From: Octopus sinensis
Lineage: Eukaryota
Direction: 5' to 3'
Length of the DNA: 64,000 bases
Assembly: GCF_006345805.1 (NCBI RefSeq)
Contig: NC_043010.1
Coordinates: 66,588,001 to 66,652,000, forward strand
How positions within the stretch are numbered: position 1 is the first letter of the stretch; the number at the start of each line of letters is the position of its first letter. This document shows positions 1-64,000 of the stretch, piece after piece. The position numbers were made by a program, and so were the translations under genes. The notes below the pieces were generated by a model. It did not search any database. It was not told the origin of the DNA and was given only the letters and a program-made list of their open reading frames with translations.

Positions 1-335
1 ACCAAACTAAAATTCATTTTGAATGGTGTTCACTTGGCGAAATTTTATTTTCGTTTTATATTGTTTTATATCGACATCAAACGAAATGTCGTTAAGTGAG
101 GACTGCTTGTATTAATTTATTTTGAATTAATTGACTGTAACTAATTTCTCAATCTGAGAAATGCCAGTCAATCCCAACTCTCCACCGTTCCCAAAATATT
201 AGGGTAAACTTGTTGCTGCTCGCAGGCGTTGAAGTGGGTCTGTGACCAGGTCGCAGTTGGTGCGACGAAAATTTGACACCAAATAAATGTTTAAGTGTAG
301 CTGACAGTATTTGTTTATTATTGGATGGCTGATAA

Positions 336-568
336 GGCGGCGAGCTGGCAGAAACGTTAGCACGCCGGGCGAAATGCCTCGCGGTATTTCGTCTGCCGCT
401 ACGGTCTGAGTTCAAATTCCGTCGATGTCGACTTTGCCTTTCATCCTTTTGGGATCGATAAATTAAGTACCAGTTACGCGCTGGGGTCGATGTAATCGAC
501 TTCATCCCTTTGTCTGTCCTTGTTTGTCCCCTCTATGTTTAGCCTCTTGCGGGCAATAAAGAAATAAG
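336..568 (+). mobile_element. Full-length MetaSINE-like tRNA SINE
   Basis: A box GAGCTGGCAGAA, B box GAGTTCAAATTCC, central GCCTTTCATCCTTT(C)GGGGTCGATAAATTAAGTACCAG resembling the Meta/Sauria domain as recalled, tail aataaagaaata. Many more copies, e.g. 4915-5115, 13135-13340, 27829-28035, 31820-32062, 60375-60585. Confidence 0.8.
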
Positions 569-1806
569 AATCGTCAGCACGCCGGGCGAAATACTTAGTG
601 GTATTTCGTTTGTTTTTACGTTCTGAGTTCAAATTCCTTTCGGGGTCGATGAATTAAGTACCAGTTGCATACTGGAGGCGATCTAATCGACTGCCCTTCC
701 CCCAAAATTTCGGTGCTTGTATTTAGAGTAGAAAAGATTATTGAATGGCTAATATGTCTTCCACTCTGTAATCATTTCAGTTTAAACACACGTTCTCCGA
801 AAAATTGCTAGACAAATACATCTCCCTAATAAAGTTTGCTCTCATTTGCTTTCATCATGGTGATAGGCAAGTTTAAGAAGTTCGAAACCACTTTTTTATT
901 AAAAGTGCCAACTTGTCGGCATTTTCTATTTTCAATCCGCATAGTCCCCGCAACCCCTACTGTGTAGTATACCAATCTCAAAATTTCACTATGTTAGAAA
1001 TCAAAATTAGTCCTTTGCGTTCTGAGTTCAAATCCTGTTAAGATCAACGTCGCTTTTTATCTTCTGGGGTCGAGAGTCAGTTAAAGTTTGAGGATGGCTT
1101 TAATTAACTAATCGCTTCTCCTTTAGATCATGATGCCTATCATTTAAAATTTGACATGGTCACCGGATTGGCAGAGTCGTTACAGCATCGGGCAAAAATA
1201 CTTTACTGTATTTGAGCCGGTTCCTTATGTTACGAGTTCAAATCTCCCTATGGTCAGTTTTTGTCTTTTATTCCTTCGAGCTCAACAAAGGATTAGTTAA
1301 GTAATAGAGAATCAATGTAAACAACTAACTCTCCCTCTGCTTAAAATTGCAGGGCTTTGTGATTGTCTTAGAAGCAATTACTTTATAAGAGATATTTCGT
1401 TTTTGGATTTGGTTTGCAAGATTCTTTATGTGAGTTCGTGTGTTGAAGCATATTCTGTTGTGTCTGGGGAGAGTAATTTTTTTCATGTGCCTTATAATTT
1501 AATACATTCACCGGTAAAATTTCCATTTTTTTTTTTCCCTTATTTTTATTTTCCTAAAATTTTCGTTGCATCTTGCAACCTTTTCAATCGAGAGTCAAGA
1601 CTATTGAAAAGGTTGCAAGGCGCAACGAAAATATTAGGAAAATAAAAATAAGGAAAAAGTAGAAATTTTTACCGGTGAGTGTGTTAAATTATAAGGCACA
1701 TGAAAAAAATGACTCTCCCCAGACACAACAGAATATAAGAGATAGAAAATGAAAAAGATTTTTACGAAACTACGCAAGTATTCTCAAGTTATATCAATCA
1801 TTAAAG

Positions 1807-2171
1807 GCATTTGATTAGTTTCCACTTTTGTACTTGCTGACTGACAGCTCGGTTAGTTGGTACTTTCGCAGTTGCTGACTGATGGCTCGATTAGTTTCTA
1901 CTTTTTGTATTTACCGACTGATGGCTCGATTAGCTTCTACTTTTGTATTTACCGACTGATGGCTCGATTAGTTGGTACTTTTGTATTTACCGAGTGATGG
2001 CTCGATTAGTTGGTACTTTTGTATTTACCGACTGGTGGCTCGATTAGTTGGTACTTTTGTATTTACCGAGTGATGGCTCGATTAGTTGGTACTTTTGTAT
2101 TTACCGACTGGTGGCTCGATTAGTTGGTACTTTTGTATTTACCGACTGGTGGCTCGATTAGTTGGTACTTT
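1807..2171 (+). repeat. 38-bp minisatellite, about 10 copies
   Basis: Unit tggctcgattagttggtacttttgtatttaccgactga; starts at 1883, 1922, 1960, 1998, 2036, 2074, 2112 and 2150. Confidence 0.95.
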
Positions 2172-4287
2172 CTGTGTTTGCCAGTCACAGCACGTGACAG
2201 GTTCTTGATAAACTTCGTTCCTTCCTTCGGGACAATTAAAACAAACATTCTTTCATTATACTCTGGGAAATCGCGGTTCCATGTACATGATATGGGACGA
2301 ATCAGCAGCAGAATCTTCACGGGACGGACATAGAATAAGGTTAGTAATTTCACTTGTCGCTTTTGTCTGCCTAAAATCGAGCAGACCCAGGCTGAGAGAA
2401 CCGTGTCATCCTATGCACTCTTTGACTTGTGTACACATGTGATTCGTTTGGTATTTGTTATGGTTGTTATCAAGCCCCGGGACAACTCTGATCCGAGCAG
2501 GCCAGGCTTTCCAGACTTGACCATCCCAAACTTCTTGCATATATTAAACTGATAGGATATAAATTTTAAGGGAGATTTTGCTGTTATTTTTTAGGGATGT
2601 TACTGTATATATATATATATATGTTAAATTTTAAGGGAGATTTTGCTGTTATTTTTTAGGGATGTTACTGTATATATATGTGTGTGTGTTAGAAGTATTA
2701 GGGGTGATGTACAGATTTAATACATATGAAAAAAAAAAGGTGTCCAGAATGCTGGATGGTTGTAAAAATATATATTTATTTACATATCACATATTATTTC
2801 TTCATATTAGCGCTTTCAACTATTCCTGTAGTTTATATAAACTTCACCATTTTGGTACTAACCTATACTCCTGATCATATAATGCGAACTTATTTAATAG
2901 TTTTCGTAAGTTAAATCCTTAACATTTCTTACAATAACAAAGCAATTTTATTAAATTCTTCATTATTTTCAAAATTATTGGAAACAAAAGCAATGTATTC
3001 CAACAGAATTGTGGTAACAAAGGGAAGTGACAGACGGTAGAGTACCGATTAAATTTGCTTTCAAGTACTTATTACCATATCTCTTCTATATTGTGAGTTT
3101 CATAACGAAATGAAAATGAAAAGATTTTTTAAAAAAAGCACCAGTCTTTCGGAATTGTTATCCCACATTAGTTTTGGAAAATTTCCCTTTTTTGTTGGAA
3201 TTTTTCCGTTTTTCTTTTTTGGTTGGAACTTTTCCCATTTTATTTTTCTACTACATATTTCAACACAATGGGGGGGGGGACGTTAAAAAGAAATTAATAA
3301 AGAAAGTAATCCGTGCTTTTTTAAACGTCTGTCCTTGAAATGTGTATGATACAAAAAAAAAAAAAAATTCACGACCAAAAGCTATTCCAAAAGTGCCGCC
3401 AAAGTACTAGAAATATAAATACAAGAAGTCATTCGTTTCTTATAAATTTAGCCTTATGAATTTGTGGCCCACCCCTTTTCATATCAATTTGTGGACGCCG
3501 CCTTGTACCAACTCACCTCTTGACAATACCAATGAGCAAAATGATAAAAGTGTCCCCGGCCAGGATATTGATCTATTAAAGCCATAAGGACAGACATAGG
3601 TATTAAGTCAATTACATCGACCCCAGTGCGTAACTGGTACTTAATTTACCGACCCCGAAAGGAGTCGGTAAATTAAGTACCAGTTACGCACTGAGGTCGA
3701 TGTAATTGACTTAATACCTATGTCTGTCCTTGTTTGTCTCCTCTATGTTTAGCCCCTTGTGGGTAATAAAGAAATAGGTATATAGGGTCCTTTCACTTTC
3801 TTTAATGATACTAATTTTAAAAGTGAAAGTTATACATAAAAGTGTATAATAAGGATGATTTCAAATTTTCTCAAAAAGCCTGGAACTTTAGGGGTAGGAG
3901 TAGGGGTTAGTTGAGTACATTGACCCCACTGCTCAATTAGTGCATTATTTAGTAGATCTCGAAAGGATGAAAGGTAAAGTTAATCTCGACAACGGAGGAA
4001 ATGTCGCTAAGCATTTCGTCCGGCGTGTTTACGATTCTGTCACCTCGCATAATAATTCTAATTTTGGCACAAGACCTGAAATTTTGGGGAAGGGCCTAGT
4101 CGATCACATCAACCTCAGTATTCAACTGGTACTGATTTTATCGACCTCGAGAGGTTGAAAACCAAAATTGACCACGGCGGAATTTGAACTCAGAACGTAC
4201 AGAGTCAAATGAAATGCCGCTAAGCATTTTGTCCGACGCGCTAACAATTCTGCCAGCTCGCATAATTATGATGTCTGTGGATACAAC

Positions 4288-4546
4288 GGTACTATTTAAG
4301 AAGAGTGGTCCCGATGCTGCACTCGCGTACCCTCGCATCCGCGCTAGCTAGTCGTGACTAGTCGATCCTTACTTTGTTTTTGTTTTATTTACTTTATTTT
4401 AAAAAAAATATTTACTTTGTGTAAAAAAAATTATTTATTTTGTTTTATTTACTTTCCTACTTAGTCTTTGTAGGATCGACTAGTCACGACTAGCTAGCGC
4501 GGATGCGCGGGTGCGCGCACCGGGACCACTCTTCTTAAATAGTACC
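4288..4546. mobile_element. MITE with ~80-bp CpG-rich TIRs starting GGTAC
   Basis: ggtactatttaagaagagtggtccc... is mirrored by ...gggaccactcttcttaaatagtacc; AT-rich core. Confidence 0.8.
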
Positions 4547-5515
4547 AGGTATAACAACTGAAGTGTGGGATTTTTTCTTTAATCCTTCCACCTACTAGAA
4601 TTTTCTCAAATTATTTTTACTCCTATGTGGTTTTGCTTTGTTAATGATAAAAATTACATTCATTCCACACCCCACACCCCTTAGAATCTATTCTGCTTCG
4701 TTTTTGTATCTGATTTGCGATATTCTTTATGTGAATTCGTGTGTTAAAACAAATTTTATTGTCTAGAGATAGTCTTTCTTTATGTCAATATTATTAACAC
4801 AATAAAAAGTTAGTTACATAATTTCTGGTCTTCGGAAAGAATTTTAAATGATTCAAAGCGTATCCCTTCTTCCAAATTTGTTTCCCCATAACTTTCTTAA
4901 AAATCCATATTTTTTTTATTATTGCCCACAAGGGGCTAAACATAGAGGGGACAAACAGGGACAGACAAACGAATTAAGTCGATTACATCGATTCCAGTGT
5001 GTAACTGGTACTTAATTTATCAACCCCGAAAGGATGAAAGGCAAAGTTGACCTCGGCGGAATTTGAACTCAGAACGTAGTAGCAGACGAAATACAACTAA
5101 GCATTTCACCCCATGTGCAATTAATCCATTACTAGGACCCGTTAGGGTTCTAGCTATGGATTAATTGACATGTCATGGAATTGGGTCTGGAAGAGGGTCA
5201 CTGAAGGACATCCCAATGAACCCAGAGCAGATGATGCCTTTCAGCTTTTTAGCTGCTCATCTAAGAGAAGATAGCTCCATACAATTCCTACATCCTGATA
5301 ACTACCTGGGTTGGGATATTTGTTGTACCAGACCAATAAGAATTTGAAGGATGAGAGAATAGGACCGGCCCTGTACAGACCATACCCATTATACACATTG
5401 TGCAGGTTGTTGCAGTAAACTAAGACACCAACGCCAAGGTTCAGCTGTGTCTTACTGAACCCTTATTTGTTGAAGCAACGGAAGACCCCAACAGTAACTC
5501 ATTATTGTGGTGGAA

Positions 5516-5878
5516 GCACTCCGTCGGTTACGATCCGAATCAACGGAACAGCCTGCTCATGAAATTAACGTGTAAGTGGCTGAGCACTCCACAGACACGT
5601 GTACCCTTAACGTAGTTCTCGGGGATATTCAGCGTGACACAGAGAGTGACAAGGCCGGCCCTTTGAAATACAGGTACAACAGAAACAGGAAGGAAGAGTG
5701 AGAGAAAGTTGTGGTGAAAGAGTACAGCAGGGATCACCACCATCCCCTGCCGGAGCCTTGTGGAGCTTTTTTAGGTGTATTCGCTCAATAAACAGTCACA
5801 ACGCCCGGTCTGGGAATCGAAACTGCGATCCTATGACCGCGAGTCCGCTGCCCTAACCACTGGGCCATTGCGCCTCCA
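5516..5878 (-). mobile_element. Chimeric SINE (5' half as 57880 family, 3' half as V-like family)
   Basis: 5680-5878 matches 57880-58070; 5516-5680 matches 32740-32915 and 58620-58760. Confidence 0.7.
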
Positions 5879-7108
5879 ACTCATTATTACTATTGTAATC
5901 ATTATTTCTGTCCATTTTCTCATGCTTGCATGGGTTAGACAAGTCTTCTTCAGTACAACATCCTTCCACTTGTTGTTCTCATTTGTCTTCTTCTCCATGA
6001 GGTTCTACCTCTTGAGATCAGCTTTCATAATTTTTTTCCAAGTCTTCCCAAGTCATCTTCCACAATTTTCTTCCATTTGAATCAGTAAGCACTTCTTTAG
6101 CCAACTGCCATCCTCCATACCAGCTCAGTCTTCTCTGTGGTACAGCACCTTCTGATTCATCTTATACTCAATACTGTAAATCCTCAAGTATAGTCTGCCC
6201 TTGAATATAATACGCAGGGGATTTTTAAGGGGCTGTACCTTTGAAAAACCTAAACCTTGTGTATAATGCACACCCCTTCTCTAACTTGAGTCAAGGAGGT
6301 CTATATAACGTCCTTGGTTTGTAAAAATGTATACGGTAACGTCCTTTATTATTATTGTATATATAACATAATGCAAACGTGTAGCTTTTTTGTGCTTTTT
6401 GCTTGCAGAAAATAAAGAAATAACAGTAATAACATTTGATAAATGTTGCTTACTGCAAGTTATGGATGATTCTTTTATGACTTCATTGCTTTCAGGCTTA
6501 GCTTAAATTATTTTCGCGTACGATATTACAAAATGTGTCCGAATAAACATTGCCGGACAGCAAATAGGGACTTGGACATTGCTTAGAAAATATTTTTCAT
6601 TTTTAACCTCGTATACAGTACACACTAGGGATTTTGACCTTTAAATTTTGGGGGAAAATGCGGATTATACTTGAGGATTTATGGTATTTCTCTCACTGTA
6701 ACTGTTCTCCACCATTCACACACATAAACAATTCACATTCAGCGGGACATACCTAACTTGTTTCTTTCTAGCTTTCACACATTCTCCACATTTGGTGTCA
6801 GTGATTCACTACCAATCAGTATCGTTCCTCACACCTAAGTATCACTCAACCTACTCTTCACCCCCAAAAGAAAAAAAACAAACACCCTTGTTGCAAGTAA
6901 GAAGTGAACGCTTCCCAACATTTTCTCATCGCGTAGGAGTGGCTGTGTGGTGTGGTAAGTAACTTGCTTACGAACCACATGATTCTGGGTTCAGTCCCAC
7001 TGCGTGGCACCTTGGGCAAGTGTCTTCTACTATAGCTTAGGGCTGACCAAAGTCTTGTGAGTGGATTTGGTAGACGGAAACTGAAAGAAACCCATCGCAT
7101 ATATGTAT

Positions 7109-7361
7109 CATCATCATCATCATTTAGCGTCCGCTTTCCATGCTAGCATGGGTTGGACGGTTCAACTGGGGTCTGGGAAGCCAGAAGGCTGCATCAGGCC
7201 CAGTCTGATCTGGCAGTGTTTCTACGGCTGGATGCCCTTCCTAATGCCAACCACTCCGTGAGTGTAGTGGATGCTTTTTACGTGCCACCCGCACAGGTGC
7301 CAGATGGGGCTGGCAAATGGCCACGGACGGATGGTGCTTTTTACGTGCCACCGGCATGGGG
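7109..7361 (-). mobile_element. RTE 3' UTR fragment nested in a CORE-like SINE
   Basis: Same repeat as 34363-34670; (CAT)n at the left end; splits the SINE at 6935-7628 inside its microsatellite. Confidence 0.8.
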
Positions 7362-7365
7362 ACCA

Positions 7366-7407
<42 letters not shown>

Positions 7408-8301
7408 ATGTGTGTGTCTGTGTTCGTCCCCCCAACATCGCTTGACAACCGATGCTGGTATGTTTACGTCCCCGTAACTTAGTGGTTCAGCAAATGAGAC
7501 CGATAGAATAAGTACTAGTCGTACACAGAATAAGACCTGGGGTTGATTTGCTCGACTAAAGGCGGTGCTCCAGCATGGCCACAGTCAAATGACTGAAACA
7601 AGTAAAAGAATAAAAGAGAGAGTAAAGAGTATCCCATCCTGTTCCTACTCCGGTTACTATAGTTAGGTGATCACGTTCCTTCACCCTTAATTAAGTCACC
7701 TATTCACTGCATCTATTGTACAGCCACAGTTTACATTTGAACACACTGTATGAATTTCTTCAGTTTCTTATTTGTGGTTTTGTTCCTTATGTTAGGCTGA
7801 CTGTCTGCAGCACATTTTTTATTATACAAGATGCCATCCCAAACATTTCTTATTTCTTATGTCTGTGTGTTCTTAGTTTACAGGTTTACAGTTACCACTC
7901 CTAGGTCATGGTTGAATGATTGGGCTATAGACAAAAAAAGGAAAAAAAAATAAACAGCCGAACTCCTTGCAAGTACCCAGCATTAAAAACATTGCACTGT
8001 ACAAGATGTTAAACTACATTGGGATGGGTGGTAGTGTGTGTGTTTATGTGTCTGATTTTGTTAAACTACTACACACATACACACACATATACTTTCACAC
8101 TTTTGCACATAGAAAGCCTTTAGAAAGAAAAAGGAATCTTATTCAAGTAGCTGGATGCTGTGTTGACAATGTAACAAATGTAATGCAGACGAGGAGATGA
8201 ATAGAAAGGAGTTGGTGAGCATTAGTTGATGCTAACCAGACACTTCCAAACCTTATGTGTGTGTGTATCTGTGTGTGCATGTTTGTGTATATATGTATGA
8301 A

Positions 8302-8332
<31 letters not shown>

Positions 8333-8337
8333 GTAAT

Positions 8338-8715
8338 CATCATCATCATCGTTTAACGTCCGTTTTCCATGCTAGCATAGGTTGGACGGTTCAACTGGGG
8401 TCTGGGAAGCCAGAAGGCTGCACCAGGCTCCAGTCTGATCTGGCAGTGTTTCTACAGCTGGATGCCCTTCCTAACGCCAACCACTCCGTGAGTGTAGTGG
8501 GTGCTTTTTACGTGCCACCTGCACAGGTGCCAGACAAGGCTGGCAAACGGCCACAATCGGATGGTGCTTTTTACGTGCCACCGGCATGGAGGCCAGTCGG
8601 GGCGGCACTGGCAACGGCCTCGTTCGGATGGTTCTCTTACGTGCTACCAGCACTGGTTTCACAGCTACAATTTCCATTGACGTTGATCGATTTCGTTTTT
8701 GATTTTCAACATCAA
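8338..8715 (-). mobile_element. RTE 3' UTR fragment
   Basis: Family match; (CAT)n tail abutting a (TA)n run. Confidence 0.8.
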
Positions 8716-9856
8716 TGGAAAATGTGTAATTTCAGACTTAGCGACTATAGTAGAAAGGATTATTAATTATCAGCAGAAGTTGCATAGTGACTCCAGGGTC
8801 AAACATTTCACGAGTTGTTACTTACCAAACTTGTTTCAAATCACGGGGATTACATTTAGATATCGATCATAATGATAATTGTATGGATTCTTCTAGAAGC
8901 AATCTTCTTAACCACACAGTTATGCCCACTGGGCTTCGTTCTGTTTCCATCTACTAAATCCACTCCCAACACATTGGTCAATCGAGGGCAGTGAGAGATG
9001 GCACCTTGAGTCAGGCAGTAGGACTGAGCCCCTAAACCTAACGGTGTAAAGAGGAATTTTTAACCTCACATCCATACCTGCATCTATTCTTTTACTTGTT
9101 TCAGTCATGTGACTGTGGCCATGCTGGAGCACCACCTTTAGTTGAACAAATCAACCCCCAGTACTTATTCTTTGTAAGCCTAGTACTTATTCTATTGACC
9201 TCTTTTGCTGAACCGCTAAGTTACGGGGACATAAACACACCAACATCAGTTGTCAAGCCATGGCAGGTGACAAACACACACACACACACACACACATATA
9301 TGCGACAGGCTTCTTTCAGGTTCCGTCTACCAAATCCACTCACAAGGCTTTGGTCAGCCCAAGACTATAGTAGAAGACACTTGCCCAAAGTACCATGCAG
9401 TGGGACTGAACCCAGAACCATGTGGTTAGGAAGCAAGCTTCTTTGGTTTGTAAAGAAAAGTCGTTCCCAAAATGTCTGAACATCTCATCTCTCTCATGGC
9501 AAAATAATTTCTTCCAGTTTGAAAATTAATTGTGAAATAGGCCATCACCAATTCCTAACGTTTCACTACAACTTAGAGGTTCAAACCTTACATGTTCCAG
9601 GGTTTGTGTTCTGGGGCAAAAAAATTTATGCTTCAGGTTCATCATCATTATCGTCGTTATCCCATGTTCCATGCCAGCGTGGATTGGACAGCTTGACAAG
9701 ATTGCTTTTAGCTATTTTCCTGAGAGAAACTGGTTCCACTCCTAACTCACTGGTTGAGTAATTACTGGCAGGAAAAAGCATATCCAGCTGTTAAAACAAT
9801 TGTTTTATCTTTGTACATGAATATAAATATTGTAAAGACTATCCCACTTGGGATCA

Positions 9857-9902
<46 letters not shown>

Positions 9903-10039
9903 CATATATATATGTATGCATGAGTGTATTTGTTTAGACATGTATTAATATTTCCGCAACTTTCGGCCCTGACTTGTACCCCAGAGGCGAACATCTTAGG
10001 TGCACCTTAGGCAAGTGAAATCACAATGAAATTCAAATT

Positions 10040-10510
10040 TGCTGACGTGGCCGATGACAGAATTGCCTCACTGGCACCTGTGCCAGTGACATGTTAAAAA
10101 CACTGAGCATGATCGTTGCCAGGGCTGCTGACTGGATCCCGTGCCAGTGGCACGTAAAATGCATCATTCGAGGGTGATCATAACCAGCATTACCGTACTG
10201 GCACGTGAAAAACAACATCCGAGCGAGGTCGTTGCCAGTGCCACTGGAGTGGCTCCTGTGCAGGTGGCACATAAAAAGACACAATTTGAACGTGGCCGTC
10301 GCCAGTACTGTCTGACTGGCCCATGTGCCGGTGGCATGTAAAAGCACCCACTACACTCTCGGAGTGGTTGGCGTTAGGAAGGGCATTCAGCTGTAGAAAC
10401 TCATCCAGATCAAGACTGGAGCCAGGTGCAGCCATTTGGTGCACCAGTCCTCAGTCAAACTGTCCAATCCATGCCAGCATGGAAAGCAGACTTTAAACGA
10501 TGATGAGGAT
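10040..10510 (+). mobile_element. RTE 3' UTR fragment with several internal gtggcacgtaaaaagcacc repeats
   Basis: Family match; ends in gatgatgag then (TA)n. Confidence 0.75.
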
Positions 10511-10663
10511 GAATATTATATGTATATATATATGTATGCGTATATATGTATATACGTATATGTATATATATGCATATATGTATATATATATATAGAAAAA
10601 AACTCAGAAAAAGGCTACATCCCTTTTTTTCTGTAGAGAAAAAGGCTACATCCCTTTTAATAG

Positions 10664-10718
<55 letters not shown>

Positions 10719-11330
10719 ATATATATATGTATGTACATATATACAACAGGCTTCTTTCAGTTTCCGCCTACCAAATCCACTCACAAGGCTTTGGTAGGCT
10801 GCCGGCTATCGTAGAAAACACTTGCCTAAGGTGCCACACAGTGGGACTGAACCCGGAGCCATGTGGTTCGTTAGCAAGCTTCTTACCACACAGCCACTCC
10901 TAATATATATGGGATCTTCATGGCAACCATGAGGAATGTATACTAAGAGCAATACAAGCCATTCATTTGTAGCAGTCAATTATATATAAAATTTTATGTC
11001 CGTAACTGGTGCCTGTGCTGGTGGCACGTAAGAAGCACCCACTACACTCTTGGAGCAGTTGGCGTTAGGAAGGGCATCCAGCCATAGAAACCATGCCAAA
11101 TCAGATTAGAACCTGGCGTAGCTCTGCAGCGTCCCAGTTTTCAGTCATACTATCCAACCCATACCAGCATGAAAAGCAGACGTTAAATGATGATGATGAT
11201 GATGATGTATACCCTGTTATCAAAAGGGGAGATAATCTCATGAATCAAGAATTCTCCTAAGCTAACAAACCATTAAGGCAAAAGAGGAAAGGCTTATTAT
11301 GTGTCTGTCTCTCTCTGTCTCCGGCTCTCG

Positions 11331-11365
<35 letters not shown>

Positions 11366-11680
11366 CAAAGGCAAGCACACATAGAGCTTACACCAAAGGA
11401 AGTTACTCGTAACATTTAACCTCTAAGAAATAGATTTTGAATTACATCTTACCAATGGATCTTAGTTAAACACTTTACCATTTCAATCCCCTCCAATCTG
11501 CTTCTCTCCTTTTCATGTCCACTTGATTCTTATATTTCTTCCTTCGTCCCCTTCCACACACACTTTCTTTCTGTAGCACAACCAAAACCCTGTGTTCTTT
11601 TTATCATCTCCTTCTACAGGAAATGGTTGTTGCTAAGTAAAACATCCAAATCCAAGTGTGAAAAAAGCCTTAGTATATAT

Positions 11681-11879
11681 CAGTGCTTTTCAAACTTTTT
11701 GCTGGAGCGGAACCCCAAGGAAACATTCCACTGGCTCGGGGAACCCCTGTGCAACAATTTAAGTCTTATGCATACATATCTGCACAGGAGAATTAAAAAT
11801 TACTGCCGATTTTAGCAGTTTTGTAACTTCTTGCGGAACCCCTGGACTGTACTGACGGAACCCTGGTTGAAAACCACTG
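11681..11879. mobile_element. hAT (Charlie-like) MITE
   Basis: CAGTG...CACTG termini and a perfect 8-bp TSD GTATATAT (11673-11680 / 11880-11887). A second copy lies in the opposite orientation at 43579-43797. Confidence 0.88.
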
Positions 11880-12181
11880 GTATATATGTTGGCTTCATTC
11901 TTGATCTTAGCACACTTTGCTGAAACCAATAAAGAAATCTTGATCCAGTCACTGAATTTGGTTGCTAAAAATAGCAGCCAGATGTTACTTATAATGAAGG
12001 GCTCTTTATCCAGTCATTAAATTTGGTTGCTAGAAATAGTACCCAGATCTTACTTATATAGCATCTTTAAAAGGACAGATTCAGTGTAATGTTGTGTTAA
12101 ATCAAGGGTTCTCAGTCATTTTTGTACCATTAACCCCATGACAACTTTTTGAAAGTTAATCTACACTCTCTCTCCTCATTT

Positions 12182-12558
12182 ATTTGTTTCAGTCATTTGA
12201 CTGCGGTCATGCTGGAGCACCGCCCTTTAGTCGAGCAAATCGATCCCAGGACTTATTCTTTGTAAGCCTAGTACTTATTCTATCTGTGTCTTTTGCTGAA
12301 CCGCTTAGTTACGGGGACGTAAACACACCAGCATCGGTTGTCAAGCAATGTTGGGGAGGACAAACACACACACAAACATATATATACATATATACGACAG
12401 GCTTCTTTCAGTTTCCGTTTACCAAATCCACTCACAAGACTTTGGTTGGCCCGAGGCTATCGTAGAAGACACTTGCCCAAGGTGCCACACAGTGTGACTG
12501 AACCCGAAACCATGTGGTTTGTAAGCAAGCTACTTACCACACAGCCACACTCCTACGT
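12182..12558 (-). mobile_element. Full-length CORE-like SINE
   Basis: Same family as 29976-30371. Other copies at about 6935-7628, 9088-9443, 10740-10905, 17865-18180, 20140-20510, 21885-22040, 22490-22630, 22685-22845, 46190-46360, 47398-47535, 51655-51800 and 52380-52785. Confidence 0.85.
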
Positions 12559-13087
12559 CAAAGAATTTTCCGTTCTTCCTGAGCATCAAACTAAATACAC
12601 CTTGTTTGTTCCCTAACTTGTCTCTCATTTTTTTGTACCCTCGAAACCCTACCCTCACCCCCACCACACATATGCGCGCTGGCGAGCGGTCTGCTTAAGT
12701 CATTCTAGAACAGGCAGGGTGCATGACCCTGGCTGTCAATTTCCTACTTGCCAATAAGACAGAACCTGCTATTTGAGTTCAGTTGTTGTTGGTAGAATGG
12801 GCAGCCAGCTTCAAAAAAACATTCATTCTAGTGAGTCATAAGAGATTTTTCTTGGTTTGAGGAAATTATTATTAGTTTTTTTTTTTCTTTTTTTTTTTTG
12901 ACAGGGTGGAGAAGAAAGGGATTGTGAAACAGTCTAGAATATATTCAACGTTTTTATCTTTTTCCCTCACATTCACTTTGATGTGTATGTTATATGTATA
13001 CTGATAATTATACAATATATTTATTTATAAGTCAAGTGTATCTGCATCTACAGTTATTCTACACGCAGTATAACTTGTATGTTTGTG

Positions 13088-13129
<42 letters not shown>

Positions 13130-14869
13130 CCTTTCTACTATAAGTCACAAGGCCTGAAATTTCGGGGTAGGAAACTAGTCGATTACATCGACCCCAATGT
13201 TTGACTGATACTTAATTTATCGACCCCCGATAGGATGAAATTCAAAGTCGGTCTCGGCGGAATTTGAACTCATGACGTAAAGACAGACGAAATACCTCTA
13301 AGCATTTTGCCCGGCATGCAAACGATTCTGCCAGTTCGCTGCTTTTATAATAATAATAATAAAGTATAAACAAGGAAACAACTGCTATCAGGTCAAATTA
13401 TGACACATATTTAAACACAAGGGTAGAATTGTTACAGGAATATAATTCACAAGAGATTGATAAAGGATCAAATTAGTGCTCAAACTGATCACTAATTGTA
13501 TGTACCTATTACCTTACGTCATCAGAGGTAACATTACCGGAATTATATATATATATATGTATATATAAAGCAGTTTTATTCCTTGGCAGTGGATCTATGC
13601 TTTTGCTAAACTCAAATCATCTCTCTAGATAGACACACATATATATTTATATGAGCTAATATATGTACAGAGATGTATATTTATGTGTTCACACACACAG
13701 TTGCTTGAATGCAAGGCCTACATAAACTTATAGCCGCCAAGAAAGAGAATCAGAAATAGATATTAACTATCGATTCCACTCGAATGCATTACCATTTAAA
13801 TTCCCTCCAGGTACCACCCTGCCGTTTCTCTTCCTGTTATTTCCACCTGACTTATTCGCTATTCTCCCGTCACATTCCTCACCTTGTATTTTCTTCTTTT
13901 TTTTTTCTCTTTTTCATTTGTAAATCTATGGTAACCCTTCACAGATGCATTCCCCACGTTCATGGCTTGTATGACTAAACCGTCTCTCCCCGTGTTCTTT
14001 AGTTCTTTATCTTTCTCTTTCCACGTTTAAGTGGTTGGCGTGAAGGAGGGCATCCAGGCGTGAAGAAAAGCTCTGCTTCAAAATTATCCACGCTCTGATA
14101 CACACATCAGAGAAGAATTAAAATAAATAAATAAGCAAATAAAACAAACGAAACTCTGCTCTGCTCACATCCTGTATGCGATAGAGACTGACCTAGCTTA
14201 AAATCACACTCACTCACATCCAAGCCATAGCACACTTGAAAGTATGCCAAATGTTGCCAGGCAAAACAAACACTCACTCATGCTAACATATATTATACCT
14301 CACTCATAACAACTACATTTCCTCTTCTTCTGCCTGTATGTATTATATTTTACTATCTGCATCGTTTAAAATCACTGTTTCCCAATGCTAATTAACATAT
14401 ATTTACAATTAGATGGATATTTTGAAACCATGTTTGATGTCATTGAACTTAATAATAATAGCAATTTCTAAGCAACAACTGGATTTTAAAGAATTTTTTT
14501 TCTCTCAATGTATTTATGTGTGGTTCTGTGCATAAAACTTAACTGGTCAATCATTCATTGTGCTTATAACATACAGTAATTTTATGTGTGTGTGTGTGTG
14601 TATGTATGTGTGATAATGTGTGCAAGAAAGAAATGGGTTTTAAACAAATTTTCTTCACTTATATTTGTATGTATAGTGTGTGTGTGTGTGTGTGTGATAA
14701 GTGCCAACACACGAAACTCTCGGACCTTGAGTCACTCTGGTACTTCTGCTAAATATTAATAAAAAATATATACATATACAAATGGCGGTGCCGCAGCATG
14801 GCCACAGCTCGTGAGTTGAAACTAGATGAAATAAAAATATATTTTGAGTTCTATCATATGTTTCCTGTT

Positions 14870-14907
14870 TGCATTATATATATATATTATATATATATAT
14901 ATAATAT

Positions 14908-14952
<45 letters not shown>

Positions 14953-15054
14953 CTATATATATATATATAATCTATATATATATATATATATATATATATA
15001 ATCTATATATATATATATAATCCTATATATATATATATATATTAATATATATAA

Positions 15055-15088
<34 letters not shown>

Positions 15089-15182
15089 CTATATATATAT
15101 ATATTATATATATATATATAATATATATATATATATAATCTATATATTATATAATATATATCATCTATATATATATATATAA

Positions 15183-15216
<34 letters not shown>

Positions 15217-15237
15217 CTTATATATATATTATATATA

Positions 15238-15268
<31 letters not shown>

Positions 15269-15310
15269 ATCTATATTAATAGATATATAGATATATATAT
15301 ATATATATAA

Positions 15311-15347
<37 letters not shown>

Positions 15348-15381
15348 ATATTATATATATATATATATATATATAATATAA

Positions 15382-15420
<39 letters not shown>

Positions 15421-15423
15421 ATC

Positions 15424-15455
<32 letters not shown>

Positions 15456-15717
15456 ATCTATATATATATATATATATATATATATAATCTATATATATAT
15501 ATATATATATATAGATTATATATATATAGATTATTAATATATAATAGATTATATATATTTATATATTATATATAGATTATATATATAATAGATTATATAT
15601 ATATAGATTTATATATATATAGATTATATATATATATATAGATTTATATATATATAGATTATATATATATATAGATTATATATAATATAGATTATATATA
15701 TATATATATTATATATC

Positions 15718-15748
<31 letters not shown>

Positions 15749-16135
15749 ATAGTTATTTTTAGAAGGAGCTTCTACAGGACTAGAACTGTTCATTCAAATG
15801 AAATCATCAGGAAGCTCTGATGATTTCATTTGAGGAAAACAGTTCAGTCCTGTAGAAGCTCCTTCTATAAAATAAATTAATTTACTCTGCTATGTATTGA
15901 GACCTTATTTACTGTGGTTAACCCCGACTCAACCCGGGACCTACATATATATATATATGATGTAGATTATATATATATATAGATATATATATATATATAT
16001 AGATTATATATATATATATATATTATATATATATATAGATTATATATATATATATATATATAGATTATATATATATATATATATATATAGATTATATATA
16101 TATATTTATATAGATTATATATATAATCTATTTTT
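14870..16135. repeat. ~1.25-kb interrupted (TA)n field
   Basis: (TA)n punctuated by AATCT (left part) and AGATT (right part), with a unique insert at 15751-15945. Confidence 0.95.
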
Positions 16136-16259
16136 AATCAATATGAGTAACTTTATCGAAAAATAAACTAAACAAACAAATAATAAATAAACAAAAAAAT
16201 GTGCAAGAAACATCACTTAGTTATGTCTCTTGTATTTAGAAGTATGAGTGGCTCACTTA

Positions 16260-16518
16260 GTTTGTCCTGTGATATAGGTCATGCATAACACGTGGTAAAC
16301 AAAGGATGTCTCCATTCAGTTGAGACGAACATTACGGGCGATGGTGTTGAATGTACATGCAGTGTACAGTGTTGTACCATAATATATTACTAGTAGGAGA
16401 GGAGAGACAGCGATGGAGGGACGACTGCATCTTGTGTGATGGAGGATACGATAAGCATTGTTGTATTTTAGTACCTTGCTGACAGAGAGAGAGAGAAGAA
16501 ATGGTTAGAGTGAAGTTG
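16260..16518 (+). promoter_or_regulatory. Probable promoter / non-coding first exon of the ZNF gene
   Basis: CpG-richer unique sequence with CACGTG and GTAAACA motifs near 16288-16300 and a strong donor TTG|GTAAGT at 16518/16519. The next strong acceptor (ttttctctattttag|) lies at 23819/23820, upstream of the ZNF ORF. The start coordinate is approximate. Confidence 0.55.
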
Positions 16519-18038
16519 GTAAGTTCTGTTAATATTTGTTATGGCGCTAGATTAATTTATTTTTATGGCGATCTTTCGTCGAACGAATGCCTTGTTTTAT
16601 ATTCTGTTATTTTACTGTTATTAATAATGGTTTGTTTAGTCGGTCTAACCTGCTTTTTGTCTGTGGTGTAGTCGAAAGCGATGGTAGGTAGTTACATTAT
16701 ATATTATATTAACAATCGTTCTTCCTCTCCCTGCCTCTCTATCTTTTTCTGTGTCTCTATCTTTCTCTCTCTCTTTTTTCATCCCCCCCCTCTACATAGA
16801 TATATGCGTCAGCTATCAAACATGCGAAACAGCCGTTCCCTCCCCCTCTCACTGAACTGAAGTGCCTCAACCAACCTGCGGTCGTTCACCTGCTAGAAAT
16901 AGAATCCAAATTTTCCTCACCACAAACCATAATAACGTCTAGAAAGAAAAAAAAACAAACTGCATTGGATGGATAATGCAGTCTCTATAGGGTATTCTTG
17001 GGAAGGAACAAAATAAAACGGCCTGGTGATAGTTTGAATTGGTCTTTCATCAGAGAAAGACCAATTCTCGTGGTTGAGTTGGGGGCTAAAACAACTCCTA
17101 ACAAAAGCGGAAGGACACATTGGATAATGTTGGCCTGGATATATTATTATACATTGCAAAGAGGGTGACTGGAAGCAGAATGATCGTGTCGTGGACACCT
17201 AACCACCATAGGAGGTCTGCTTTTATCATGTCTGTCCTGAAACTAAATAAAATTTGCTCTTTCATACTCGCGCGCACACACATACACACATCTCGAAAGT
17301 AAATAGAGACCATCATTTTTGAAAGGAACAAAATAAAGTCACTTGATGCATTTGAATACTTAATCTCTTGTACAGAAGTCGGGGGGACTTTTTTTTAACC
17401 AATTACCCCCGAAATATATTTACTTACGCCGACGTTACCGCCTTGATTTAAAAGGAAGAAAATCATAGATTCTTTGAATTTAAAAGGTTTATTGAATCTA
17501 TTTACACGTCCATTACGTTAGAAAGATTTCTGTCGTAACAAGGAACACCTTTTTTTTTTAATGTAATTTTACTTGGCTCTAATAAGTCCTCCTTAACCCC
17601 AAGAATTTCGTTTTTACTCCATGTATTTCGCCGATCCCTAATCTAGTATTTAGTAGGCATGCTTTTTGCAGGTTTTAATGACCGAACCTGTTTCGGCACC
17701 TTACTAATGATTAATGTCCACACAGATAAAACGGTATTAGTCGGGGGTCTGTTTAATTTTGAGATGTGTGCGCGCGTGCTAGTTTGTGGACATTAGCATA
17801 AGTGCGGATTGGTGCCCCGCCTACCTTTGTTTTCGTCAAAACTTTCTAAAAGAATGCACATAGGCACAGGCGTGGCTGTGTGGTAAGAACCTTGCTTATC
17901 AACCACATGGATCCGGGTTCAGTTCCACTGCGTGCTATTTTGGGCAAGTGTCTAAGTCCATAGCCTCGGGCCGACCAAGGCCTCGCGCGTAGATTTGATA
18001 GACGGAAACCTGAAAGAAGCCTATAGTGTATATGTATG

Positions 18039-18074
<36 letters not shown>

Positions 18075-19889
18075 AGTATTTATGCGTGTGTGTCTGTTTG
18101 TCCCCCACTTCCGCACTAACGCTTGACAACCGATGCTGGTGTAATTATGTTCCCTTAACTTAGCGGTTCGGCAAAAGAGAGAGAGAGAGACAGACAGACA
18201 GATAAATAACTTCAAGTTAATGTTCCTCCAACGATTTTCTGGTCACCCCCCCTAAGAGTACATGTTAGTTTTCAATGAAATTTTGCAGAGATGGATTTCA
18301 AAGGTGTGCTAGCAGAATCGTTACCGTGCTTGGAAAAATGCTTAGTAGCATTTCTCTTGGCACTACGTTCTGAGTTCAAACACCGCCGGAGTCGACTTTG
18401 GCTTTCATCTTTTCAGGGTCAATAAAATAAGTATCAGTTGTGCACTGGGGTCGATGTAATCAACTTATCCCCTGCCACTGAAATTGTAGACCATGTGCCA
18501 AAATTTGAAACCATTATTATTATCATTATTTCTACATAACTCATTTCAAAACGCAAACGGCAATTTGCAGATATATTTTTTCGAGTGTAGATTATATTAT
18601 CTTAATTCATATTCTGACAAGGCCAGCTTTGCCTTTCATCTTTTAGATTCAATAAAATAAGTACCAGTTAAGTACTAGGGTCGATGTAATAAGCTAACGC
18701 CTGCCCCCAAAATTTCAGGTTTTGTGCCTATAGTAGAAAGGATTACTATTATAAAAAAGCAGTGAGCTGGCAGAATCATTAGTACGCCAGATGCAATGTT
18801 TAGCAACATTTAGTCTATTATTAACTAAGTACCAGTTTTGCACTGGGGTTGATGTTATCCAGTAGCCCTTGCACCCTAAATTTCAGGCATTGTGCCTCTA
18901 TTAGAAATGTTAGCACGCTGGGTGAAATGCTTAGCGGTATGTTGTCTGCCGTTACGTTCTGAGTTCAAATTCCACTGAGATCGACTTTGCCTTTCATCCT
19001 TTCGGGGTTGATAAATTATGTACCAGTTACATGCTGGGGTCGATATAATCGACTTAATCCGTTTGTCTTTCCTTGTTCGTCCCCTCTGTGTTTAGCCCCT
19101 TGTGGGTAGTAAAGAAATAGTTATGTCATCTGCCGTTATGTTCTGAGTTCAAATTCTGCCAAAGTCAACTTTGCTTTTCATCCTTTCGGGGTCGATAAAT
19201 TAAGTACCAGTTACGCACTAGGGTTAATGTAATCAACTTAATCCCTTTGTCTGTCCTTGTTTGTCCCCTCTATGTTTAGCCCCTTGTGGGCAATAAAGAA
19301 ATAAGAAAGGATTATTAACTGTAGTAGAGTGTTACCTGTCATATGAGGGGTAAATTTGGAAGTATACTTTTGACACCATGGGTAATTTCAGGAAATATGG
19401 CATTCATTCATCCATCTTCTCCGTACACTATTCCTGGGTGGGTTGGAAAGGTAGAGTGCTCAAGCCTCCTCTTCCTCCAGATCCTATCAGAAGCAACCGC
19501 CATTACACTTACCTGCTGGGTTTCCAATTAGACTATGGATACTATTCAACCATCTCATTCTAAGCTTACCCCTAGATCTGCTGCCAATTGGCTTGGCTTG
19601 AACAATTATGGCACACATACAATAATTATAATTGAACTTTTGTAAGGTGTCTTGGCACTTATACAAAACAACGAAATGAATTCTAGTTTACAAAAGTAAA
19701 ATACTTATCTTAAAATTAAGTAAATCAAATTTCTTGTTTGTATGATTCCTCCTATAATTACCGCCGTTTACTCCCTCTCTTCTATGATTCTTTCTCTCCT
19801 ACTCTTTGGGTGTAGCGTTCCGTTACTCATTGCCTGCCACTAAGCCTAGTATATGCATGCATTCTGTGCCTCATATTAACTTTCTATAC

Positions 19890-19933
<44 letters not shown>

Positions 19934-21157
19934 AATGTTAAATATGCTTAGAGAAATCAACCAACGAACATTTATTTTGGCTACTATCCTTTAGACGTTA
20001 TTAGGTATGCAGCTAACAAGCTCATAAGGTGGCATATAAAATGCTTCACTGTTTTTAATGCAATTTCTGAGTTTGAATCCCATCAAGATCATTCCATTGT
20101 TGATGAAACAAGGCATCATTCAATTACTAAGGTCAATAGGTGCAGGAGTGTGGTAAGTTGCTTGATTACCAACCACATGGTTCTGGGTTCATTCCCATTG
20201 CGTGGCACCTTGGGCAAGAGTCTCAGGCCGACCAAAGCCTTGTGAGTGGATTTGGTAGACAGAAACTGAAGGAAGCCTGTCGTATATATGTATGTGTGTA
20301 TATGTTTGTGTGTCTGTGTTTGTTCCCCCAACATCGCTTGATGACTGATGGTGGTGTGTTTACGTCCCGTAACTTAGCGGTTCGGCAAAAGAGACCGATA
20401 GAATAAGTATTAGGCTTACAAAGAATAAGTCCTGGGGTCGATTTGCTCGACTAAAGGCGGTGCTCCAGCATGGCCGCAGTCAAATGACTGAAACAAGTAA
20501 AAGAGTAAAGCGTAATAATCAATTGTTGCTGGTCTCCCTAAAATTTCGGGCCTTGCGCTTATGTTGGAAGCAATTCTTAAGAGTGATGAAATGGCAAAAT
20601 TCATTCGAGCACTTTTTTTTTTCTTTTGGCTCTTTTCGTTCATCATTTACTTTTTCACACCTGCATGGGTCAGACAGAGTTTATTGAGGTAGATTTCTAC
20701 AGCTGGAAGCCCTTCCTGTCACCAACCTTCACCTGTTTCCAAGCAAGGTAATAATATTCTCCCATGGCCAGACATGTTTCTGTAGAATATTGAAAATGAA
20801 TAATATTCATTTACAACAATCAATGCAATTTCAAGACAAGGAGATGCACGCACACACACACGACAGGCTTCTTTCAGTTTCCATCTACAAGATCCACTCA
20901 CAAGGCTTTGGTTAACTCAGGGCTATACTAGAACACTTACCCTAGGTGTTATGCAATGAAATTGAACCCAAAACCATTTGGTTAAGAAGGAAATTTCTTA
21001 ATCATATAGCCACCTCTTCATGCATGGTTAATTTTGCCTTTCATGCTTTCAGGGTTAATAGAATGTGTATGAGTTTAGCACTGAGGTTAATTTAATCAGC
21101 TTAATTAACCCCATTGTTTACATTCGATGGATATTTGTCCTCATCTTGTTTGTTGTT

Positions 21158-21203
21158 AACACAACGTTTCGGCTGGTATACCCTCCAGCCATCATCAGGT
21201 GTC
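21158..21203 (-). ncRNA. Minimal type I hammerhead ribozyme motif, Penelope-like retroelement type
   Basis: Minus strand: GACAC-CTGATGA-T-GGCTGG(AGGGTATA)CCAGCC-GAAAC-GTT-GTGTT; helix I GACAC/GTGTT, perfect 6-bp helix II, palindromic AACGTT in place of helix III. Confidence 0.7.
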
Positions 21204-21750
21204 TTGGGGAAATTTTGAACATGGGTTCTCATTCCTATATATATAGGAATATATAAATATAGAACTGTATTAATTAACCCCTTAATTAATTAACACTGAC
21301 CTGGTGCCAAAATCAGAAACCATTATTATTATTATTATTACTATTATTATTATTATCAAGGCAGTGAGCTGGCAGAATTGTTACCATTCTGGACAAAGTA
21401 CTAAGTGGTATTTCGCACATTGCTACGTTCTGAGTTCAAATTCCGCCATGGTTGACCTTACCTTCTATCCTTTTGAGATCGATAAAATAATTACCAGTTA
21501 AACACTGGGGTCGATGTAATCGACTCATCCCCAATTTCCCACCCCCCAAGCTGCTCTTGTGGCAACAAAAAAAATTGAAATAATAATAATTACTATTATG
21601 AATATTTCATTCATTTCACATCAAAATAGTGTTGGTGTTGTTATCTAGTTTCTTCATCAACTCTAATTAAGAAAACTCAAGACCAAGGTCATTCAACCAT
21701 TAACCATCCTGTATTTTTTTCATTCAGACATTTATAAACACAAAAACACT

Positions 21751-21782
<32 letters not shown>

Positions 21783-23819
21783 CTAGCAAAAACTGTCCGA
21801 TGAACGGCAACGCGAAACTCAGAGTAACAGGTTTTGTTGAATTTTCTGCTGCTTTAAATAAAGTATATGTATATATATATATATATAATGGGCTTCTTTC
21901 AGTTTCCGTCAACCAAATCCACCCACATATGCCTTAGTCGGCCTGAGGCAATCGTAGAAGACACTTGCCCAAGGTGCCACGCAGTGGGGCTGAACCTGGA
22001 ACCATGCAGTTGGGAAGCAAGCTTCTTACCACACAGCTGCGGCTTTATAGATTTTTTTTTTTTTTTTTGTAAAACAGTAGTGTGGGTTTGAGGCTTGGCT
22101 ACTATTTCTAGCAGGTTAAGTGAGCACAAAGTGCCTCAATAAGTATTTTCAATGTAGGTCAAGTGTAGAGTAAGGAATTTGTTGTTTGTTTGTGTGTATG
22201 TCAAGGATCCAGATGAGTAATGCAGTGTTTCTATACTTAATGATAGCAAAGTGGTGGTGATGGTGGTAGCAGCGGCATGTGTGTGTGTGGTTATCATTGC
22301 AGGGTAGGAGTGGCTTCATGTTAAGACATGCATAAGTACTATTTCAATGTCGAGTGTATATGTGTGTATATATCTATCTATCTATCTTATCTATCCATCT
22401 CATCTGTCTGCTTGGCGTGTCTGTCTATCTGTACCAGTTCTGTGCGTATTTTTCTTACTGTTTTTCTGTAAATTCCATTGTTATTCGCTTGTGCCACAGC
22501 TGTGTGGTAAAGAAGCTTGCTTCCCACCCAACCGTATGGTTCCAGGTTCAGCCCCACTTCGTGGCAACCTTGGGCAAGTGTCTTCTACTATTGCCTCAGG
22601 CCGACTAAGGCTGATGTGGGTGGATTTGGTAGACTGAAACATGGACACAAAGACACTCACATAAATATTATATATATATATATAATGGGCTTCTTTCAGT
22701 TTCCGTCTACCAGATCCACTCACAAGGCTTTGGTTGGCTCGAGGCTAGAGTAGAAGACACTTGCCCAAGGTGCCACGCAGTAGGACTGAACCTGGAACCA
22801 TGTGGTTGGTAAGCAAGCTACTTACCACACAGCCACTCCTGCGCCTATATAGTCAATACCCAAGTTGAATATATCTTTGAAATATATTCAATTTCAAAGA
22901 TAATTGAATATATAGGTAGTATAATTTATTTGAAATACAGTTATGAAAGGTTCATCCCTTTCGTTGCCATTGTTACCTTGGCGCACACTGCTGCCTTTGA
23001 TTTAATTAACTTTGAAAATAATGAAAAAAATTTTTAATAAATTAGTCATTACTAAGTAGATATTTCGAACATAAATTAACATGGAATTTTCATCATCGTC
23101 AACATTTAACATCTGCTTTCCATGTTGGCATGGATTGGGCAGTTTGACAGGAGCTGGCAAGGCCAGGGGCCACACTAGGTCCCGTAGTCTGTTTTGGTTT
23201 CTTTTCTACAGCCACATACCCTTCCTAACCTCAACCACTCTACAGTGTACTGGGTGCTTTTTAAGTGGCACCATCACCAGTGCTTTTTATGTGGCACCAG
23301 CACCCATGCCAATACTTTTTACATGGCATTTTTTTGATAAAAGATTTTAATTTAGATCAATTTAAGACAAGAAGTTTGTGTCTAAGAACCAGAGTTAGTC
23401 TCAGAGTCTCAGGCAAGTTCATATCAAAAGGATTAACAAGCTAAATATACAATCTTCTTTATATCTTACTTAGCATGGATATTCTGTAGAAAGACACAAA
23501 ACTGCAGTGTTCCTCTCGAGACGACATCTTGTGTAAATGTACAGTACTAAAAGGCAAATTTCTGGATTTAACAATTCCACTTTTGTCTGCTACTGATATT
23601 CTCCTATGCTTCTTGAGCACAATGTATCTATGCGAGATGTTTTCTCGAGACGAATACCACAGCTTTATGGCTTTCTACGGTATATCCACATTAAGTAAAT
23701 TATACAGAATGGTATTTTGAAATAATGCTGCTTCCATTGCTAATAACAACTAAAATCTTCTTTGTCGTTTGTCATGGCGTTTATGGCTAATGTTATAAAT
23801 TTGATTTTCTCTATTTTAG

Positions 23820-24210
23820 GTCAAGTACCGTGTATTGAATGAGGAAGGATGAGCTGCTGCCTGTGAATCTATCCAACCCCAATTTTGAAACCTGTTGAGG
23901 ATGGAAAACAAACATATCATGGAACATGTATATAATAACTACTCATTAACTTTAAATATCCTGTTCAGAAACATAATTTGGAAATATTAATTTACATCAA
24001 TTCCAGTTATTATACAGTCTTGTATATCTCGAACTTATCCCTCAGAAACCCCTCCAGATTGCCTGAAATATAATTCTTGAGATTGGTGAAGAAAGGAAAA
24101 AAAGCACAACAAAATTTTTTTATTTTTTTTTATATCATTTACATACAGTTCTTGTTATCACTCTTTTAAAAATTTTACAAATATTGAGTGAAATATATTG
24201 TCTCTTATGA
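23820..24210 (+). other. 5' UTR part of the ZNF coding exon
   Basis: Polypyrimidine tract plus AG at 23818-23819; no obvious intron between it and the ATG. Confidence 0.5.
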
Positions 24211-26464
24211 ATGACTGTTTTAAATTGGAAAATGATGGAGAATGAAGCAAAGATTGTGTTTAGTGATGTTATTAGTGAGCAGGTTCTGAACAAAGACGAT
24301 CCATCTGAAGAAAATGAGGCTGAAGAGCAACCTCTACCACGTGACTTTGTTCTGAGAAAAGAGAATCTGTCTGAGAGAAATGAAACTAAAGAGAGACCCT
24401 TCCCCTATGACTTTGCTCAGAACACAGGTAACCCATCTGAGGGCAATAAGACTGGAGAAAAACCTCTGCCTTATGGCTTTATTCCAAACAGAAATTACTC
24501 ATCTGAGGGAAATGAGGTTGAAGAAAAGCCTCTCTCCTATGACCTTGTCTTAAGCAGAAGTAATCCGGCTGAGGGAAATGAGGTGGTTGAGGAAAAACCT
24601 CTCACTTATGGTTTTGTTTCAAACACGAAAAATTCATCGGAAGGAAATGAAACTGAGGGGCAACGTTCCCCACATGACTTTGTTCTCTACACGGATAACT
24701 CACCTGCAGGGAATGAGTCAGAAGAGCAACCTGGTCCTCATGACTTCGTTCTGAATGAAGACGATTCATCTGAGGTGAATGAGACTAAAGAAGAGCCTCT
24801 CGCCTCTGGTTTTGTTCCAAACACAAATACTTCAACTGAAGGGATTGATACCGAAGATAATCCATCTGGGATTAAGTCATCATCTGAGGGGAGTCTGACT
24901 GAAGAAAAAGCTTTTCCTTATGGTTTTGTTCTAAACACAGGTAACTCGTACGGGGTCAAGTCATCTGAGCGGAGTGTGGCTGAAGAAAAATCTCTCCCTT
25001 ACAGCTTTGTCCTGAATACAGGAAACCCATCTGGAGTTAAATCATCTGAGGGGAACCTGACTGGAGAAAGATCTCTCCCTTACAGCTTTGTTCTAAACAC
25101 AGGTAACTCATCTGGAGTCAAGTCATCTGAAGGGGATATGAGTGAAATGCGATCTCTCCCTTACAGCTTTGTTCTAAATGCAGATAACCCATCTGGGGTT
25201 AAGTCATCTGAGGGGAGTGTGACTGAAGAAAGGTCTCTGCCCTACGGCTTTGTTCTGTACACGGGTCACTCATCCATGGGAAACGAGTCTAACATGGCAC
25301 CTCTTCCCTATAGCTTTGTTCTGAACACAGACATTTCATCTGAGGGGAACGAGACCAAAGAGGGGACACTTACCTGTGACCCTTCAACTGGAGTGAATAA
25401 AATCGAAGGGAAACCTCTCCTATGTGACTTTGTTATGAACACGGCTAACCCGTCTGAAGAGAATGAGATGGACGAGAAACTTTTCCTTTGCGACTTCTGT
25501 GGCGAATCCTTCGACGTTTACATCAACCTTTCTGCGCACAAGCAGTTACACACAGGTGGTAGACCATTCCATTGCGAAATTTGTGATAAGAACTTTTCTA
25601 CTTATGAAAGCCTCTCTAGGCATATACGGATACATACAGGTATAAGGCCGTATGTTTGCGAGATTTGCAGCAAAACCTTTTCTGAAAGTAGTCACCTTTA
25701 TAAGCACCATCTCGTACACACAGGTGAGAAACCTTACCATTGTGAAATTTGTGGTAAAGCATTTTCTCAAAGCGGCACCTTGTGTCGCCATCGGCTGATT
25801 CATACAGGTGAGAAACCGTATCGCTGTGAAACTTGCGGTAAATCATTCTCTCGGAACAGTCATTTGTCAACCCACAGATGGATACATACGGGAGATAAAC
25901 CATTTTATTGTGAAACGTGTGGGAAATCTTTCTCGACAAACTCGGCATTGTTGGCCCACAAAAGAACTCACACGGGAGAAAAGCCCTTCCGTTGCGAAAC
26001 ATGCGACAAAACTTTTTCAACTAATTTTGCATTATCGTTGCATATACGGGTTCACACGGGCGAGAGGCCGTATCACTGCGAAATTTGCGACAAATCATTT
26101 TCCACAAACTCTACATTATCTTCTCATCGTCGGACACACACCGGGGAAAAGCCATACCATTGCGAGACGTGCGGTAAATCTTTCTCGACGAGCTTCGCAT
26201 TGTCTTTGCACCGTCGAGTTCACACGGGGGAAAGACCTTACCGTTGTGACCTCTGTTCTAAAACATTCTCCACCAATTCTACCTTGTCTTCACATAAACG
26301 AACGCACACAGGTGAAAAACCTTTCCACTGCGACATCTGTGGTCATTCCTTTGGTCAGAAATACACGTTATCCGTTCACAAACAAATCCACAACAGAGAA
26401 AACAACAACAGTAATAGCAATAACAATAATGATAATAATAATAGTAATAATAATAATAACAATA

Positions 26465-26499
<35 letters not shown>

Positions 26500-26577
26500 A
26501 GTAATGATAATAATAATGATAATAATACTAATAATAATAATAATAATTTCTGTCAAATTGTACAAACAAATGAATAA
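24211..26577 (+). CDS. C2H2 zinc-finger protein, 788 aa: N-terminal tandem acidic repeats, 11 C2H2 fingers (25489-26391), C-terminal poly-Asn
   Basis: Uninterrupted ORF; 11 CxxC-x12-HxxxH units joined by TGEKP/TGERP-type linkers; (AAT)n tail 26392-26548. The start could instead be the ATG at 24232 or 24235. Confidence 0.96.
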
Positions 26578-26832
26578 ACCACGGGAATATCATTTATATG
26601 GACAGGGAGGCATTTCAGTGAATCACTTCATAAATTCCAAAATACTTACACAGAAAGGTTTGTGTAAGTATGTGTATATGATATACACTCACACAGACAA
26701 AGTAAAAAAACCCCAAAAAATAACAAAAAACAAAATCAAAATGGTACGAGTTTTAATTGTCATTAATCTTTGTATTTATTTCATCAAAGATTCACAAGCT
26801 ACACAATGGTATGTATGTGTATGTATATATAC

Positions 26833-26865
<33 letters not shown>

Positions 26866-26866
<1 letters not shown>

Positions 26867-27169
26867 CATCATCATCATCGTTTAACGTCCGTTCTCCATG
26901 CTAGCATGGGTTAGACGGTTCAACTGGGGTCTGGGAAGCGAGAAGGCTGCATCAGGCCCAGTTTGATCTGGCAGTGTTTCTACGGCTGGATGCCCTTCCT
27001 AACACCAACCACTCCGTGAGTGTAGTGGGTGCTTTTTACGTGCCAGACGGGGCTGGCAAACGACCACGGACGGATGGTGTTTTTTACGTGCCACCGGCAC
27101 GGAGGCCAGGCCAGGCCAGGCCAGGCCAGGCTGGCACAGCCATGATCGGATGGTGTTTGTTACATGCCA

Positions 27170-27172
<3 letters not shown>
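26866..27172 (-). mobile_element. RTE 3' UTR fragment inserted in (TA)n downstream of the ZNF stop
   Basis: Family match; (TA)n on both sides. Confidence 0.8.
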
Positions 27173-27214
<42 letters not shown>

Positions 27215-28570
27215 CACTCACACTCATACACACTGTTCCTATTATTAATTATCCATACATTTTCATGCTTTTGACAATTTCTCCCTCATGCTCTGTGTGT
27301 CCGAGTATGTGTGTGTGTGTGTGATTGCTTCATCTTTGACTGATGGTAGCCATTTCAGTTAGTCTACATCATCTCGACAATCTCCCATGCGTCTGTGTGC
27401 TCCGAGAAGTGTCACAAGCTTTAATAGAGAGACAGGACGAGCCAAACAAAATGAGACATCTGTAGGTCATTGGACTCAAGTGATATACACTTGTACAACA
27501 CATATCCCACTCTCTCCCTCTCTCTCTCTCTAAATATCGGTAACTGGAATCCAGTGAATAACAAACATTGCAAAATAACTGGTAGCTACTTCAACTGCAG
27601 GTTTGATATCAGAGTGCCTTCTCTTAGAATTTTCCCATCAATGGGCACCCTTAAAGCAGCAGGATTTTGAAAGAAGCACATTTGGACACAACTGTTGCTT
27701 TAATGAGTCTTGTTTTTTTGGGGGTTTTTTATCGTATGGTTTGTCCAAAAAATCACCCTTCTCATCAAGCCTTCTTGGTGGGGGTTGCCAGTTTAGTCAC
27801 CAATGACCCAACCGTGCAACAGGTTGTAAAGGCGGTGAGCTGGCAGAAACGTTAGCACGCCGGGCGAAATGTGTAGCCGTATTTCGTTTGCCGTTACGTG
27901 CTGAGGTCAACTTTGCCTTTCATCCTTTCGGGGTCGATAAATTTAGTACCAGTTACGCACTGGGGTCGATGTAATTGACTTAATCCGTGTGTCTGTCCCC
28001 TCTGTGTTTAGCCCCTTGTGGGTAATAAAGACATAGGTTGTAATGGGTTACATGATATTAACAGTAGCATTCAAGAAAGATCTGACAATATGTGTGTGTA
28101 TACATCTATATATATTTGTGTGTGTTTATATATATATATAATAATTATATATATGATGTGAAAAGGATAAAAGCTCCATTGAAGAATAAAATCGTTTTAT
28201 ACAGAATCCATTTTTGATTTGTGAGAATTTTTTTTGAGTATTACAGTCATTTTGGAACTAACAAAAATTTTTTGCAGAAGTAAAGAATCTCTTGTTTTAT
28301 GGTATTACAAAAGTAAAAGAAAGAAAAGGATTGTCTGCTAAAATGTTATTTTTGATGCCAAAATGCTATTTTCCAAAAGTCTTTGATTTGGTGATGATTC
28401 CTACATTTCAGCTGGAGTTAGTCTGTGCCTTCTAATCATAGGTACCACAAACACACACATGCCCACAGGGACATTTTTGCCACTTACTACAAATGTTGAT
28501 TTGGAATTGGTCGAACAACATTCATTGTTGTTATAATTTATCCCTAACATTCCTTTTTTCACTTCATTAA

Positions 28571-29043
28571 CCCTTTTGTTACCAACCCAGCTGAAACCGG
28601 CTCTGGCTCTGAGTACAAATGTCTTGTTTTCATAAGTTTTGAATTAAAATCTTCCACTAAACCTTAGTCACAATTTATGTTCCTAACACTAGCTTAATGA
28701 TAACTAAGTTATTTTACTAAATTCTTTGTTATATTTAAAATTAATTCAACGAAACACAGAGCATCTCAACAAAAATAATGGTAACAAAAGGGTTAAAATA
28801 TATAATAGAGAAACAATTCTTAACCCTTTTGATACCAATCTGGCTGAAACCAGCTCTGGCTCTCAATACAAATGTCTTGTTTTCAGAAGTTTTGAATTAA
28901 AATCTTCCACCAAACCTTAGTCACAATTTATGTTCCTAACACTAGCTGAATGATAACTAAGTTATTTTACTAAATTCTTTGTTATATCTAAAATAATTGA
29001 AAGAAACACAGAGCATCTCAACAGAAATATGGTAATGAAAGGG
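28571..29043. mobile_element. Tandem pair of ~220-bp piggyBac-type MITEs (28571-28792, 28824-29043)
   Basis: Each is TTAA-flanked with CCCTTTTG(T/A)TACCA...TGGTAA(C/T)(A/G)AAAGGG termini. Confidence 0.85.
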
Positions 29044-29109
29044 TTAAACACTTCATTCATTAATGGCTTCAACACTTCATTCATTAATGGCTTCTTGTGC
29101 ATTCTTACA

Positions 29110-29525
29110 TTCAGCAAGCGAAGTAATTGCTGTGGCCAATACCAGTACTGCCTGACTAGCACCCATGTCGGTGGGACAAAAAGCGCCATTCGGGCGTGGT
29201 TGTTGCCAGTGCTGCTTGACTGGCTCCTGTGCTGGTAGCATGTGAAAAGCACTATTCGAGCGTGGTCATTGCCAGTGTTGTTTGACTGGCTCCTGTGCAG
29301 TGGCATGTAAAAAGCACCTTTCAAGTGCGGTCAATGACAGTACTGCCTGACTGGCCCTCATGTTGGTGGCATGTAAAATGCACCCACTACACTCTCAGAG
29401 TGATTGGCATTAGGAAGGGCGTTCAACTGTAGAAACATTGCCAGATCAGACTGGAGCCTGGTGCAGCCTTCTGGCTTGCCAGCATGGAAAGTGGATGTTA
29501 AACAACGACGATGATGATGATGATG
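29110..29525 (+). mobile_element. RTE 3' UTR fragment, older
   Basis: Family match with internal repeats and a (GAT)n tail. Confidence 0.7.
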
Positions 29526-29933
29526 GCGCTCAAACTCTGCCATGGTTAACTTTGCCTTCCATCCTTGCAGGGTCAATAAAATAAGAACTGGTCAAGTACC
29601 AGGGTCAATGTAATCAACTAGCACCCTCCATTCAAAAACTGCTGGCCTTGTGCCAAAATTTGAAACCATTATCTGAGTGCCAAGCTGCAGAATTATGAGT
29701 GTGTCAGACAAAATGGTTTGTCACATTTCTTCTAGCTTTATGTTCTGGGTTCAAATTCCCACCACACTTGATCTTGCCTTTCTTTCTTTCAGGGTCTATA
29801 AATTAAGTACCAGTTAGACACTGAGGTTGATGTTATCAACTGACCCCCCCCCACCCCAACATTTCAGCTCTTGTGCCTATAATAGAAAGGATTATTAAGG
29901 CAGCAAGCTGGCAGAATTATTAACGTGTCAGAT

Positions 29934-29975
<42 letters not shown>

Positions 29976-29977
<2 letters not shown>

Positions 29978-30371
29978 CGTAGGAGTGGCTGTGTGGTAAG
30001 TAGCTTGCTAACCAACCACATGGTTCCGGGTTCAGTCCCACTGCGTGGCACCTTGGGCAAGTGTCTTCTGCTATAGCCCCGGGCTGACCAATGCCTTGTG
30101 AGTGGATTTGGTAGACGGAAACTGAAAGAAGCCTGTCGTATATATGTATATATATATATATTTGTATTTGTGTGTCTGTGTTTGTCCCCCTAGCATTGCT
30201 TGACAGCCGATGCTGGTGTGTTTACGTCCCCGTAACTTAGTGGTTCGGCAAAAAGAGGGACCGATAGAATAAGTACTGGGCTTACAAAGAATAAGTCCTG
30301 GGGTCGATTTGCTCGACTAAAGGCGGTGCTCCAGCATGGCCGCAGTCAAATGACTGAAACAAGTAAAAGAG
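29976..30371 (+). mobile_element. Full-length tRNA-derived CORE-like SINE with an internal (TA)/(TG) microsatellite
   Basis: A box TGGCTGTGTGG, B box GGTTCAGTCCC (30029-30039), caccttgggcaagtgtc CORE-like block, 3' body ending aagtaaaagag; (TA)n on both flanks. Confidence 0.85.
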
Positions 30372-30884
30372 TATATATATAAATAAACAAAAGCACTCAA
30401 CTATGAGTCCACTGCACCTTGTAATAGAAACAACTGTAAGCCAATGCAGTTAATAAGATAATCATTTATTCCTTTATCTTTTCTTTTATTACCTCTCCAT
30501 ACTCAGCCAGCTCTTTATTCTGAGACATAAACATATTGAGGTCTACATTGGGTTATTGGTCTCACAATGCCTAAGCAAAAAATATATATATGTATATGTA
30601 ATAATAATAAAAGGTAAAATTAATTCATAATTAATAATTTTACCAACTAGTTTGGTTTGTTAAAAGAACCATTATCGGTAAACTTGTACAAAAATTCTAT
30701 AATGATGAGTATAATTATAATTATACAGCAATACTCAACAACTCTCTTTACCTGCATGAGTTGTTGAGTATTGCTGTCTGAGAGATATCTTATGGCAGTA
30801 GAATAGTAGTTTAACTGCTATTTCTAAATTTCAGTATGTGGTGAAGCAAATTTTGCTGAACTCTAATTATAATTATACTCATAA

Positions 30885-31274
30885 TTAGCAGTATCGCCTG
30901 GCGTTGCTCGGGTTTGTAAGGGAAATAACTATGTAAGCATTTTTAGAAAGTTATAGCCAAAAAACAGCAAAAAAATGCATTAAAAATGGAAAAAAAATGA
31001 TGGTAAATTTTTTTTTAAATCGTTGACTCATTGTAGACATTTTTAGAGAGTTACTTCCCTTATATAATAGCGAAAAAATGGGAAAAAAAATGATGGTAAA
31101 ATTTTTTTAAAATCGTAGACTCATCATAGACGCGCGCTAATACCCAGAAGGGCTCGATATGAATCACGACTATAAGATACCCGGTTTTGGTTAAACTGCA
31201 CCACAAAATGTGGAAGTAGTTAGGAATCTAAATCGTAGGAGACAGACACACAACTTGACTTTTATATATAAAGA
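30885..31274 (-). mobile_element. Non-autonomous Helitron, same family as 39332-39630, with an internal duplication
   Basis: Sequence match over the full length; the 3' end reads CTAA instead of CTAG. Confidence 0.8.
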
Positions 31275-32599
31275 TATATAGAATTTTTGTATGTATATGT
31301 ATGTAGATATATGTACAAACATGCATCTACACTGAATTATAGGTATTCTGAAACACAGATGTCGGCAGACTTTCCTTGTATAAACATGAGTGTCAAGGAT
31401 AAGGGAGGCTTACATGTATGGACAATTGCTAGTCTTCCTCAAAAGAAATCCTGCCCAGACTTGCACATACACGCACTGATACATGACCAACTTTGACTGG
31501 GAGGACCTTGTTAAAATGTACATAGAAGAAACACATAATCTTTTGTTTATTCACAGCTTGTGTAAAGAAAGCAATTATCGTGTCTACTGATGTGTGGTGA
31601 GCTTATATTTTTTACTATTAATCCATAAACGATCGTCTTTCTTTTCTTTGTCATTTGTTATTATTCTGTTGTTAAGTTCAGTGGATTGACAGAGCAATTA
31701 GAGCACGGGACAAAATGCCTATTATGGTATTTAGTTAATACTCTTTACATTGTGAGTTCAAATCCCGCCAACATCAACATTGTCTTTCATCTTTTTTGCA
31801 GGTGGTGGTAGGGGCAATAAAATTACCTATTTCTTTACTACCCACAAGGAGCCAAACACAGAGAGGACAAACAAGGACAGCCAAACAGATTAAGTCAATT
31901 ATATCGACCCCAGTGTGGAACTGGTACTTATTTAATCGACCCTGAAAGGATGAAAGGCAAAGTCGACCTTGGCGGAATTTGAACCCAGAACGTAACGTCA
32001 GACGAAATACCACTAAGCATTTCGCCTGGCGTGCTAACGATTCTGCCAGCTCGCCGCCTTATAAAATTACCAGGGGCAATAAAATTACCAGTTGAGCACT
32101 GGGGTTGCCATTCCAAGTTCAAATCCTGCTAAGGTTAACTTCGCCTTTCATCTTTTTGGGAGGTTAATAAAAGGAGTACCGGTTAAGAACTGGGGCTGGT
32201 GTTCTGAGTTCAAATCCTACCAAGGACAACTTTGTCTTTCAGCCTTTCCAAGTTGATAAAATAAAATACCAGTGAAGTACAGGTGTCATGCTTTCTCGCT
32301 TAAACTAGTTGGCCCTGTGCCAAAAATTTGAAACAATTAGAAGACTTCAAGCAAGCGGAATTTTTGAGCACTGGAGAAAATGCTTTGCAGTATTTACTCT
32401 GACTCTTTACATTCAGGGATCAAATCCAGCTGTGGTCAACTTTGCCTTTCATCCTTTCTGGGTTGATAAAATAAATACCAGTCATTGACTGGGGTTTATG
32501 GTATTATTGGCTAACTTTATCCCCTACAATTTCTGGTCTATATACATACTTTCCTTTCTGGTCCACTGTCTATATTCTCCCTCATATCCCACATCTGTG

Positions 32600-32915
32600 A
32601 AGGTGCATGGCTTAGTGGTTAGGCTAACTGGCTCATGATCATAAGGACATGATTTTGATTCCAGGTGGCAGGCTATCCTTGAGCAAGACACTTTATTTTA
32701 TATTGCTTCAGTCCATTCAGCTGGCAAAAATGAGTTCTTGTATTTCTTAGGGCCAGCCTTGTTATATTCTGTGTCATGCTAAATCTCCCTAAGAACTATG
32801 TAAAAGGCCTTCATGTCTGTGGAGTGCTCAACCACTTTCATGTTTATTTTACGAGTAGGCTGTGCCATAGATTGGATCAACTGGAACCCTTGTCATCATT
32901 ACTGACAGAGTGTCA
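32600..32915 (+). mobile_element. V-like tRNA SINE
   Basis: Head gcatggcttagtggttagg and the ccttgagcaagacactttatt...cagctggcaaaaatgag block. Other copies at 49277-49425 and 58483-59180. Confidence 0.65.
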
Positions 32916-33812
32916 GTTTTTGTTTATATTTTACTTTCTTGTACTTTGAGAGTATGCTCTGGCACCCTTTTACCACCATCTTTATCTCCTTTCCAGCTCC
33001 TTATTTCTTTATTACCCACAAGGGGCTAAATATAGATGGGACAAACAAGGACAGACAAAGGGATTAAGTCGATTAAATCAATACCAGTACGTAACTGGTA
33101 CTTATTTAATCAACCCCAAAAGGATGAAAGGCAAAGTTGAATTTGAAGTCAGAACTCAGAACGTAGTGGCAGACGAAATACTTGTTTCTTTACTACCCAC
33201 ATGGGGCTAAACACAGAGGGGACAGACAAATGGATTAAGTCGATTACATCGACCCCAGTGTGTAACTGGTGCTAATTTAATCGACCCCAAAGGGATGAAA
33301 GGCAAAGTCGACCTCAGCAGAATTTGAACTCAGAATGTAACGACAGATGAAATACCACTAAGCATTTCGCCCGGCATGCTAGTGTTTCTGCCAGCTCACC
33401 ACCTTCAATAAGCTTTCCTTTCCAGCTTCTGTCACCCACCTTCACATAATGCAAGATAGCAAGACACCTGTACTTATCCCTCTATTATACCTTAACCTTC
33501 AACACCTGACATAAAGCCCCCGCCCTCTCCAAATACACCTCTACTCAGTTGAAGCAGCTTTTCCCTTCTCTTTCCTTTACTTTGCCTTGAAAGTTACTGG
33601 GCAATTTCATAAGTGCTGGTATCAGGAAAAAAAGTACCTAGTACATGCCGTAAAGTGGTAGACCTTAGCAAGAACATTCAGCCATAGAAACCATGCAAAA
33701 ATAGAAGTTGGGGACCTGATGCAGCTCCAACCCAAACCAGAATGGAAAATAGATGTCAAATGCTGATGACATTCATTTTATGTCTGTTTTTCATTGCTAG
33801 CATGAGTTAGAT

Positions 33813-34149
33813 CAGTGGTTCTCAACCAGGGTCCATATAGCAATTTTGGTGGTCCACGCAATGATATAGTAAGTTGAGGATCCACAACAGTATTTTAAGA
33901 GCCCCTGAAAAAATTTTTATTTCAGATGTATGTATAGGCGTGTGTTGCAAGAAACAGCTGGGTTTCTTTCTCTAACATTTTTACATAGTTCAACGGACAC
34001 AAGCTAAAGTGTGTGAAAAAAAAAAAAAAGAAATTTTGAAAATAGTTTCTATAAAACTAGTTTTTAAAGATCGAATGACAATGGTGGTCCCCCAGAATAA
34101 AATAGTAATCAAAGGGGTCCAAAGAAAAAAAAAAGGTTGAGAACCACTG
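33813..34149. mobile_element. hAT (Charlie-like) MITE
   Basis: Perfect 15-bp TIR CAGTGGTTCTCAACC; flanks agttagat / gattagat (6/8). Confidence 0.8.
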
Positions 34150-34362
34150 GATTAGATGAGCATATTACTGAGGTATTGTTTAATAACTGGATGCCCTGCC
34201 TGTCACTAACTCTTACCTGTTTCTGCAAGTAAGGGATCCCTTATTCCATATGTCTTTGAAGTCAATGGATGGTTTGTTGATAGGAGACATGATGACTATA
34301 TATATATATATAAATGTAAGAACCAGGGATCGAGGCGTAGGAAGAAAGTTAGCTTCAAGCAC

Positions 34363-34910
34363 TCATCATCATCATCATTTAATGTTCGTTTTGGACGGTT
34401 TGACCGGGGTCTGGGAAGCCAGGAGGCTGCACTGGGCTCCAGTCTGATCTGGCAGTGTTTGTACAGTTGGATGCCCTTCCTAACGCCAACCACTCCGTGA
34501 GTATAGTGGGTACTCGGTTGATGCTTTTTACGTGCCACCGGCATTGAAGCCAGCCAAGGCGGCGCTGGCATCGGCCACATTCGGATGGTGCTTTTTATGT
34601 GCCACTGGCACGGGTATCACAACTACAATTTCTATTTAGTTTTTATTTTGATGTTGATGTACTTAACTCAATAGGTCTCCTCAAGCACAGCAGGTCACCC
34701 TATGATCCAAGGTAAGCACAGCAGGCCGTCCTGCGATCCAAGGAACTTTGGATGGGCTGGGGCTGCTATGTGAAGCTGGTGTGGGAAGAAACAACCACAA
34801 ACTCACATTATTTGTTGGGTCTTTGCAGTCACAGCATATCTCTAGAGGTCTCGGTCTTTCGTCATTGCCTCTGTGAGGCCCAACGTTCAAAGGTCATGCT
34901 TGACCACCTC
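34363..34910 (-). mobile_element. RTE-clade LINE 3' end (ORF C-terminus plus 3' UTR, (GAT)n tail)
   Basis: 34910 to 34803 translates EVVKHDL*TLGLTEAMTKDRDL*RYAVTAKT, a typical RTE C-terminus. It is continuous with the common ...gttaggaagggcatccagctgtag...gttaaacgatgatgatg repeat. Confidence 0.75.
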
Positions 34911-35897
34911 TATAAAAAGTTAACTTTCAAGGACAATAGTGGTTTATTGAGATGGAAGTTTGTGGATTCTTTTCTGTATGAAAGAATAAGCTGGAAAACG
35001 TTCTTTTTATATTTCATAGTAGGCAACCAGGTGTGCAAATAAGAATAGAATACAAGAGTTACAGAATGGAGAAGGTAAGATCTGGGCTACATCTGTTTCA
35101 TAGCGAGTGGAACCTCAGAAGTGGTAAAAATCCAAACTAGGTGTATACCACAGGCTACTCTTCAGGCCAAGGGTATCTTAATTCTTTATTGCTCACAAGA
35201 GGCTAAACATAGAGGAGACAAACAAGGAGAGACAAAGGGATTAAGTCGATTACATCGACCCCAGAGCATAACTGGTACTTAATTTATCGACCCCGAAAGG
35301 ATGAAAGGCAAAGTTGACCTCGGTGGAATTTGAACTCAGAACGTAACGGCAGACGAAATACCTATTTCTTTACCACCCACAAGGGGCTAAACATAGAGGG
35401 GACAAACAAGGACAGACAAAGGGATTAAGTCGATTACATCGACCCCAGAGCATAACTAGTACTTAATTTATCGACCCTGAAAGGATGAAAGGCAAAGTTG
35501 ACCTCGGTGGAATTTGAACTCAGAACGTAGCGGCAGACGAAATACTACTAAGCATTTCGTCCGGCGTGCTAACATTTCTGCCAGCTCGTCACTTCTTCAG
35601 GCCAAGGGTATCTTGATTAAATTAAAGGTTACATAGTTGTAAGGAGGTATGTGTTGATGCATGGAAGATTCAATGAGAATGTGTAGAGAGCACAGAAGGA
35701 GAAGAGAATAAAAAAGATATATATTGTGCCAGTGCCTCATAAAAGGTACTTCTGCTGGTGCCACGTACAGGCACCTGTGCCAGTACCACATAAAATACAC
35801 CCAGTACACTGTAAAGTGGTTGACATTAGGAAGGGCATCCGGCAGTAGTAACCATACCAAAACAATTTCTGTTAGCTTGCCACCTAAAATAATTATA

Positions 35898-35965
35898 CAC
35901 CTGCAGAGGGACACGAACCCGCGACCCTCGGATTAAAAGTCTGATGCTCTACCGACTGAGCTATG
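35898..35965 (-). pseudogene. tRNA-Lys(UUU) pseudogene
   Basis: Minus strand reads TAGCTCAGTCGGTAGAGCATCAGACTTTTAATCCGAGGGTCGCGGGTTCGTGTCCCTCTGCAGGTG. The 5' acceptor strand is lost (TTGATCA cannot pair with TGCAGGT), and the anticodon stem and T-stem have mismatches. Confidence 0.8.
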
Positions 35966-37169
35966 ATCAAAACAATCTTCTGTGATATAATTCATTTTTG
36001 TTTTTACTTGTTGCAGTTATTAGACTGCGACCATGCTGGGGCACTACTTTGAGGAATTTTTAGATTGTATCAACCCCAGAATTTTTTTTTGATGATTTTT
36101 CAACCAGCGCATGAAATTAAGCCTAGAAGGTCTCTCGACATGCTAGAAATAACAGCTAAGTCTCTTGAAATTCTCTATAGCCCTCCCCCGACTACCTCGG
36201 TTATAATTTTTGGTTGTTCTTCGTTTTTATTTTTTTATCTTCTAAAAATCTTTTTACTTGTTTCAGTTACTGGACTGCGGCCATGCTGGGTCACCGCCTT
36301 GAAGAATTTTTAGTCGAATGTATCGACCCCAGAATTTTTTTTAGGCGATTTTCAACCAGCAGATAAAGTCAAGCATAGGTCTCTCCACATACTACAAATA
36401 ACAGCCAAATCTTACAAATCTTCTTTTTTATATATATAATTTCACGTAAACAAAAACGGAAATCACGGTAATAAAAAAATTATTTTCTAAAATTCTAATT
36501 TTTAAGTAAACAAAATATATTCAATCGAAAAACGGTGTCAAAACATCTATGTCACTCACAGTGGTATGTTCCGTGTGTTTCAATTATTTTCCTCGTTTTT
36601 AGAGTAATTTTAAAGTTTGAAAATGAAAATAAATCAATCTTTAACATCAATAATAGAATAAACAGAACACGAGACCCTTTACTATTCAATGTACATATTG
36701 TCTGAATTCTAACAAAAGGGGAAAAATTGCTTCAAGAAATGTGTAGAAACATAAAAACGATAAGAAATACGTTTGAATGACTATATACACACACATAAAA
36801 TGAAAGTAAATATTACACATGTCTTACAACTTATTCTCATTAATCTGTAAGTGCTGAGAGAAGAAAACAAAAGACTTTAAATATATATTTTAAAATGCTG
36901 ATTTTTCTGCGACCAAAAATTCTTCAAGCTGGTACCTTAGCATGGCCGCAGTCCAATGACTGAAATAAGTAAAATGATTTTAAAAAAACCCCGAGGGATT
37001 ATAAAAAAAATTTCAAGAGATTTGGCTGTTATTTCTAGCATGTGGAGATACCTTCTAGGCTTAGCTTCATGCGCTGGTTGAAAATCCTTTGAAAAAATTC
37101 GGGGGTTGTTGCATCGACTAAAAATTCTTCAAAGGGGTGTCCCAGGTGAATAAATAATCGCAAAATATA

Positions 37170-37590
37170 ACCGTGGGGCTTTTGTCCACTTTCATACTAT
37201 AACTATGGGGCTTTTGTCCTACACTCCAAATTATAACAGTTAGAGACCCATCTAAATACTGTAAAAAAAAATAAACAATAAAAGGTACTCATGAAGAAGA
37301 GAGTACCCAAATTTTGAAAATGAAATAAAATGTTCTTCAAAAGTAAACCATTCCGAAAGATGTTTAGAATGTTCTGAAAACATTCATCCCTGGTTTTCCA
37401 ATATTTTTCCCTCCAAAGAAACTCATCTTGATGGGATTCAATCATATTTGTTTGTACTCCCACCATACTCTTCAATCTGCGTTTATATAATGTAAGCACA
37501 TTCTTCTTCTTTAGAGATGAACATGCAGCATCAAAACTCTGAACGTTTGGCAAAATATCCATAAAACATTTTAAATAACAATAAATCAAA
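37170..37590 (-). mobile_element. Merlin/IS1595(ISXO2)-like transposase C-terminal remnant
   Basis: Minus-strand ORF has RRLKSMVGVQTNMIESHQDEFLWREKY..FQNIL, resembling the GV..L.YLDEF.WR end of ISXO2-like transposases; duplicated ggggcttttgtcc subterminal motif at 37175-37220. Confidence 0.55.
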
Positions 37591-38089
37591 TTATACCGAA
37601 ATGAATTACACGTTATTTCAAATTCAAAATTGTTTTATTTTCACTTTCTTAATGACTGAGGCGGGTCCTCTATTCTCCATGAGCACCCCGCAAAAAATAC
37701 TAACTTTATTCAGAAACATACACACTTAAACGCTTGCATTGGTGAACTACAACTCTTAGAGAGAACCAAGGCACCATGGATTTAGTTGACGAAAGCTGAA
37801 AAAAGTTCGTCGCATCTGAGAGTGGGTGTGTGTGAATTTGTATGTGTTTGTCCTTCACCACCGCTTGATTTCTTTACACCCTTTAAACTTTGGCAAAAGA
37901 GGTCAATAGGCTTTCAAAAAAATAAGTACTGGCGCCAATTTATTCGACTAAATTTAAAAAAAAAAGACCCTGCAAGACGGAAATTAAAGAAGTGTGCGGT
38001 GGGGGATTGAAAGTTGCGATTTTTGACAATTTGTTTTCAGAATCGGAGTCTCCTTAGCCGAAAATGTGGGATTCCGTTAAAAAAAAAAA

Positions 38090-38735
38090 AAATAAGGTTG
38101 GAGGGGTCCGTTTACGTTTCCGCCATGTGCGCCACTGAAACAAGTAAAAGATAAAAATTTTGGAATCAAAGTTCAGAAGAATTGACTCGGGCGGGATTTG
38201 AACTCAGAATGTAAAGGGACATAACTAAGTGCTGCAATCATTCTGTTCAACAGTCTACGCTTCTTGTAAACCAACGCTTATTCTTAGAAATAAATAATTA
38301 GTATATCTAGTAATAAAATTACTTTAAAAAGCCAATGATATCCAGAATTCTACTTTAATGTACATGTACTAAAATGAAGTAAATATTCTTTATACAAAGT
38401 GATAGGGTCCGGTTAAAATCCAAAATGTGTGAAGCGGAAGTTATGAATGACGAAATCAAGCCATCAACTAGGAAAGATACTTTTTAAAATTCTAAAACCA
38501 TAAGCAAATCGAAATATCCCAAACTAAATATTGATTAAATACCTTAATAAGAAATTACAATAAATTCATTCATTTATTTTGCACATTACAGGATATCTAC
38601 GATTGAATATTTCTTTCCGCCAAAGTTGTCAACAACATTTTAGCTTTTATATGCAATCCGTCCGGTGTCACACGGAATTTTGTCCCTGTTTAAAAATGTA
38701 TTTTAACTTCCTTATTTTTCCCACTCGTTCAAAAT
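38090..38735 (+). promoter_or_regulatory. CpG-enriched promoter region of the SLF2-like gene
   Basis: TTTCCGCCAT (E2F-like/YY1-like) at 38117-38126, GCGGAAGT (ETS-like) near 38434, AAAATATGGCG at the ATG; low repeat content. Confidence 0.5.
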
Positions 38736-38767
38736 ATGGCGTTCAAACGAAGATGTCTCAATTCCAG
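38736..38767 (+). CDS. SLF2: SLF2-like exon 1 (MAFKRRCLNS, phase 2; alternative ATG at 38753 gives MSQFQ, phase 0)
   Basis: aaaatATGGCG start context, strong donor CAG|GTAAGC, CpG-rich upstream region. Confidence 0.6.
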
Positions 38768-39905
38768 GTAAGCCCAACGATCCTTTTTACACACCTATTG
38801 TATCACTGCATTCGTAGCAGTTCATCTGGTGATGATGAACTTGCCTTTACTCTCTGTTATTTACATCACAGCAATTTATTAATTTGCCATTAAACATACA
38901 TTTGAATCTAATTTCGCTTGTGTTTGTTGTTATCAGTAATTCAGACACACACATACACATACATTGTGTGTGCATCTATTTCTAACACCTTCCTGCATAC
39001 ATATACCTACATATACACATAAACACACACATTTGTGTGCATCTATTTTTAACACTTTCCTACATACTAGAACGTAAACGCATTCACACACATACACAAA
39101 CATACATACACACACACACATATCTATATATAATGATAAAAACTAACAACAAAAGAATGAGACCTCGATATTAGAGAAATAGGATTATTCATATATGTAA
39201 ATAATAATAATAGCATTTTATAATTTCACAAACTTAAAGGTTATAAGTGATCACCGTGCAATTCTTTAGTCATCGGATAAAACACTATTGTCGTTATTTA
39301 CAGAATTGTAAAAATCGACGCTATATATATACTAGCAGTATCGCCCGGCGTTGCTCGGGTTTGTAAGGGAAATAACTATATAAGCATTTTTAGGGAGTTA
39401 TAGCCAAAAAATAGCAAAAAAATGCATTAAAATGGACAAAAATGATGGTAATTTTTTTTAAAAATCGTACACTCATCGTAGACGCTCGCTAATACCCAGA
39501 AGGGCTCGATATGAATCACGACTATAAGATACCCGCTTTTGGTTAAACTGCACCGAAAAATGTGGGAGTAGTTAGGAATCTAAATCGTAGGAGACAGACA
39601 GACACACAACTTCACTTTTATATATAAAGATATATATATATATATATATTGGATCGTCAGTAAAACATAAACCCGGAAAAGAAGCACCGTCGAAGTGAGA
39701 GAGCAGAAGAGTATAAGAAAACCTTAGATGTGGCCGGTCAATGGGTTACCCTGGGTTTCACGTCCATTAAGCTCTTAGCGTTTCTTCAGACAACTAAATC
39801 CGTTGGCCCCACGGATTTGGGGTCTGAAGAAACGCTGTAGAGCTAAGCGCTTTATGGGCGTGAAACATAGGGTAACATCGTTGACCTGCAATAGCTAACT
39901 TTATC

Positions 39906-39940
<35 letters not shown>

Positions 39941-39969
39941 GTATATGTGTGTGTGTGTATATATATGTA

Positions 39970-40017
<48 letters not shown>

Positions 40018-43000
40018 GTGTAATTTTCTGTGAAATCTGGTTTAAAAGCTAGCTAGTAATTTAAAAATAGCAACTGTAACCAACTGTTTTTAGTGACTAC
40101 ATAGGAATTTTTAAAAAATGTTTACTGCCGGATACAGTTGTGTTTCTCGTTAAATAAAATAGTTGATGCTATTTTTGTTTAGTTTTCATTGAAAAAGCTA
40201 AATATGCTTTTAAATATTTTTTTATGGGTTTACAGCGGCAGTATATATATATATATATATTTCAAACGAAATAATATCGGGTTTTCTATAACACAAGGTG
40301 ACGACATTTACTTCAGCACGAACCAGCAGCAGACGCCAAGCGCGAACCCTTTTGTCTTCATTCCACCAATGGAGTCTTTATGCGGTCACTCAACTTACTA
40401 GAAGTAGCAGCTAAATCTCTATAAAAATGACATCTTTTGTCACACTATTCTGATTTTTTACTCAAAGGTGGAGAGCTAGTGGAATTGCTAGCAAGTCGGA
40501 CAAAATGTTTAGCGGCATTTCTCTAGGTATACGTTCGAAGTTCAAATTCCGCCAAAGTCGACTTTAACTTTTCATCGTTTTGGGGTCGATAAAATAAGTA
40601 TAAGTCAAGTACTGGAGTCGATGTACCCGACGTGCCTCTTCCCTCGAAATTACTGTGTGCAGCTTTCGTCACCAACACGTTTTCCTTTCTGTTCGTCTCT
40701 GAGCGCCCGGAGAACAAATTTTGCACACGTTCAGATCTTCATTAATAGTTCAGTGTACAGTTGCCACACCAACTCCAAAATGCATGTTTGTCATCTTTGT
40801 ATTGGATCATCCCATAAATAATTCGTTTTTTTTTCAATTGCATGCTCTAAAAGTTGGAGGTGGGTGGGACAAACTCCTTGCATCAACATGCTATAATGGG
40901 TTCTCCATAAAAATGTCAAGCGCTGAAGACTGTGGGTACAGAAAGGAGAAACACTGGCATCCCAGGCTAAAGAAGGTCTTCACCCACGTAAGGTGTTGTT
41001 ATCTGTTTGGTGAGATATGAAAGGTTTTATCTACTTTGGACTTTTAAACCCAAGCCAAACGATAACAAAGGAGATCTGCTATAAGCAGCTTGAGTCAGCG
41101 CAAGAAGAAAAACAACCATCTTTGCTTTCAAGACGAAAAGTGTTCTTCCATCAGGATAATGCTCAGACACATACAGCAAGGATGACATTCTAAAGGCTGG
41201 AGCAGTTTGAATGGGAAACGATGCCCCACTCACCATATTTGCTGGACATTGTCCCATCTGATTATCATTTATTCTACAGTCTTCAAAATCATTTAGACAG
41301 AAAAAATAGGAATTCTATAGATGAGGTCAGAACTGTACTGGAGGAGTATTTTTTGTGACAGACAAATGAATTTTGGAAGAGGGGCCTTGCAAGTCTTCCA
41401 GATAGATGGGAGAGCATTGTAGAAAATAAAGGAGAGTATATTTTAGATTAAAAGAGAACTTTATCCCAATGTGGTCGATGCCAGAGCTGCCTGACTGGCT
41501 CCCGTACCAGTGGCACATAAAAAGCATCCACCACACTCTCGGAGTGGTTGGCATTAGGAAGGGCATCCAGCTGTAGAAACCTCGCCAGATCAGATTGGGG
41601 TCTGGTGCAGCCTACTGGCTTGCCAGTCCTCAGTCAAACCGTCCAACCCATGCCAGCATGGAAAACGGACGTTAAACAATGGTGATGATGATGAAGAGAA
41701 GTATAAAAAAAAACCGTATTATGATCTGACCCAATAGATATACAATGGTCTTTATTCAGAAAATTGTGAATTTTCTCAACCACCTCTGATGTTCTAATTC
41801 CTCTCTCACCCCCACATCTCTCATGGTCTCTCACCTCTACCTTCCTTGAACCTTTTGTGTCAGTGCAAAGCAGCTTCTTGGCTCATACAAGTTTATCCTT
41901 AGTCTGAAGCATTTCATAAGTTTATGTAGCATTTTTACCCAGTTTAACCCTTTAGTGTTCAAATTTCTCTATTAAATGTAATACTTTTTCACTCAAATTG
42001 TTTTGAATTAATCATGCATTACCTTATAGCTTTGTGGTTTCAATGATGTGATTGTTTATTTTTAGAATGTCAATGTAGGTTAGGTGTGAGAGGCTAGATG
42101 TGGCCAGTTTGAATATAAAATATGTAGAATATATTGGGTCGGATTTGGCCAGTTTAAACACTAAAGGATTAACACAAAACTTTACTGCATAGTGGGCTTC
42201 CAAGATGTCTTCACGTCCTGATTGCACTCTTGAAACTAGTCAGGTGTGACAAACAGAGCACAGTAAGGTGTGTTCAAAGAGCTGTTACTACTGTTTTATC
42301 TTCAATCTCAAATAACAAATGTTGACAGGTCAGCTTGTCTGGTGTATAGTAATGACACAGTATAATCTAAATAATGTAGGGCAGTTTATAACTACCTCCC
42401 CTAAAAGCGAGTCTCAAGGTTTCAGGTAGGCATCTCATATGTATTATATATGTAATAATTAAACTGTATGAAGTTTGGTGAAAAAATCTTTTAAAATTAA
42501 ATCCTGCTTGAGACCCGCCTAAAAAGCTACACCTGTATGGACTCTCACTCTATCTCTCTCTCTCCTCCTCTCTCTCTCCTCCTCCTCTCTCTCTCCTCCT
42601 CATCTCTCTCCCTACTTTGGTTTTGAACAAAAAGCTTTCTCATCAGACCACTCCTTCTGTAAGGACTTCTCTGTATTGACTTACTGCTATTCCTGTGAAA
42701 ATGATTGCTGTCTATTCCTTCTTACTCGCCCTCATACAATCGTCCCCAAGCAACCTAAATGCCCCACCCTTAACCCTAACCGTCTCATTATATATTTCTT
42801 TACTACCCACAAGGGGTTAAACACAGAGGACGAACAGGGACAGACAAACGGATTAAGTCGATTACATCGACCCCAGTGCGTAACTGGTACTTAATTTATC
42901 GACCCCGAAAGGATGAAAGGCAAAGTCGACCTTGGCAGAATTTGAACCCAGAACGTAATGGCAGATGAAATACCTATTTCTTTACTACCCACAAGGGGCT

Positions 43001-45260
43001 AAACATAGAGGGGACAAACAAGGACAGACAAACGGATTAAGTCGATTACATCGACCCCGAAAGGATGAAGGGCAAAGTCGACCTCGGCGGAATTTGAACT
43101 CAGAACGTAACGGCAGACGAAATACCTATTTCTTTACTACCCACAAGGGGCCAAACACAGAGAGGACGAACAATGACAGACAAACGGATTAAGTCGATTA
43201 CATCGATCCCAGTGCGTAACTGGTACTTAATTTATCGACCCCCGAAAGGATGAAAGGCAAAGTCGACTTCGGCGGAATTTGAACCCAGAATGTAACGGCA
43301 GACGAAATACGGCTAAGCATTTCGCCCAGCGTGCTAACGATTCTGCCAGCTCGCTGCCTCATTATATAGAAACCTTAATTATGAATTCCAGTGGGGATAT
43401 GCATATTCTATATTTTATCTATCTGTCTGTCTTTATGTTTGTGTCTGTGTTTTGACATGATGTAATATCAGGCCAACCTCTTCAGAGTGTACTGGGTGCT
43501 TTTTACGTGGCACCACCAACTGTGGTGGTGGGGTGTGGTATTGAGGGACATGGCTATGTGTCAGATGATAAGTTAGAGCAGTGGTTTTCAACCAGTGTTC
43601 CGCGGAACCTTAGGGTTCTGCCAGTACAGTGCAGGGCTTCTGCAAGAAGTTACAAAACTGCTAAAATGGGCAGTAATTTTTAAGTCTCCTGTGCAGATAT
43701 GTGTGCATAAGACTATTAAATTATTGCACAGGGGTTCCTCGAGCCAGTGGAATGTTTCCTTGGGGTTCTGCTCAAGCAAAAAAGTTTGAAAAGTATGAAT
43801 AGGGTGTCTTGTGATAGAGGAGACACATGGCTACCTCAGTTAGGCAGAAGGAGAGAGGGAGAGGCAGCAAGCTGGCAGAAACGTTAGCACGCCGGGCAAA
43901 ATGCTTAGTGGTATTTTGTCTGCCATTACGTTCTGAGTTCAAATTCTGCCGAGGATAATGGAAGCTATCTTCTACCTCCTTGGGCATTTAGGGATATCTC
44001 ATAGCTTATAGTTGCTGCACATCTGCCTCACAGGACTACTTTGTCTGTTAACCTTCCTGTGATTCCACTGCACTTCTTTATTTTGCACTAGGGAAACTGT
44101 ATAGAATTTCTCCCTTCACTTATTTTACATATCAAGCTGAGTCATTTCCCTGAAAGGGTTGATTAATAATTTGTCTGCTTTTTTGTCTAATAGTATTTCG
44201 GTCTTTGCTGCATGTTTATGTGTTGTTATTAGTGACAAGGAAGAATATCTGGTTGTAGAAAACCTGCCATATCAAAATTTTGTTTGACCCATGCAAACAT
44301 GGTAAAATGGACATTAGAATAATAATAATAATAACAACAATAATAATAATAATAATAATGGTGGTGGGAGATCTGGTCTCGTGATGTCTATGGCCTTTAC
44401 AGATCCTTGGTGACTTGATGCCGTTAATGTTCTGCTTAAACTGTTGTAAGTCAGTGAATGCTGGGAAAATGTTCAGGGATGGAATTTTCTAGGGTTGATA
44501 TATATTGGAGAACTCAGCATAAGGGATAGTGCAAGGTCTGGAAGTGGAGGACAATAGGAGAGACAAGTCACAAGACAAGACATTTCTGAGGAACCAATGT
44601 CATTTTTACTTGTTCTAAAATAGGCAGAAACAAGAGACATTTTATATATATATATATATTGGCAAATTAAATTTAAATGTTGAAGTGAATCTAACGGTTT
44701 TTATATGTTTCTTAAATGGCTTATAAACACCTTCCATGCTGCAACTGTTTTAATTCCAGCACACAATCTCAGATCAGGTCACTTGCTATGCAAGTACATC
44801 TCCGTAATAATGTGTATATATATATATATATATATAGGTCTTTCACGCTATCTACCCGATAATTTCTTGTTAAGTTTTCCTTATTAAGAAGTTGTCCTTA
44901 ATTGCTAAATTTTTATTCCGAAAAAACTTTTCCTTTCCCGAAATGCAATTCGTAAAAGTCTGCCATTTACCGGATGTAATATATGTAAACCCACCCATGT
45001 GCTTCGTTGAAGTTGATCAGTTAGCTGCTCGGCTTGGACGAGGTGGGTTCGTTTATTTATGATACGTCCAGGCTTGCTGATGAATACAGAGGTATGAAAT
45101 CACAGGTGATACAAGTCCATATTTTTAAATGTCTTACTTTGAAAAATTGCATTCGGTGGGATTAGTAAAATTTTTGGTAGAAGTGACTAATTTTGTCCCT
45201 CTTAGCGTGTGGCATGTATGTATAATAATGCCCTCTATATATAAATATATATATATATAG

Positions 45261-45291
<31 letters not shown>

Positions 45292-48200
45292 ATGATTTCA
45301 GATATTTGTCTTAAACATTCAGACAAGCAAATTTATAATTCCGATGTATGACATGAGTTATTATTCCATTCAGATAACCACATATTTATATTAAGAGTCA
45401 GATGTTAAAAATATAGAAATATATAAGGGGTACCATGAAAGTAGAAAATATATTAAAGGAGGCAAGTGAAATATATTTAATATATTTTCTACTTTCATAG
45501 TACCCCTTATATATTCTTGGGTTTTTTATTTTTTATGTTTTTATTCTTATATTTCTATATTCGTAACATCTGACTCATAATATAAATATGTGGTTATTTG
45601 AATTGAATAATGCCTCATGTCATACATCTGAATTATGAATTTACTTGTCTGAATGTTTAAGACATTATGTGAAATTTTTATCGTACACCATTAAGAAGGG
45701 CACCCTGCCGTAGAAGCCATACCAAAGCAGACTACATCTTGGTGCCACTCTCTGGCTTACCAATTCCAGTCAAACTGTCTAGCCCATGCCAGCATGGAAA
45801 GCAGATGCTAAATGATGACATATATATATAGGCACAGGAGTGGCTGTGTGGTAAGAAGCTTGTTTCCCAACCACATGGTTCTGGGCTCAGTCCTACTGTG
45901 AGGCACCTTGGGGGCAAATGTGACTGAAAGAAAAAAAATATCAGAGTTGGTTTGTTTGACTAAAACCCTTGAAGGTGGTGCCTTTTATAACTGCACCCCC
46001 CCACACACACACACCAAAAAAAAAACTGAGATTGCTTGCAGGGTGACAGGTGTGGAATGTTAGTGGGAAACTATTTTGGCTTTTGCTAATGGAAACTTTC
46101 ATGGGATATTTTTGAAATTTGTAAAAGCTGTGTTGAAGATAAATTGAAATATGGTGATTATACCCTTATCAGTGGTCTTGTGGGTTTACTCTTTTACTTG
46201 TTTAAGTCATTTGACTGTGGCCATGCTGAAGCACCGCCTTTAGTCGAGCACATTGACCCCAGGACTTATTCTTTGCTGGACCGCTAAGTTACGGGGACGT
46301 AAACACGCCAACATCGGTTGTCAAGCGGTGTTGTGGGGACAAACACACACACACACATATATGTATATATATATATTGTGCGCGAGAAGACCCGGCAGGA
46401 CAATTGAGGCCATAACCCATGGCCCTACCTGGGACATAGTCAGTCCACCTGTGCATACCTTCCTTCTTGGGACACATAACTGACAGGTTGTTATCATCTG
46501 TATAGGACTGGACATTATTGGAATTGGTGACAAAGGGGTTGTTGAAGCAGAGGAAGAAGGGAGTGAAAGACAAAACTGAACTTGAAGTCATACCATTCAT
46601 TCTTTCTAGAAATCGAGTAGAGATGATTCATTTATCACTGTGGTCTTCTATTTGGAGCAAAACCTCCCTGAAAATTGAGAATCTATGTGTTTGTGTACCA
46701 GGTGCAAGTGAAAGTTTTAATGCCGTCAGAGCCAACAACTGCGTTTTCACCAAATTCTTGTGGAGGAGTGATCATCGGGGAGTGGCATTGGAGAGTAGGC
46801 CTCCAGTAGGTCTGGCTTTACAAAAACCATGCTGATTGACATTAATGAAATCCAGGAACTTGTCTGGCCATTTTTCATATCTCGTTGTAAACATATGAGT
46901 TAGAATTACAATGGATGCAGCTGAGAGACCATTTCCTGTTTTCAAGATCCAGTGGAAACGCGTGCAATTTGGGAGTTAAAGTAATCATTTTGAAGTAGTT
47001 GCACGTTCAGCTGGCTGTGAGTAAGCGAATTCAGTTGTTTCTGTGTTTTTACTTTGCAGGCATGATTGTCTGGCACCTGTGTCGGTGGCACATAAAAAGC
47101 ACCCACTACACTCATGGAGTGGTTGGCATTAGGAAGGGCATCCAGCTGTAGAAACACTGCCAGATCAGATTGGAGCCTGGTGCAGCCATCTGGCTTCCCA
47201 GACCCCAGTTGAACCGTCCAACCCATGCTAGCATGAAAAACGGACGTTAGGAAGGGCATCCAGCTGTAGAAACACTGCCAGATCTGACTGGCCTGGTGCA
47301 GCCTTCGGGCTTCCCAGACCCCAGTTGAACCGTCCAACCCATGCTAGCATGGAAAGCGGACGTTAAACGATGATGATGATGATATATACATACATACAAC
47401 GGGCTTCTTTCAGTTTTCGTCTACCAAATCCACTCACAAGGCTTTGGTTGGCCTGTGGCTATAGTAGAAGACACTTGCCCAAGGTACCACGCAGTGGAAC
47501 TGAACCTGGAACCATGTGGTTCGTAAGCAAGCTACTTAAAACAGGTAGAATATTTGGGCTGGATGTGTCTGGTTTAACTGCTAAAGTTTTAAAACAATAC
47601 TGGTAGGTCATTTGTAGCCCTTGACCTTTCTAATATGTGACATTCTCTCTTGTTTTGAGAGGAACCCGTTAATTTTGAAATGAATCCTCCTTTTCATATT
47701 TTCATGCAGGAAACTTTTCATTAAATTATGTTCCAGACAATATAACAAAGAAATTCCCTCCAATTTTTTTTTTTGTAATTATTATTTTCAAAATTTATTT
47801 CAAATTTCAAACATTTTTTTCATGAGGTTAGAATATAATTTTTATCTTTCTTTTTATTATGGCAAAGTTTGATTTGACTGCTGCAACTCTGTTGAGTGTG
47901 TGTGTGTTTGTGTATTCATAAATACAGGGAATGTATTTTTTTTTTTTTTGCTTGTTTTCCACTTTCAGTCACGAATCAATCTTGAAGTATTTTCGAGTTT
48001 GCCGTGATCCGTGTGAGAGATTTTATTGTCTTACATTTTGAAATAAGTTTCAGTGAGTTATTGTGGTAATACCATTAACTTTTCTAATGACATTATAATA
48101 ATACTACTAGTGCTGTTGCTGCTGCTACTACTACTACTACTAATAATAATAATAATAATTATGTTCAGTAATAATTTCATCTGTAAATAATACTGGTAAA

Positions 48201-51200
48201 GATAATTCCAAAATCCATCGACTATGCACTGCTTGTATTATAATGATGGCTAACATAACCACCTGTTGTCTAGTTTTTTTTCTATAATTAATGATTTCTA
48301 ACATTAATTAAAATTCCTAGAATTGTCTACCCTATCTTTCCTGAGTTAGTTGTTAAAGATAGATGAATTATTAATCCGGTCTTCTGACTAATTTCAGCTA
48401 AAATTTCTTGGTTCACTATTTTCTTTTCTACTCTTCTACTCTAGGCACAAGGCCCAAAATTTGGGCGGGGGGAGTCAATTAGTATGCAATTGGTACTTAA
48501 TTTATCAACCCTGAAAGGATGAAAGGCAAAGTCAACCTCGGTGGAATTTGAACTCAGAACGTAACTTTACTCCCCACAAGGGGCTACACACAGAGGGGAC
48601 AAACAAGGACAGACAAACGGATTAAGTCGATTGCATCGACCCCAGTGCGTAACTGGTACTTAATTTATCAACCCTGAAAGGATGAAAGGCAAAGTCAACC
48701 TCGGTGGAATTTGAACTCAGAACGTAACTTTACTCCCCACAAGGGGCTACACACAGAGGGGACAAACAAGGACAGACAAACGGATTAAGTCGATTGCATC
48801 GACCCCAGTGCGTAACTGGTACTTAATTTATCGACCCCGAAAGGATGAAAGGCAAAGTCAACCTCGGTGGAATTTGAACTCAGAACGTAACTTTACTCCC
48901 CACAAGGGGCTACACACAGAGGGGAAAACAAGGACAGACAACGGATTAAGTCGATTGCATCGACCCCAGTGCGTAACTGGTACTAATTTATCGACCCCGA
49001 AAGGATGAAAGGCAAAGTCAACCTCGGTGGAATTTGAACTCAGAACGTAACTTTACTCCCCACAAGGGGCTACACACAGAGGGGACAAACAAGGACAGAC
49101 AAACGGATTAAGTCGATTGCATCGACCCCAGTGCGTAACTGGTACTTAATTTATCGACCCCGGAAGGATGAAAGGCAAAGTCAACCTCGGTGGAATTTGA
49201 ACTCAGAACATAAAGACAGATGAAATACCGCTAAGCATTTCACCTGGTTTGCTAACATTTCTGCCAGCTCACTATCTATGGCTTAGTGGTTAGGGGTATT
49301 CAGCTCTCAATTGTAAAGTTGTGAGTTTGATTCCTAGCAGCTCACTGTGTCCTTGAGCAGGGTGCTTTATTTCTCATGTTGCTCCTGTCCACTCAGCTGG
49401 CAAAAATGAGTAGTACCTGTATTTTCAATATTGTCAATTTCCCCAAACGGGGACACAATTCAATTTTTTAAACAATAACCAAAGGGGGAGGGTTACGGTT
49501 TACAATTATTTAACAAATGCAACACAACAACGCTTCCTTTACGAGGAACCAACAAACGTGATAACAATAGTTAAACAGAAATAATAATAAAAACAAACCT
49601 TACGGTAAACCAAAAAGCAGTACTCTGTTGAAGCTATAGGCCTTTATGGATCAGAAATAAACTAAAAGCGGTACTCAGTAGAATGCTTAATGCTAGCTAA
49701 TTAGCAAATAATCTAATGTAAAAACCGTGCACACCTCCATCTGGACTATTCCATTTCTGCACACTAATTTTATTTTTTATTTATTCCCATTCATGTGAAA
49801 CCACTGATTCAAGTTCAAGTCATTGATGCAATTTTATACCAATTGCTATATTTTTACTTTTGTTATGTTACGATAATATTATACTTTAGTTTGATTTTAA
49901 TTATTACTTACTACATATAATTCAATTGTTATTATTATTTTTATTGTTAAAGGGAAAGTATCTGACATAAAATAGAGAAATGTTTTTGTTTCACTTTTAA
50001 CACGTAATACTGAAATAGTGGAGAAGATATGATATTGCTATGGGCTCGCTCTAGGCAAGAAGTTGAACTTTTTTTTTTGTCCATGAAACTACATGGACCC
50101 TAAGTAAGGCGTGTGTAAAATTTGAATGAAATTGGTTGTGTAGTTCTCAAGTTTTAGGGAATCGTAGTGGAGAAGATATGATATTGCTATGGGCTCGCTC
50201 TAGGCAAGAAGTTGAACTTTTTTTTTGCCCATGAAACTACATGGACCCTAAGTAAGGCGTGTGTAAAATTTGAATGAAATTGGTTGTGTAGTTCTCAAGT
50301 TTTAGGGAATCGTAGTGGAGAAGATATGATATTGCTGTGGGCTCGCCTTAGGCAAAAAGTTGAAAATTCTTTTTGCCGATGACATTCCCCGGACCCTAAG
50401 TAAGGCATGTGTAAAATTTGAATGAAATTGGTTGTGTAGTTCTCAAGTTTTAGGGAAACACACACACAGACAGACACACACACATTCTCAGTTTTATATA
50501 TATAAAGATTAATTAACTTTTCTTAAGCTTTTCTTATTCATAATGGTACTCAAATGCTATTTTACTTCTGCTGTTTGACATCGTTTACCAATTCCTTGTT
50601 TGGTTTCTCATTAGTTTTATGTTTATTTTCTTTGTTTCAAGATGCCTTTAGCTGAGGTTGTAAACATAGTCAGTCCCTAAAATACCTAGTGTTAATAATT
50701 CTTGACGTTTCAAAGACTACATTCTTACAAGAGAGAAAACAACAATACATAGAGAGGTTGGACAAACTCTAAGAATTTGTTCATGATTAATACACCATAA
50801 TTGCATGTAAGCAGTTTTAATACCTGGTGGTTGTTGCTGAATTTGTGACATTTGAATAACTTATATAGGTAAGAAAATAAACGTTTTTTTTCACCTCAGA
50901 CATGCTCTTTGCCTTTAATTTTAAAAAATACCAATAATTCATGTTCTGTGTTTAAATAATTAGGATAATTAATTATAACCTGTTGTTATCATCATCATTG
51001 TTTAACGTCCATTTTCCATGCTGGCATGGGTTGGACGGTTCAACTGGGGTCTGGGAAGCCAGGAGGCTACACCAGGCCCCAATCTGATCAGGTAGTGTTT
51101 CTACAACTGGATGCCCTTCCTAGCGCTAACCACTCCGAGAGTGTAGTGGGTGCTTTTTATGTGCCACTGGCACAAGGGGCCAGAGGAGCTGGCATCGACC

Positions 51201-54200
51201 ACGATCGGATGGTGCTTTTTACGTGCCACCAGCATGGAAGACAGTCAGGGCGGCACTGGCATCGGCCACATTCGGATGGTGCTTTTTATGTGCTACCGGC
51301 ATGGGGCTCACAACTACAATTTCCATTTGATTTGATTTTGACATTGCTGATGTTGATGTATTTTTGTAATTTATCAGTAGTAATACTAATTCATTACTAT
51401 GCTACTAGTGGTTTCGGTTTCTGGACTGTGCAATGCATTGTGTTCTTGAGGAAAACACTGCATTTGATATCACTCCAGTCTTCTCAGCTGGTAAAAATGA
51501 GTACAGTAACCCCTTACCATATCACGGTTCACCTATCATGTTTTATTATTTAAGCTTATGTTGTTTCCCCCGTGGTGTTGTTTTGCATTTATAATAAAAT
51601 AAATTTATACAAATTATAAAAATAAAAAAAATAAAAGTACTGTTTCTACTTTTTTACTCTTTTACTTGTTTCAGTCATTTGACTGTGGCCAAGCTGGAGC
51701 ACCACCTTTAGTCAAGCAAATCGACCCCAGGACTTAATTCTTTGTAAGCCTAGTACTTATTCTATCGGTCTCTTTTGCTGAACCGCTAAGTTACGGGTAC
51801 CATCCCTGTGCTCCCTATGGAGTGAGGAGGGTTAACCACTAGTTCTACTTGTAAATATCTTAAACAACCTAGGAGCCAATGCTTGTTTAATCCTTCAGTT
51901 TACTTTTATTGTTTGTATTGTTAGTTGTTTCTTATACAGCTAGGATGATGAATGCCACTGTTTTCTTCTCCTCTACAGTAACATCAAGCGACCTGTCTAC
52001 ACATGCAATACCAACTCTCTCATAGTCCGTCACCACCACTAGCAACAGTCCGACAATGGCCAGCAACTCCTTAAAATCCCGAAATAAAAAATCCGCTGAA
52101 GGTGAATATTATTTACTTGTTGTATACACCTCTCTTCATTTATCACTGATTCATTTATCACCGATTCATTTATCACTGATTCACTCATCACTGGTTCATT
52201 TATCACTGATTCATTCATCACTGATCTGGAATTACATGGTACACTCAATTGTGAACCATGTTAAGTTTAAGATAAATTGATCCGTGATAAATATGAGCTG
52301 GTGATCAATTCAAGATTCTGTTAGTGATATTTTTCTGTTCTTTTTTTATTATTTTTTTTTATTTACTGATCATATGTTACTCTTTACTCTTTCACTTGTT
52401 TCAGTCATTTGACTGAGGCCATGCTGGAGCATCACCTTTAGTCGAGCAAATCGACCCCAGGACTTGTTCATTGTAAGCCTAGTACTTATTCTATCGGTGT
52501 CTTTTGCCGAACCGCTAAGTTATGGGGACGTAAACACATCACCATCGGTTGTCAAGCGATGTTGGGATCAAACACAGATACACAAATATATACACACGCA
52601 TACATATATATACATATATACGATGGGCTTCGTTCAGTTTCTGTCTACCGAATCCACTTACAAAACTTTGGTCGGCCCGAGGCCATAGTAGAAGGCACTT
52701 GCCCAAGGTGCTACGCAGTGGTACTGAACCTGAAACCATGTGGCTGGTAAGCAAGCTACTTACCACACAGCCACTACTACGCCTATTAAATGTTTTTCTA
52801 AATATTTTTCCAAGATGTGAAACAATATCATCAAATGTGCTTAAACTGCTTGTGAGGTGTGTTGTTTTGGGTGAGTCAGGGGGACAACTTGGGGTCATGG
52901 AATGAAACCTATTTTACCTTTGTGTTCTGTGATTCATTTATCACTGATTCATTTAACATGCCGCTTTCCATTTTTTTTAAAACCGAACAGCTGTGATCAA
53001 CAAGCAGAGCTGTACTTAACAAAAGTTAAGTACCATTTTCAAAGTAATTGACCCTCCTCGTCTTTCAATATTTTAGGTCTTGTGCCTATCAAAATACAGT
53101 CATTAAAACAGATTTTAGTTAAAAATATTGTAATAAAAGGATTTTAAGCACCCAAAAATAACAATTCTATGCACTCCCAAATTCTTTTTTCTTTTTCCTA
53201 ACCTTGAAGTCCGTCTCTGAATTCCTCCCCTTATGTAGCTATGGTTACCTCTGTCTTAAAAGCTTCTTCATTTCTCTCCTCCAGATGATCACTCCCGAGA
53301 CAGCTCAGATTTATCAGTATCTGATGACAGTGGGTAAGTTTTTCACAATCAGATTACACAGTGTGGTGTCTTGATATTTGTTACTTATCTTTATTTTTAT
53401 TTTTACTAACCTTTGACCTTTGATCCTTCTGGTATCAGTCAAGGTATGAATAAATTCCTTTGCAAAAAGATAAAAAAATAGTGAAATGATAGGTGTAAGC
53501 ATGGCCTTGTTTAAAATCTACCTCATTCTCTTAACCATGTGATCTCTGGTTCAGTCCCACTGTGTGACACCTTGGGCAAGTGTATTCGACTACAGCCCCA
53601 AGTCGCCCAACCAAACCTTTATGAATGGATTTGGTAGGTAGAAACTGAAAGAAGCATGTGTGTGTATAATTTGTGAGTATAGCCTTGTCTTGACATCACA
53701 TGATGGTTGTAAACAAGCACCACCATCATACAAGTGGGGTTGTTTGTTTCTAATCTTCTGTGGAAATATGTCTGGCCATGTGAAATATCACCTTGCTTGG
53801 AGACATATGAGGGTTGGTGACAGAAGGGTATCCAGCTTTAGAGGATTGTTTGCCCAGGCAAATTCCATCTCTTTCATGCAAGCATGTAAGAGTGGGCATT
53901 AATTAAATGCTGATGATGTCAGAATTTGTAGGATGGTAGAGTGAATGCCATGCAGCATTTAAGTATTTCCTTGCACATTTCGAGTTCAAATCCTACAGGA
54001 GTTCATTTTGTCTTTTATCCTTCTGACTAGCACTATGACCCAGCAACGCCGGGTCATAGTGCTAGTGCATGCATATACAGAGCTTCGTGCATGCGCACAT
54101 ACACATGAGTACTGTCCAAATCTCCGACCAATCACATACAGCTAGCTGGCATTCAATTGGCGTATCAAGTTTCGGGCATTTTGATTGGGTTTTGGATAGA

Positions 54201-54823
54201 AAATTCACAAAAAAAGTCACTTCTATTGATTTTTTAATGGCTTTGCTGGGTGACTGGAGAAATGTAAAGATGTGCACGACCACCCTTGGACGGTTTTGAA
54301 TGACCATAGAAAGTGCGAGCCCTCTAACTGAAAAATTGTGGATTTGTGTAAAGGACACGCACACACACACACACACACACACAGACAGACATTTTGCAGT
54401 TTATATATATAGAGATGTGCCAATTTGGGACCTGATGCAATATAATCACCTATACCAGTTGCTATTTCAAGCTGGTTGTCTGACCTCATAAGGGCTCTTT
54501 TGTTGAAAAACCAAAGCCAAAGGACATTAGCATCACCATGCTCCCATTTCTGTTTCATTCCCAGACATGGGCTATATTTTTTGAGAAGCAAGCTGCATTA
54601 GATATATCTTATCACCAAGCAGGCTGCACTGCTAAAATATTTACATAAATTTATTTTCCTCATAAAAATTAGGCATGCCATTCAGAAAGTCCCATGGGCT
54701 GCATGTGGCTTGCACACTGCAATTTGCTTATGACTGGTTTAAAACCATTAAACCATACAAGACTTTAGTTTTCAAATGTTAGACATTTGTTAAATGTCAA
54801 ATGTGGGCTACAAACATATATCA

Positions 54824-54882
<59 letters not shown>

Positions 54883-57800
54883 CACACACATGCATATATA
54901 TAATTCATATGCATATATAATATATATAATAGTTATATGTACATTCAAGGCTTTCTTTGTGCTTGTCTCATTTCAGGATGTTACAGTCTCGGTTGGATAA
55001 ATGTGAGGTATGTATTTATTACTTTGCTATGGAGTTCTGCACATTTTGTGTTTTATAGAATAGGTTTTGCTCAGAAAAATTTGGCACGTATGTGTGTGTG
55101 TGTGTGTTTTAAAATGTGGCATGGAATACTGCATGCGATATGTCAGGGTGGTGTATCGTGTCTTTTAGTGTGATATGGGGAGCTGTTAGTGTTGTGACAT
55201 GTATTAGAACATGATATAAGAGGCTGTGTTACAGTACAGTGGAATGTGGTGTGTTTTGCAGTTTGGCTTGGTGCCATGTATATTACAGAATAATGTGTTG
55301 TTTAACCCCAGGTCAATTCTGATCCAGCAGGCCTATAACCAAAGGCATTCCAGCTCTGACCATCTTGGGCAGCTTGTATCTAGGATAACATCATCCAGTA
55401 TGTCTCTCACTATTGATGACGATAGGGTTTAATTCAAGAGATAATTGACTACTATTTTTAGCAGGTCAAGCAACCATAGAAAGGTTCTCTTGTTGGCTTT
55501 ACAGTGTGTGACAGTATGAGGTGTTTTTCACTGCTAACACAAAAGTAAAGCACACTATTAACTTGCAGACCTTTAATATACTTGATAGTACATTATGGTT
55601 GCAAAACGAGATACTGTGGCTTTGCTAGCAGTTAATCTCTATGTGTGTGTGTGTGTGTGTGAATATATGTATGTAAATATGCATTTTTATAAGTGTACTA
55701 GTAATCGCTACACGTGCTTCTGCGCTGGTGGGGTGTGTATTAAGGCTATACTTAATACATAAATCCACCAGTACGTCCTCAGGCTATGTATATTATTATT
55801 TACGGGTAAATGTTAAAAATTAAAAGTTAAAAATCATATTAAAAATTAAAATTTCAAAACTATAAGTAAGATTACTTTACGACATAATCCTTCTTTTTCA
55901 AGTGCAAACTATATTCCTCATACACATTTATGAGGAATACAGCCACAATAGCACCTATAGCAGTACTACATGTGGATACACCAAGAACTAAGAATCTACC
56001 AAACAATACCACCTCCAAATGAACAGATAGGCCACACCTATGTAACACAAATCTCAAAATATAAAACACCTCAAAAATCCATTGATGGCCAGTTTCACGA
56101 GTATAGCTTTTCCTAATGCCAACCACTTAACAGAATGTACTGGGTGCTTTTTACATGTGTGTTTGTGTGTGTATGTGTATGTGTGCTTGTGTTTGTTCTT
56201 CATTGTCTTGAAATTATAGCATAGCTGAGGTATACACACACACATGCACGTGTCTAGCTTCTTTCAGTTTCTATCAGACAATTCCACTCAGTTTTGGTCA
56301 GCCCAGATGTATAGAAGAAAACTCTTGCCCAGAGTTCAACATCACTTGATAGTCGTAAATGAGTGTCACTGTCATATAAGCAGTGTCATTCATATCCATG
56401 AAAACATGTCCCATCATGAAGAAACATTACCTTACTTGGAACCAAGTGGGGGCGGGCAACAGGAAGGGTCACTGGCTGTAGAAAATCCGCTTCTATAAAT
56501 TTCATCTGGCTTGGTGCCATGTATATTACAGAATAAAGTGTTGTTTAGCCCCCTCATTTCCCAAGCATGGGAAATCATCATCATCATCATCATCATTTAA
56601 CGTCCGCTTTCCATGCTAGCATGGGTTGGATGGTTCAACTGGGGTCTGGAAAGCCCGAAGGCTGCACCAGGCCAGTCAGATCTGGCAGTGTTTCTACAGC
56701 TGGATGCCCTTCCTAACGCCAACCACTCCATAAGTGTAGTGGGTGCTTTTTATGTGCCACCGACACAGGTGCCAGACGAGGCTGGCAACGGCCACGCTTG
56801 GATGGTGCTTTTTACGTGCCACCAGCACGGAGGCCAGTTGATGTGGTGCTGGCTATGGCCACGTTCGGATGGTTCTCTTATGCGCCACCAGCACTGGTAC
56901 CACAACTACAAATTCCATTGATGTTGATCGATTTCGATTTTGATTTGATTTTTTGATTGAAAGTGAATGCTAAAGCAGTGATGGCGATACATGTGTATAA
57001 TGTTTTTGTTTCATTTATTTATTTTTTTTCTTTTCTTTGTTTGCAGCTGAAGGACAGTGGGGTGCGGCTAGATGTGAAACCAAAGAGCAAGATAACCCTC
57101 ACATTAGATGTGCTGGTTGCAGACAAGATTCAGCAGGTAAATTACCATATAGTTGTGGCCATAGAAAAATCTACCTTTATGATTTGTGTCTTATTCATGT
57201 AAGCATGGAAATGTAGATATTAATGATGATGATGATGATGCTATGTATCATCTTAAACATTGTTTACCTGTCTTATTTTGCTCACCAGACATTCTAATTA
57301 ATGATCTCACCTTTCTCATTTTATTAGGATGAGCTGGACAGGATGAACAGAGAGCTTCAGGTTTGCATCTCCCTTTTCTCACCCTCTCTATTTTTTTTCA
57401 TCATCTTCTCCCACCACCTCTTTTCTCTCTATGTCTATCCTTCTTTTCCTTCTGCCCTTCTTCATCTCCCCCTCTCTCTCCATTTTCTTTACTCTCTTCA
57501 CATTACCTCCCCCCACTCCTCTTTCTCTCATGTCTCTGCTACCATTGTATCAACCATTTCCATCACCATAACTAATGGAATTTCTTATGAAATATACTGT
57601 TCTTCTTTCATTTAATTTTAAAAATTGTTAACAATACAGACATTTATTAAAGTAACTCCTGTATTTGATGGCATATACGATGCACATTTTTCCCCCAAAA
57701 TGTTTCAAAAAAATCACTCTGGGACTTATATGCAAAGTTGTGCCTTGCATAAGCTAATTTTGTCCCTCGTGCTCACTACTTTTCGGCTAATTTTAATCCA

Positions 57801-60800
57801 AACAGTATCTTCTACCGAGCCTGACTCCATAATACTATTATTTACTTAAATATCATTTTAATAACTTATTGACTTATGTGGAGGTGCAATGGCCCAGTGG
57901 TTAGGGCAGCAGACTCGCGGTTGGAGGATAGTGGTTTTGATTCCAGACCGTGCATTGTGTGTGTTTATTGAGCAAAAACACCTAAAAGCTCTGCGAGGCT
58001 CCGGCAGGGGGTGGTGGCGACCCCTGTTGTACTCTTTCACCCCAACTTTCTCTCACTCTTTCTTTCTGTTTCTTGAGCAATGCTTCAATGGACTGGCATC
58101 TCGTCCAGCTGGGGGGAACACATGCGCCGCAGAAACTGGGAAACCGGGCCCATGAGCCTGGCTAGCCTTGAAAAGGGCGCATGAATAAAATAAAAATTGA
58201 CTTATGTAATATTCAAAGATTACTTTAAATATTACATTCTTTAACTCTTTATCATTTAAACTGGCCATATCCGGCTCAATTATTATACCTGTTTTATGTA
58301 CAGACGGGCCATATTCCACATCTCACACCTACCCTGCAATGTCATACTAAAAATAAACAAGCACATCATTGAAATCTCAACGCAGAAAGATAATCTGTGA
58401 GTCAATTCAAAGCAATGGGAATAAACAAGCATTACATTAGACAGTGTAATCTAAATGCTAAAGGGGTAATGTACTAAAATGAAGGCACGTCTTCCTGGTT
58501 AGGGTATTCAGTTCATGATCGTAAGGTCGTGGGTTCAACTCCTGGCGATGCATCGTGTCCTTGAGCAAGACACTTTATTTCGTGTTGCTCCAGTCTACTC
58601 AGCTGGTAAAAATTAGTTGTGCCTGTATTTTTCAAAGGACCATGTCACATTCTGTGTCATGTCAAATCTCCTTGAGGACTACGTTATGGGTACACATGTC
58701 TGTGGAGTGCTCAGCCACTTGCATGTTAATTTCACAAGCAGGCTGTTCTGTTGAGCGGATCAACCATCTTACAAACAATAACTCTGAGCATCTTTTCGAA
58801 CTCCACCCATCTAACACCCATGGACATATTTACAAAGTCAGAAAACAGCACAGCTCCCATGACTTTAGGAAACATTTTTTCACGCTGAGAGTTGCTGAAG
58901 CATGGAACAAACTGCCGGCATCAGTTGTTAGTTGTCGGAGCACTGCATCCTTCAAAACTTCCATGCTTTCTGAGATTCGCCAACACTACACTTGATTTTC
59001 TCCCCTCCATACACACAAAAGCATGTATCTGACTCATACACTGTTCACTTTCCAGACATTCGTACATTACTGCATATACTTTATATGCACTTTTGACAAG
59101 TTGTGGTGCACCTGAGCACTGTATACAATAATTTTATTATTATTAACTGGAACCCTCGTTGTCGTAACCGACGGAGTGCCAATAGTGTTGTATTAAAAAT
59201 TTTTACCCCGAATATGCACAACCGGAATTGAGGTGCATCTAATATGCCTGTGCATCTTTAATGCCATCAAGTACAATAACCCTCTTGATATTAAAGCTGA
59301 GGTTTGGTACTTAAGTTAAAATGTTCTGACATAAAACTATCCTGGAATGCTTTAATTTTGCTTGTAAACCCTTTCAAAATTGGCAATTTGGCGTCAGAGA
59401 ACTCAAGATGGTGCTCAAGTGGTTTGGTATGTCATGGGTAAAACCTTAATGCGTGGTTTTGCACCAATCCTAGCTTGTCTCACTCCTTTTATGTCACTAG
59501 TATGTCTCCACATACGACTACCACCATTCACCAACGTCTTTATTTCAATTCCAGGCTGATTTGAAGTGTGGTGGTGTTAGCAACATGTTAGCTGAATTAA
59601 ACGAACCAGGTGAGTATGTAATGAGTGTGTGCAGTAATTGCCATACGGCCACACACACCCATGATGGGCTTCTTTCAGTTTCCATCCACCAAATCCACTC
59701 AACACGGCTTTGTTCAGCCTGGGGCTGAAGTAGAAAATACTTGCTCAAGATGGCATGCAGTGGGATTGAACCCAAGACCATTTATGTAGACATGTGTCAT
59801 GAAGACATGGTCTCATGTTTGTTCCTGCTGTGTGGTACTGTGGATAGGTGTGTTATGTTAGTTTTGGGCTGGCCAGTGCCTTCCGAGTGGAATTTGTCGA
59901 CAAAAACTGTAGGAAGCTTGTCTTTAATTATAGTGTGTGTGTATGATAAAAATTTAAAACGTTTGAGAAATATGAAATTTTTTTACTTTGAATTCCACCA
60001 TTAAAAATGAATTGTGTGTGTGTTGGCATTGTTAACCTGTTGTGTTTAAACAATGCCTCTATCAACACAATAGTAGACTTGTCCAGCCATTGACCTGTTT
60101 CAGGCAATGAGGTGGCAGAAATGTTAGCACACCGGGCAAAATGCTTAGCAGTATTTTGTCTGTCTTTACATTCTGAGTTCAAATTCTGCCATGGTCTATT
60201 TTGCCTTTCATCCTTTCAGGGTTGATAAATTAAGTACCAGTTGCGTACTGGGGTTGATTTAATCGACTGGTGTCCTTCCCATAGAGAGAACGAGAGATTA
60301 CAATTTATTGTATTACACTTGTCTTCTTCTCATACACATAAAGAGAAATATATTCACATAAGTCAGCGTTAGGGCAGCCAACTGGCAGAATCATTAGCAC
60401 TCTGGGTGAAATGCTTAGCAGTATTTCATCTGTCTTTACATTCTGAGTTCAAATTCCACCGAGGTCGACTTTGCCTTTCATCCTTTCAGGGGTCAATAAA
60501 TTAAGTACCACTTGTGTACTAGGGTCGATCTAAACGACTGGCCTCCTTCCCAAATATTTTGGGGCCTTGTGCCTAGAGTAGAAACGGATAAAAGTCAGCA
60601 TTGAACCAGCAATACCAAATAGGTGGCACCAGAATGTCTTGTATCCTGGTTGACTCTGATGTATGTTTGAAAGAGCAAAGTGCTGTGTAGTTAGCTCAAA
60701 ACGTGGATTTCATGAATTTAAAACCATCTTCACCATCTGCATGGTTAAAATGGTGAAGAAGTTTCTACACAAGCATCCACTGTTGGTCATTCAGTTATAT

Positions 60801-63800
60801 TATCTGCATATCTCTTTACCTCCTTACAGATGGAATGTTACCAGAACACAAGAAGAAACTGGAAATGGTAAATATGTTTTTTGTACTGTTTTTTTGTCCC
60901 TCTAATGGCATAAATTTGTTTAAAAATGTATTTTATTTATTTTTGTATTTTGGAAGTGAAGAACAAGGTATTTTTGTTCTTGTTGCTGTTTAATGCCATT
61001 TCAGCATTTAAACTGGCCATATCCGGCCAAAAATATTCTGCCTGTTTTATGCTCAAACTGGCCAGATCTGGTCTCTCGCACCAACCCTACAATATCGTTT
61101 TAAAAATTAACAGCTACTTCATCAAAATCTCAAAGCTACAAGATTAATGAATGATTAGTTCAAAACAATTTGGATACAAAAAGCATTAATTTTGGCAGAA
61201 TAATGCGAACACTATAGGGTTAATACCATTTCAGCTCTGATTTACCAAACTTGTGATCCAAAGCTTTCTAGCTGTGACCATCCCATCTAATTTCAAAGAC
61301 ATAACATATCTATGAGTACATTATTTAATATGTCATATCTATAAAACCATGTATAACTGTGTCTGTAAACTCTCGTTACTAGATACTTATAAACCCATAT
61401 TAAAGGTAAATCTGCTGTTACAGGTGTAGCACATGGTGATAAAATGTCTGCTTCCCAACCACATGATTTCAGGTTCAATCCCAGTGCATAGCACCCTCTG
61501 TGGATTTGGTTGAAGGAAATTGAAAGAAGCTCTTTGTATGTTTGTGTGAGTGTTGCTGTATCCTTTCTTTGACATAGTTTGACAGTTGTAAAGAAATATC
61601 ACCATTATGCACGAGGTGTCCTTCATATTCAGTCTTCTGAGACATGTCTGATCGTGAGGAAATATCACCTTACTTGGAAACAGGTGAGGGTTGGCAACAG
61701 GAAGGGCATCTGATTGTAGAAAATCCACCTCAGCAAAATCTACCTGACCCATGCAAGCATGGAAAAGGGGACGTTAAACAATATCTAAAGCGACATTATT
61801 GATATATCTGTAGTGGTAGCTAGATAGTTGAATGATCTCCCTTGCAAGAAAGATTATAGAGTAACCTCCCTTCCTAAGTTTCTTGAAGCATCTGTGTCAT
61901 GAGATATGATTCTTAATTATTCAAGAAGCGTAGCATTTCTCTTGGAAGTTTCTAGAATGTCTAGCGTTCCATTAATAAAAACAGCTTACTAACCCTGAAC
62001 GTGGCCGTTGCCAGCGCTGCCTCAACTGGCCTCCGTGCCAGTGGCATGTAAAAAGCACCAACTGATCGTGGCCGTTGCCAGCCTCGCCTGGCACGTAAAA
62101 AGCACCCACTACACTCTCAGAGTGGTTATGAAGGGCATCCAGCTGTAGAAACACTGCCAGATCAGACTGGCCTGGTGCAGCCTCCTGGCCTCCCAGACCC
62201 CAGTTGAACCGTCCAACCTATGCTAGCATGGAAAGCAGACGTTAAACGATGATGATGATGATGTGCTGGTGAATTTTGAAAAGAATGTAAGTGTACCTCA
62301 AGTGGAAAAAGGTTGTGGGGCACTGCTAATGCCACAGCTATGTATCTACTGTTACATCTATAAATTATATAATTATATGTCATATTGAGAAACTCATCCT
62401 ATTCTATAGCTATAAAACCATGCTAAAAATATATGCCAACACCTGTTATTTCTCCATAACACATGCACACACACAAACACACACACATTCTTGTTGTCTC
62501 AAAATACTTTGATCTTTCTTATTTCAGCTGAGCAATTTCCCACAGCACAACATTAACGAACTACCACCATGGGAGACACTGTTTGAAGCCTCCAATTATT
62601 GTTGCCTCTTCAACTCTGACCTGCAACTCAGCCATATAAAGTTTCTGCCTGGGAACAGTAAAATAGATAATACACTGGCAAACACAGAAGGTGAGGGGAC
62701 GGGGTTTCACATTAATGGTTTGCTGTATTTTTGTGGTGTGGTATGTGTGTTCTTGTGTGTGAGGTGAAGAGGTCTTTAAGCTAGTGTTATGTTCCTAAAA
62801 CTAGCTTAATGATAACTAAGTTATTTTACTAAATTCTTTGTTATATTTAAAGTAATTGAAAGAAACACAGAGCATCTCAACAGAAATATGGTAATGAAAG
62901 GGTTAAAATATATAAAAGAGAAACAATTCTTAACCCTTTCGATACCAACCCGGCTGAAACCAACTCTGGCTCTGTGTACAAATGTCTTGTTTTCATAAGT
63001 TTTGAATTAAAATCTTCCACCAAACCTTAGTCACAGTTTATGTCCCTAACACTAGCTGAATGATAACCAAGTTATTTTACTAAATTCTGTGTTATATTTA
63101 AAATTAATTGAAAGAAACTCAGAGCATCTCAAAAGAAATATGGTAACAAAAGGGTTAAAAAGATATGTACTGGAGTCGATTTGTTCAACTGAAAAATTTG
63201 TCAAGGTGGTACCACAGTCTTATGACTGAAACAAGGAATGGGTAAAGATGTTAGTAAGAGTGAGAGAGGTAATAGCAGGAAGGTGGTTCTGGGTGAATGA
63301 GTGAGTGGCTGAGTTCGCTCACTTGCTCTTTCTTTCTTTCCTTCCTTCTTTCTCTCCTTTCTTTCTTTCTTTCTTTCCTTCTTTGTTTCCTTCTTTCTTT
63401 CTTTCCTTCTTTCTTTCTTTGCTTCTTTCTTTCCTTCATTCCTTCTTTCTTTCATTTCTTCTTTCCTTCTTTCTTTCTTTCCTTCATTCCTTCTTTCATT
63501 CATTCCTTCTTTCCTTCTTTCTTTCCTTCCTTCTTTCTTTCTTTCCTTCTTTCTTTCTTCTTTCTTTCTTTCTTCTTTCCTTCCTTCCTTCTTTCTTTCT
63601 TTCCTTCTTTCTTTCCTTCTTTCTGTCCTTCTTTCCTTCCTTCTTTCTTTCTTTCCTTCTTTCTTTCCTTCCTTCTTTCCTTCCTTCTTTCTTTCTTTCT
63701 TTCTATGTCTGTCCTCAAATGAATAGTTTTGTTCATTCTTTGACATACTCTTCACTTAATTCATTGAAATCTTCTCAGGTACTGAGCAGCTGGAATTCAT

Positions 63801-63880
63801 CTTGAAGTCTGATATCCTGCGCATTGTGTGGTATGCCGTGTCCAACAAAAATTTGGTCCTTCGATGGCTGTTCTTCTTAA
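38736..63880 (+). CDS. SLF2: SLF2/FAM178-like gene (SMC5-SMC6 localisation factor, CANIN domain), 11 exons, 3' end beyond the window
   Basis: Phase-consistent GT-AG exons give ...TLDVLVADKIQQDELDRMNRELQADLKCG..DGMLPEHKKKLEML..INELPPWETLF..LFNSDLQL..TEQLEFIL..LVLRWLFFL. This aligns by eye with human SLF2 as I recall it (TLERLV..LDELQKQLQEDIRQG..DGLLEEHKEFLKKF..IPDHHPGEEIF..IFNQYTLDL..VLKWLFRM). Confidence 0.85.
39332..39630 (-). mobile_element. Non-autonomous Helitron
   Basis: Minus strand A|TC...CCCGAGCAACGCCGGG hairpin...CTAG|T (canonical termini, AT target); ACAG microsatellite near the 5' end. Confidence 0.85.
40802..41734 (+). mobile_element. Internally deleted mariner (DD34D) relic with both TIRs, interrupted by an RTE 3' fragment at 41465-41694
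   Basis: The frame 40966-41451 reads AKEGLHPRKVLLSVW*D...FHQDNAQTHTA...PHSPYLLDIVPSDYHLF...LPDRWESIVENKGEY with 34 residues between the Asp residues and 3 internal stops. Imperfect TIRs ttggatcatcccataa / ttatgatctgacccaa are flanked by TA. Confidence 0.88.
41948..42168. mobile_element. piggyBac-type MITE, second family
   Basis: TTAA-CCCTTTAGTGTT...AACACTAAAGGA-TTAA; opposite-orientation copies at 58245-58465 and 60994-61219. Confidence 0.75.
42803..43338 (-). repeat. MetaSINE-like trimer/concatemer
   Basis: Three tail-to-body units joined at gaaatacctatttctttact. Confidence 0.85.
44319..44600 (-). mobile_element. LINE 3' end remnant with (ATT)n tail
   Basis: Minus strand FPAFTDLQQFKQNINGI followed by a short UTR and an ATT repeat. 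Confidence 0.5.
46470..46900 (-). mobile_element. Degenerate LINE reverse-transcriptase fragment (L2/Crack/Daphne-like)
   Basis: Minus-strand pieces VNQHGFCKARPTGGLL, EFGENAVV and SSVLSFTPFFLCFNN...VQSYTDD correspond to the QHGFR, LDxxKAFD and GSVLSP..YADD motifs. Confidence 0.65.
47070..47382 (+). mobile_element. RTE 3' UTR fragment with a tandem duplication of its last ~120 bp
   Basis: aggaagggcatccagctgtag...acggacgtt occurs twice, joined at cgttag microhomology. Confidence 0.75.
47969..48012 (+). CDS. SLF2: SLF2-like exon 2 (SHESILKYFRVCRDP)
   Basis: Strong acceptor ttttgcttgttttccactttcag|, donor CGT|GTGAGA; phase 2 to phase 1 bridges exons 1 and 3. ESILKYFR resembles the SLF2 N-terminal QSIIDFFK motif as recalled. 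Confidence 0.5.
48490..49270 (-). repeat. Tandem array of four ~163-bp MetaSINE-like units plus a head
   Basis: Unit starts at 48565, 48728, 48891 and 49051; near-identical and sharing private variants. Confidence 0.9.
49440..50508 (-). mobile_element. Helitron-like element with three ~148-bp internal tandem repeats (50016-50457)
   Basis: 5' TCTTTATATATA end plus a CTGT/GT microsatellite as in the other Helitrons; units start at 50016, 50165 and 50313. The left boundary is uncertain. Confidence 0.6.
50990..51360 (-). mobile_element. RTE 3' UTR fragment
   Basis: Family match. Further copies at about 11005-11207, 23093-23330, 45700-45818, 56577-56950 and 61995-62262. Confidence 0.75.
51979..52101 (+). 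CDS. SLF2: SLF2-like exon 3 (TSSDLSTHAIPTLS*SVTTTSNSPTMASNSLKSRNKKSAE) with in-frame TAG at 52023-52025
   Basis: Acceptor ttttcttctcctctacag|, donor GAAG|GTGAAT; 123 nt, phase 1-1. Confidence 0.65.
52136..52225 (+). repeat. 15-bp tandem repeat (attcatttatcactg) x6
   Basis: Lies directly after the exon 3 donor; about 1.5 more copies near 52932. Confidence 0.85.
53285..53333 (+). CDS. SLF2: SLF2-like exon 4 (DDHSRDSSDLSVSDDSG)
   Basis: tttctctcctccag| ... GG|GTAAGT; phase 1 to 2. Confidence 0.85.
53500..53920 (+). mobile_element. Older SINE with a CORE-like head and a ggttggcgacaggaagggcatcc-type 3' part
   Basis: Related copies at about 20680-20960, 56240-56510 and 61420-61790. Confidence 0.55.
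54027..54415 (-). mobile_element. Non-autonomous Helitron with an extended terminal palindrome
   Basis: 5' A|TCTCTATATATA at 54415, CTAG|T at 54027, 16-bp perfect stem. Confidence 0.75.
54977..55007 (+). CDS. SLF2: SLF2-like exon 5 (MLQSRLDKCE)
   Basis: ctcatttcag| ... GAG|GTATGT; phase 2 to 0. Confidence 0.85.
57047..57136 (+). CDS. SLF2: SLF2-like exon 6 (LKDSGVRLDVKPKSKITLTLDVLVADKIQQ)
   Basis: Long pyrimidine tract + ttgcag|, donor CAG|GTAAAT; phase 0-0. Confidence 0.9.
57328..57360 (+). CDS. SLF2: SLF2-like exon 7 (DELDRMNRELQ)
   Basis: ttttattag| ... CAG|GTTTGC; phase 0-0. Confidence 0.85.
57880..58195 (+). mobile_element. Full-length tRNA-headed SINE with a 12-bp TSD
   Basis: Head GGAGGTGCAATGGCCCAGTGGTTAGGGCAGC, A-rich tail, ATTGACTTATGT at 57868-57879 and 58196-58207. 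Confidence 0.85.
58765..59144 (+). mobile_element. 5'-truncated CR1-type LINE 3' end inserted into a V-like SINE
   Basis: Translates LFELHPSNTHGHIYKVRKQHSSHDFRKHFFTLRVAEAWNKLPASVVSCRSTASFKTSML (CR1 C-terminal motif); (ATT)n tail; AAC duplicated at 58762-58764 and 59145-59147; the host SINE resumes exactly. Confidence 0.85.
59555..59609 (+). CDS. SLF2: SLF2-like exon 8 (ADLKCGGVSNMLAELNEP)
   Basis: ttcaattccag| ... CAG|GTGAGT; phase 0 to 1. Confidence 0.88.
60830..60867 (+). CDS. SLF2: SLF2-like exon 9 (DGMLPEHKKKLEM)
   Basis: ctccttacag| ... ATG|GTAAAT; phase 1 to 0. Confidence 0.9.
62528..62690 (+). CDS. SLF2: SLF2-like exon 10 (LSNFPQHNINELPPWETLFEASNYCCLFNSDLQLSHIKFLPGNSKIDNTLANTE)
   Basis: ctttcttatttcag| ... 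GAAG|GTGAGG; 163 nt, open frame, phase 0 to 1. Confidence 0.92.
62783..63154. mobile_element. Second piggyBac-type MITE pair (partial copy to 62902, full copy 62934-63154)
   Basis: Same family and same spacer as 28571-29043. Confidence 0.85.
63320..63705 (+). repeat. (CTTT/CCTT)n polypyrimidine microsatellite
   Basis: ~385 bp that is almost entirely C/T, in the intron before exon 11. Confidence 0.95.
63779..63880 (+). CDS. SLF2: SLF2-like exon 11 (GTEQLEFILKSDILRIVWYAVSNKNLVLRWLFFL)
   Basis: cttctcag| ... TAA|GTAGGT; VLRWLF matches SLF2 VLKWLF as recalled. Confidence 0.9.
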
Positions 63881-63963
63881 GTAGGTACCCACTGAATTCT
63901 ATTTTACTTCCTTTTCGTATTATTTTTTTTTTAATCCTAGATTACCTCATATATGGGTGGGGG

Positions 63964-64000
63964 TGGGGTGCTGAAAAGTTCCTGGCTTTGGGTAAAAGAA
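63964..64000 (+). mobile_element. Probable mariner-type TIR at the window edge
   Basis: ggggtgctgaaaagttcctggct resembles GAGGGGGTGCTGAAAAGT mariner termini as recalled; truncated by the window. Confidence 0.4.

What the first reader, a model, noticed from the sequence alone, without database searches (positions are those of the whole stretch)
24280..25490. Novel 22/27-aa tandem repeat domain in register with, and apparently derived from, the entry of zinc finger 1
Seen: 16 units start at 24325, 24391, 24457, 24523, 24592, 24658, 24724, 24790, 24904, 24985, 25066, 25147, 25228, 25294, 25360 and 25408. Most are 66 nt, with a block of four 81-nt units carrying a GVKSS insert. The consensus is EKPLPY(D/G/S)FVLNTxNxSEGNExx. 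The register runs straight into finger 1 (GKPLLCDFV.. then EKLFLCDFC..), and one junction spells a full TGEKP linker. Inference: a linker plus first-Cys segment of a C2H2 finger lost its Zn ligands and was amplified into a ~390-aa acidic effector region. Octopus ZNFs have no KRAB domain, so this may be a lineage-specific alternative effector module. Many units carry YxxV/I after acidic residues (LIR/YxxPhi-like), which could give a multivalent docking array.
Basis: partly seen in the sequence, partly recalled or inferred. Interest (0 to 1): 0.7.

Follow-up and report, generated by a model that had tools for sequence, protein, structure and literature searches.

The report
Orphan repeat arm on octopus zinc-finger protein
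An Octopus sinensis gene for an 11-finger DNA-binding protein has a real, translated N-terminal arm of about 16 copies of a 22/27-residue unit with no known relatives, whose first residues weakly resemble a zinc-finger linker; it is a tidy curiosity of one gene, not a demonstrated new effector family.

Summary
ORF 24211-26577 (+, 788 aa; Octopus sinensis chromosome CM016872.1) encodes a short leader, a tandem array of 66/69/81-nt units at the stated coordinates, 11 C2H2 fingers and a poly-Asn tail.

Profiles built from one subset of units recover the others and nothing else in the window. Only the 48-nt 'unit 15' is undetectable. An extra partial unit lies at 24283-24323.

The array behaves as coding sequence:
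- It is open only in this frame.
- Every length difference between units is a multiple of 3.
- pN/pS is 0.49 in frame against 0.89 and 0.99 in the shifted frames.
- Neutral drift would give about 9 stops; there are none.
- Units are as diverged as the fingers (53-81% DNA identity), so the array is old.

Derivation from a finger linker and entry is plausible but weakly supported. The register is exact, yet the similarity covers only about 8-10 residues (T-x-E-K-P-x-x-C/Y; hhalign P about 0.01). Only unit 16 is specifically like finger 1 (P 0.002).

No homologue turned up in Pfam, PDB or 1.84 billion representative proteins, so there is no evidence of a family-wide effector module. The LIR-like claim is weak, and no tile passes a published acidic activation-domain rule. 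Function and transcription remain untested.

The parts
24211..26577 (+). Single open reading frame of 788 aa (stop codon included): leader, repeat array, 11 C2H2 fingers, poly-Asn tail.
   Evidence: An in-frame TGA at 24208 lies directly upstream. The identical product is called in GCA_006345805.1, CM016872.1, at 66,612,211-66,614,577. Locus L001 equals window 14211-36577.
24211..24282 (+). Non-repeat leader (MTVLNWKMMENEAKIVFSDVISEQ).
   Evidence: No profile hit upstream of 24283.
24283..24324 (+). Partial 'unit 0', tail only (VLNKDDPSEENEAE).
   Evidence: nhmmer with the units 1-7 profile, model positions 25-65, E 4.4e-8.
24325..24789 (+). Units 1-7 (66 nt each; unit 4 is 69 nt), the 22/23-aa type. 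Units 6-8 are the most acidic part.
24790..24903 (+). Unit 8 (66 nt) plus a headless 48-nt copy of the 81-nt type (DNPSGIKSSSEGSLTE).
   Evidence: TRF starts the period-81 array at 24880. The 81-nt profile hits 24796-24903 at E 2e-11.
24904..25227 (+). Units 9-12, 81 nt (27 aa) each, with a 15-nt GVKSS insert. This is the youngest block: units 10-12 are 78-81% identical and unit 9 is 69-74% identical to them. It is nearly charge-neutral.
25228..25359 (+). Units 13-14 (66 nt each).
25360..25407 (+). Degenerate 48-nt remnant ('unit 15', EGTLTCDPSTGVNKIE). It keeps a Cys at the position of the first finger Cys.
   Evidence: Not detected by either profile.
25408..25473 (+). Unit 16 (GKPLLCDFVMNTANPSEENEMD), the unit most like the head of finger 1.
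   Evidence: Profile E 1.8e-13. Local DNA alignment to the finger-1 head matches 20 of 25 positions with one 1-nt gap, shuffle P 0.002.
25474..25500 (+). Head of finger 1 (EKLFLCDFC), exactly one period after the start of unit 16. This is the proposed 3' end of the amplified segment.
25474..26397 (+). Eleven C2H2 zinc fingers of 84 nt each.
   Evidence: Pfam zf-C2H2 with 11 stretches (E 5e-54) and zf-H2C2_2 (E 5e-81). Regex scan. Alignment A3 has invariant C6, C9, F13, L19, H22 and H26.
26398..26574 (+). C-terminal tail; the last 57 residues are 68% Asn, encoded in frame by the (AAT)n microsatellite at 26419-26547.
24110..24149 (+). Polypyrimidine tract ending in CAG, a possible 3' splice site that would open the coding exon. 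Inferred, not tested.
   Evidence: Direct reading of the sequence.

Best explanation
The region is a translated, selectively maintained tandem-repeat arm. It has about 16 usable units of 22 or 27 residues and spans roughly 380 aa at the N-terminus of an 11-finger C2H2 protein of Octopus sinensis.

Origin (inferred, about 0.6). A 66-nt segment was amplified in tandem. It comprised the polar spacer just upstream of finger 1 plus the linker-like entry of that finger (E-K-x-aromatic/aliphatic-x-Cys-Asp-Phe-Cys). In the copies the two Cys positions became Tyr and Val, so the units cannot bind zinc. A later 15-nt insertion (GVKSS) created the 81-nt subtype, which was amplified again.

Mechanism (inferred, about 0.35). 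The arm is a flexible, polar, mostly acidic chain. It presents up to 15 copies of a short hydrophobic, beta-prone motif (L-P-Y-x-F-V-L-N) spaced by S/E/G/N-rich segments. Tethered to DNA by the fingers, it would bind a partner protein multivalently, by avidity. Whether the outcome is activation, repression or something else is unknown.

Shown: the array, its frame, its constraint, its age, its register with finger 1 and its lack of detectable relatives. Inferred: the origin, the disorder and the docking function.
For: Coding and constrained:
- Frame 0 has no stop in 421 codons, while the other five frames have 15-61.
- All unit-length differences (66, 69, 81, 114, 48) are multiples of 3.
- Pooled pN/pS among 15 aligned units is 0.49, against 0.89 and 0.99 in the two shifted frames.
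- A neutral simulation with the observed divergence expects 8.9 stops in the 15 units, with P(0) about 1e-4.
- GC is 43.7% in the array and 44.0% in the fingers, against 38.0% in the window.

Old array: units are 53-81% identical in DNA, similar to the fingers at 44-73%.

Conserved positions lie in both halves of the unit: F8 in 14/15, V9 and E17 in 13/15; E1, L4, P5, N11, S16, G18 and N19 in 11/15.

Finger origin:
- The period continues exactly into finger 1.
- Cys is retained in units 15 and 16.
- Unit 16 against the finger-1 head gives P 0.002.
- The register scan ranks the predicted register 11 of 5,544, all better ones being on the same diagonal (mean identity 0.44-0.48 against 0.25 +/- 0.05). 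The signal persists without unit 16 and finger 1.
- hhalign gives P 0.01 and 0.007 in the predicted register.
- A finger DNA profile hits the heads of units 2 and 16 in register (E 0.12 each).

Composition: E, S, N, G, P and T make up 57%; GRAVY is -0.86, net charge -43 and pI 4.3.

No known domain or structure matches.
Against: - No orthologue or paralogue was found, so constraint is inferred only from within-gene copies, which are not independent.
- A pN/pS of 0.49 is only moderate constraint.
- The finger similarity is short and is largely explained by T-x-E-K-P. hhalign probability is 4-5%, and the nhmmer hits are not individually significant.
- For the average unit the match is no better to finger 1 than to fingers 4, 10 and 11.
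- Disorder is argued from composition only. The charge-hydropathy plot also puts the fingers on the 'disordered' side.
- The single-sequence AlphaFold model is uninformative: pLDDT is about 30 everywhere, including two fingers.
- No partner or motif class is identified.
- No tile meets the acidic activation-domain rule.
- Transcription and translation were not observed directly.
Confidence: 0.5

Rival explanations
1. The array is a tolerated coding minisatellite. It expanded by replication slippage or unequal crossing-over inside a disordered N-terminus and persists because in-frame polar repeats do little harm. It has no specific partner or function.
For: There are no relatives anywhere. Constraint is only moderate (pN/pS 0.49). 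The same gene carries an in-frame (AAT)n poly-Asn tail, so it tolerates repeat expansion. No known motif class is convincingly matched.
Against: The units are old (up to 47% DNA divergence), yet there are no stops or frameshifts (P about 1e-4 under neutrality). Substitutions are biased to synonymous sites only in the coding frame. The F-V core and the S-E-G-N tail are kept in nearly all units.
Confidence: 0.3
2. The resemblance to the zinc-finger linker and entry is coincidental or convergent. The unit arose from unrelated spacer sequence, and E-K-P plus an aromatic residue is a chance match.
For: The similarity is limited to 8-10 columns, with hhalign probability 4-5%. Finger-profile hits have E 0.12 even in a 1.26-kb search space. 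Matches at E-K-P codons alone can account for about 0.46 mean identity in a 27-nt window (arithmetic). The 13-residue tail shows background identity to the fingers.
Against: The best register among 5,544 is the predicted one. The period runs exactly into finger 1. The two units next to finger 1 retain Cys and the C-D-F string. Unit 16 against finger 1 gives P 0.002, about 0.02 after correcting for 11 fingers.
Confidence: 0.35
3. The arm is an acidic transcriptional activation domain of the 'acidic exposure' type, in which aromatic and Leu residues are kept exposed by surrounding acidic residues to bind coactivators.
For: Net charge is -43 and pI 4.3. Each unit has Y, F, L and V next to Glu-rich spacers. 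Ser/Thr are abundant, about 8 per 39-aa tile, so phosphorylation could raise the acidity, as described for p53 AD1 in PMC10550315.
Against: No 39-aa tile satisfies the published rule: charge <= -9, W+F+Y+L >= 7, plus the diagonal term (rule, applied). The acidic tiles have only 2-5 W/F/Y/L, and the hydrophobic tiles have charge 0 to -6. The means are -3.8 and 5.8. The 81-nt block is about neutral.
Confidence: 0.15
4. The acidic arm acts within the molecule. It folds back on the basic finger array and tunes DNA binding by autoinhibition or faster target search, as described for other acidic disordered tails next to DNA-binding domains.
For: The charges are opposite: N-terminal region -43, finger region +15. 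Acidic patches that modulate the transcription-factor search are mentioned in PMC10550315.
Against: There is no direct evidence. The conserved hydrophobic F-V-L core is not needed for a purely electrostatic role. The block nearest the fingers is the least acidic.
Confidence: 0.12
5. The array is not part of the protein. Translation starts at a downstream Met (for example M420, MDEKLFLC), or the region is UTR or intron.
For: The exact 788-aa product, and every shorter Met-start version, is absent from the 15-billion-protein collection. No transcript evidence was available.
Against: The region shows frame-specific openness, indels in multiples of 3, frame-specific pN/pS and coding-like GC. The gene is called as 788 aa on the assembly.
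Confidence: 0.06
6. The units fold into a regular beta-rich repeat domain (a solenoid or hairpin stack) rather than a disordered chain.
For: Conservation is spread over the whole unit, not only over a short motif. The AlphaFold model places short strands on Y-x-F-V-L-N in nine units.
Against: pLDDT is about 30 throughout, the model used no alignment, and the composition is 57% E/S/N/G/P/T. There is no PDB or Pfam relative. Unit lengths vary (22, 23, 27, 16).
Confidence: 0.1

Closest known systems
FAR (finger-associated repeats), an N-terminal repeat class of C2H2 zinc-finger proteins. It is listed with FAX, POZ and KRAB in PMC4288486. That it comes from Xenopus is from my memory (Klocke et al. 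1994).
   Same: The architecture is the same: a block of non-finger tandem repeats directly N-terminal to a multi-finger C2H2 array.
   Different: There is no detectable sequence relationship. An exhaustive phmmer search of 1.84 billion representative proteins returned only two coral proteins. The octopus unit is 22/27 aa, and its head resembles a finger linker. I could not inspect FAR sequences directly.
[quoted passage not shown]
   Same: Both are lineage-restricted, Glu-rich N-terminal sequences attached to a poly-finger array and lacking similarity to known domains.
   Different: FiNZ is a single 28-aa sequence shared by about 700 zebrafish genes and has knock-down evidence for transposon repression. 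The octopus array is a 16-copy repeat found so far in one gene, with no functional data.
Degenerate or non-functional zinc fingers inside or beside finger arrays of KRAB-ZNF genes (PMC2865497).
   Same: Finger-derived sequence has lost its zinc ligands but remains in the reading frame next to functional fingers.
   Different: Those are whole 28-aa fingers with one or two ligands lost. Here at most a linker plus the first roughly 9 residues is finger-like. The unit is 22 aa and has been amplified about 16 times, with its own conserved motif.
KRAB, SCAN, BTB/POZ and ZAD effector domains of C2H2 proteins.
   Same: They sit N-terminal to the fingers and presumably serve a non-DNA-binding role.
   Different: There is no Pfam match. 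KRAB and SCAN are vertebrate-specific (PMC2443715). Those are folded, single-copy domains, not repeats.
Porites lobata CD20-like membrane protein CAH3123308.1 (P0001), with 27-aa repeats in its C-terminal tail.
   Same: The period is 27 aa and the shared pattern is E-x-x-x-L-P-Y-S-[FY]-x-x-x-T-G-N...S...T-E. phmmer gives E 9e-7. The score is far above a unit-column permutation null (143 against 35 +/- 11).
   Different: The protein context differs: a four-pass CD20/MS4A-type membrane protein from a cnidarian. In octopus the 27-aa period is secondary, a 22-aa unit plus the GVKSS insert, and the insert region does not match. Repeats also multiply one unit-level chance match. Most likely this is convergence or chance.

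Membership tests
C2H2 zinc finger (applied to the repeat unit) | Two Cys and two His zinc ligands with the spacing C-x2-4-C-x12-H-x3-5-H. | tested here: not met
   Units have Tyr (10/15), or His, Arg or Ser, at the first-Cys position and Val (13/15) at the second, and they lack a His pair. Only units 15 and 16 keep one Cys. The Pfam zf families match only residues 420 onward. A profile of the gene's own fingers scores -0.2 bits on the N-terminal 421 aa.
C2H2 zinc finger (applied to the repeat unit) | The TGEKP-type linker followed by an aromatic-x-Cys entry. | tested here: inconclusive
   In-register similarity of T-x-E-K-P-L-P-Y to TGEKP-x-x-C gives hhalign P 0.007-0.01 with probability 4-5%. 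The register scan ranks it 11 of 5,544. A literal TGEKP occurs once.
C2H2 poly-zinc-finger protein (applied to the whole gene) | A tandem array of canonical fingers joined by H/C links. | tested here: met
   There are 11 fingers, with zf-C2H2 E 5e-54 and zf-H2C2_2 E 5e-81.
KRAB / SCAN / BTB / ZAD effector domains | A significant match to the corresponding Pfam model in the N-terminal region. | tested here: not met
   hmmscan of the 421-aa N-terminal region against Pfam-A gives only NLE at E 0.12, below its cut-off.
FAR (finger-associated repeats) | Tandem non-finger repeats directly N-terminal to the finger cluster. | tested here: met
   The array at 24283-25473 abuts finger 1 at 25474.
FAR (finger-associated repeats) | Sequence similarity to the Xenopus FAR repeat units. 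| tested here: inconclusive
   No amphibian protein appears among the hits of the exhaustive search. I could not confirm that FAR proteins are in that library, nor compare with them directly.
FiNZ | Similarity to the 28-aa cyprinid N-terminal sequence, and sharing by many paralogous ZNF genes. | tested here: not met
   No fish hits were found. No second gene with the repeat occurs in the window or in the protein libraries.
LIR (Atg8-family interacting) motif | The core [W/F/Y]-x-x-[L/I/V]. | tested here: met
   There are 9 Y-x-x-[VI] cores within units. A 4-residue pattern with two fixed classes is expected often by chance.
LIR (Atg8-family interacting) motif | Acidic or phosphorylatable residues immediately N-terminal to the aromatic residue (positions -1 to -3). 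| tested here: not met
   None of the cores has D or E within 3 residues upstream. Positions -3 to -1 are P/S-L-P.
Acidic activation domain (acidic exposure model) | 39-aa tiles with charge <= -9, W+F+Y+L >= 7 and the diagonal term of equation 1 in PMC10550315. | tested here: not met
   No tile of the 788-aa protein passes. N-terminal tiles have mean charge -3.8 and mean W+F+Y+L 5.8. The authors state that the rule finds only one subclass of such domains.
Acidic activation domain (acidic exposure model) | Activates a reporter when tethered to DNA. | not testable with these tools
   This needs a GAL4-DBD or tiling reporter assay.

The most novel reading that the evidence does not exclude
A fragment of a DNA-binding module (the finger linker plus first beta-strand) lost its zinc ligands and was amplified and exapted into a new multivalent effector array. 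That array would be shared by a set of octopod ZNF genes that current protein catalogues do not model, making it a cephalopod counterpart of KRAB or FiNZ born from the finger itself.
Probability: 0.1. Interest if true: 0.6.

Novelty: new member of a known kind. Interest (0 to 1): 0.3.

Why it matters
Cephalopods have about 1,800 C2H2 genes, and nobody knows what their non-finger parts do (PMC12513265, PMC10547256). A constrained N-terminal array with no relatives is a candidate handle for asking how one of these proteins acts once it is bound to DNA. If its finger-linker origin holds, it would also show a small, clean case of a DNA-binding-domain fragment recycled into a different kind of module. 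On present evidence it concerns one gene, its function is unknown and it is not a family-wide module, so its importance is modest.

Tried and rejected
1. Homologue searches. The word-index search with the 421-aa N-terminal region gave 8,000 candidates and none significant. The full-length query returned only finger-driven hits covering less than 50% of the query. A query spanning unit 15 to finger 3 found O. bimaculoides 'ZNF708' (224 aa) as the best octopus hit, matching fingers only, so it is not an orthologue. None of the other short hits has the repeat.

2. Exhaustive phmmer against 1.84 billion representatives gave two coral proteins. I judged them convergent or chance matches (plus the argument about the secondary 27-aa period).

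3. Exact look-ups. The 788-aa product and 8 shorter Met-start versions are absent from the 15-billion-protein collection. The only contig carrying the gene is the O. sinensis chromosome. Absence of relatives is therefore limited by how well octopus proteomes are represented.

4. A metagenome scan with a degenerate head pattern gave 8 single chance matches and no array.

5. Single-sequence AlphaFold gave pLDDT of about 30 everywhere, fingers included, so it is uninformative. Two attempts to build a pseudo-alignment from internal repeats failed because MAFFT aligned the overlapping rows on identity. The second structure job was not used.

6. A whole-unit 'degenerate finger' origin was rejected. 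DNA and protein finger profiles and hhalign match only the first 8-10 residues, and the tail is at background identity.

7. PDB sequence search gave nothing. There are no tRNA genes in the window.

8. The Albertin 2015 genome paper is not held in the library.

9. Other short-motif readings noticed by eye or regex are too cheap to count as evidence and were not pursued. These are the ITIM-like L-x-Y-x-x-V in 8 units, and TRAF6-like P-x-E-x-x-E and SPOP-like I-K-S-S-S.
Full report
WHERE AND WHAT. The window is a stretch of Octopus sinensis chromosome CM016872.1 (assembly GCA_006345805.1; the species name for this accession is from my memory). The 788-aa product of ORF 24211-26577 is called there at 66,612,211-66,614,577, and the fetched locus is identical to window 14211-36577. 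It is the only zinc-finger gene, and the only credible long ORF, in the 64 kb. The protein has four parts: a 24-residue leader, a repeat array up to residue 421, eleven canonical C2H2 fingers (Pfam zf-C2H2 E 5e-54, zf-H2C2_2 E 5e-81), and a 57-residue tail that is 68% Asn and is encoded by an in-frame (AAT)n microsatellite.

The consensus is EKPLPY(D/G/S)FVLNTxNSSEGNETE. TRF detects only two sub-blocks because the units are 53-81% identical in DNA.

Cross-validated profiles settle the matter. A profile of the four 81-nt units finds units 1-8, 13, 14 and 16. A profile of units 1-7 finds units 8-14 and 16, plus a previously unlisted tail-only unit at 24283-24323 (E 4e-8). Nothing else in 128 kb of searched sequence scores below E = 0.8.

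Three corrections apply. 'Unit 15' is a degenerate 48-nt remnant that neither profile detects. The 114-nt 'unit 8' is a 66-nt unit plus a headless copy of the 81-nt type. The four-unit GVKSS block is really 4.9 copies.

IT IS CODING AND CONSTRAINED.
- The array is open only in the frame shared with the fingers; the other five frames carry 15-61 stops.
- All length differences between units are multiples of three.
- Pooled pN/pS among 15 aligned units is 0.49. The same calculation in the two shifted frames gives 0.89 and 0.99.
- If the consensus unit is mutated at random to the observed divergence, 8.9 stops are expected across the 15 units, and zero stops occur in about 1 of 10,000 trials.
- GC content matches that of the finger region (43.7% against 44.0%, with 38.0% for the window).
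- The units are about as diverged as the fingers are from each other (44-73%). The array is therefore old, apart from the younger block of units 10-12, which are 78-81% identical to one another.

An in-frame TGA sits immediately before the ATG at 24211, and a polypyrimidine tract ending in CAG lies at about 24110-24149. The coding sequence is thus probably one exon preceded by a 5'UTR intron, though this is inferred. Transcription itself could not be tested.

RELATION TO THE FINGERS. The register claim is exact. One period after unit 16 (25408) is 25474, the Glu codon of EKLFLCDFC. Units 15 and 16 keep Cys where the other units have Tyr.

The statistical support for homology is modest but points one way from several directions:
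- hhalign of the unit profile against the finger profile aligns columns 1-8 with 1-8 (P 0.01, probability 4%).
- With both profiles rotated, the match lengthens to T-x-E-K-P-L-P-Y-x-F against T-G-E-K-P-x-x-C-E-x (P 0.007).
- A finger DNA profile hits only the heads of units 2 and 16, in register, at E 0.12 each.
- In a scan of all 66 x 84 offset pairs, the predicted register ranks 11th of 5,544, and the ten better pairs are its neighbours on the same diagonal. Mean identity is 0.44-0.48 against 0.25 +/- 0.05. This holds when unit 16 and finger 1 are left out.
- Unit 16 aligns to the finger-1 head at 20 of 25 nt with one 1-nt gap (shuffle P 0.002). That is better than to any other finger, and the alignment stops right after the second Cys codon.

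There are caveats. The general signal is little more than T-x-E-K-P. The average unit matches fingers 4, 10 and 11 as well as it matches finger 1. The 13-residue tail of the unit shows nothing finger-like.

My reading is that a 66-nt segment, consisting of the pre-finger spacer plus the first nine codons of finger 1, was duplicated in tandem, and the copies lost the Cys ligands. I put this at about 0.6.

NO RELATIVES.
- Pfam gives nothing for the N-terminal 421 aa, and PDB sequences give nothing.
- The word-index search of 5.8 billion clusters gives nothing.
- Exhaustive phmmer over 1.84 billion representatives gives two coral proteins only.

The better coral hit is a Porites CD20-like membrane protein whose tail has 27-aa repeats with L-P-Y-S-[FY]...T-G-N. 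The match beats a unit-column permutation null. However, repeats multiply a single unit-level coincidence. The octopus 27-aa period is also secondary (22 aa plus GVKSS), and the insert does not align. I therefore treat this as convergence or chance.

One caveat limits the negative result. The gene's own product is not in the protein collection under any Met start. Octopus coverage is thus incomplete, and absence of paralogues is not proven. O. bimaculoides proteins are present.

FUNCTION. The arm is polar and acidic overall (net -43, pI 4.3, GRAVY -0.86). Acidity is concentrated in units 6-8, and the 81-nt block is nearly neutral.

Conserved positions lie in both the hydrophobic head (F8, V9, L4, P5, Y6, L10) and the polar tail (S16, E17, G18, N19).

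The single-sequence AlphaFold model has pLDDT of about 30 everywhere, including two fingers, so it says nothing either way. It does place short strands on Y-x-F-V-L-N.

The LIR-like reading fails the flanking-acidic criterion. No 39-aa tile passes the published acidic activation-domain rule from PMC10550315.

I therefore commit only to this: a flexible, multivalent arm that presents up to 15 copies of a short hydrophobic motif to an unknown partner at sites bound by the fingers. The sign of the regulatory effect is unknown, and I put this reading at about 0.35. The rivals are a tolerated, functionless coding minisatellite (0.3), an intramolecular acidic modulator of the basic finger array (0.12), a weak or phospho-dependent activation domain (0.15), a folded beta-repeat (0.1), and a region that is not translated (0.06).

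COMPARISON WITH WHAT IS KNOWN. In architecture this is a 'finger-associated repeat' arrangement, a class named alongside FAX, POZ and KRAB (PMC4288486). In its evolutionary role it resembles lineage-specific N-terminal additions such as FiNZ (PMC10547256). Its finger-like head recalls the degenerate fingers known in KRAB-ZNF genes (PMC2865497).

It is not a sequence member of any of these families. KRAB and SCAN are vertebrate-specific in any case (PMC2443715). The recent survey of cephalopod C2H2 expansions does not discuss N-terminal regions (PMC12513265).

VERDICT. This is a new member of a known kind: a lineage-restricted, non-finger N-terminal repeat on a poly-zinc-finger protein. The hint about its origin is interesting, but function is undemonstrated and there is no evidence that it is a family-wide module. 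Interest is 0.3.

Noticed in passing
window 26398-26574 (microsatellite 26419-26547): The protein ends in a 57-residue tail that is 68% Asn, encoded in frame by an (AAT)n microsatellite. It is likely to vary in length and has a prion-like composition.
   Followed up: partly
window 26573-26578: An AATAAA polyadenylation-type hexamer overlaps the TAA stop codon (26575-26577), which suggests a very short 3'UTR if it is used.
   Followed up: no
window 24110-24211: A long T-rich tract ends in CAG at about 24149, which looks like a 3' splice site. An out-of-frame ATG at 24207 opens a 12-codon uORF overlapping the main ATG at 24211. An in-frame TGA sits at 24208.
   Followed up: partly
window 7107-7365, 8336-8596, 10332-10512, 11022-11203, 23090-23270, 26865-27175, 29367-29482, 34363-34613, 41511-41692, 47086-47383, 50988-51297, 56580-56837, 62026-62262: A SINE-like interspersed element (starting CATCATCATCGTTTAACGTCCG...) occurs in about 20 copies or fragments on both strands at 71-93% identity, often flanked by (TA)n or (CAT)n. 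The 169-aa and 175-aa ORFs at 8257-8766 and 51026-51553 are translations of it, not genes. ARAGORN finds no tRNA in the window.
   Followed up: partly
window 63201-63805: Overlapping ORFs of 184 aa and 166 aa on opposite strands (KKERKKEG... and its complement) come from a purine-rich simple repeat. They are almost certainly not genes.
   Followed up: no
window 25474-26397: Within the finger array, fingers 7 and 9 (73%), 6 and 9 (70%) and 7 and 8 (67%) are the most similar in DNA. TRF reports a period-84 array at 25969-26173. This indicates internal finger duplications in the C-terminal half.
   Followed up: partly
P0001 (Porites lobata CAH3123308.1), residues about 222-358: A coral CD20/MS4A-like four-pass membrane protein carries five 27-aa tail repeats (EDVHLPYSYSARTGNVPPSAASVSGVT). 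The first copy reads PPPY. The repeats resemble the octopus 27-aa units more than a column-permutation null allows.
   Followed up: partly
window 24904-25227: The 15-nt GVKSS insert that defines the 81-nt units contains a second copy of the TCATCT that precedes GAGGG in the 66-nt units. It therefore looks like a local microduplication followed by re-amplification of the longer unit.
   Followed up: no

What the first reader, a model, noticed from the sequence alone, without database searches (positions are those of the whole stretch)
51979..52101. In-frame UAG inside an otherwise intact exon of the SLF2-like gene: edited stop, poison exon or null allele
Seen: exons 1-11 join in phase, and exon 3 (123 nt, phase 1-1) is open Ser/Thr-rich sequence on both sides of a single TAG at 52023-52025 (..PTLS*SVTTT..). 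Established: coleoid cephalopods recode mRNA extensively by ADAR, UAG is the favoured ADAR triplet, and UAG to UIG reads as Trp; SLF2 is a conserved genome-stability gene. Inference, four options: (a) an editing-dependent stop rescue that gates SMC5/6 recruitment; (b) a symmetric poison exon, since skipping keeps the frame and inclusion would trigger NMD; (c) the TAG is itself an alternative acceptor used with a phase-0 donor (47996, or the MSQFQ start at 38753), or translation starts at ATG 52056; (d) a nonsense allele or assembly error. I found no convincing editing-complementary sequence by eye.
Basis: partly seen in the sequence, partly recalled or inferred. Interest (0 to 1): 0.75.

Follow-up and report, generated by a model that had tools for sequence, protein, structure and literature searches.

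The report
Stop-bearing optional exon in octopus SLF2
A 123-base exon of the Octopus sinensis SLF2-like DNA-repair gene carries one in-frame stop codon between two conserved coding parts, and it most likely is an optional exon that switches the full-length protein off or shortens it, although a faulty reference allele cannot be excluded.

Summary
The window is Octopus sinensis (GCA_006345805.1, CM016872.1).

Homology supports the gene model on both sides of exon 3:
- Exons 6-11 match molluscan SLF2-like proteins (102 bits) and Pfam CANIN (44.6 bits against a cut-off of 25).
- Exons 1-2 encode the family's conserved N-terminal motif. Octopus has MAFKRR..ESILKYFR; other molluscs have MKRK..QCITKFFK.

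I first read the TAG as an ordinary 5'-UTR stop ahead of ATG 52056. The exon 1-2 homology rejects that reading.

Exon 3 has these properties:
- Its splice sites are strong, and its length is a multiple of three, so skipping it keeps the frame.
- Its in-frame translation is unusually Ser/Thr-rich (P about 2e-4 within the window).
- An ATG in optimal Kozak context lies 30 nt after the TAG.
- The densest YCAY (Nova-type) cluster of the whole window lies 35-117 nt past its donor.
- I found no double-stranded partner for the TAG.

Best reading (confidence about 0.45): a regulated, frame-preserving cassette exon that acts as a poison or restart exon. Rivals are a nonsense allele or assembly error (0.25), constitutive inclusion with restart (0.1), a never-spliced decoy (0.1) and editing rescue (0.07). 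RNA and DNA reads would decide between them.

The parts
38736..38767 (+). Coding part of exon 1 (the 5' end of the exon is unknown). It starts at ATG in context AAAATATGGCG, encodes MAFKRRCLNS plus two bases (AG), and ends at donor CAG|GTAAGC.
   Evidence: Donor score 11.9, rank 3 of 3759 GT sites. CpG observed/expected is 1.1-1.2 at 38.4-38.9 kb against a window mean of 0.55. The KRR after the Met matches the family's N-terminal MKRK.
47969..48012 (+). Exon 2 (44 nt, phase 2 to 1). It encodes (S)HESILKYFRVCRDP and carries the core of the conserved N-terminal motif.
   Evidence: SILKYFR aligns with Q[CS]ITKFFK of molluscan SLF2-like proteins and QSI[TI]DFFKP of vertebrate SLF2. The core pattern occurs only 5 times in 128,000 six-frame residues of the window, and one of those is here. 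Acceptor and donor both score 5.7.
51979..52101 (+). Exon 3, the finding: 123 nt, phase 1 to 1, A/C-rich. It encodes (L)TSSDLSTHAIPTLS*SVTTTSNSPTMASNSLKSRNKKSAE.
   Evidence: Acceptor score 10.0 (rank 9 of 3402) and donor 8.0 (rank 48 of 3759). The sequence is unique in the window. Composition is A .36, C .33 with 5 CpG, against T-rich flanks. In-frame S+T is 18 of 40, P = 1.7e-4. No homologue covers it.
52023..52025 (+). The in-frame TAG: codon 41 of the reading frame that starts at ATG 38736.
   Evidence: It ends 76 nt before the exon 3 donor, with at least 8 exon junctions downstream.
52056..52058 (+). In-frame ATG in optimal Kozak context (ACAATGG), 30 nt after the TAG. It is a possible restart or second start that would give MASNSLKSRNKKSAEDDHSRDSSDLSV...
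   Evidence: Only 84 of 1208 ATGs in the window (7%) have A at -3 and G at +4. The reading frame from here runs through exons 4-11.
52003..52074 (+). Small out-of-frame reading frame inside exon 3 (23 codons, ATG in weak context cacATGc) that overlaps ATG 52056.
52135..52225 (+). Six tandem copies of a 15-nt unit (TTCATTTATCACTGA) in intron 3. They carry 14 YCAY motifs lying 35-117 nt past the exon 3 donor.
   Evidence: This is the densest YCAY cluster in the 64-kb window: 14 per 100 nt, against a mean of 1.7 (sd 1.5) and a next-best of 10.
52271..52292 (+). Inverted copy of the 15-nt repeat. It can pair with several repeat units as a 22-nt imperfect hairpin. It does not reach the TAG.
   Evidence: pairs I3, I4, I6, I7; 77-86% complementary.
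53285..53333 (+). Exon 4 (49 nt, phase 1 to 2). It encodes DDHSRDSSDLSVSDDSG, the acidic Ser/Asp patch.
   Evidence: Acceptor 10.7 (rank 4) and donor GTAAGT 8.8. The BLASTP alignment to Haliotis SLF2-like starts here at residue 20. Homologues carry an acidic SDDD/DLE patch upstream of the FSLD motif.
54977..55007 (+). Exon 5 (31 nt, phase 2 to 0). It encodes (G)MLQSRLDKCE.
   Evidence: It is the best candidate that restores the phase between exons 4 and 6. Acceptor 6.3, donor 8.7. The spacing fits the Haliotis alignment.
57047..57136 (+). Exon 6 (90 nt). It encodes LKDSGVRLDVKPKSKITLTLDVLVADKIQQ, which contains the FSLDxLLAE-type motif.
57328..57360 (+). Exon 7 (33 nt). It encodes DELDRMNRELQ.
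59555..59609 (+). Exon 8 (55 nt). It encodes ADLKCGGVSNMLAELNEP.
   Evidence: Its donor scores 13.2, the best in the window. It aligns with L[KR]xGGF of homologues.
60830..60867 (+). Exon 9 (38 nt). It encodes (D)GMLPEHKKKLEM.
62528..62690 (+). Exon 10 (163 nt). It encodes LSNFPQHNINELPPWETLFEASNYCCLFNSD..., the start of the CANIN domain.
   Evidence: tblastn against scallop SLF2-like proteins gives E = 7e-5. A local profile of molluscan sequences gives E = 3.5e-8.
63779..63880 (+). Exon 11 (102 nt). It encodes (G)TEQLEFILKSDILRIVWYAVSNKNLVLRWLFFL. The gene continues beyond the window.
   Evidence: (E = 4.4e-5).

Best explanation
Exon 3 is an optional, frame-preserving cassette exon of the Octopus sinensis SLF2-like gene, and the TAG in it is genuine and is read as a stop.

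When exon 3 is skipped, exon 2 joins exon 4 (48012 to 53285). One uninterrupted reading frame then links the conserved N-terminal motif (MAFKRR..ESILKYFR) to the acidic patch and the CANIN domain.

When exon 3 is included, translation from ATG 38736 ends after 40 codons at the TAG. That stop lies 76 nt before the next exon junction. The message is then either removed by nonsense-mediated decay or restarts 30 nt further on at ATG 52056. A restart would give a protein that lacks the N-terminal motif but keeps the acidic patch and the CANIN domain.

The YCAY repeat just past the donor is the likely handle through which a Nova-type splicing factor promotes inclusion, for example in neurons.

Shown here: the exon model, the phases, homology on both sides of exon 3, the stop, the ATG context and the YCAY cluster.

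Inferred: that exon 3 is spliced in at all, that it is alternative, its fate when included, and any role for Nova.
For: - The eleven exons give a 253-codon frame with a single stop.
- Exons 6-11 align with a profile of molluscan SLF2-like proteins at 102 bits, E = 1.6e-33, and with Pfam CANIN at 44.6 bits against a cut-off of 25. The BLASTP alignment to Haliotis SLF2-like begins in exon 4.
- Exons 1-2 carry the family's N-terminal motif. The Met + KR[KRH] + core pattern is found nowhere in the contiguous six-frame translation of the window.
- Exon 3 is 123 nt, so skipping it keeps the frame. The skipped product is printed.
- Its splice sites are strong: acceptor rank 9 of 3402 and donor rank 48 of 3759.
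- The TAG ends 76 nt before the donor. By established knowledge, that is beyond the 50-55 nt rule for nonsense-mediated decay.
- ATG 52056 has the A(-3)/G(+4) context seen in only 7% of ATGs in the window.
- The top YCAY cluster of the whole window lies 35-117 nt past this exon's donor. YCAY clusters within 200 nt of splice sites direct Nova-dependent inclusion or skipping (PMC2014790). Nova-regulated decay exons are known (PMC3552424).
Against: - No transcript evidence could be reached, so neither inclusion nor skipping of exon 3 has been seen.
- The frame is Ser/Thr-rich on both sides of the TAG, including the 10 codons between the TAG and the ATG (18 of 40, P = 1.7e-4). A long-standing poison exon has no need for that. 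It fits better with an exon that is, or recently was, translated straight through.
- Cassette exons usually have weaker splice sites than these.
- The YCAY density comes from one tandem repeat, so it is a single event, and Nova regulation has not been shown in cephalopods.
- The YCAY motifs are 7-8 nt apart, which is looser than the strictest Nova cluster definition (PMC2014790).
Confidence: 0.45

Rival explanations
1. Nonsense allele or assembly error. Exon 3 is an ordinary constitutive coding exon that encodes a short Ser/Thr-rich linker. The TAG would then be a variant of the sequenced individual, or a consensus error, that differs by one base from a sense codon.
For: - The in-frame translation is Ser/Thr-rich before and after the TAG, P = 1.7e-4. 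This matches the Ser-rich linkers of homologues, some of which sources name 'serine-rich adhesin for platelets-like'.
- The splice sites look constitutive.
- It is the only stop in 253 codons.
- The stop is a single-base neighbour of CAG, TGG, TCG, TAC and TAT.
Against: - The prior for a stop-creating variant or substitution error in one given exon is low.
- The site is not in a homopolymer.
- This reading leaves two features as coincidences: the optimal-context in-frame ATG 30 nt downstream and the YCAY cluster.
- It cannot be tested here, because no reads and no other Octopus genome were reachable.
Confidence: 0.25
2. Constitutive exon with a fixed stop. Exon 3 is always included, so the gene's first reading frame is a 40-codon leader peptide. 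The working protein is made only by restart at ATG 52056, and the N-terminal motif is being lost in this lineage.
For: - ATG 52056 is in optimal context, 30 nt after the stop. That short spacing follows a short upstream frame, which by established knowledge favours re-initiation.
- The splice sites are strong.
- The human SLF2 fragment solved with SIMC1 (PDB 7T5P chain B, 539 residues) matches the C-terminal 505 residues, so the C-terminal part can fold without the N-terminus.
Against: - The N-terminal motif in exons 1-2 is still intact and recognisable. That would not be expected if it had been untranslated into the main protein for long.
- Such a message would be a standing target for nonsense-mediated decay.
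Confidence: 0.1
3. Decoy exon. 51979-52101 is never spliced into mature mRNA. The TAG is plain intron sequence, and the only message joins exon 2 to exon 4.
For: - No homologue covers exon 3.
- Other top-scoring acceptors in the window (29571, 29793, 31802) are probably decoys.
- 40% of 40-codon windows have at most one stop.
Against: Several features coincide here: a strong acceptor, a good donor, a length that is a multiple of three, a sharp change of composition exactly at the splice sites, and frame-specific Ser/Thr richness. A rough joint chance is well below 1e-3.
Confidence: 0.1
4. Editing-dependent stop rescue. ADAR converts UAG to UIG, which is read as Trp. Full-length protein containing exon 3 would then be made only from edited messages.
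For: - UAG is the preferred ADAR triplet (established knowledge).
- UAG-to-UGG stop-loss editing that joins adjacent reading frames is already handled as a known class in coleoid transcriptomes (PMC8382921).
- The stop lies between conserved coding parts, and the frame looks coding on both sides.
Against: - No inverted repeat of 14 nt or more touches 52000-52050 within 50500-53500.
- The exon folds no better than shuffled sequence, z = +1.1.
- In the pre-mRNA, A52024 has a best-partner probability of 0.2.
- In the spliced mRNA it joins only a 3+3 bp helix with exon 6.
- Trp would be odd in a Ser/Thr linker.
- By inference, a repair gene needed in dividing cells would depend on editing that is strongest in neurons.
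Confidence: 0.07

Closest known systems
Poison (PTC-carrying) cassette exons that couple alternative splicing to nonsense-mediated decay, including Nova-regulated cryptic decay exons (PMC3552424)
   Same: - The exon is flanked by coding exons.
- It carries an in-frame stop more than 55 nt before the next junction.
- Its length is a multiple of three, so skipping restores the frame.
- A YCAY cluster lies within 200 nt of the donor.
   Different: - Alternative use has not been shown.
- The splice sites are strong.
- The sequence still looks like coding sequence on both sides of the stop.
- An optimal ATG follows the stop, so inclusion may yield a shortened protein rather than only decay.
- No poison exon is known to me for SLF2.
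SLF2 / FAM178A, the CANIN-domain (Nse6-like) family (Pfam PF14816; human SLF2 in PDB 7T5P)
   Same: - The first 154 of 370 CANIN profile positions are matched.
- The upstream FSLDxLLAE-type motif, the acidic patch and the N-terminal KRK..QxITKFFK-type motif are all present, in the same order as in molluscan and vertebrate members.
   Different: - The linker between the N-terminal motif and the acidic patch is 0-41 residues here. In the other molluscs retrieved, the sequence preceding the conserved region runs to roughly 250-2800 residues.
- The rest of the domain lies outside the window.
UAG-to-UGG stop-loss A-to-I recoding in coleoid cephalopods (PMC8382921)
   Same: The triplet is UAG, the organism is a coleoid, and the stop separates two open in-frame stretches.
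   Different: No double-stranded structure is predicted around the site, and no RNA evidence is available. Most known cases were called from transcript data, not from a genomic stop inside a conserved frame.
Upstream reading frame followed by re-initiation at a nearby downstream AUG
   Same: When exon 3 is included, a 40-codon frame ends 30 nt before a strong AUG in the same frame.
   Different: The 'upstream frame' here begins with the family's conserved protein N-terminus, so it is not a mere leader.

Membership tests
SLF2 / CANIN family (PF14816) | Match to the CANIN domain profile above Pfam's gathering score | tested here: met
   The spliced 202-aa product scores 44.6 bits against a cut-off of 25 (E = 1.3e-11). 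Residues 61-200 match profile positions 12-154 of 370.
SLF2 / CANIN family (PF14816) | Collinear similarity to named SLF2-like proteins of related phyla | tested here: met
   Profile of 10 molluscan sequences: 102 bits, E = 1.6e-33. BLASTP to Argopecten SLF2-like: 36% identity over 151 aa, E about 1e-21.
SLF2 / CANIN family (PF14816) | Conserved N-terminal basic + Q[CS]I[TI]xFFK motif at the protein start | tested here: met
   Octopus MAFKRRCLNSSHESILKYFR against MSKRKLSQGLQCITKFFK (Mytilus), MKRKSSTGLQCISKFFK (Haliotis) and RNQSITDFFKP (vertebrates). The short-profile score alone is weak: 6.5 bits, rank 5 of 2384 segments.
SLF2 / CANIN family (PF14816) | Complete CANIN domain and binding to SLF1/SIMC1 and SMC5/6 | not testable with these tools
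   The gene runs off the window after exon 11. The human C-terminal 505 aa have no match in the window (best E = 4.8).
Poison cassette exon (alternative splicing coupled to decay) | Coding exons of the same reading frame on both sides | tested here: met
   Homology exists upstream (exons 1-2) and downstream (exons 4-11).
Poison cassette exon (alternative splicing coupled to decay) | Skipping preserves the frame, and inclusion brings an in-frame stop more than 50-55 nt before a downstream junction | tested here: met
   The exon is 123 nt. The TAG ends 76 nt before the donor. The skipped frame is open.
Poison cassette exon (alternative splicing coupled to decay) | Both included and skipped transcripts exist, and the included form is stabilised when decay is blocked | not testable with these tools
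   No transcript data were reachable. The protein collection lacks this genome's proteins, and spliced products may not be looked up.
Nova-regulated exon (YCAY RNA map) | YCAY cluster within 200 nt of the regulated exon's splice sites | tested here: met
   14 YCAY motifs lie at 52136-52218, the top cluster in the window. The rule is as stated in PMC2014790.
Nova-regulated exon (YCAY RNA map) | Nova binding and Nova-dependent change of inclusion | not testable with these tools
   This needs CLIP, a knock-down or a minigene. I did not check whether O. sinensis has a Nova orthologue.
Coleoid A-to-I stop-loss recoding site | Edited adenosine embedded in a double-stranded RNA structure | tested here: not met
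   There is no complementary sequence of 14 nt or more, the fold z-score is +1.1, and the best helix is 3+3 bp.
Coleoid A-to-I stop-loss recoding site | A in DNA, G in cDNA at the site | not testable with these tools
   No reads were available.
Ordinary 5'-UTR in-frame stop ahead of the start codon | Sequence upstream of the stop is non-coding leader | tested here: not met
   This was my first reading. Exons 1-2 encode the family's conserved N-terminus in the same frame, so the stop interrupts a coding frame.

The most novel reading that the evidence does not exclude
The genomic UAG is converted to a Trp codon by ADAR in a tissue- or state-dependent way. Editing would then decide whether the N-terminal (PIP-box-like) motif of the SMC5/6 loader subunit stays physically joined to its CANIN domain. 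That would make this an editing-gated genome-stability factor.
Probability: 0.07. Interest if true: 0.75.

Novelty: new member of a known kind. Interest (0 to 1): 0.42.

Why it matters
SLF2 brings the SMC5/6 complex to damaged or foreign DNA. If an optional stop-bearing exon lies between its conserved N-terminal motif and its CANIN domain, octopus cells would have a simple switch. They could turn the full-length protein off, or swap it for a form without the N-terminal motif, possibly in neurons.

It would also be a clean test locus. One RT-PCR across exons 2-4, plus sequencing, distinguishes splicing control, RNA editing and a faulty reference allele.

If the TAG is only an allele or an error, the value is practical: it flags a reference-genome defect in a conserved gene.

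The very short linker of the octopus protein, compared with other molluscs, is a separate point of interest for the SLF2 family.

Tried and rejected
1. The TAG as an ordinary in-frame stop in the 5' UTR, with the protein starting at ATG 52056. I held this through about. I rejected it when exons 1-2 proved to encode the family's conserved N-terminus.

2. Searches of the large protein collection with peptides from exons 3/4 and exons 6/10 found nothing. I first took this to mean the exons were not annotated as coding. One search shows that the collection does not hold this genome's own proteins, so those negatives carry no weight.

3. Exact look-ups of window reading frames around the site, to find other individuals' contigs, returned nothing on record.

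4. tblastn of the human SLF2 C-terminus against the window gave only chance hits. That part of the gene lies beyond the window.

5. TAG as an alternative acceptor, and donor 47997, both score poorly. No other in-frame AG exists inside exon 3 after the TAG.

6. I looked for a large upstream N-terminal exon between the zinc-finger gene and exon 3 and found none. No other Ser/Thr-rich exon-like stretch exists between exons 1 and 4.

7. The search for an editing-complementary sequence was negative.

8. Literature searches for SLF2 in octopus or in editing tables and for the run SRR23477409 found nothing. The 2017 Cell editing paper is not held.

9. No cephalopod SLF2 was among the best 150 of 447 profile hits, so the orthologous codon could not be compared.
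Full report
**Observation**

An AG at 51977-78 follows a long pyrimidine tract, the 123-nt segment runs 51979-52101, and the donor at 52102 is GTGAAT. TAG lies at 52023-25 in the frame that reads ..PTLS*SVTTT... All three frames of the segment carry a stop before the ATG at 52056: TAA 51979, TAG 52023 and TAG 52040. One stop in 40 codons is not unusual by itself, because 25% of all 40-codon windows on this strand have exactly one. The finding therefore stands or falls with the gene model around it.

**Source**

The complete 788-codon C2H2 zinc-finger reading frame at 24211-26577 is on record in Octopus sinensis assembly GCA_006345805.1, chromosome record CM016872.1. The fetched locus is identical to window 14211-36577. 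It is the only called gene across window 14.2-36.6 kb, so the gene studied here does not extend upstream over that stretch. That zinc-finger protein is absent from the large protein collection. My early negative searches with exon peptides therefore say nothing about how the gene is annotated.

**Gene identity and exons 4-11**

I verified the human SLF2 C-terminus against PDB 7T5P chain B, with 505 of 505 residues matching. It has no match in the window. I used it to collect vertebrate SLF2 proteins, aligned 13 of them and searched 1.84 billion representatives with the profile.

Among the hits are molluscan proteins, several of which their sources name SMC5-SMC6 complex localization factor 2-like: Argopecten, Mytilus, Haliotis and Saccostrea, with related hits from Ylistrum and Solemya under other names. 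tblastn of all retrieved proteins hit the + strand at 62.5 and 63.8 kb. A local profile of ten molluscan sequences then picked out collinear small exons.

All the exons have canonical AG and GT sites:
- exon 4: 53285-53333
- exon 5: 54977-55007
- exon 6: 57047-57136
- exon 7: 57328-57360
- exon 8: 59555-59609
- exon 9: 60830-60867
- exon 10: 62528-62690
- exon 11: 63779-63880

The spliced product aligns with the molluscan profile at 102 bits, E = 1.6e-33. It matches Pfam CANIN at 44.6 bits against a cut-off of 25. It aligns with Argopecten SLF2-like at 36% identity over 151 residues. The alignment to Haliotis begins in exon 4, at the acidic patch DSSDLSVSDDS, and homologues carry a comparable acidic patch upstream of the FSLD motif.

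**Exons 1 and 2, and a change of mind**

Up to this point the simplest reading was that the TAG is a normal in-frame stop in a 5' leader and that the protein starts at ATG 52056. That ATG sits in ACAATGG context, which only 7% of ATGs in the window share.

- Exon 1 runs from ATG 38736 (context AAAATATGGCG) to donor CAG|GTAAGC at 38767. The donor ranks 3 of 3759. It lies in a patch with CpG observed/expected of 1.1-1.2, against a window mean of 0.55.
- Exon 2 is 47969-48012.

Together they encode MAFKRRCLNSSHESILKYFRVCRDP. The retrieved family members share a short N-terminal motif:
- MSKRKLSQGLQCITKFFK in Mytilus
- MKRKSSTGLQCISKFFK in Haliotis
- MKRKHPEKGLQSITKFFK in Saccostrea
- RNQSITDFFKP near the start of vertebrate SLF2

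The octopus peptide has the same layout: Met, a basic KRR, six residues, then ESILKYFR. The core pattern occurs five times in 128,000 six-frame residues of the window, and one of those is in exon 2. The combination with Met and KR[KRH] occurs nowhere in contiguous sequence. A short-profile score alone is weak, at 6.5 bits and rank 5 of 2384 segments.

I accept exons 1-2 as coding. The leader reading is rejected, because the TAG interrupts a reading frame that is conserved on both sides. With all eleven exons the 253-codon frame has this one stop only. Without exon 3 the frame is fully open and reads ..VCRDP-Y-DHSRDSSDLSV...

**Anatomy of exon 3**

- It is unique in the window.
- Its acceptor ranks 9 of 3402 and its donor 48 of 3759.
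- Its composition changes at the splice sites to A .36 and C .33 with five CpGs, against T-rich flanks.
- Its in-frame translation has 18 Ser/Thr in 40 residues. Only 1.7e-4 of all 40-codon windows in six frames reach that, and the only + strand stretch with 20 or more overlaps this exon.
- The richness holds on both sides of the TAG, including the ten codons SVTTTSNSPT between the TAG and the ATG.
- A 23-codon out-of-frame reading frame (52003-52074) overlaps ATG 52056.
- Just past the donor lie six copies of a 15-nt unit (52135-52225). They make the densest YCAY cluster of the whole window: 14 per 100 nt, against a mean of 1.7, sd 1.5 and a next-best of 10.
- An inverted copy at 52271-52292 can pair with the repeat but does not reach the TAG.

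For editing I found no support:
- No inverted repeat of 14 nt or more touches 52000-52050 within 50.5-53.5 kb.
- The exon folds no better than shuffles, z = +1.1.
- A52024 has a best-partner probability of 0.2 in the pre-mRNA.
- In the spliced mRNA it forms only a 3+3 bp helix with exon 6.

The TAG as an acceptor scores -1.7 and would be out of frame with exon 2.

**Weighing the explanations**

Three facts must be explained together. The exon looks real and regulated. It looks like coding sequence on both sides of the stop. A strong in-frame ATG follows the stop.

A regulated cassette exon explains the following:
- the length that is a multiple of three;
- the stop position, 76 nt before the donor, which is decay-competent;
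- the ATG, as a restart giving a protein without the N-terminal motif;
- the YCAY cluster, since YCAY clusters within 200 nt of splice sites direct Nova-dependent splicing (PMC2014790) and Nova-controlled decay exons are known (PMC3552424).

It does not explain the coding look of the sequence, unless the exon was an ordinary linker exon until recently.

A nonsense allele or consensus error explains the coding look but leaves the ATG and the YCAY cluster as coincidences. It also has a low prior.

Editing explains the coding look and the choice of TAG, and it belongs to a class already recognised in coleoids (PMC8382921). It lacks any structure, and it would make a repair gene depend on editing.

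My confidences are:

| Explanation | Confidence |
|---|---|
| Optional stop-bearing cassette exon | 0.45 |
| Nonsense allele or assembly error | 0.25 |
| Constitutive inclusion with restart only | 0.10 |
| Never-spliced decoy | 0.10 |
| Editing rescue | 0.07 |

None of these can be settled without reads.

**Comparison with what is known, and novelty**

The gene is a member of the SLF2/CANIN family as far as the window allows. Its linker is unusually short: 0-41 residues between the N-terminal motif and the acidic patch. In the other molluscs retrieved, roughly 250-2800 residues precede the conserved region. No large upstream exon exists between the zinc-finger gene and exon 3.

The exon works like a poison or restart cassette exon, which is a known kind. 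Membership is only partly testable here. An editing-gated stop would be the most novel reading that remains open.

**What led nowhere**

- Exact look-ups of local reading frames found nothing.
- Literature and supplement searches for SLF2 in octopus found nothing.
- The 2017 Cell editing paper is not held.
- No cephalopod orthologue was among the 150 listed profile hits.

Noticed in passing
window 24211-26577 (+): A complete single-exon reading frame of 788 codons. It has about ten tandem ~25-residue N-terminal repeats (..EEKSLPYSFVLNTGNSSGVKSSEG..), eleven C2H2 zinc fingers and a poly-Asn tail. It lies on the same strand, 12 kb upstream of SLF2-like exon 1. This gene identified the window as Octopus sinensis CM016872.1.
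   Followed up: partly
window 38736-53333 (exons 1-4): The octopus SLF2-like protein has almost no linker between its N-terminal KRR..SILKYFR motif and the acidic patch and CANIN region: 0-41 residues. Other molluscan and vertebrate members have hundreds to thousands of residues there.
   Followed up: partly
N-termini of retrieved proteins P0189, P0191, P0193, P0230, P0172, P0155, P0199 and vertebrate SLF2: A short motif, basic KRK then Q[CS]I[TI]xFFK, is conserved from molluscs to mammals at or near the SLF2 N-terminus. It resembles a PIP-box but is one residue shorter between Q and the hydrophobic position. Several molluscs also have isoforms with a different, longer N-terminus, which suggests alternative first exons are common in the family.
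   Followed up: partly
window 52285-52300 and 53301-53316: A 16-nt stretch of intron 3 is 94% complementary to sequence inside exon 4 (CAGCTCAGATTTATCA), 1 kb away. It could pair across the intron, but in an AT-rich 3-kb region it may be chance.
   Followed up: no
window 38731-38741: The start codon of exon 1 sits in AAAATATGGCG, which resembles the YY1 site (AAnATGGCG) often found just downstream of transcription starts. Together with the local CpG excess, this points to a promoter near 38.5-38.7 kb.
   Followed up: no
window 35904-35965 (-): An Rfam tRNA match (42.9 bits) that ARAGORN does not call as a tRNA gene. It is probably a tRNA-derived SINE head. Related SINE-like repeats (..GWTVQLGSGKP..AFYVPP.. 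when translated) recur through the window, and 42% of the window matches another part of itself.
   Followed up: no
window 41014-41355 (+): Open stretches resembling a mariner-type transposase remnant (..DNAQTHTA.. / ..DYHLFYSLQNHL..) in the intron between exons 1 and 2.
   Followed up: no
window 63201-63805: A purine-rich simple repeat in intron 10 that is open in several frames on both strands. It gives long artificial K/E/R-rich and S/F/L-rich reading frames.
   Followed up: no
window 14001-16000: A 2-kb stretch with G+C of only 0.20, far below the rest of the window (0.33-0.42).
   Followed up: no
locus L002 (Logan SRR23477409 contig, 2864 nt): A transcript contig of unknown organism encoding an 852-aa CANIN protein (P0206). 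It shares the exact hexapeptide SSDLSV with octopus exon 4, at a similar distance upstream of the FTLDGLVAD motif.
   Followed up: partly
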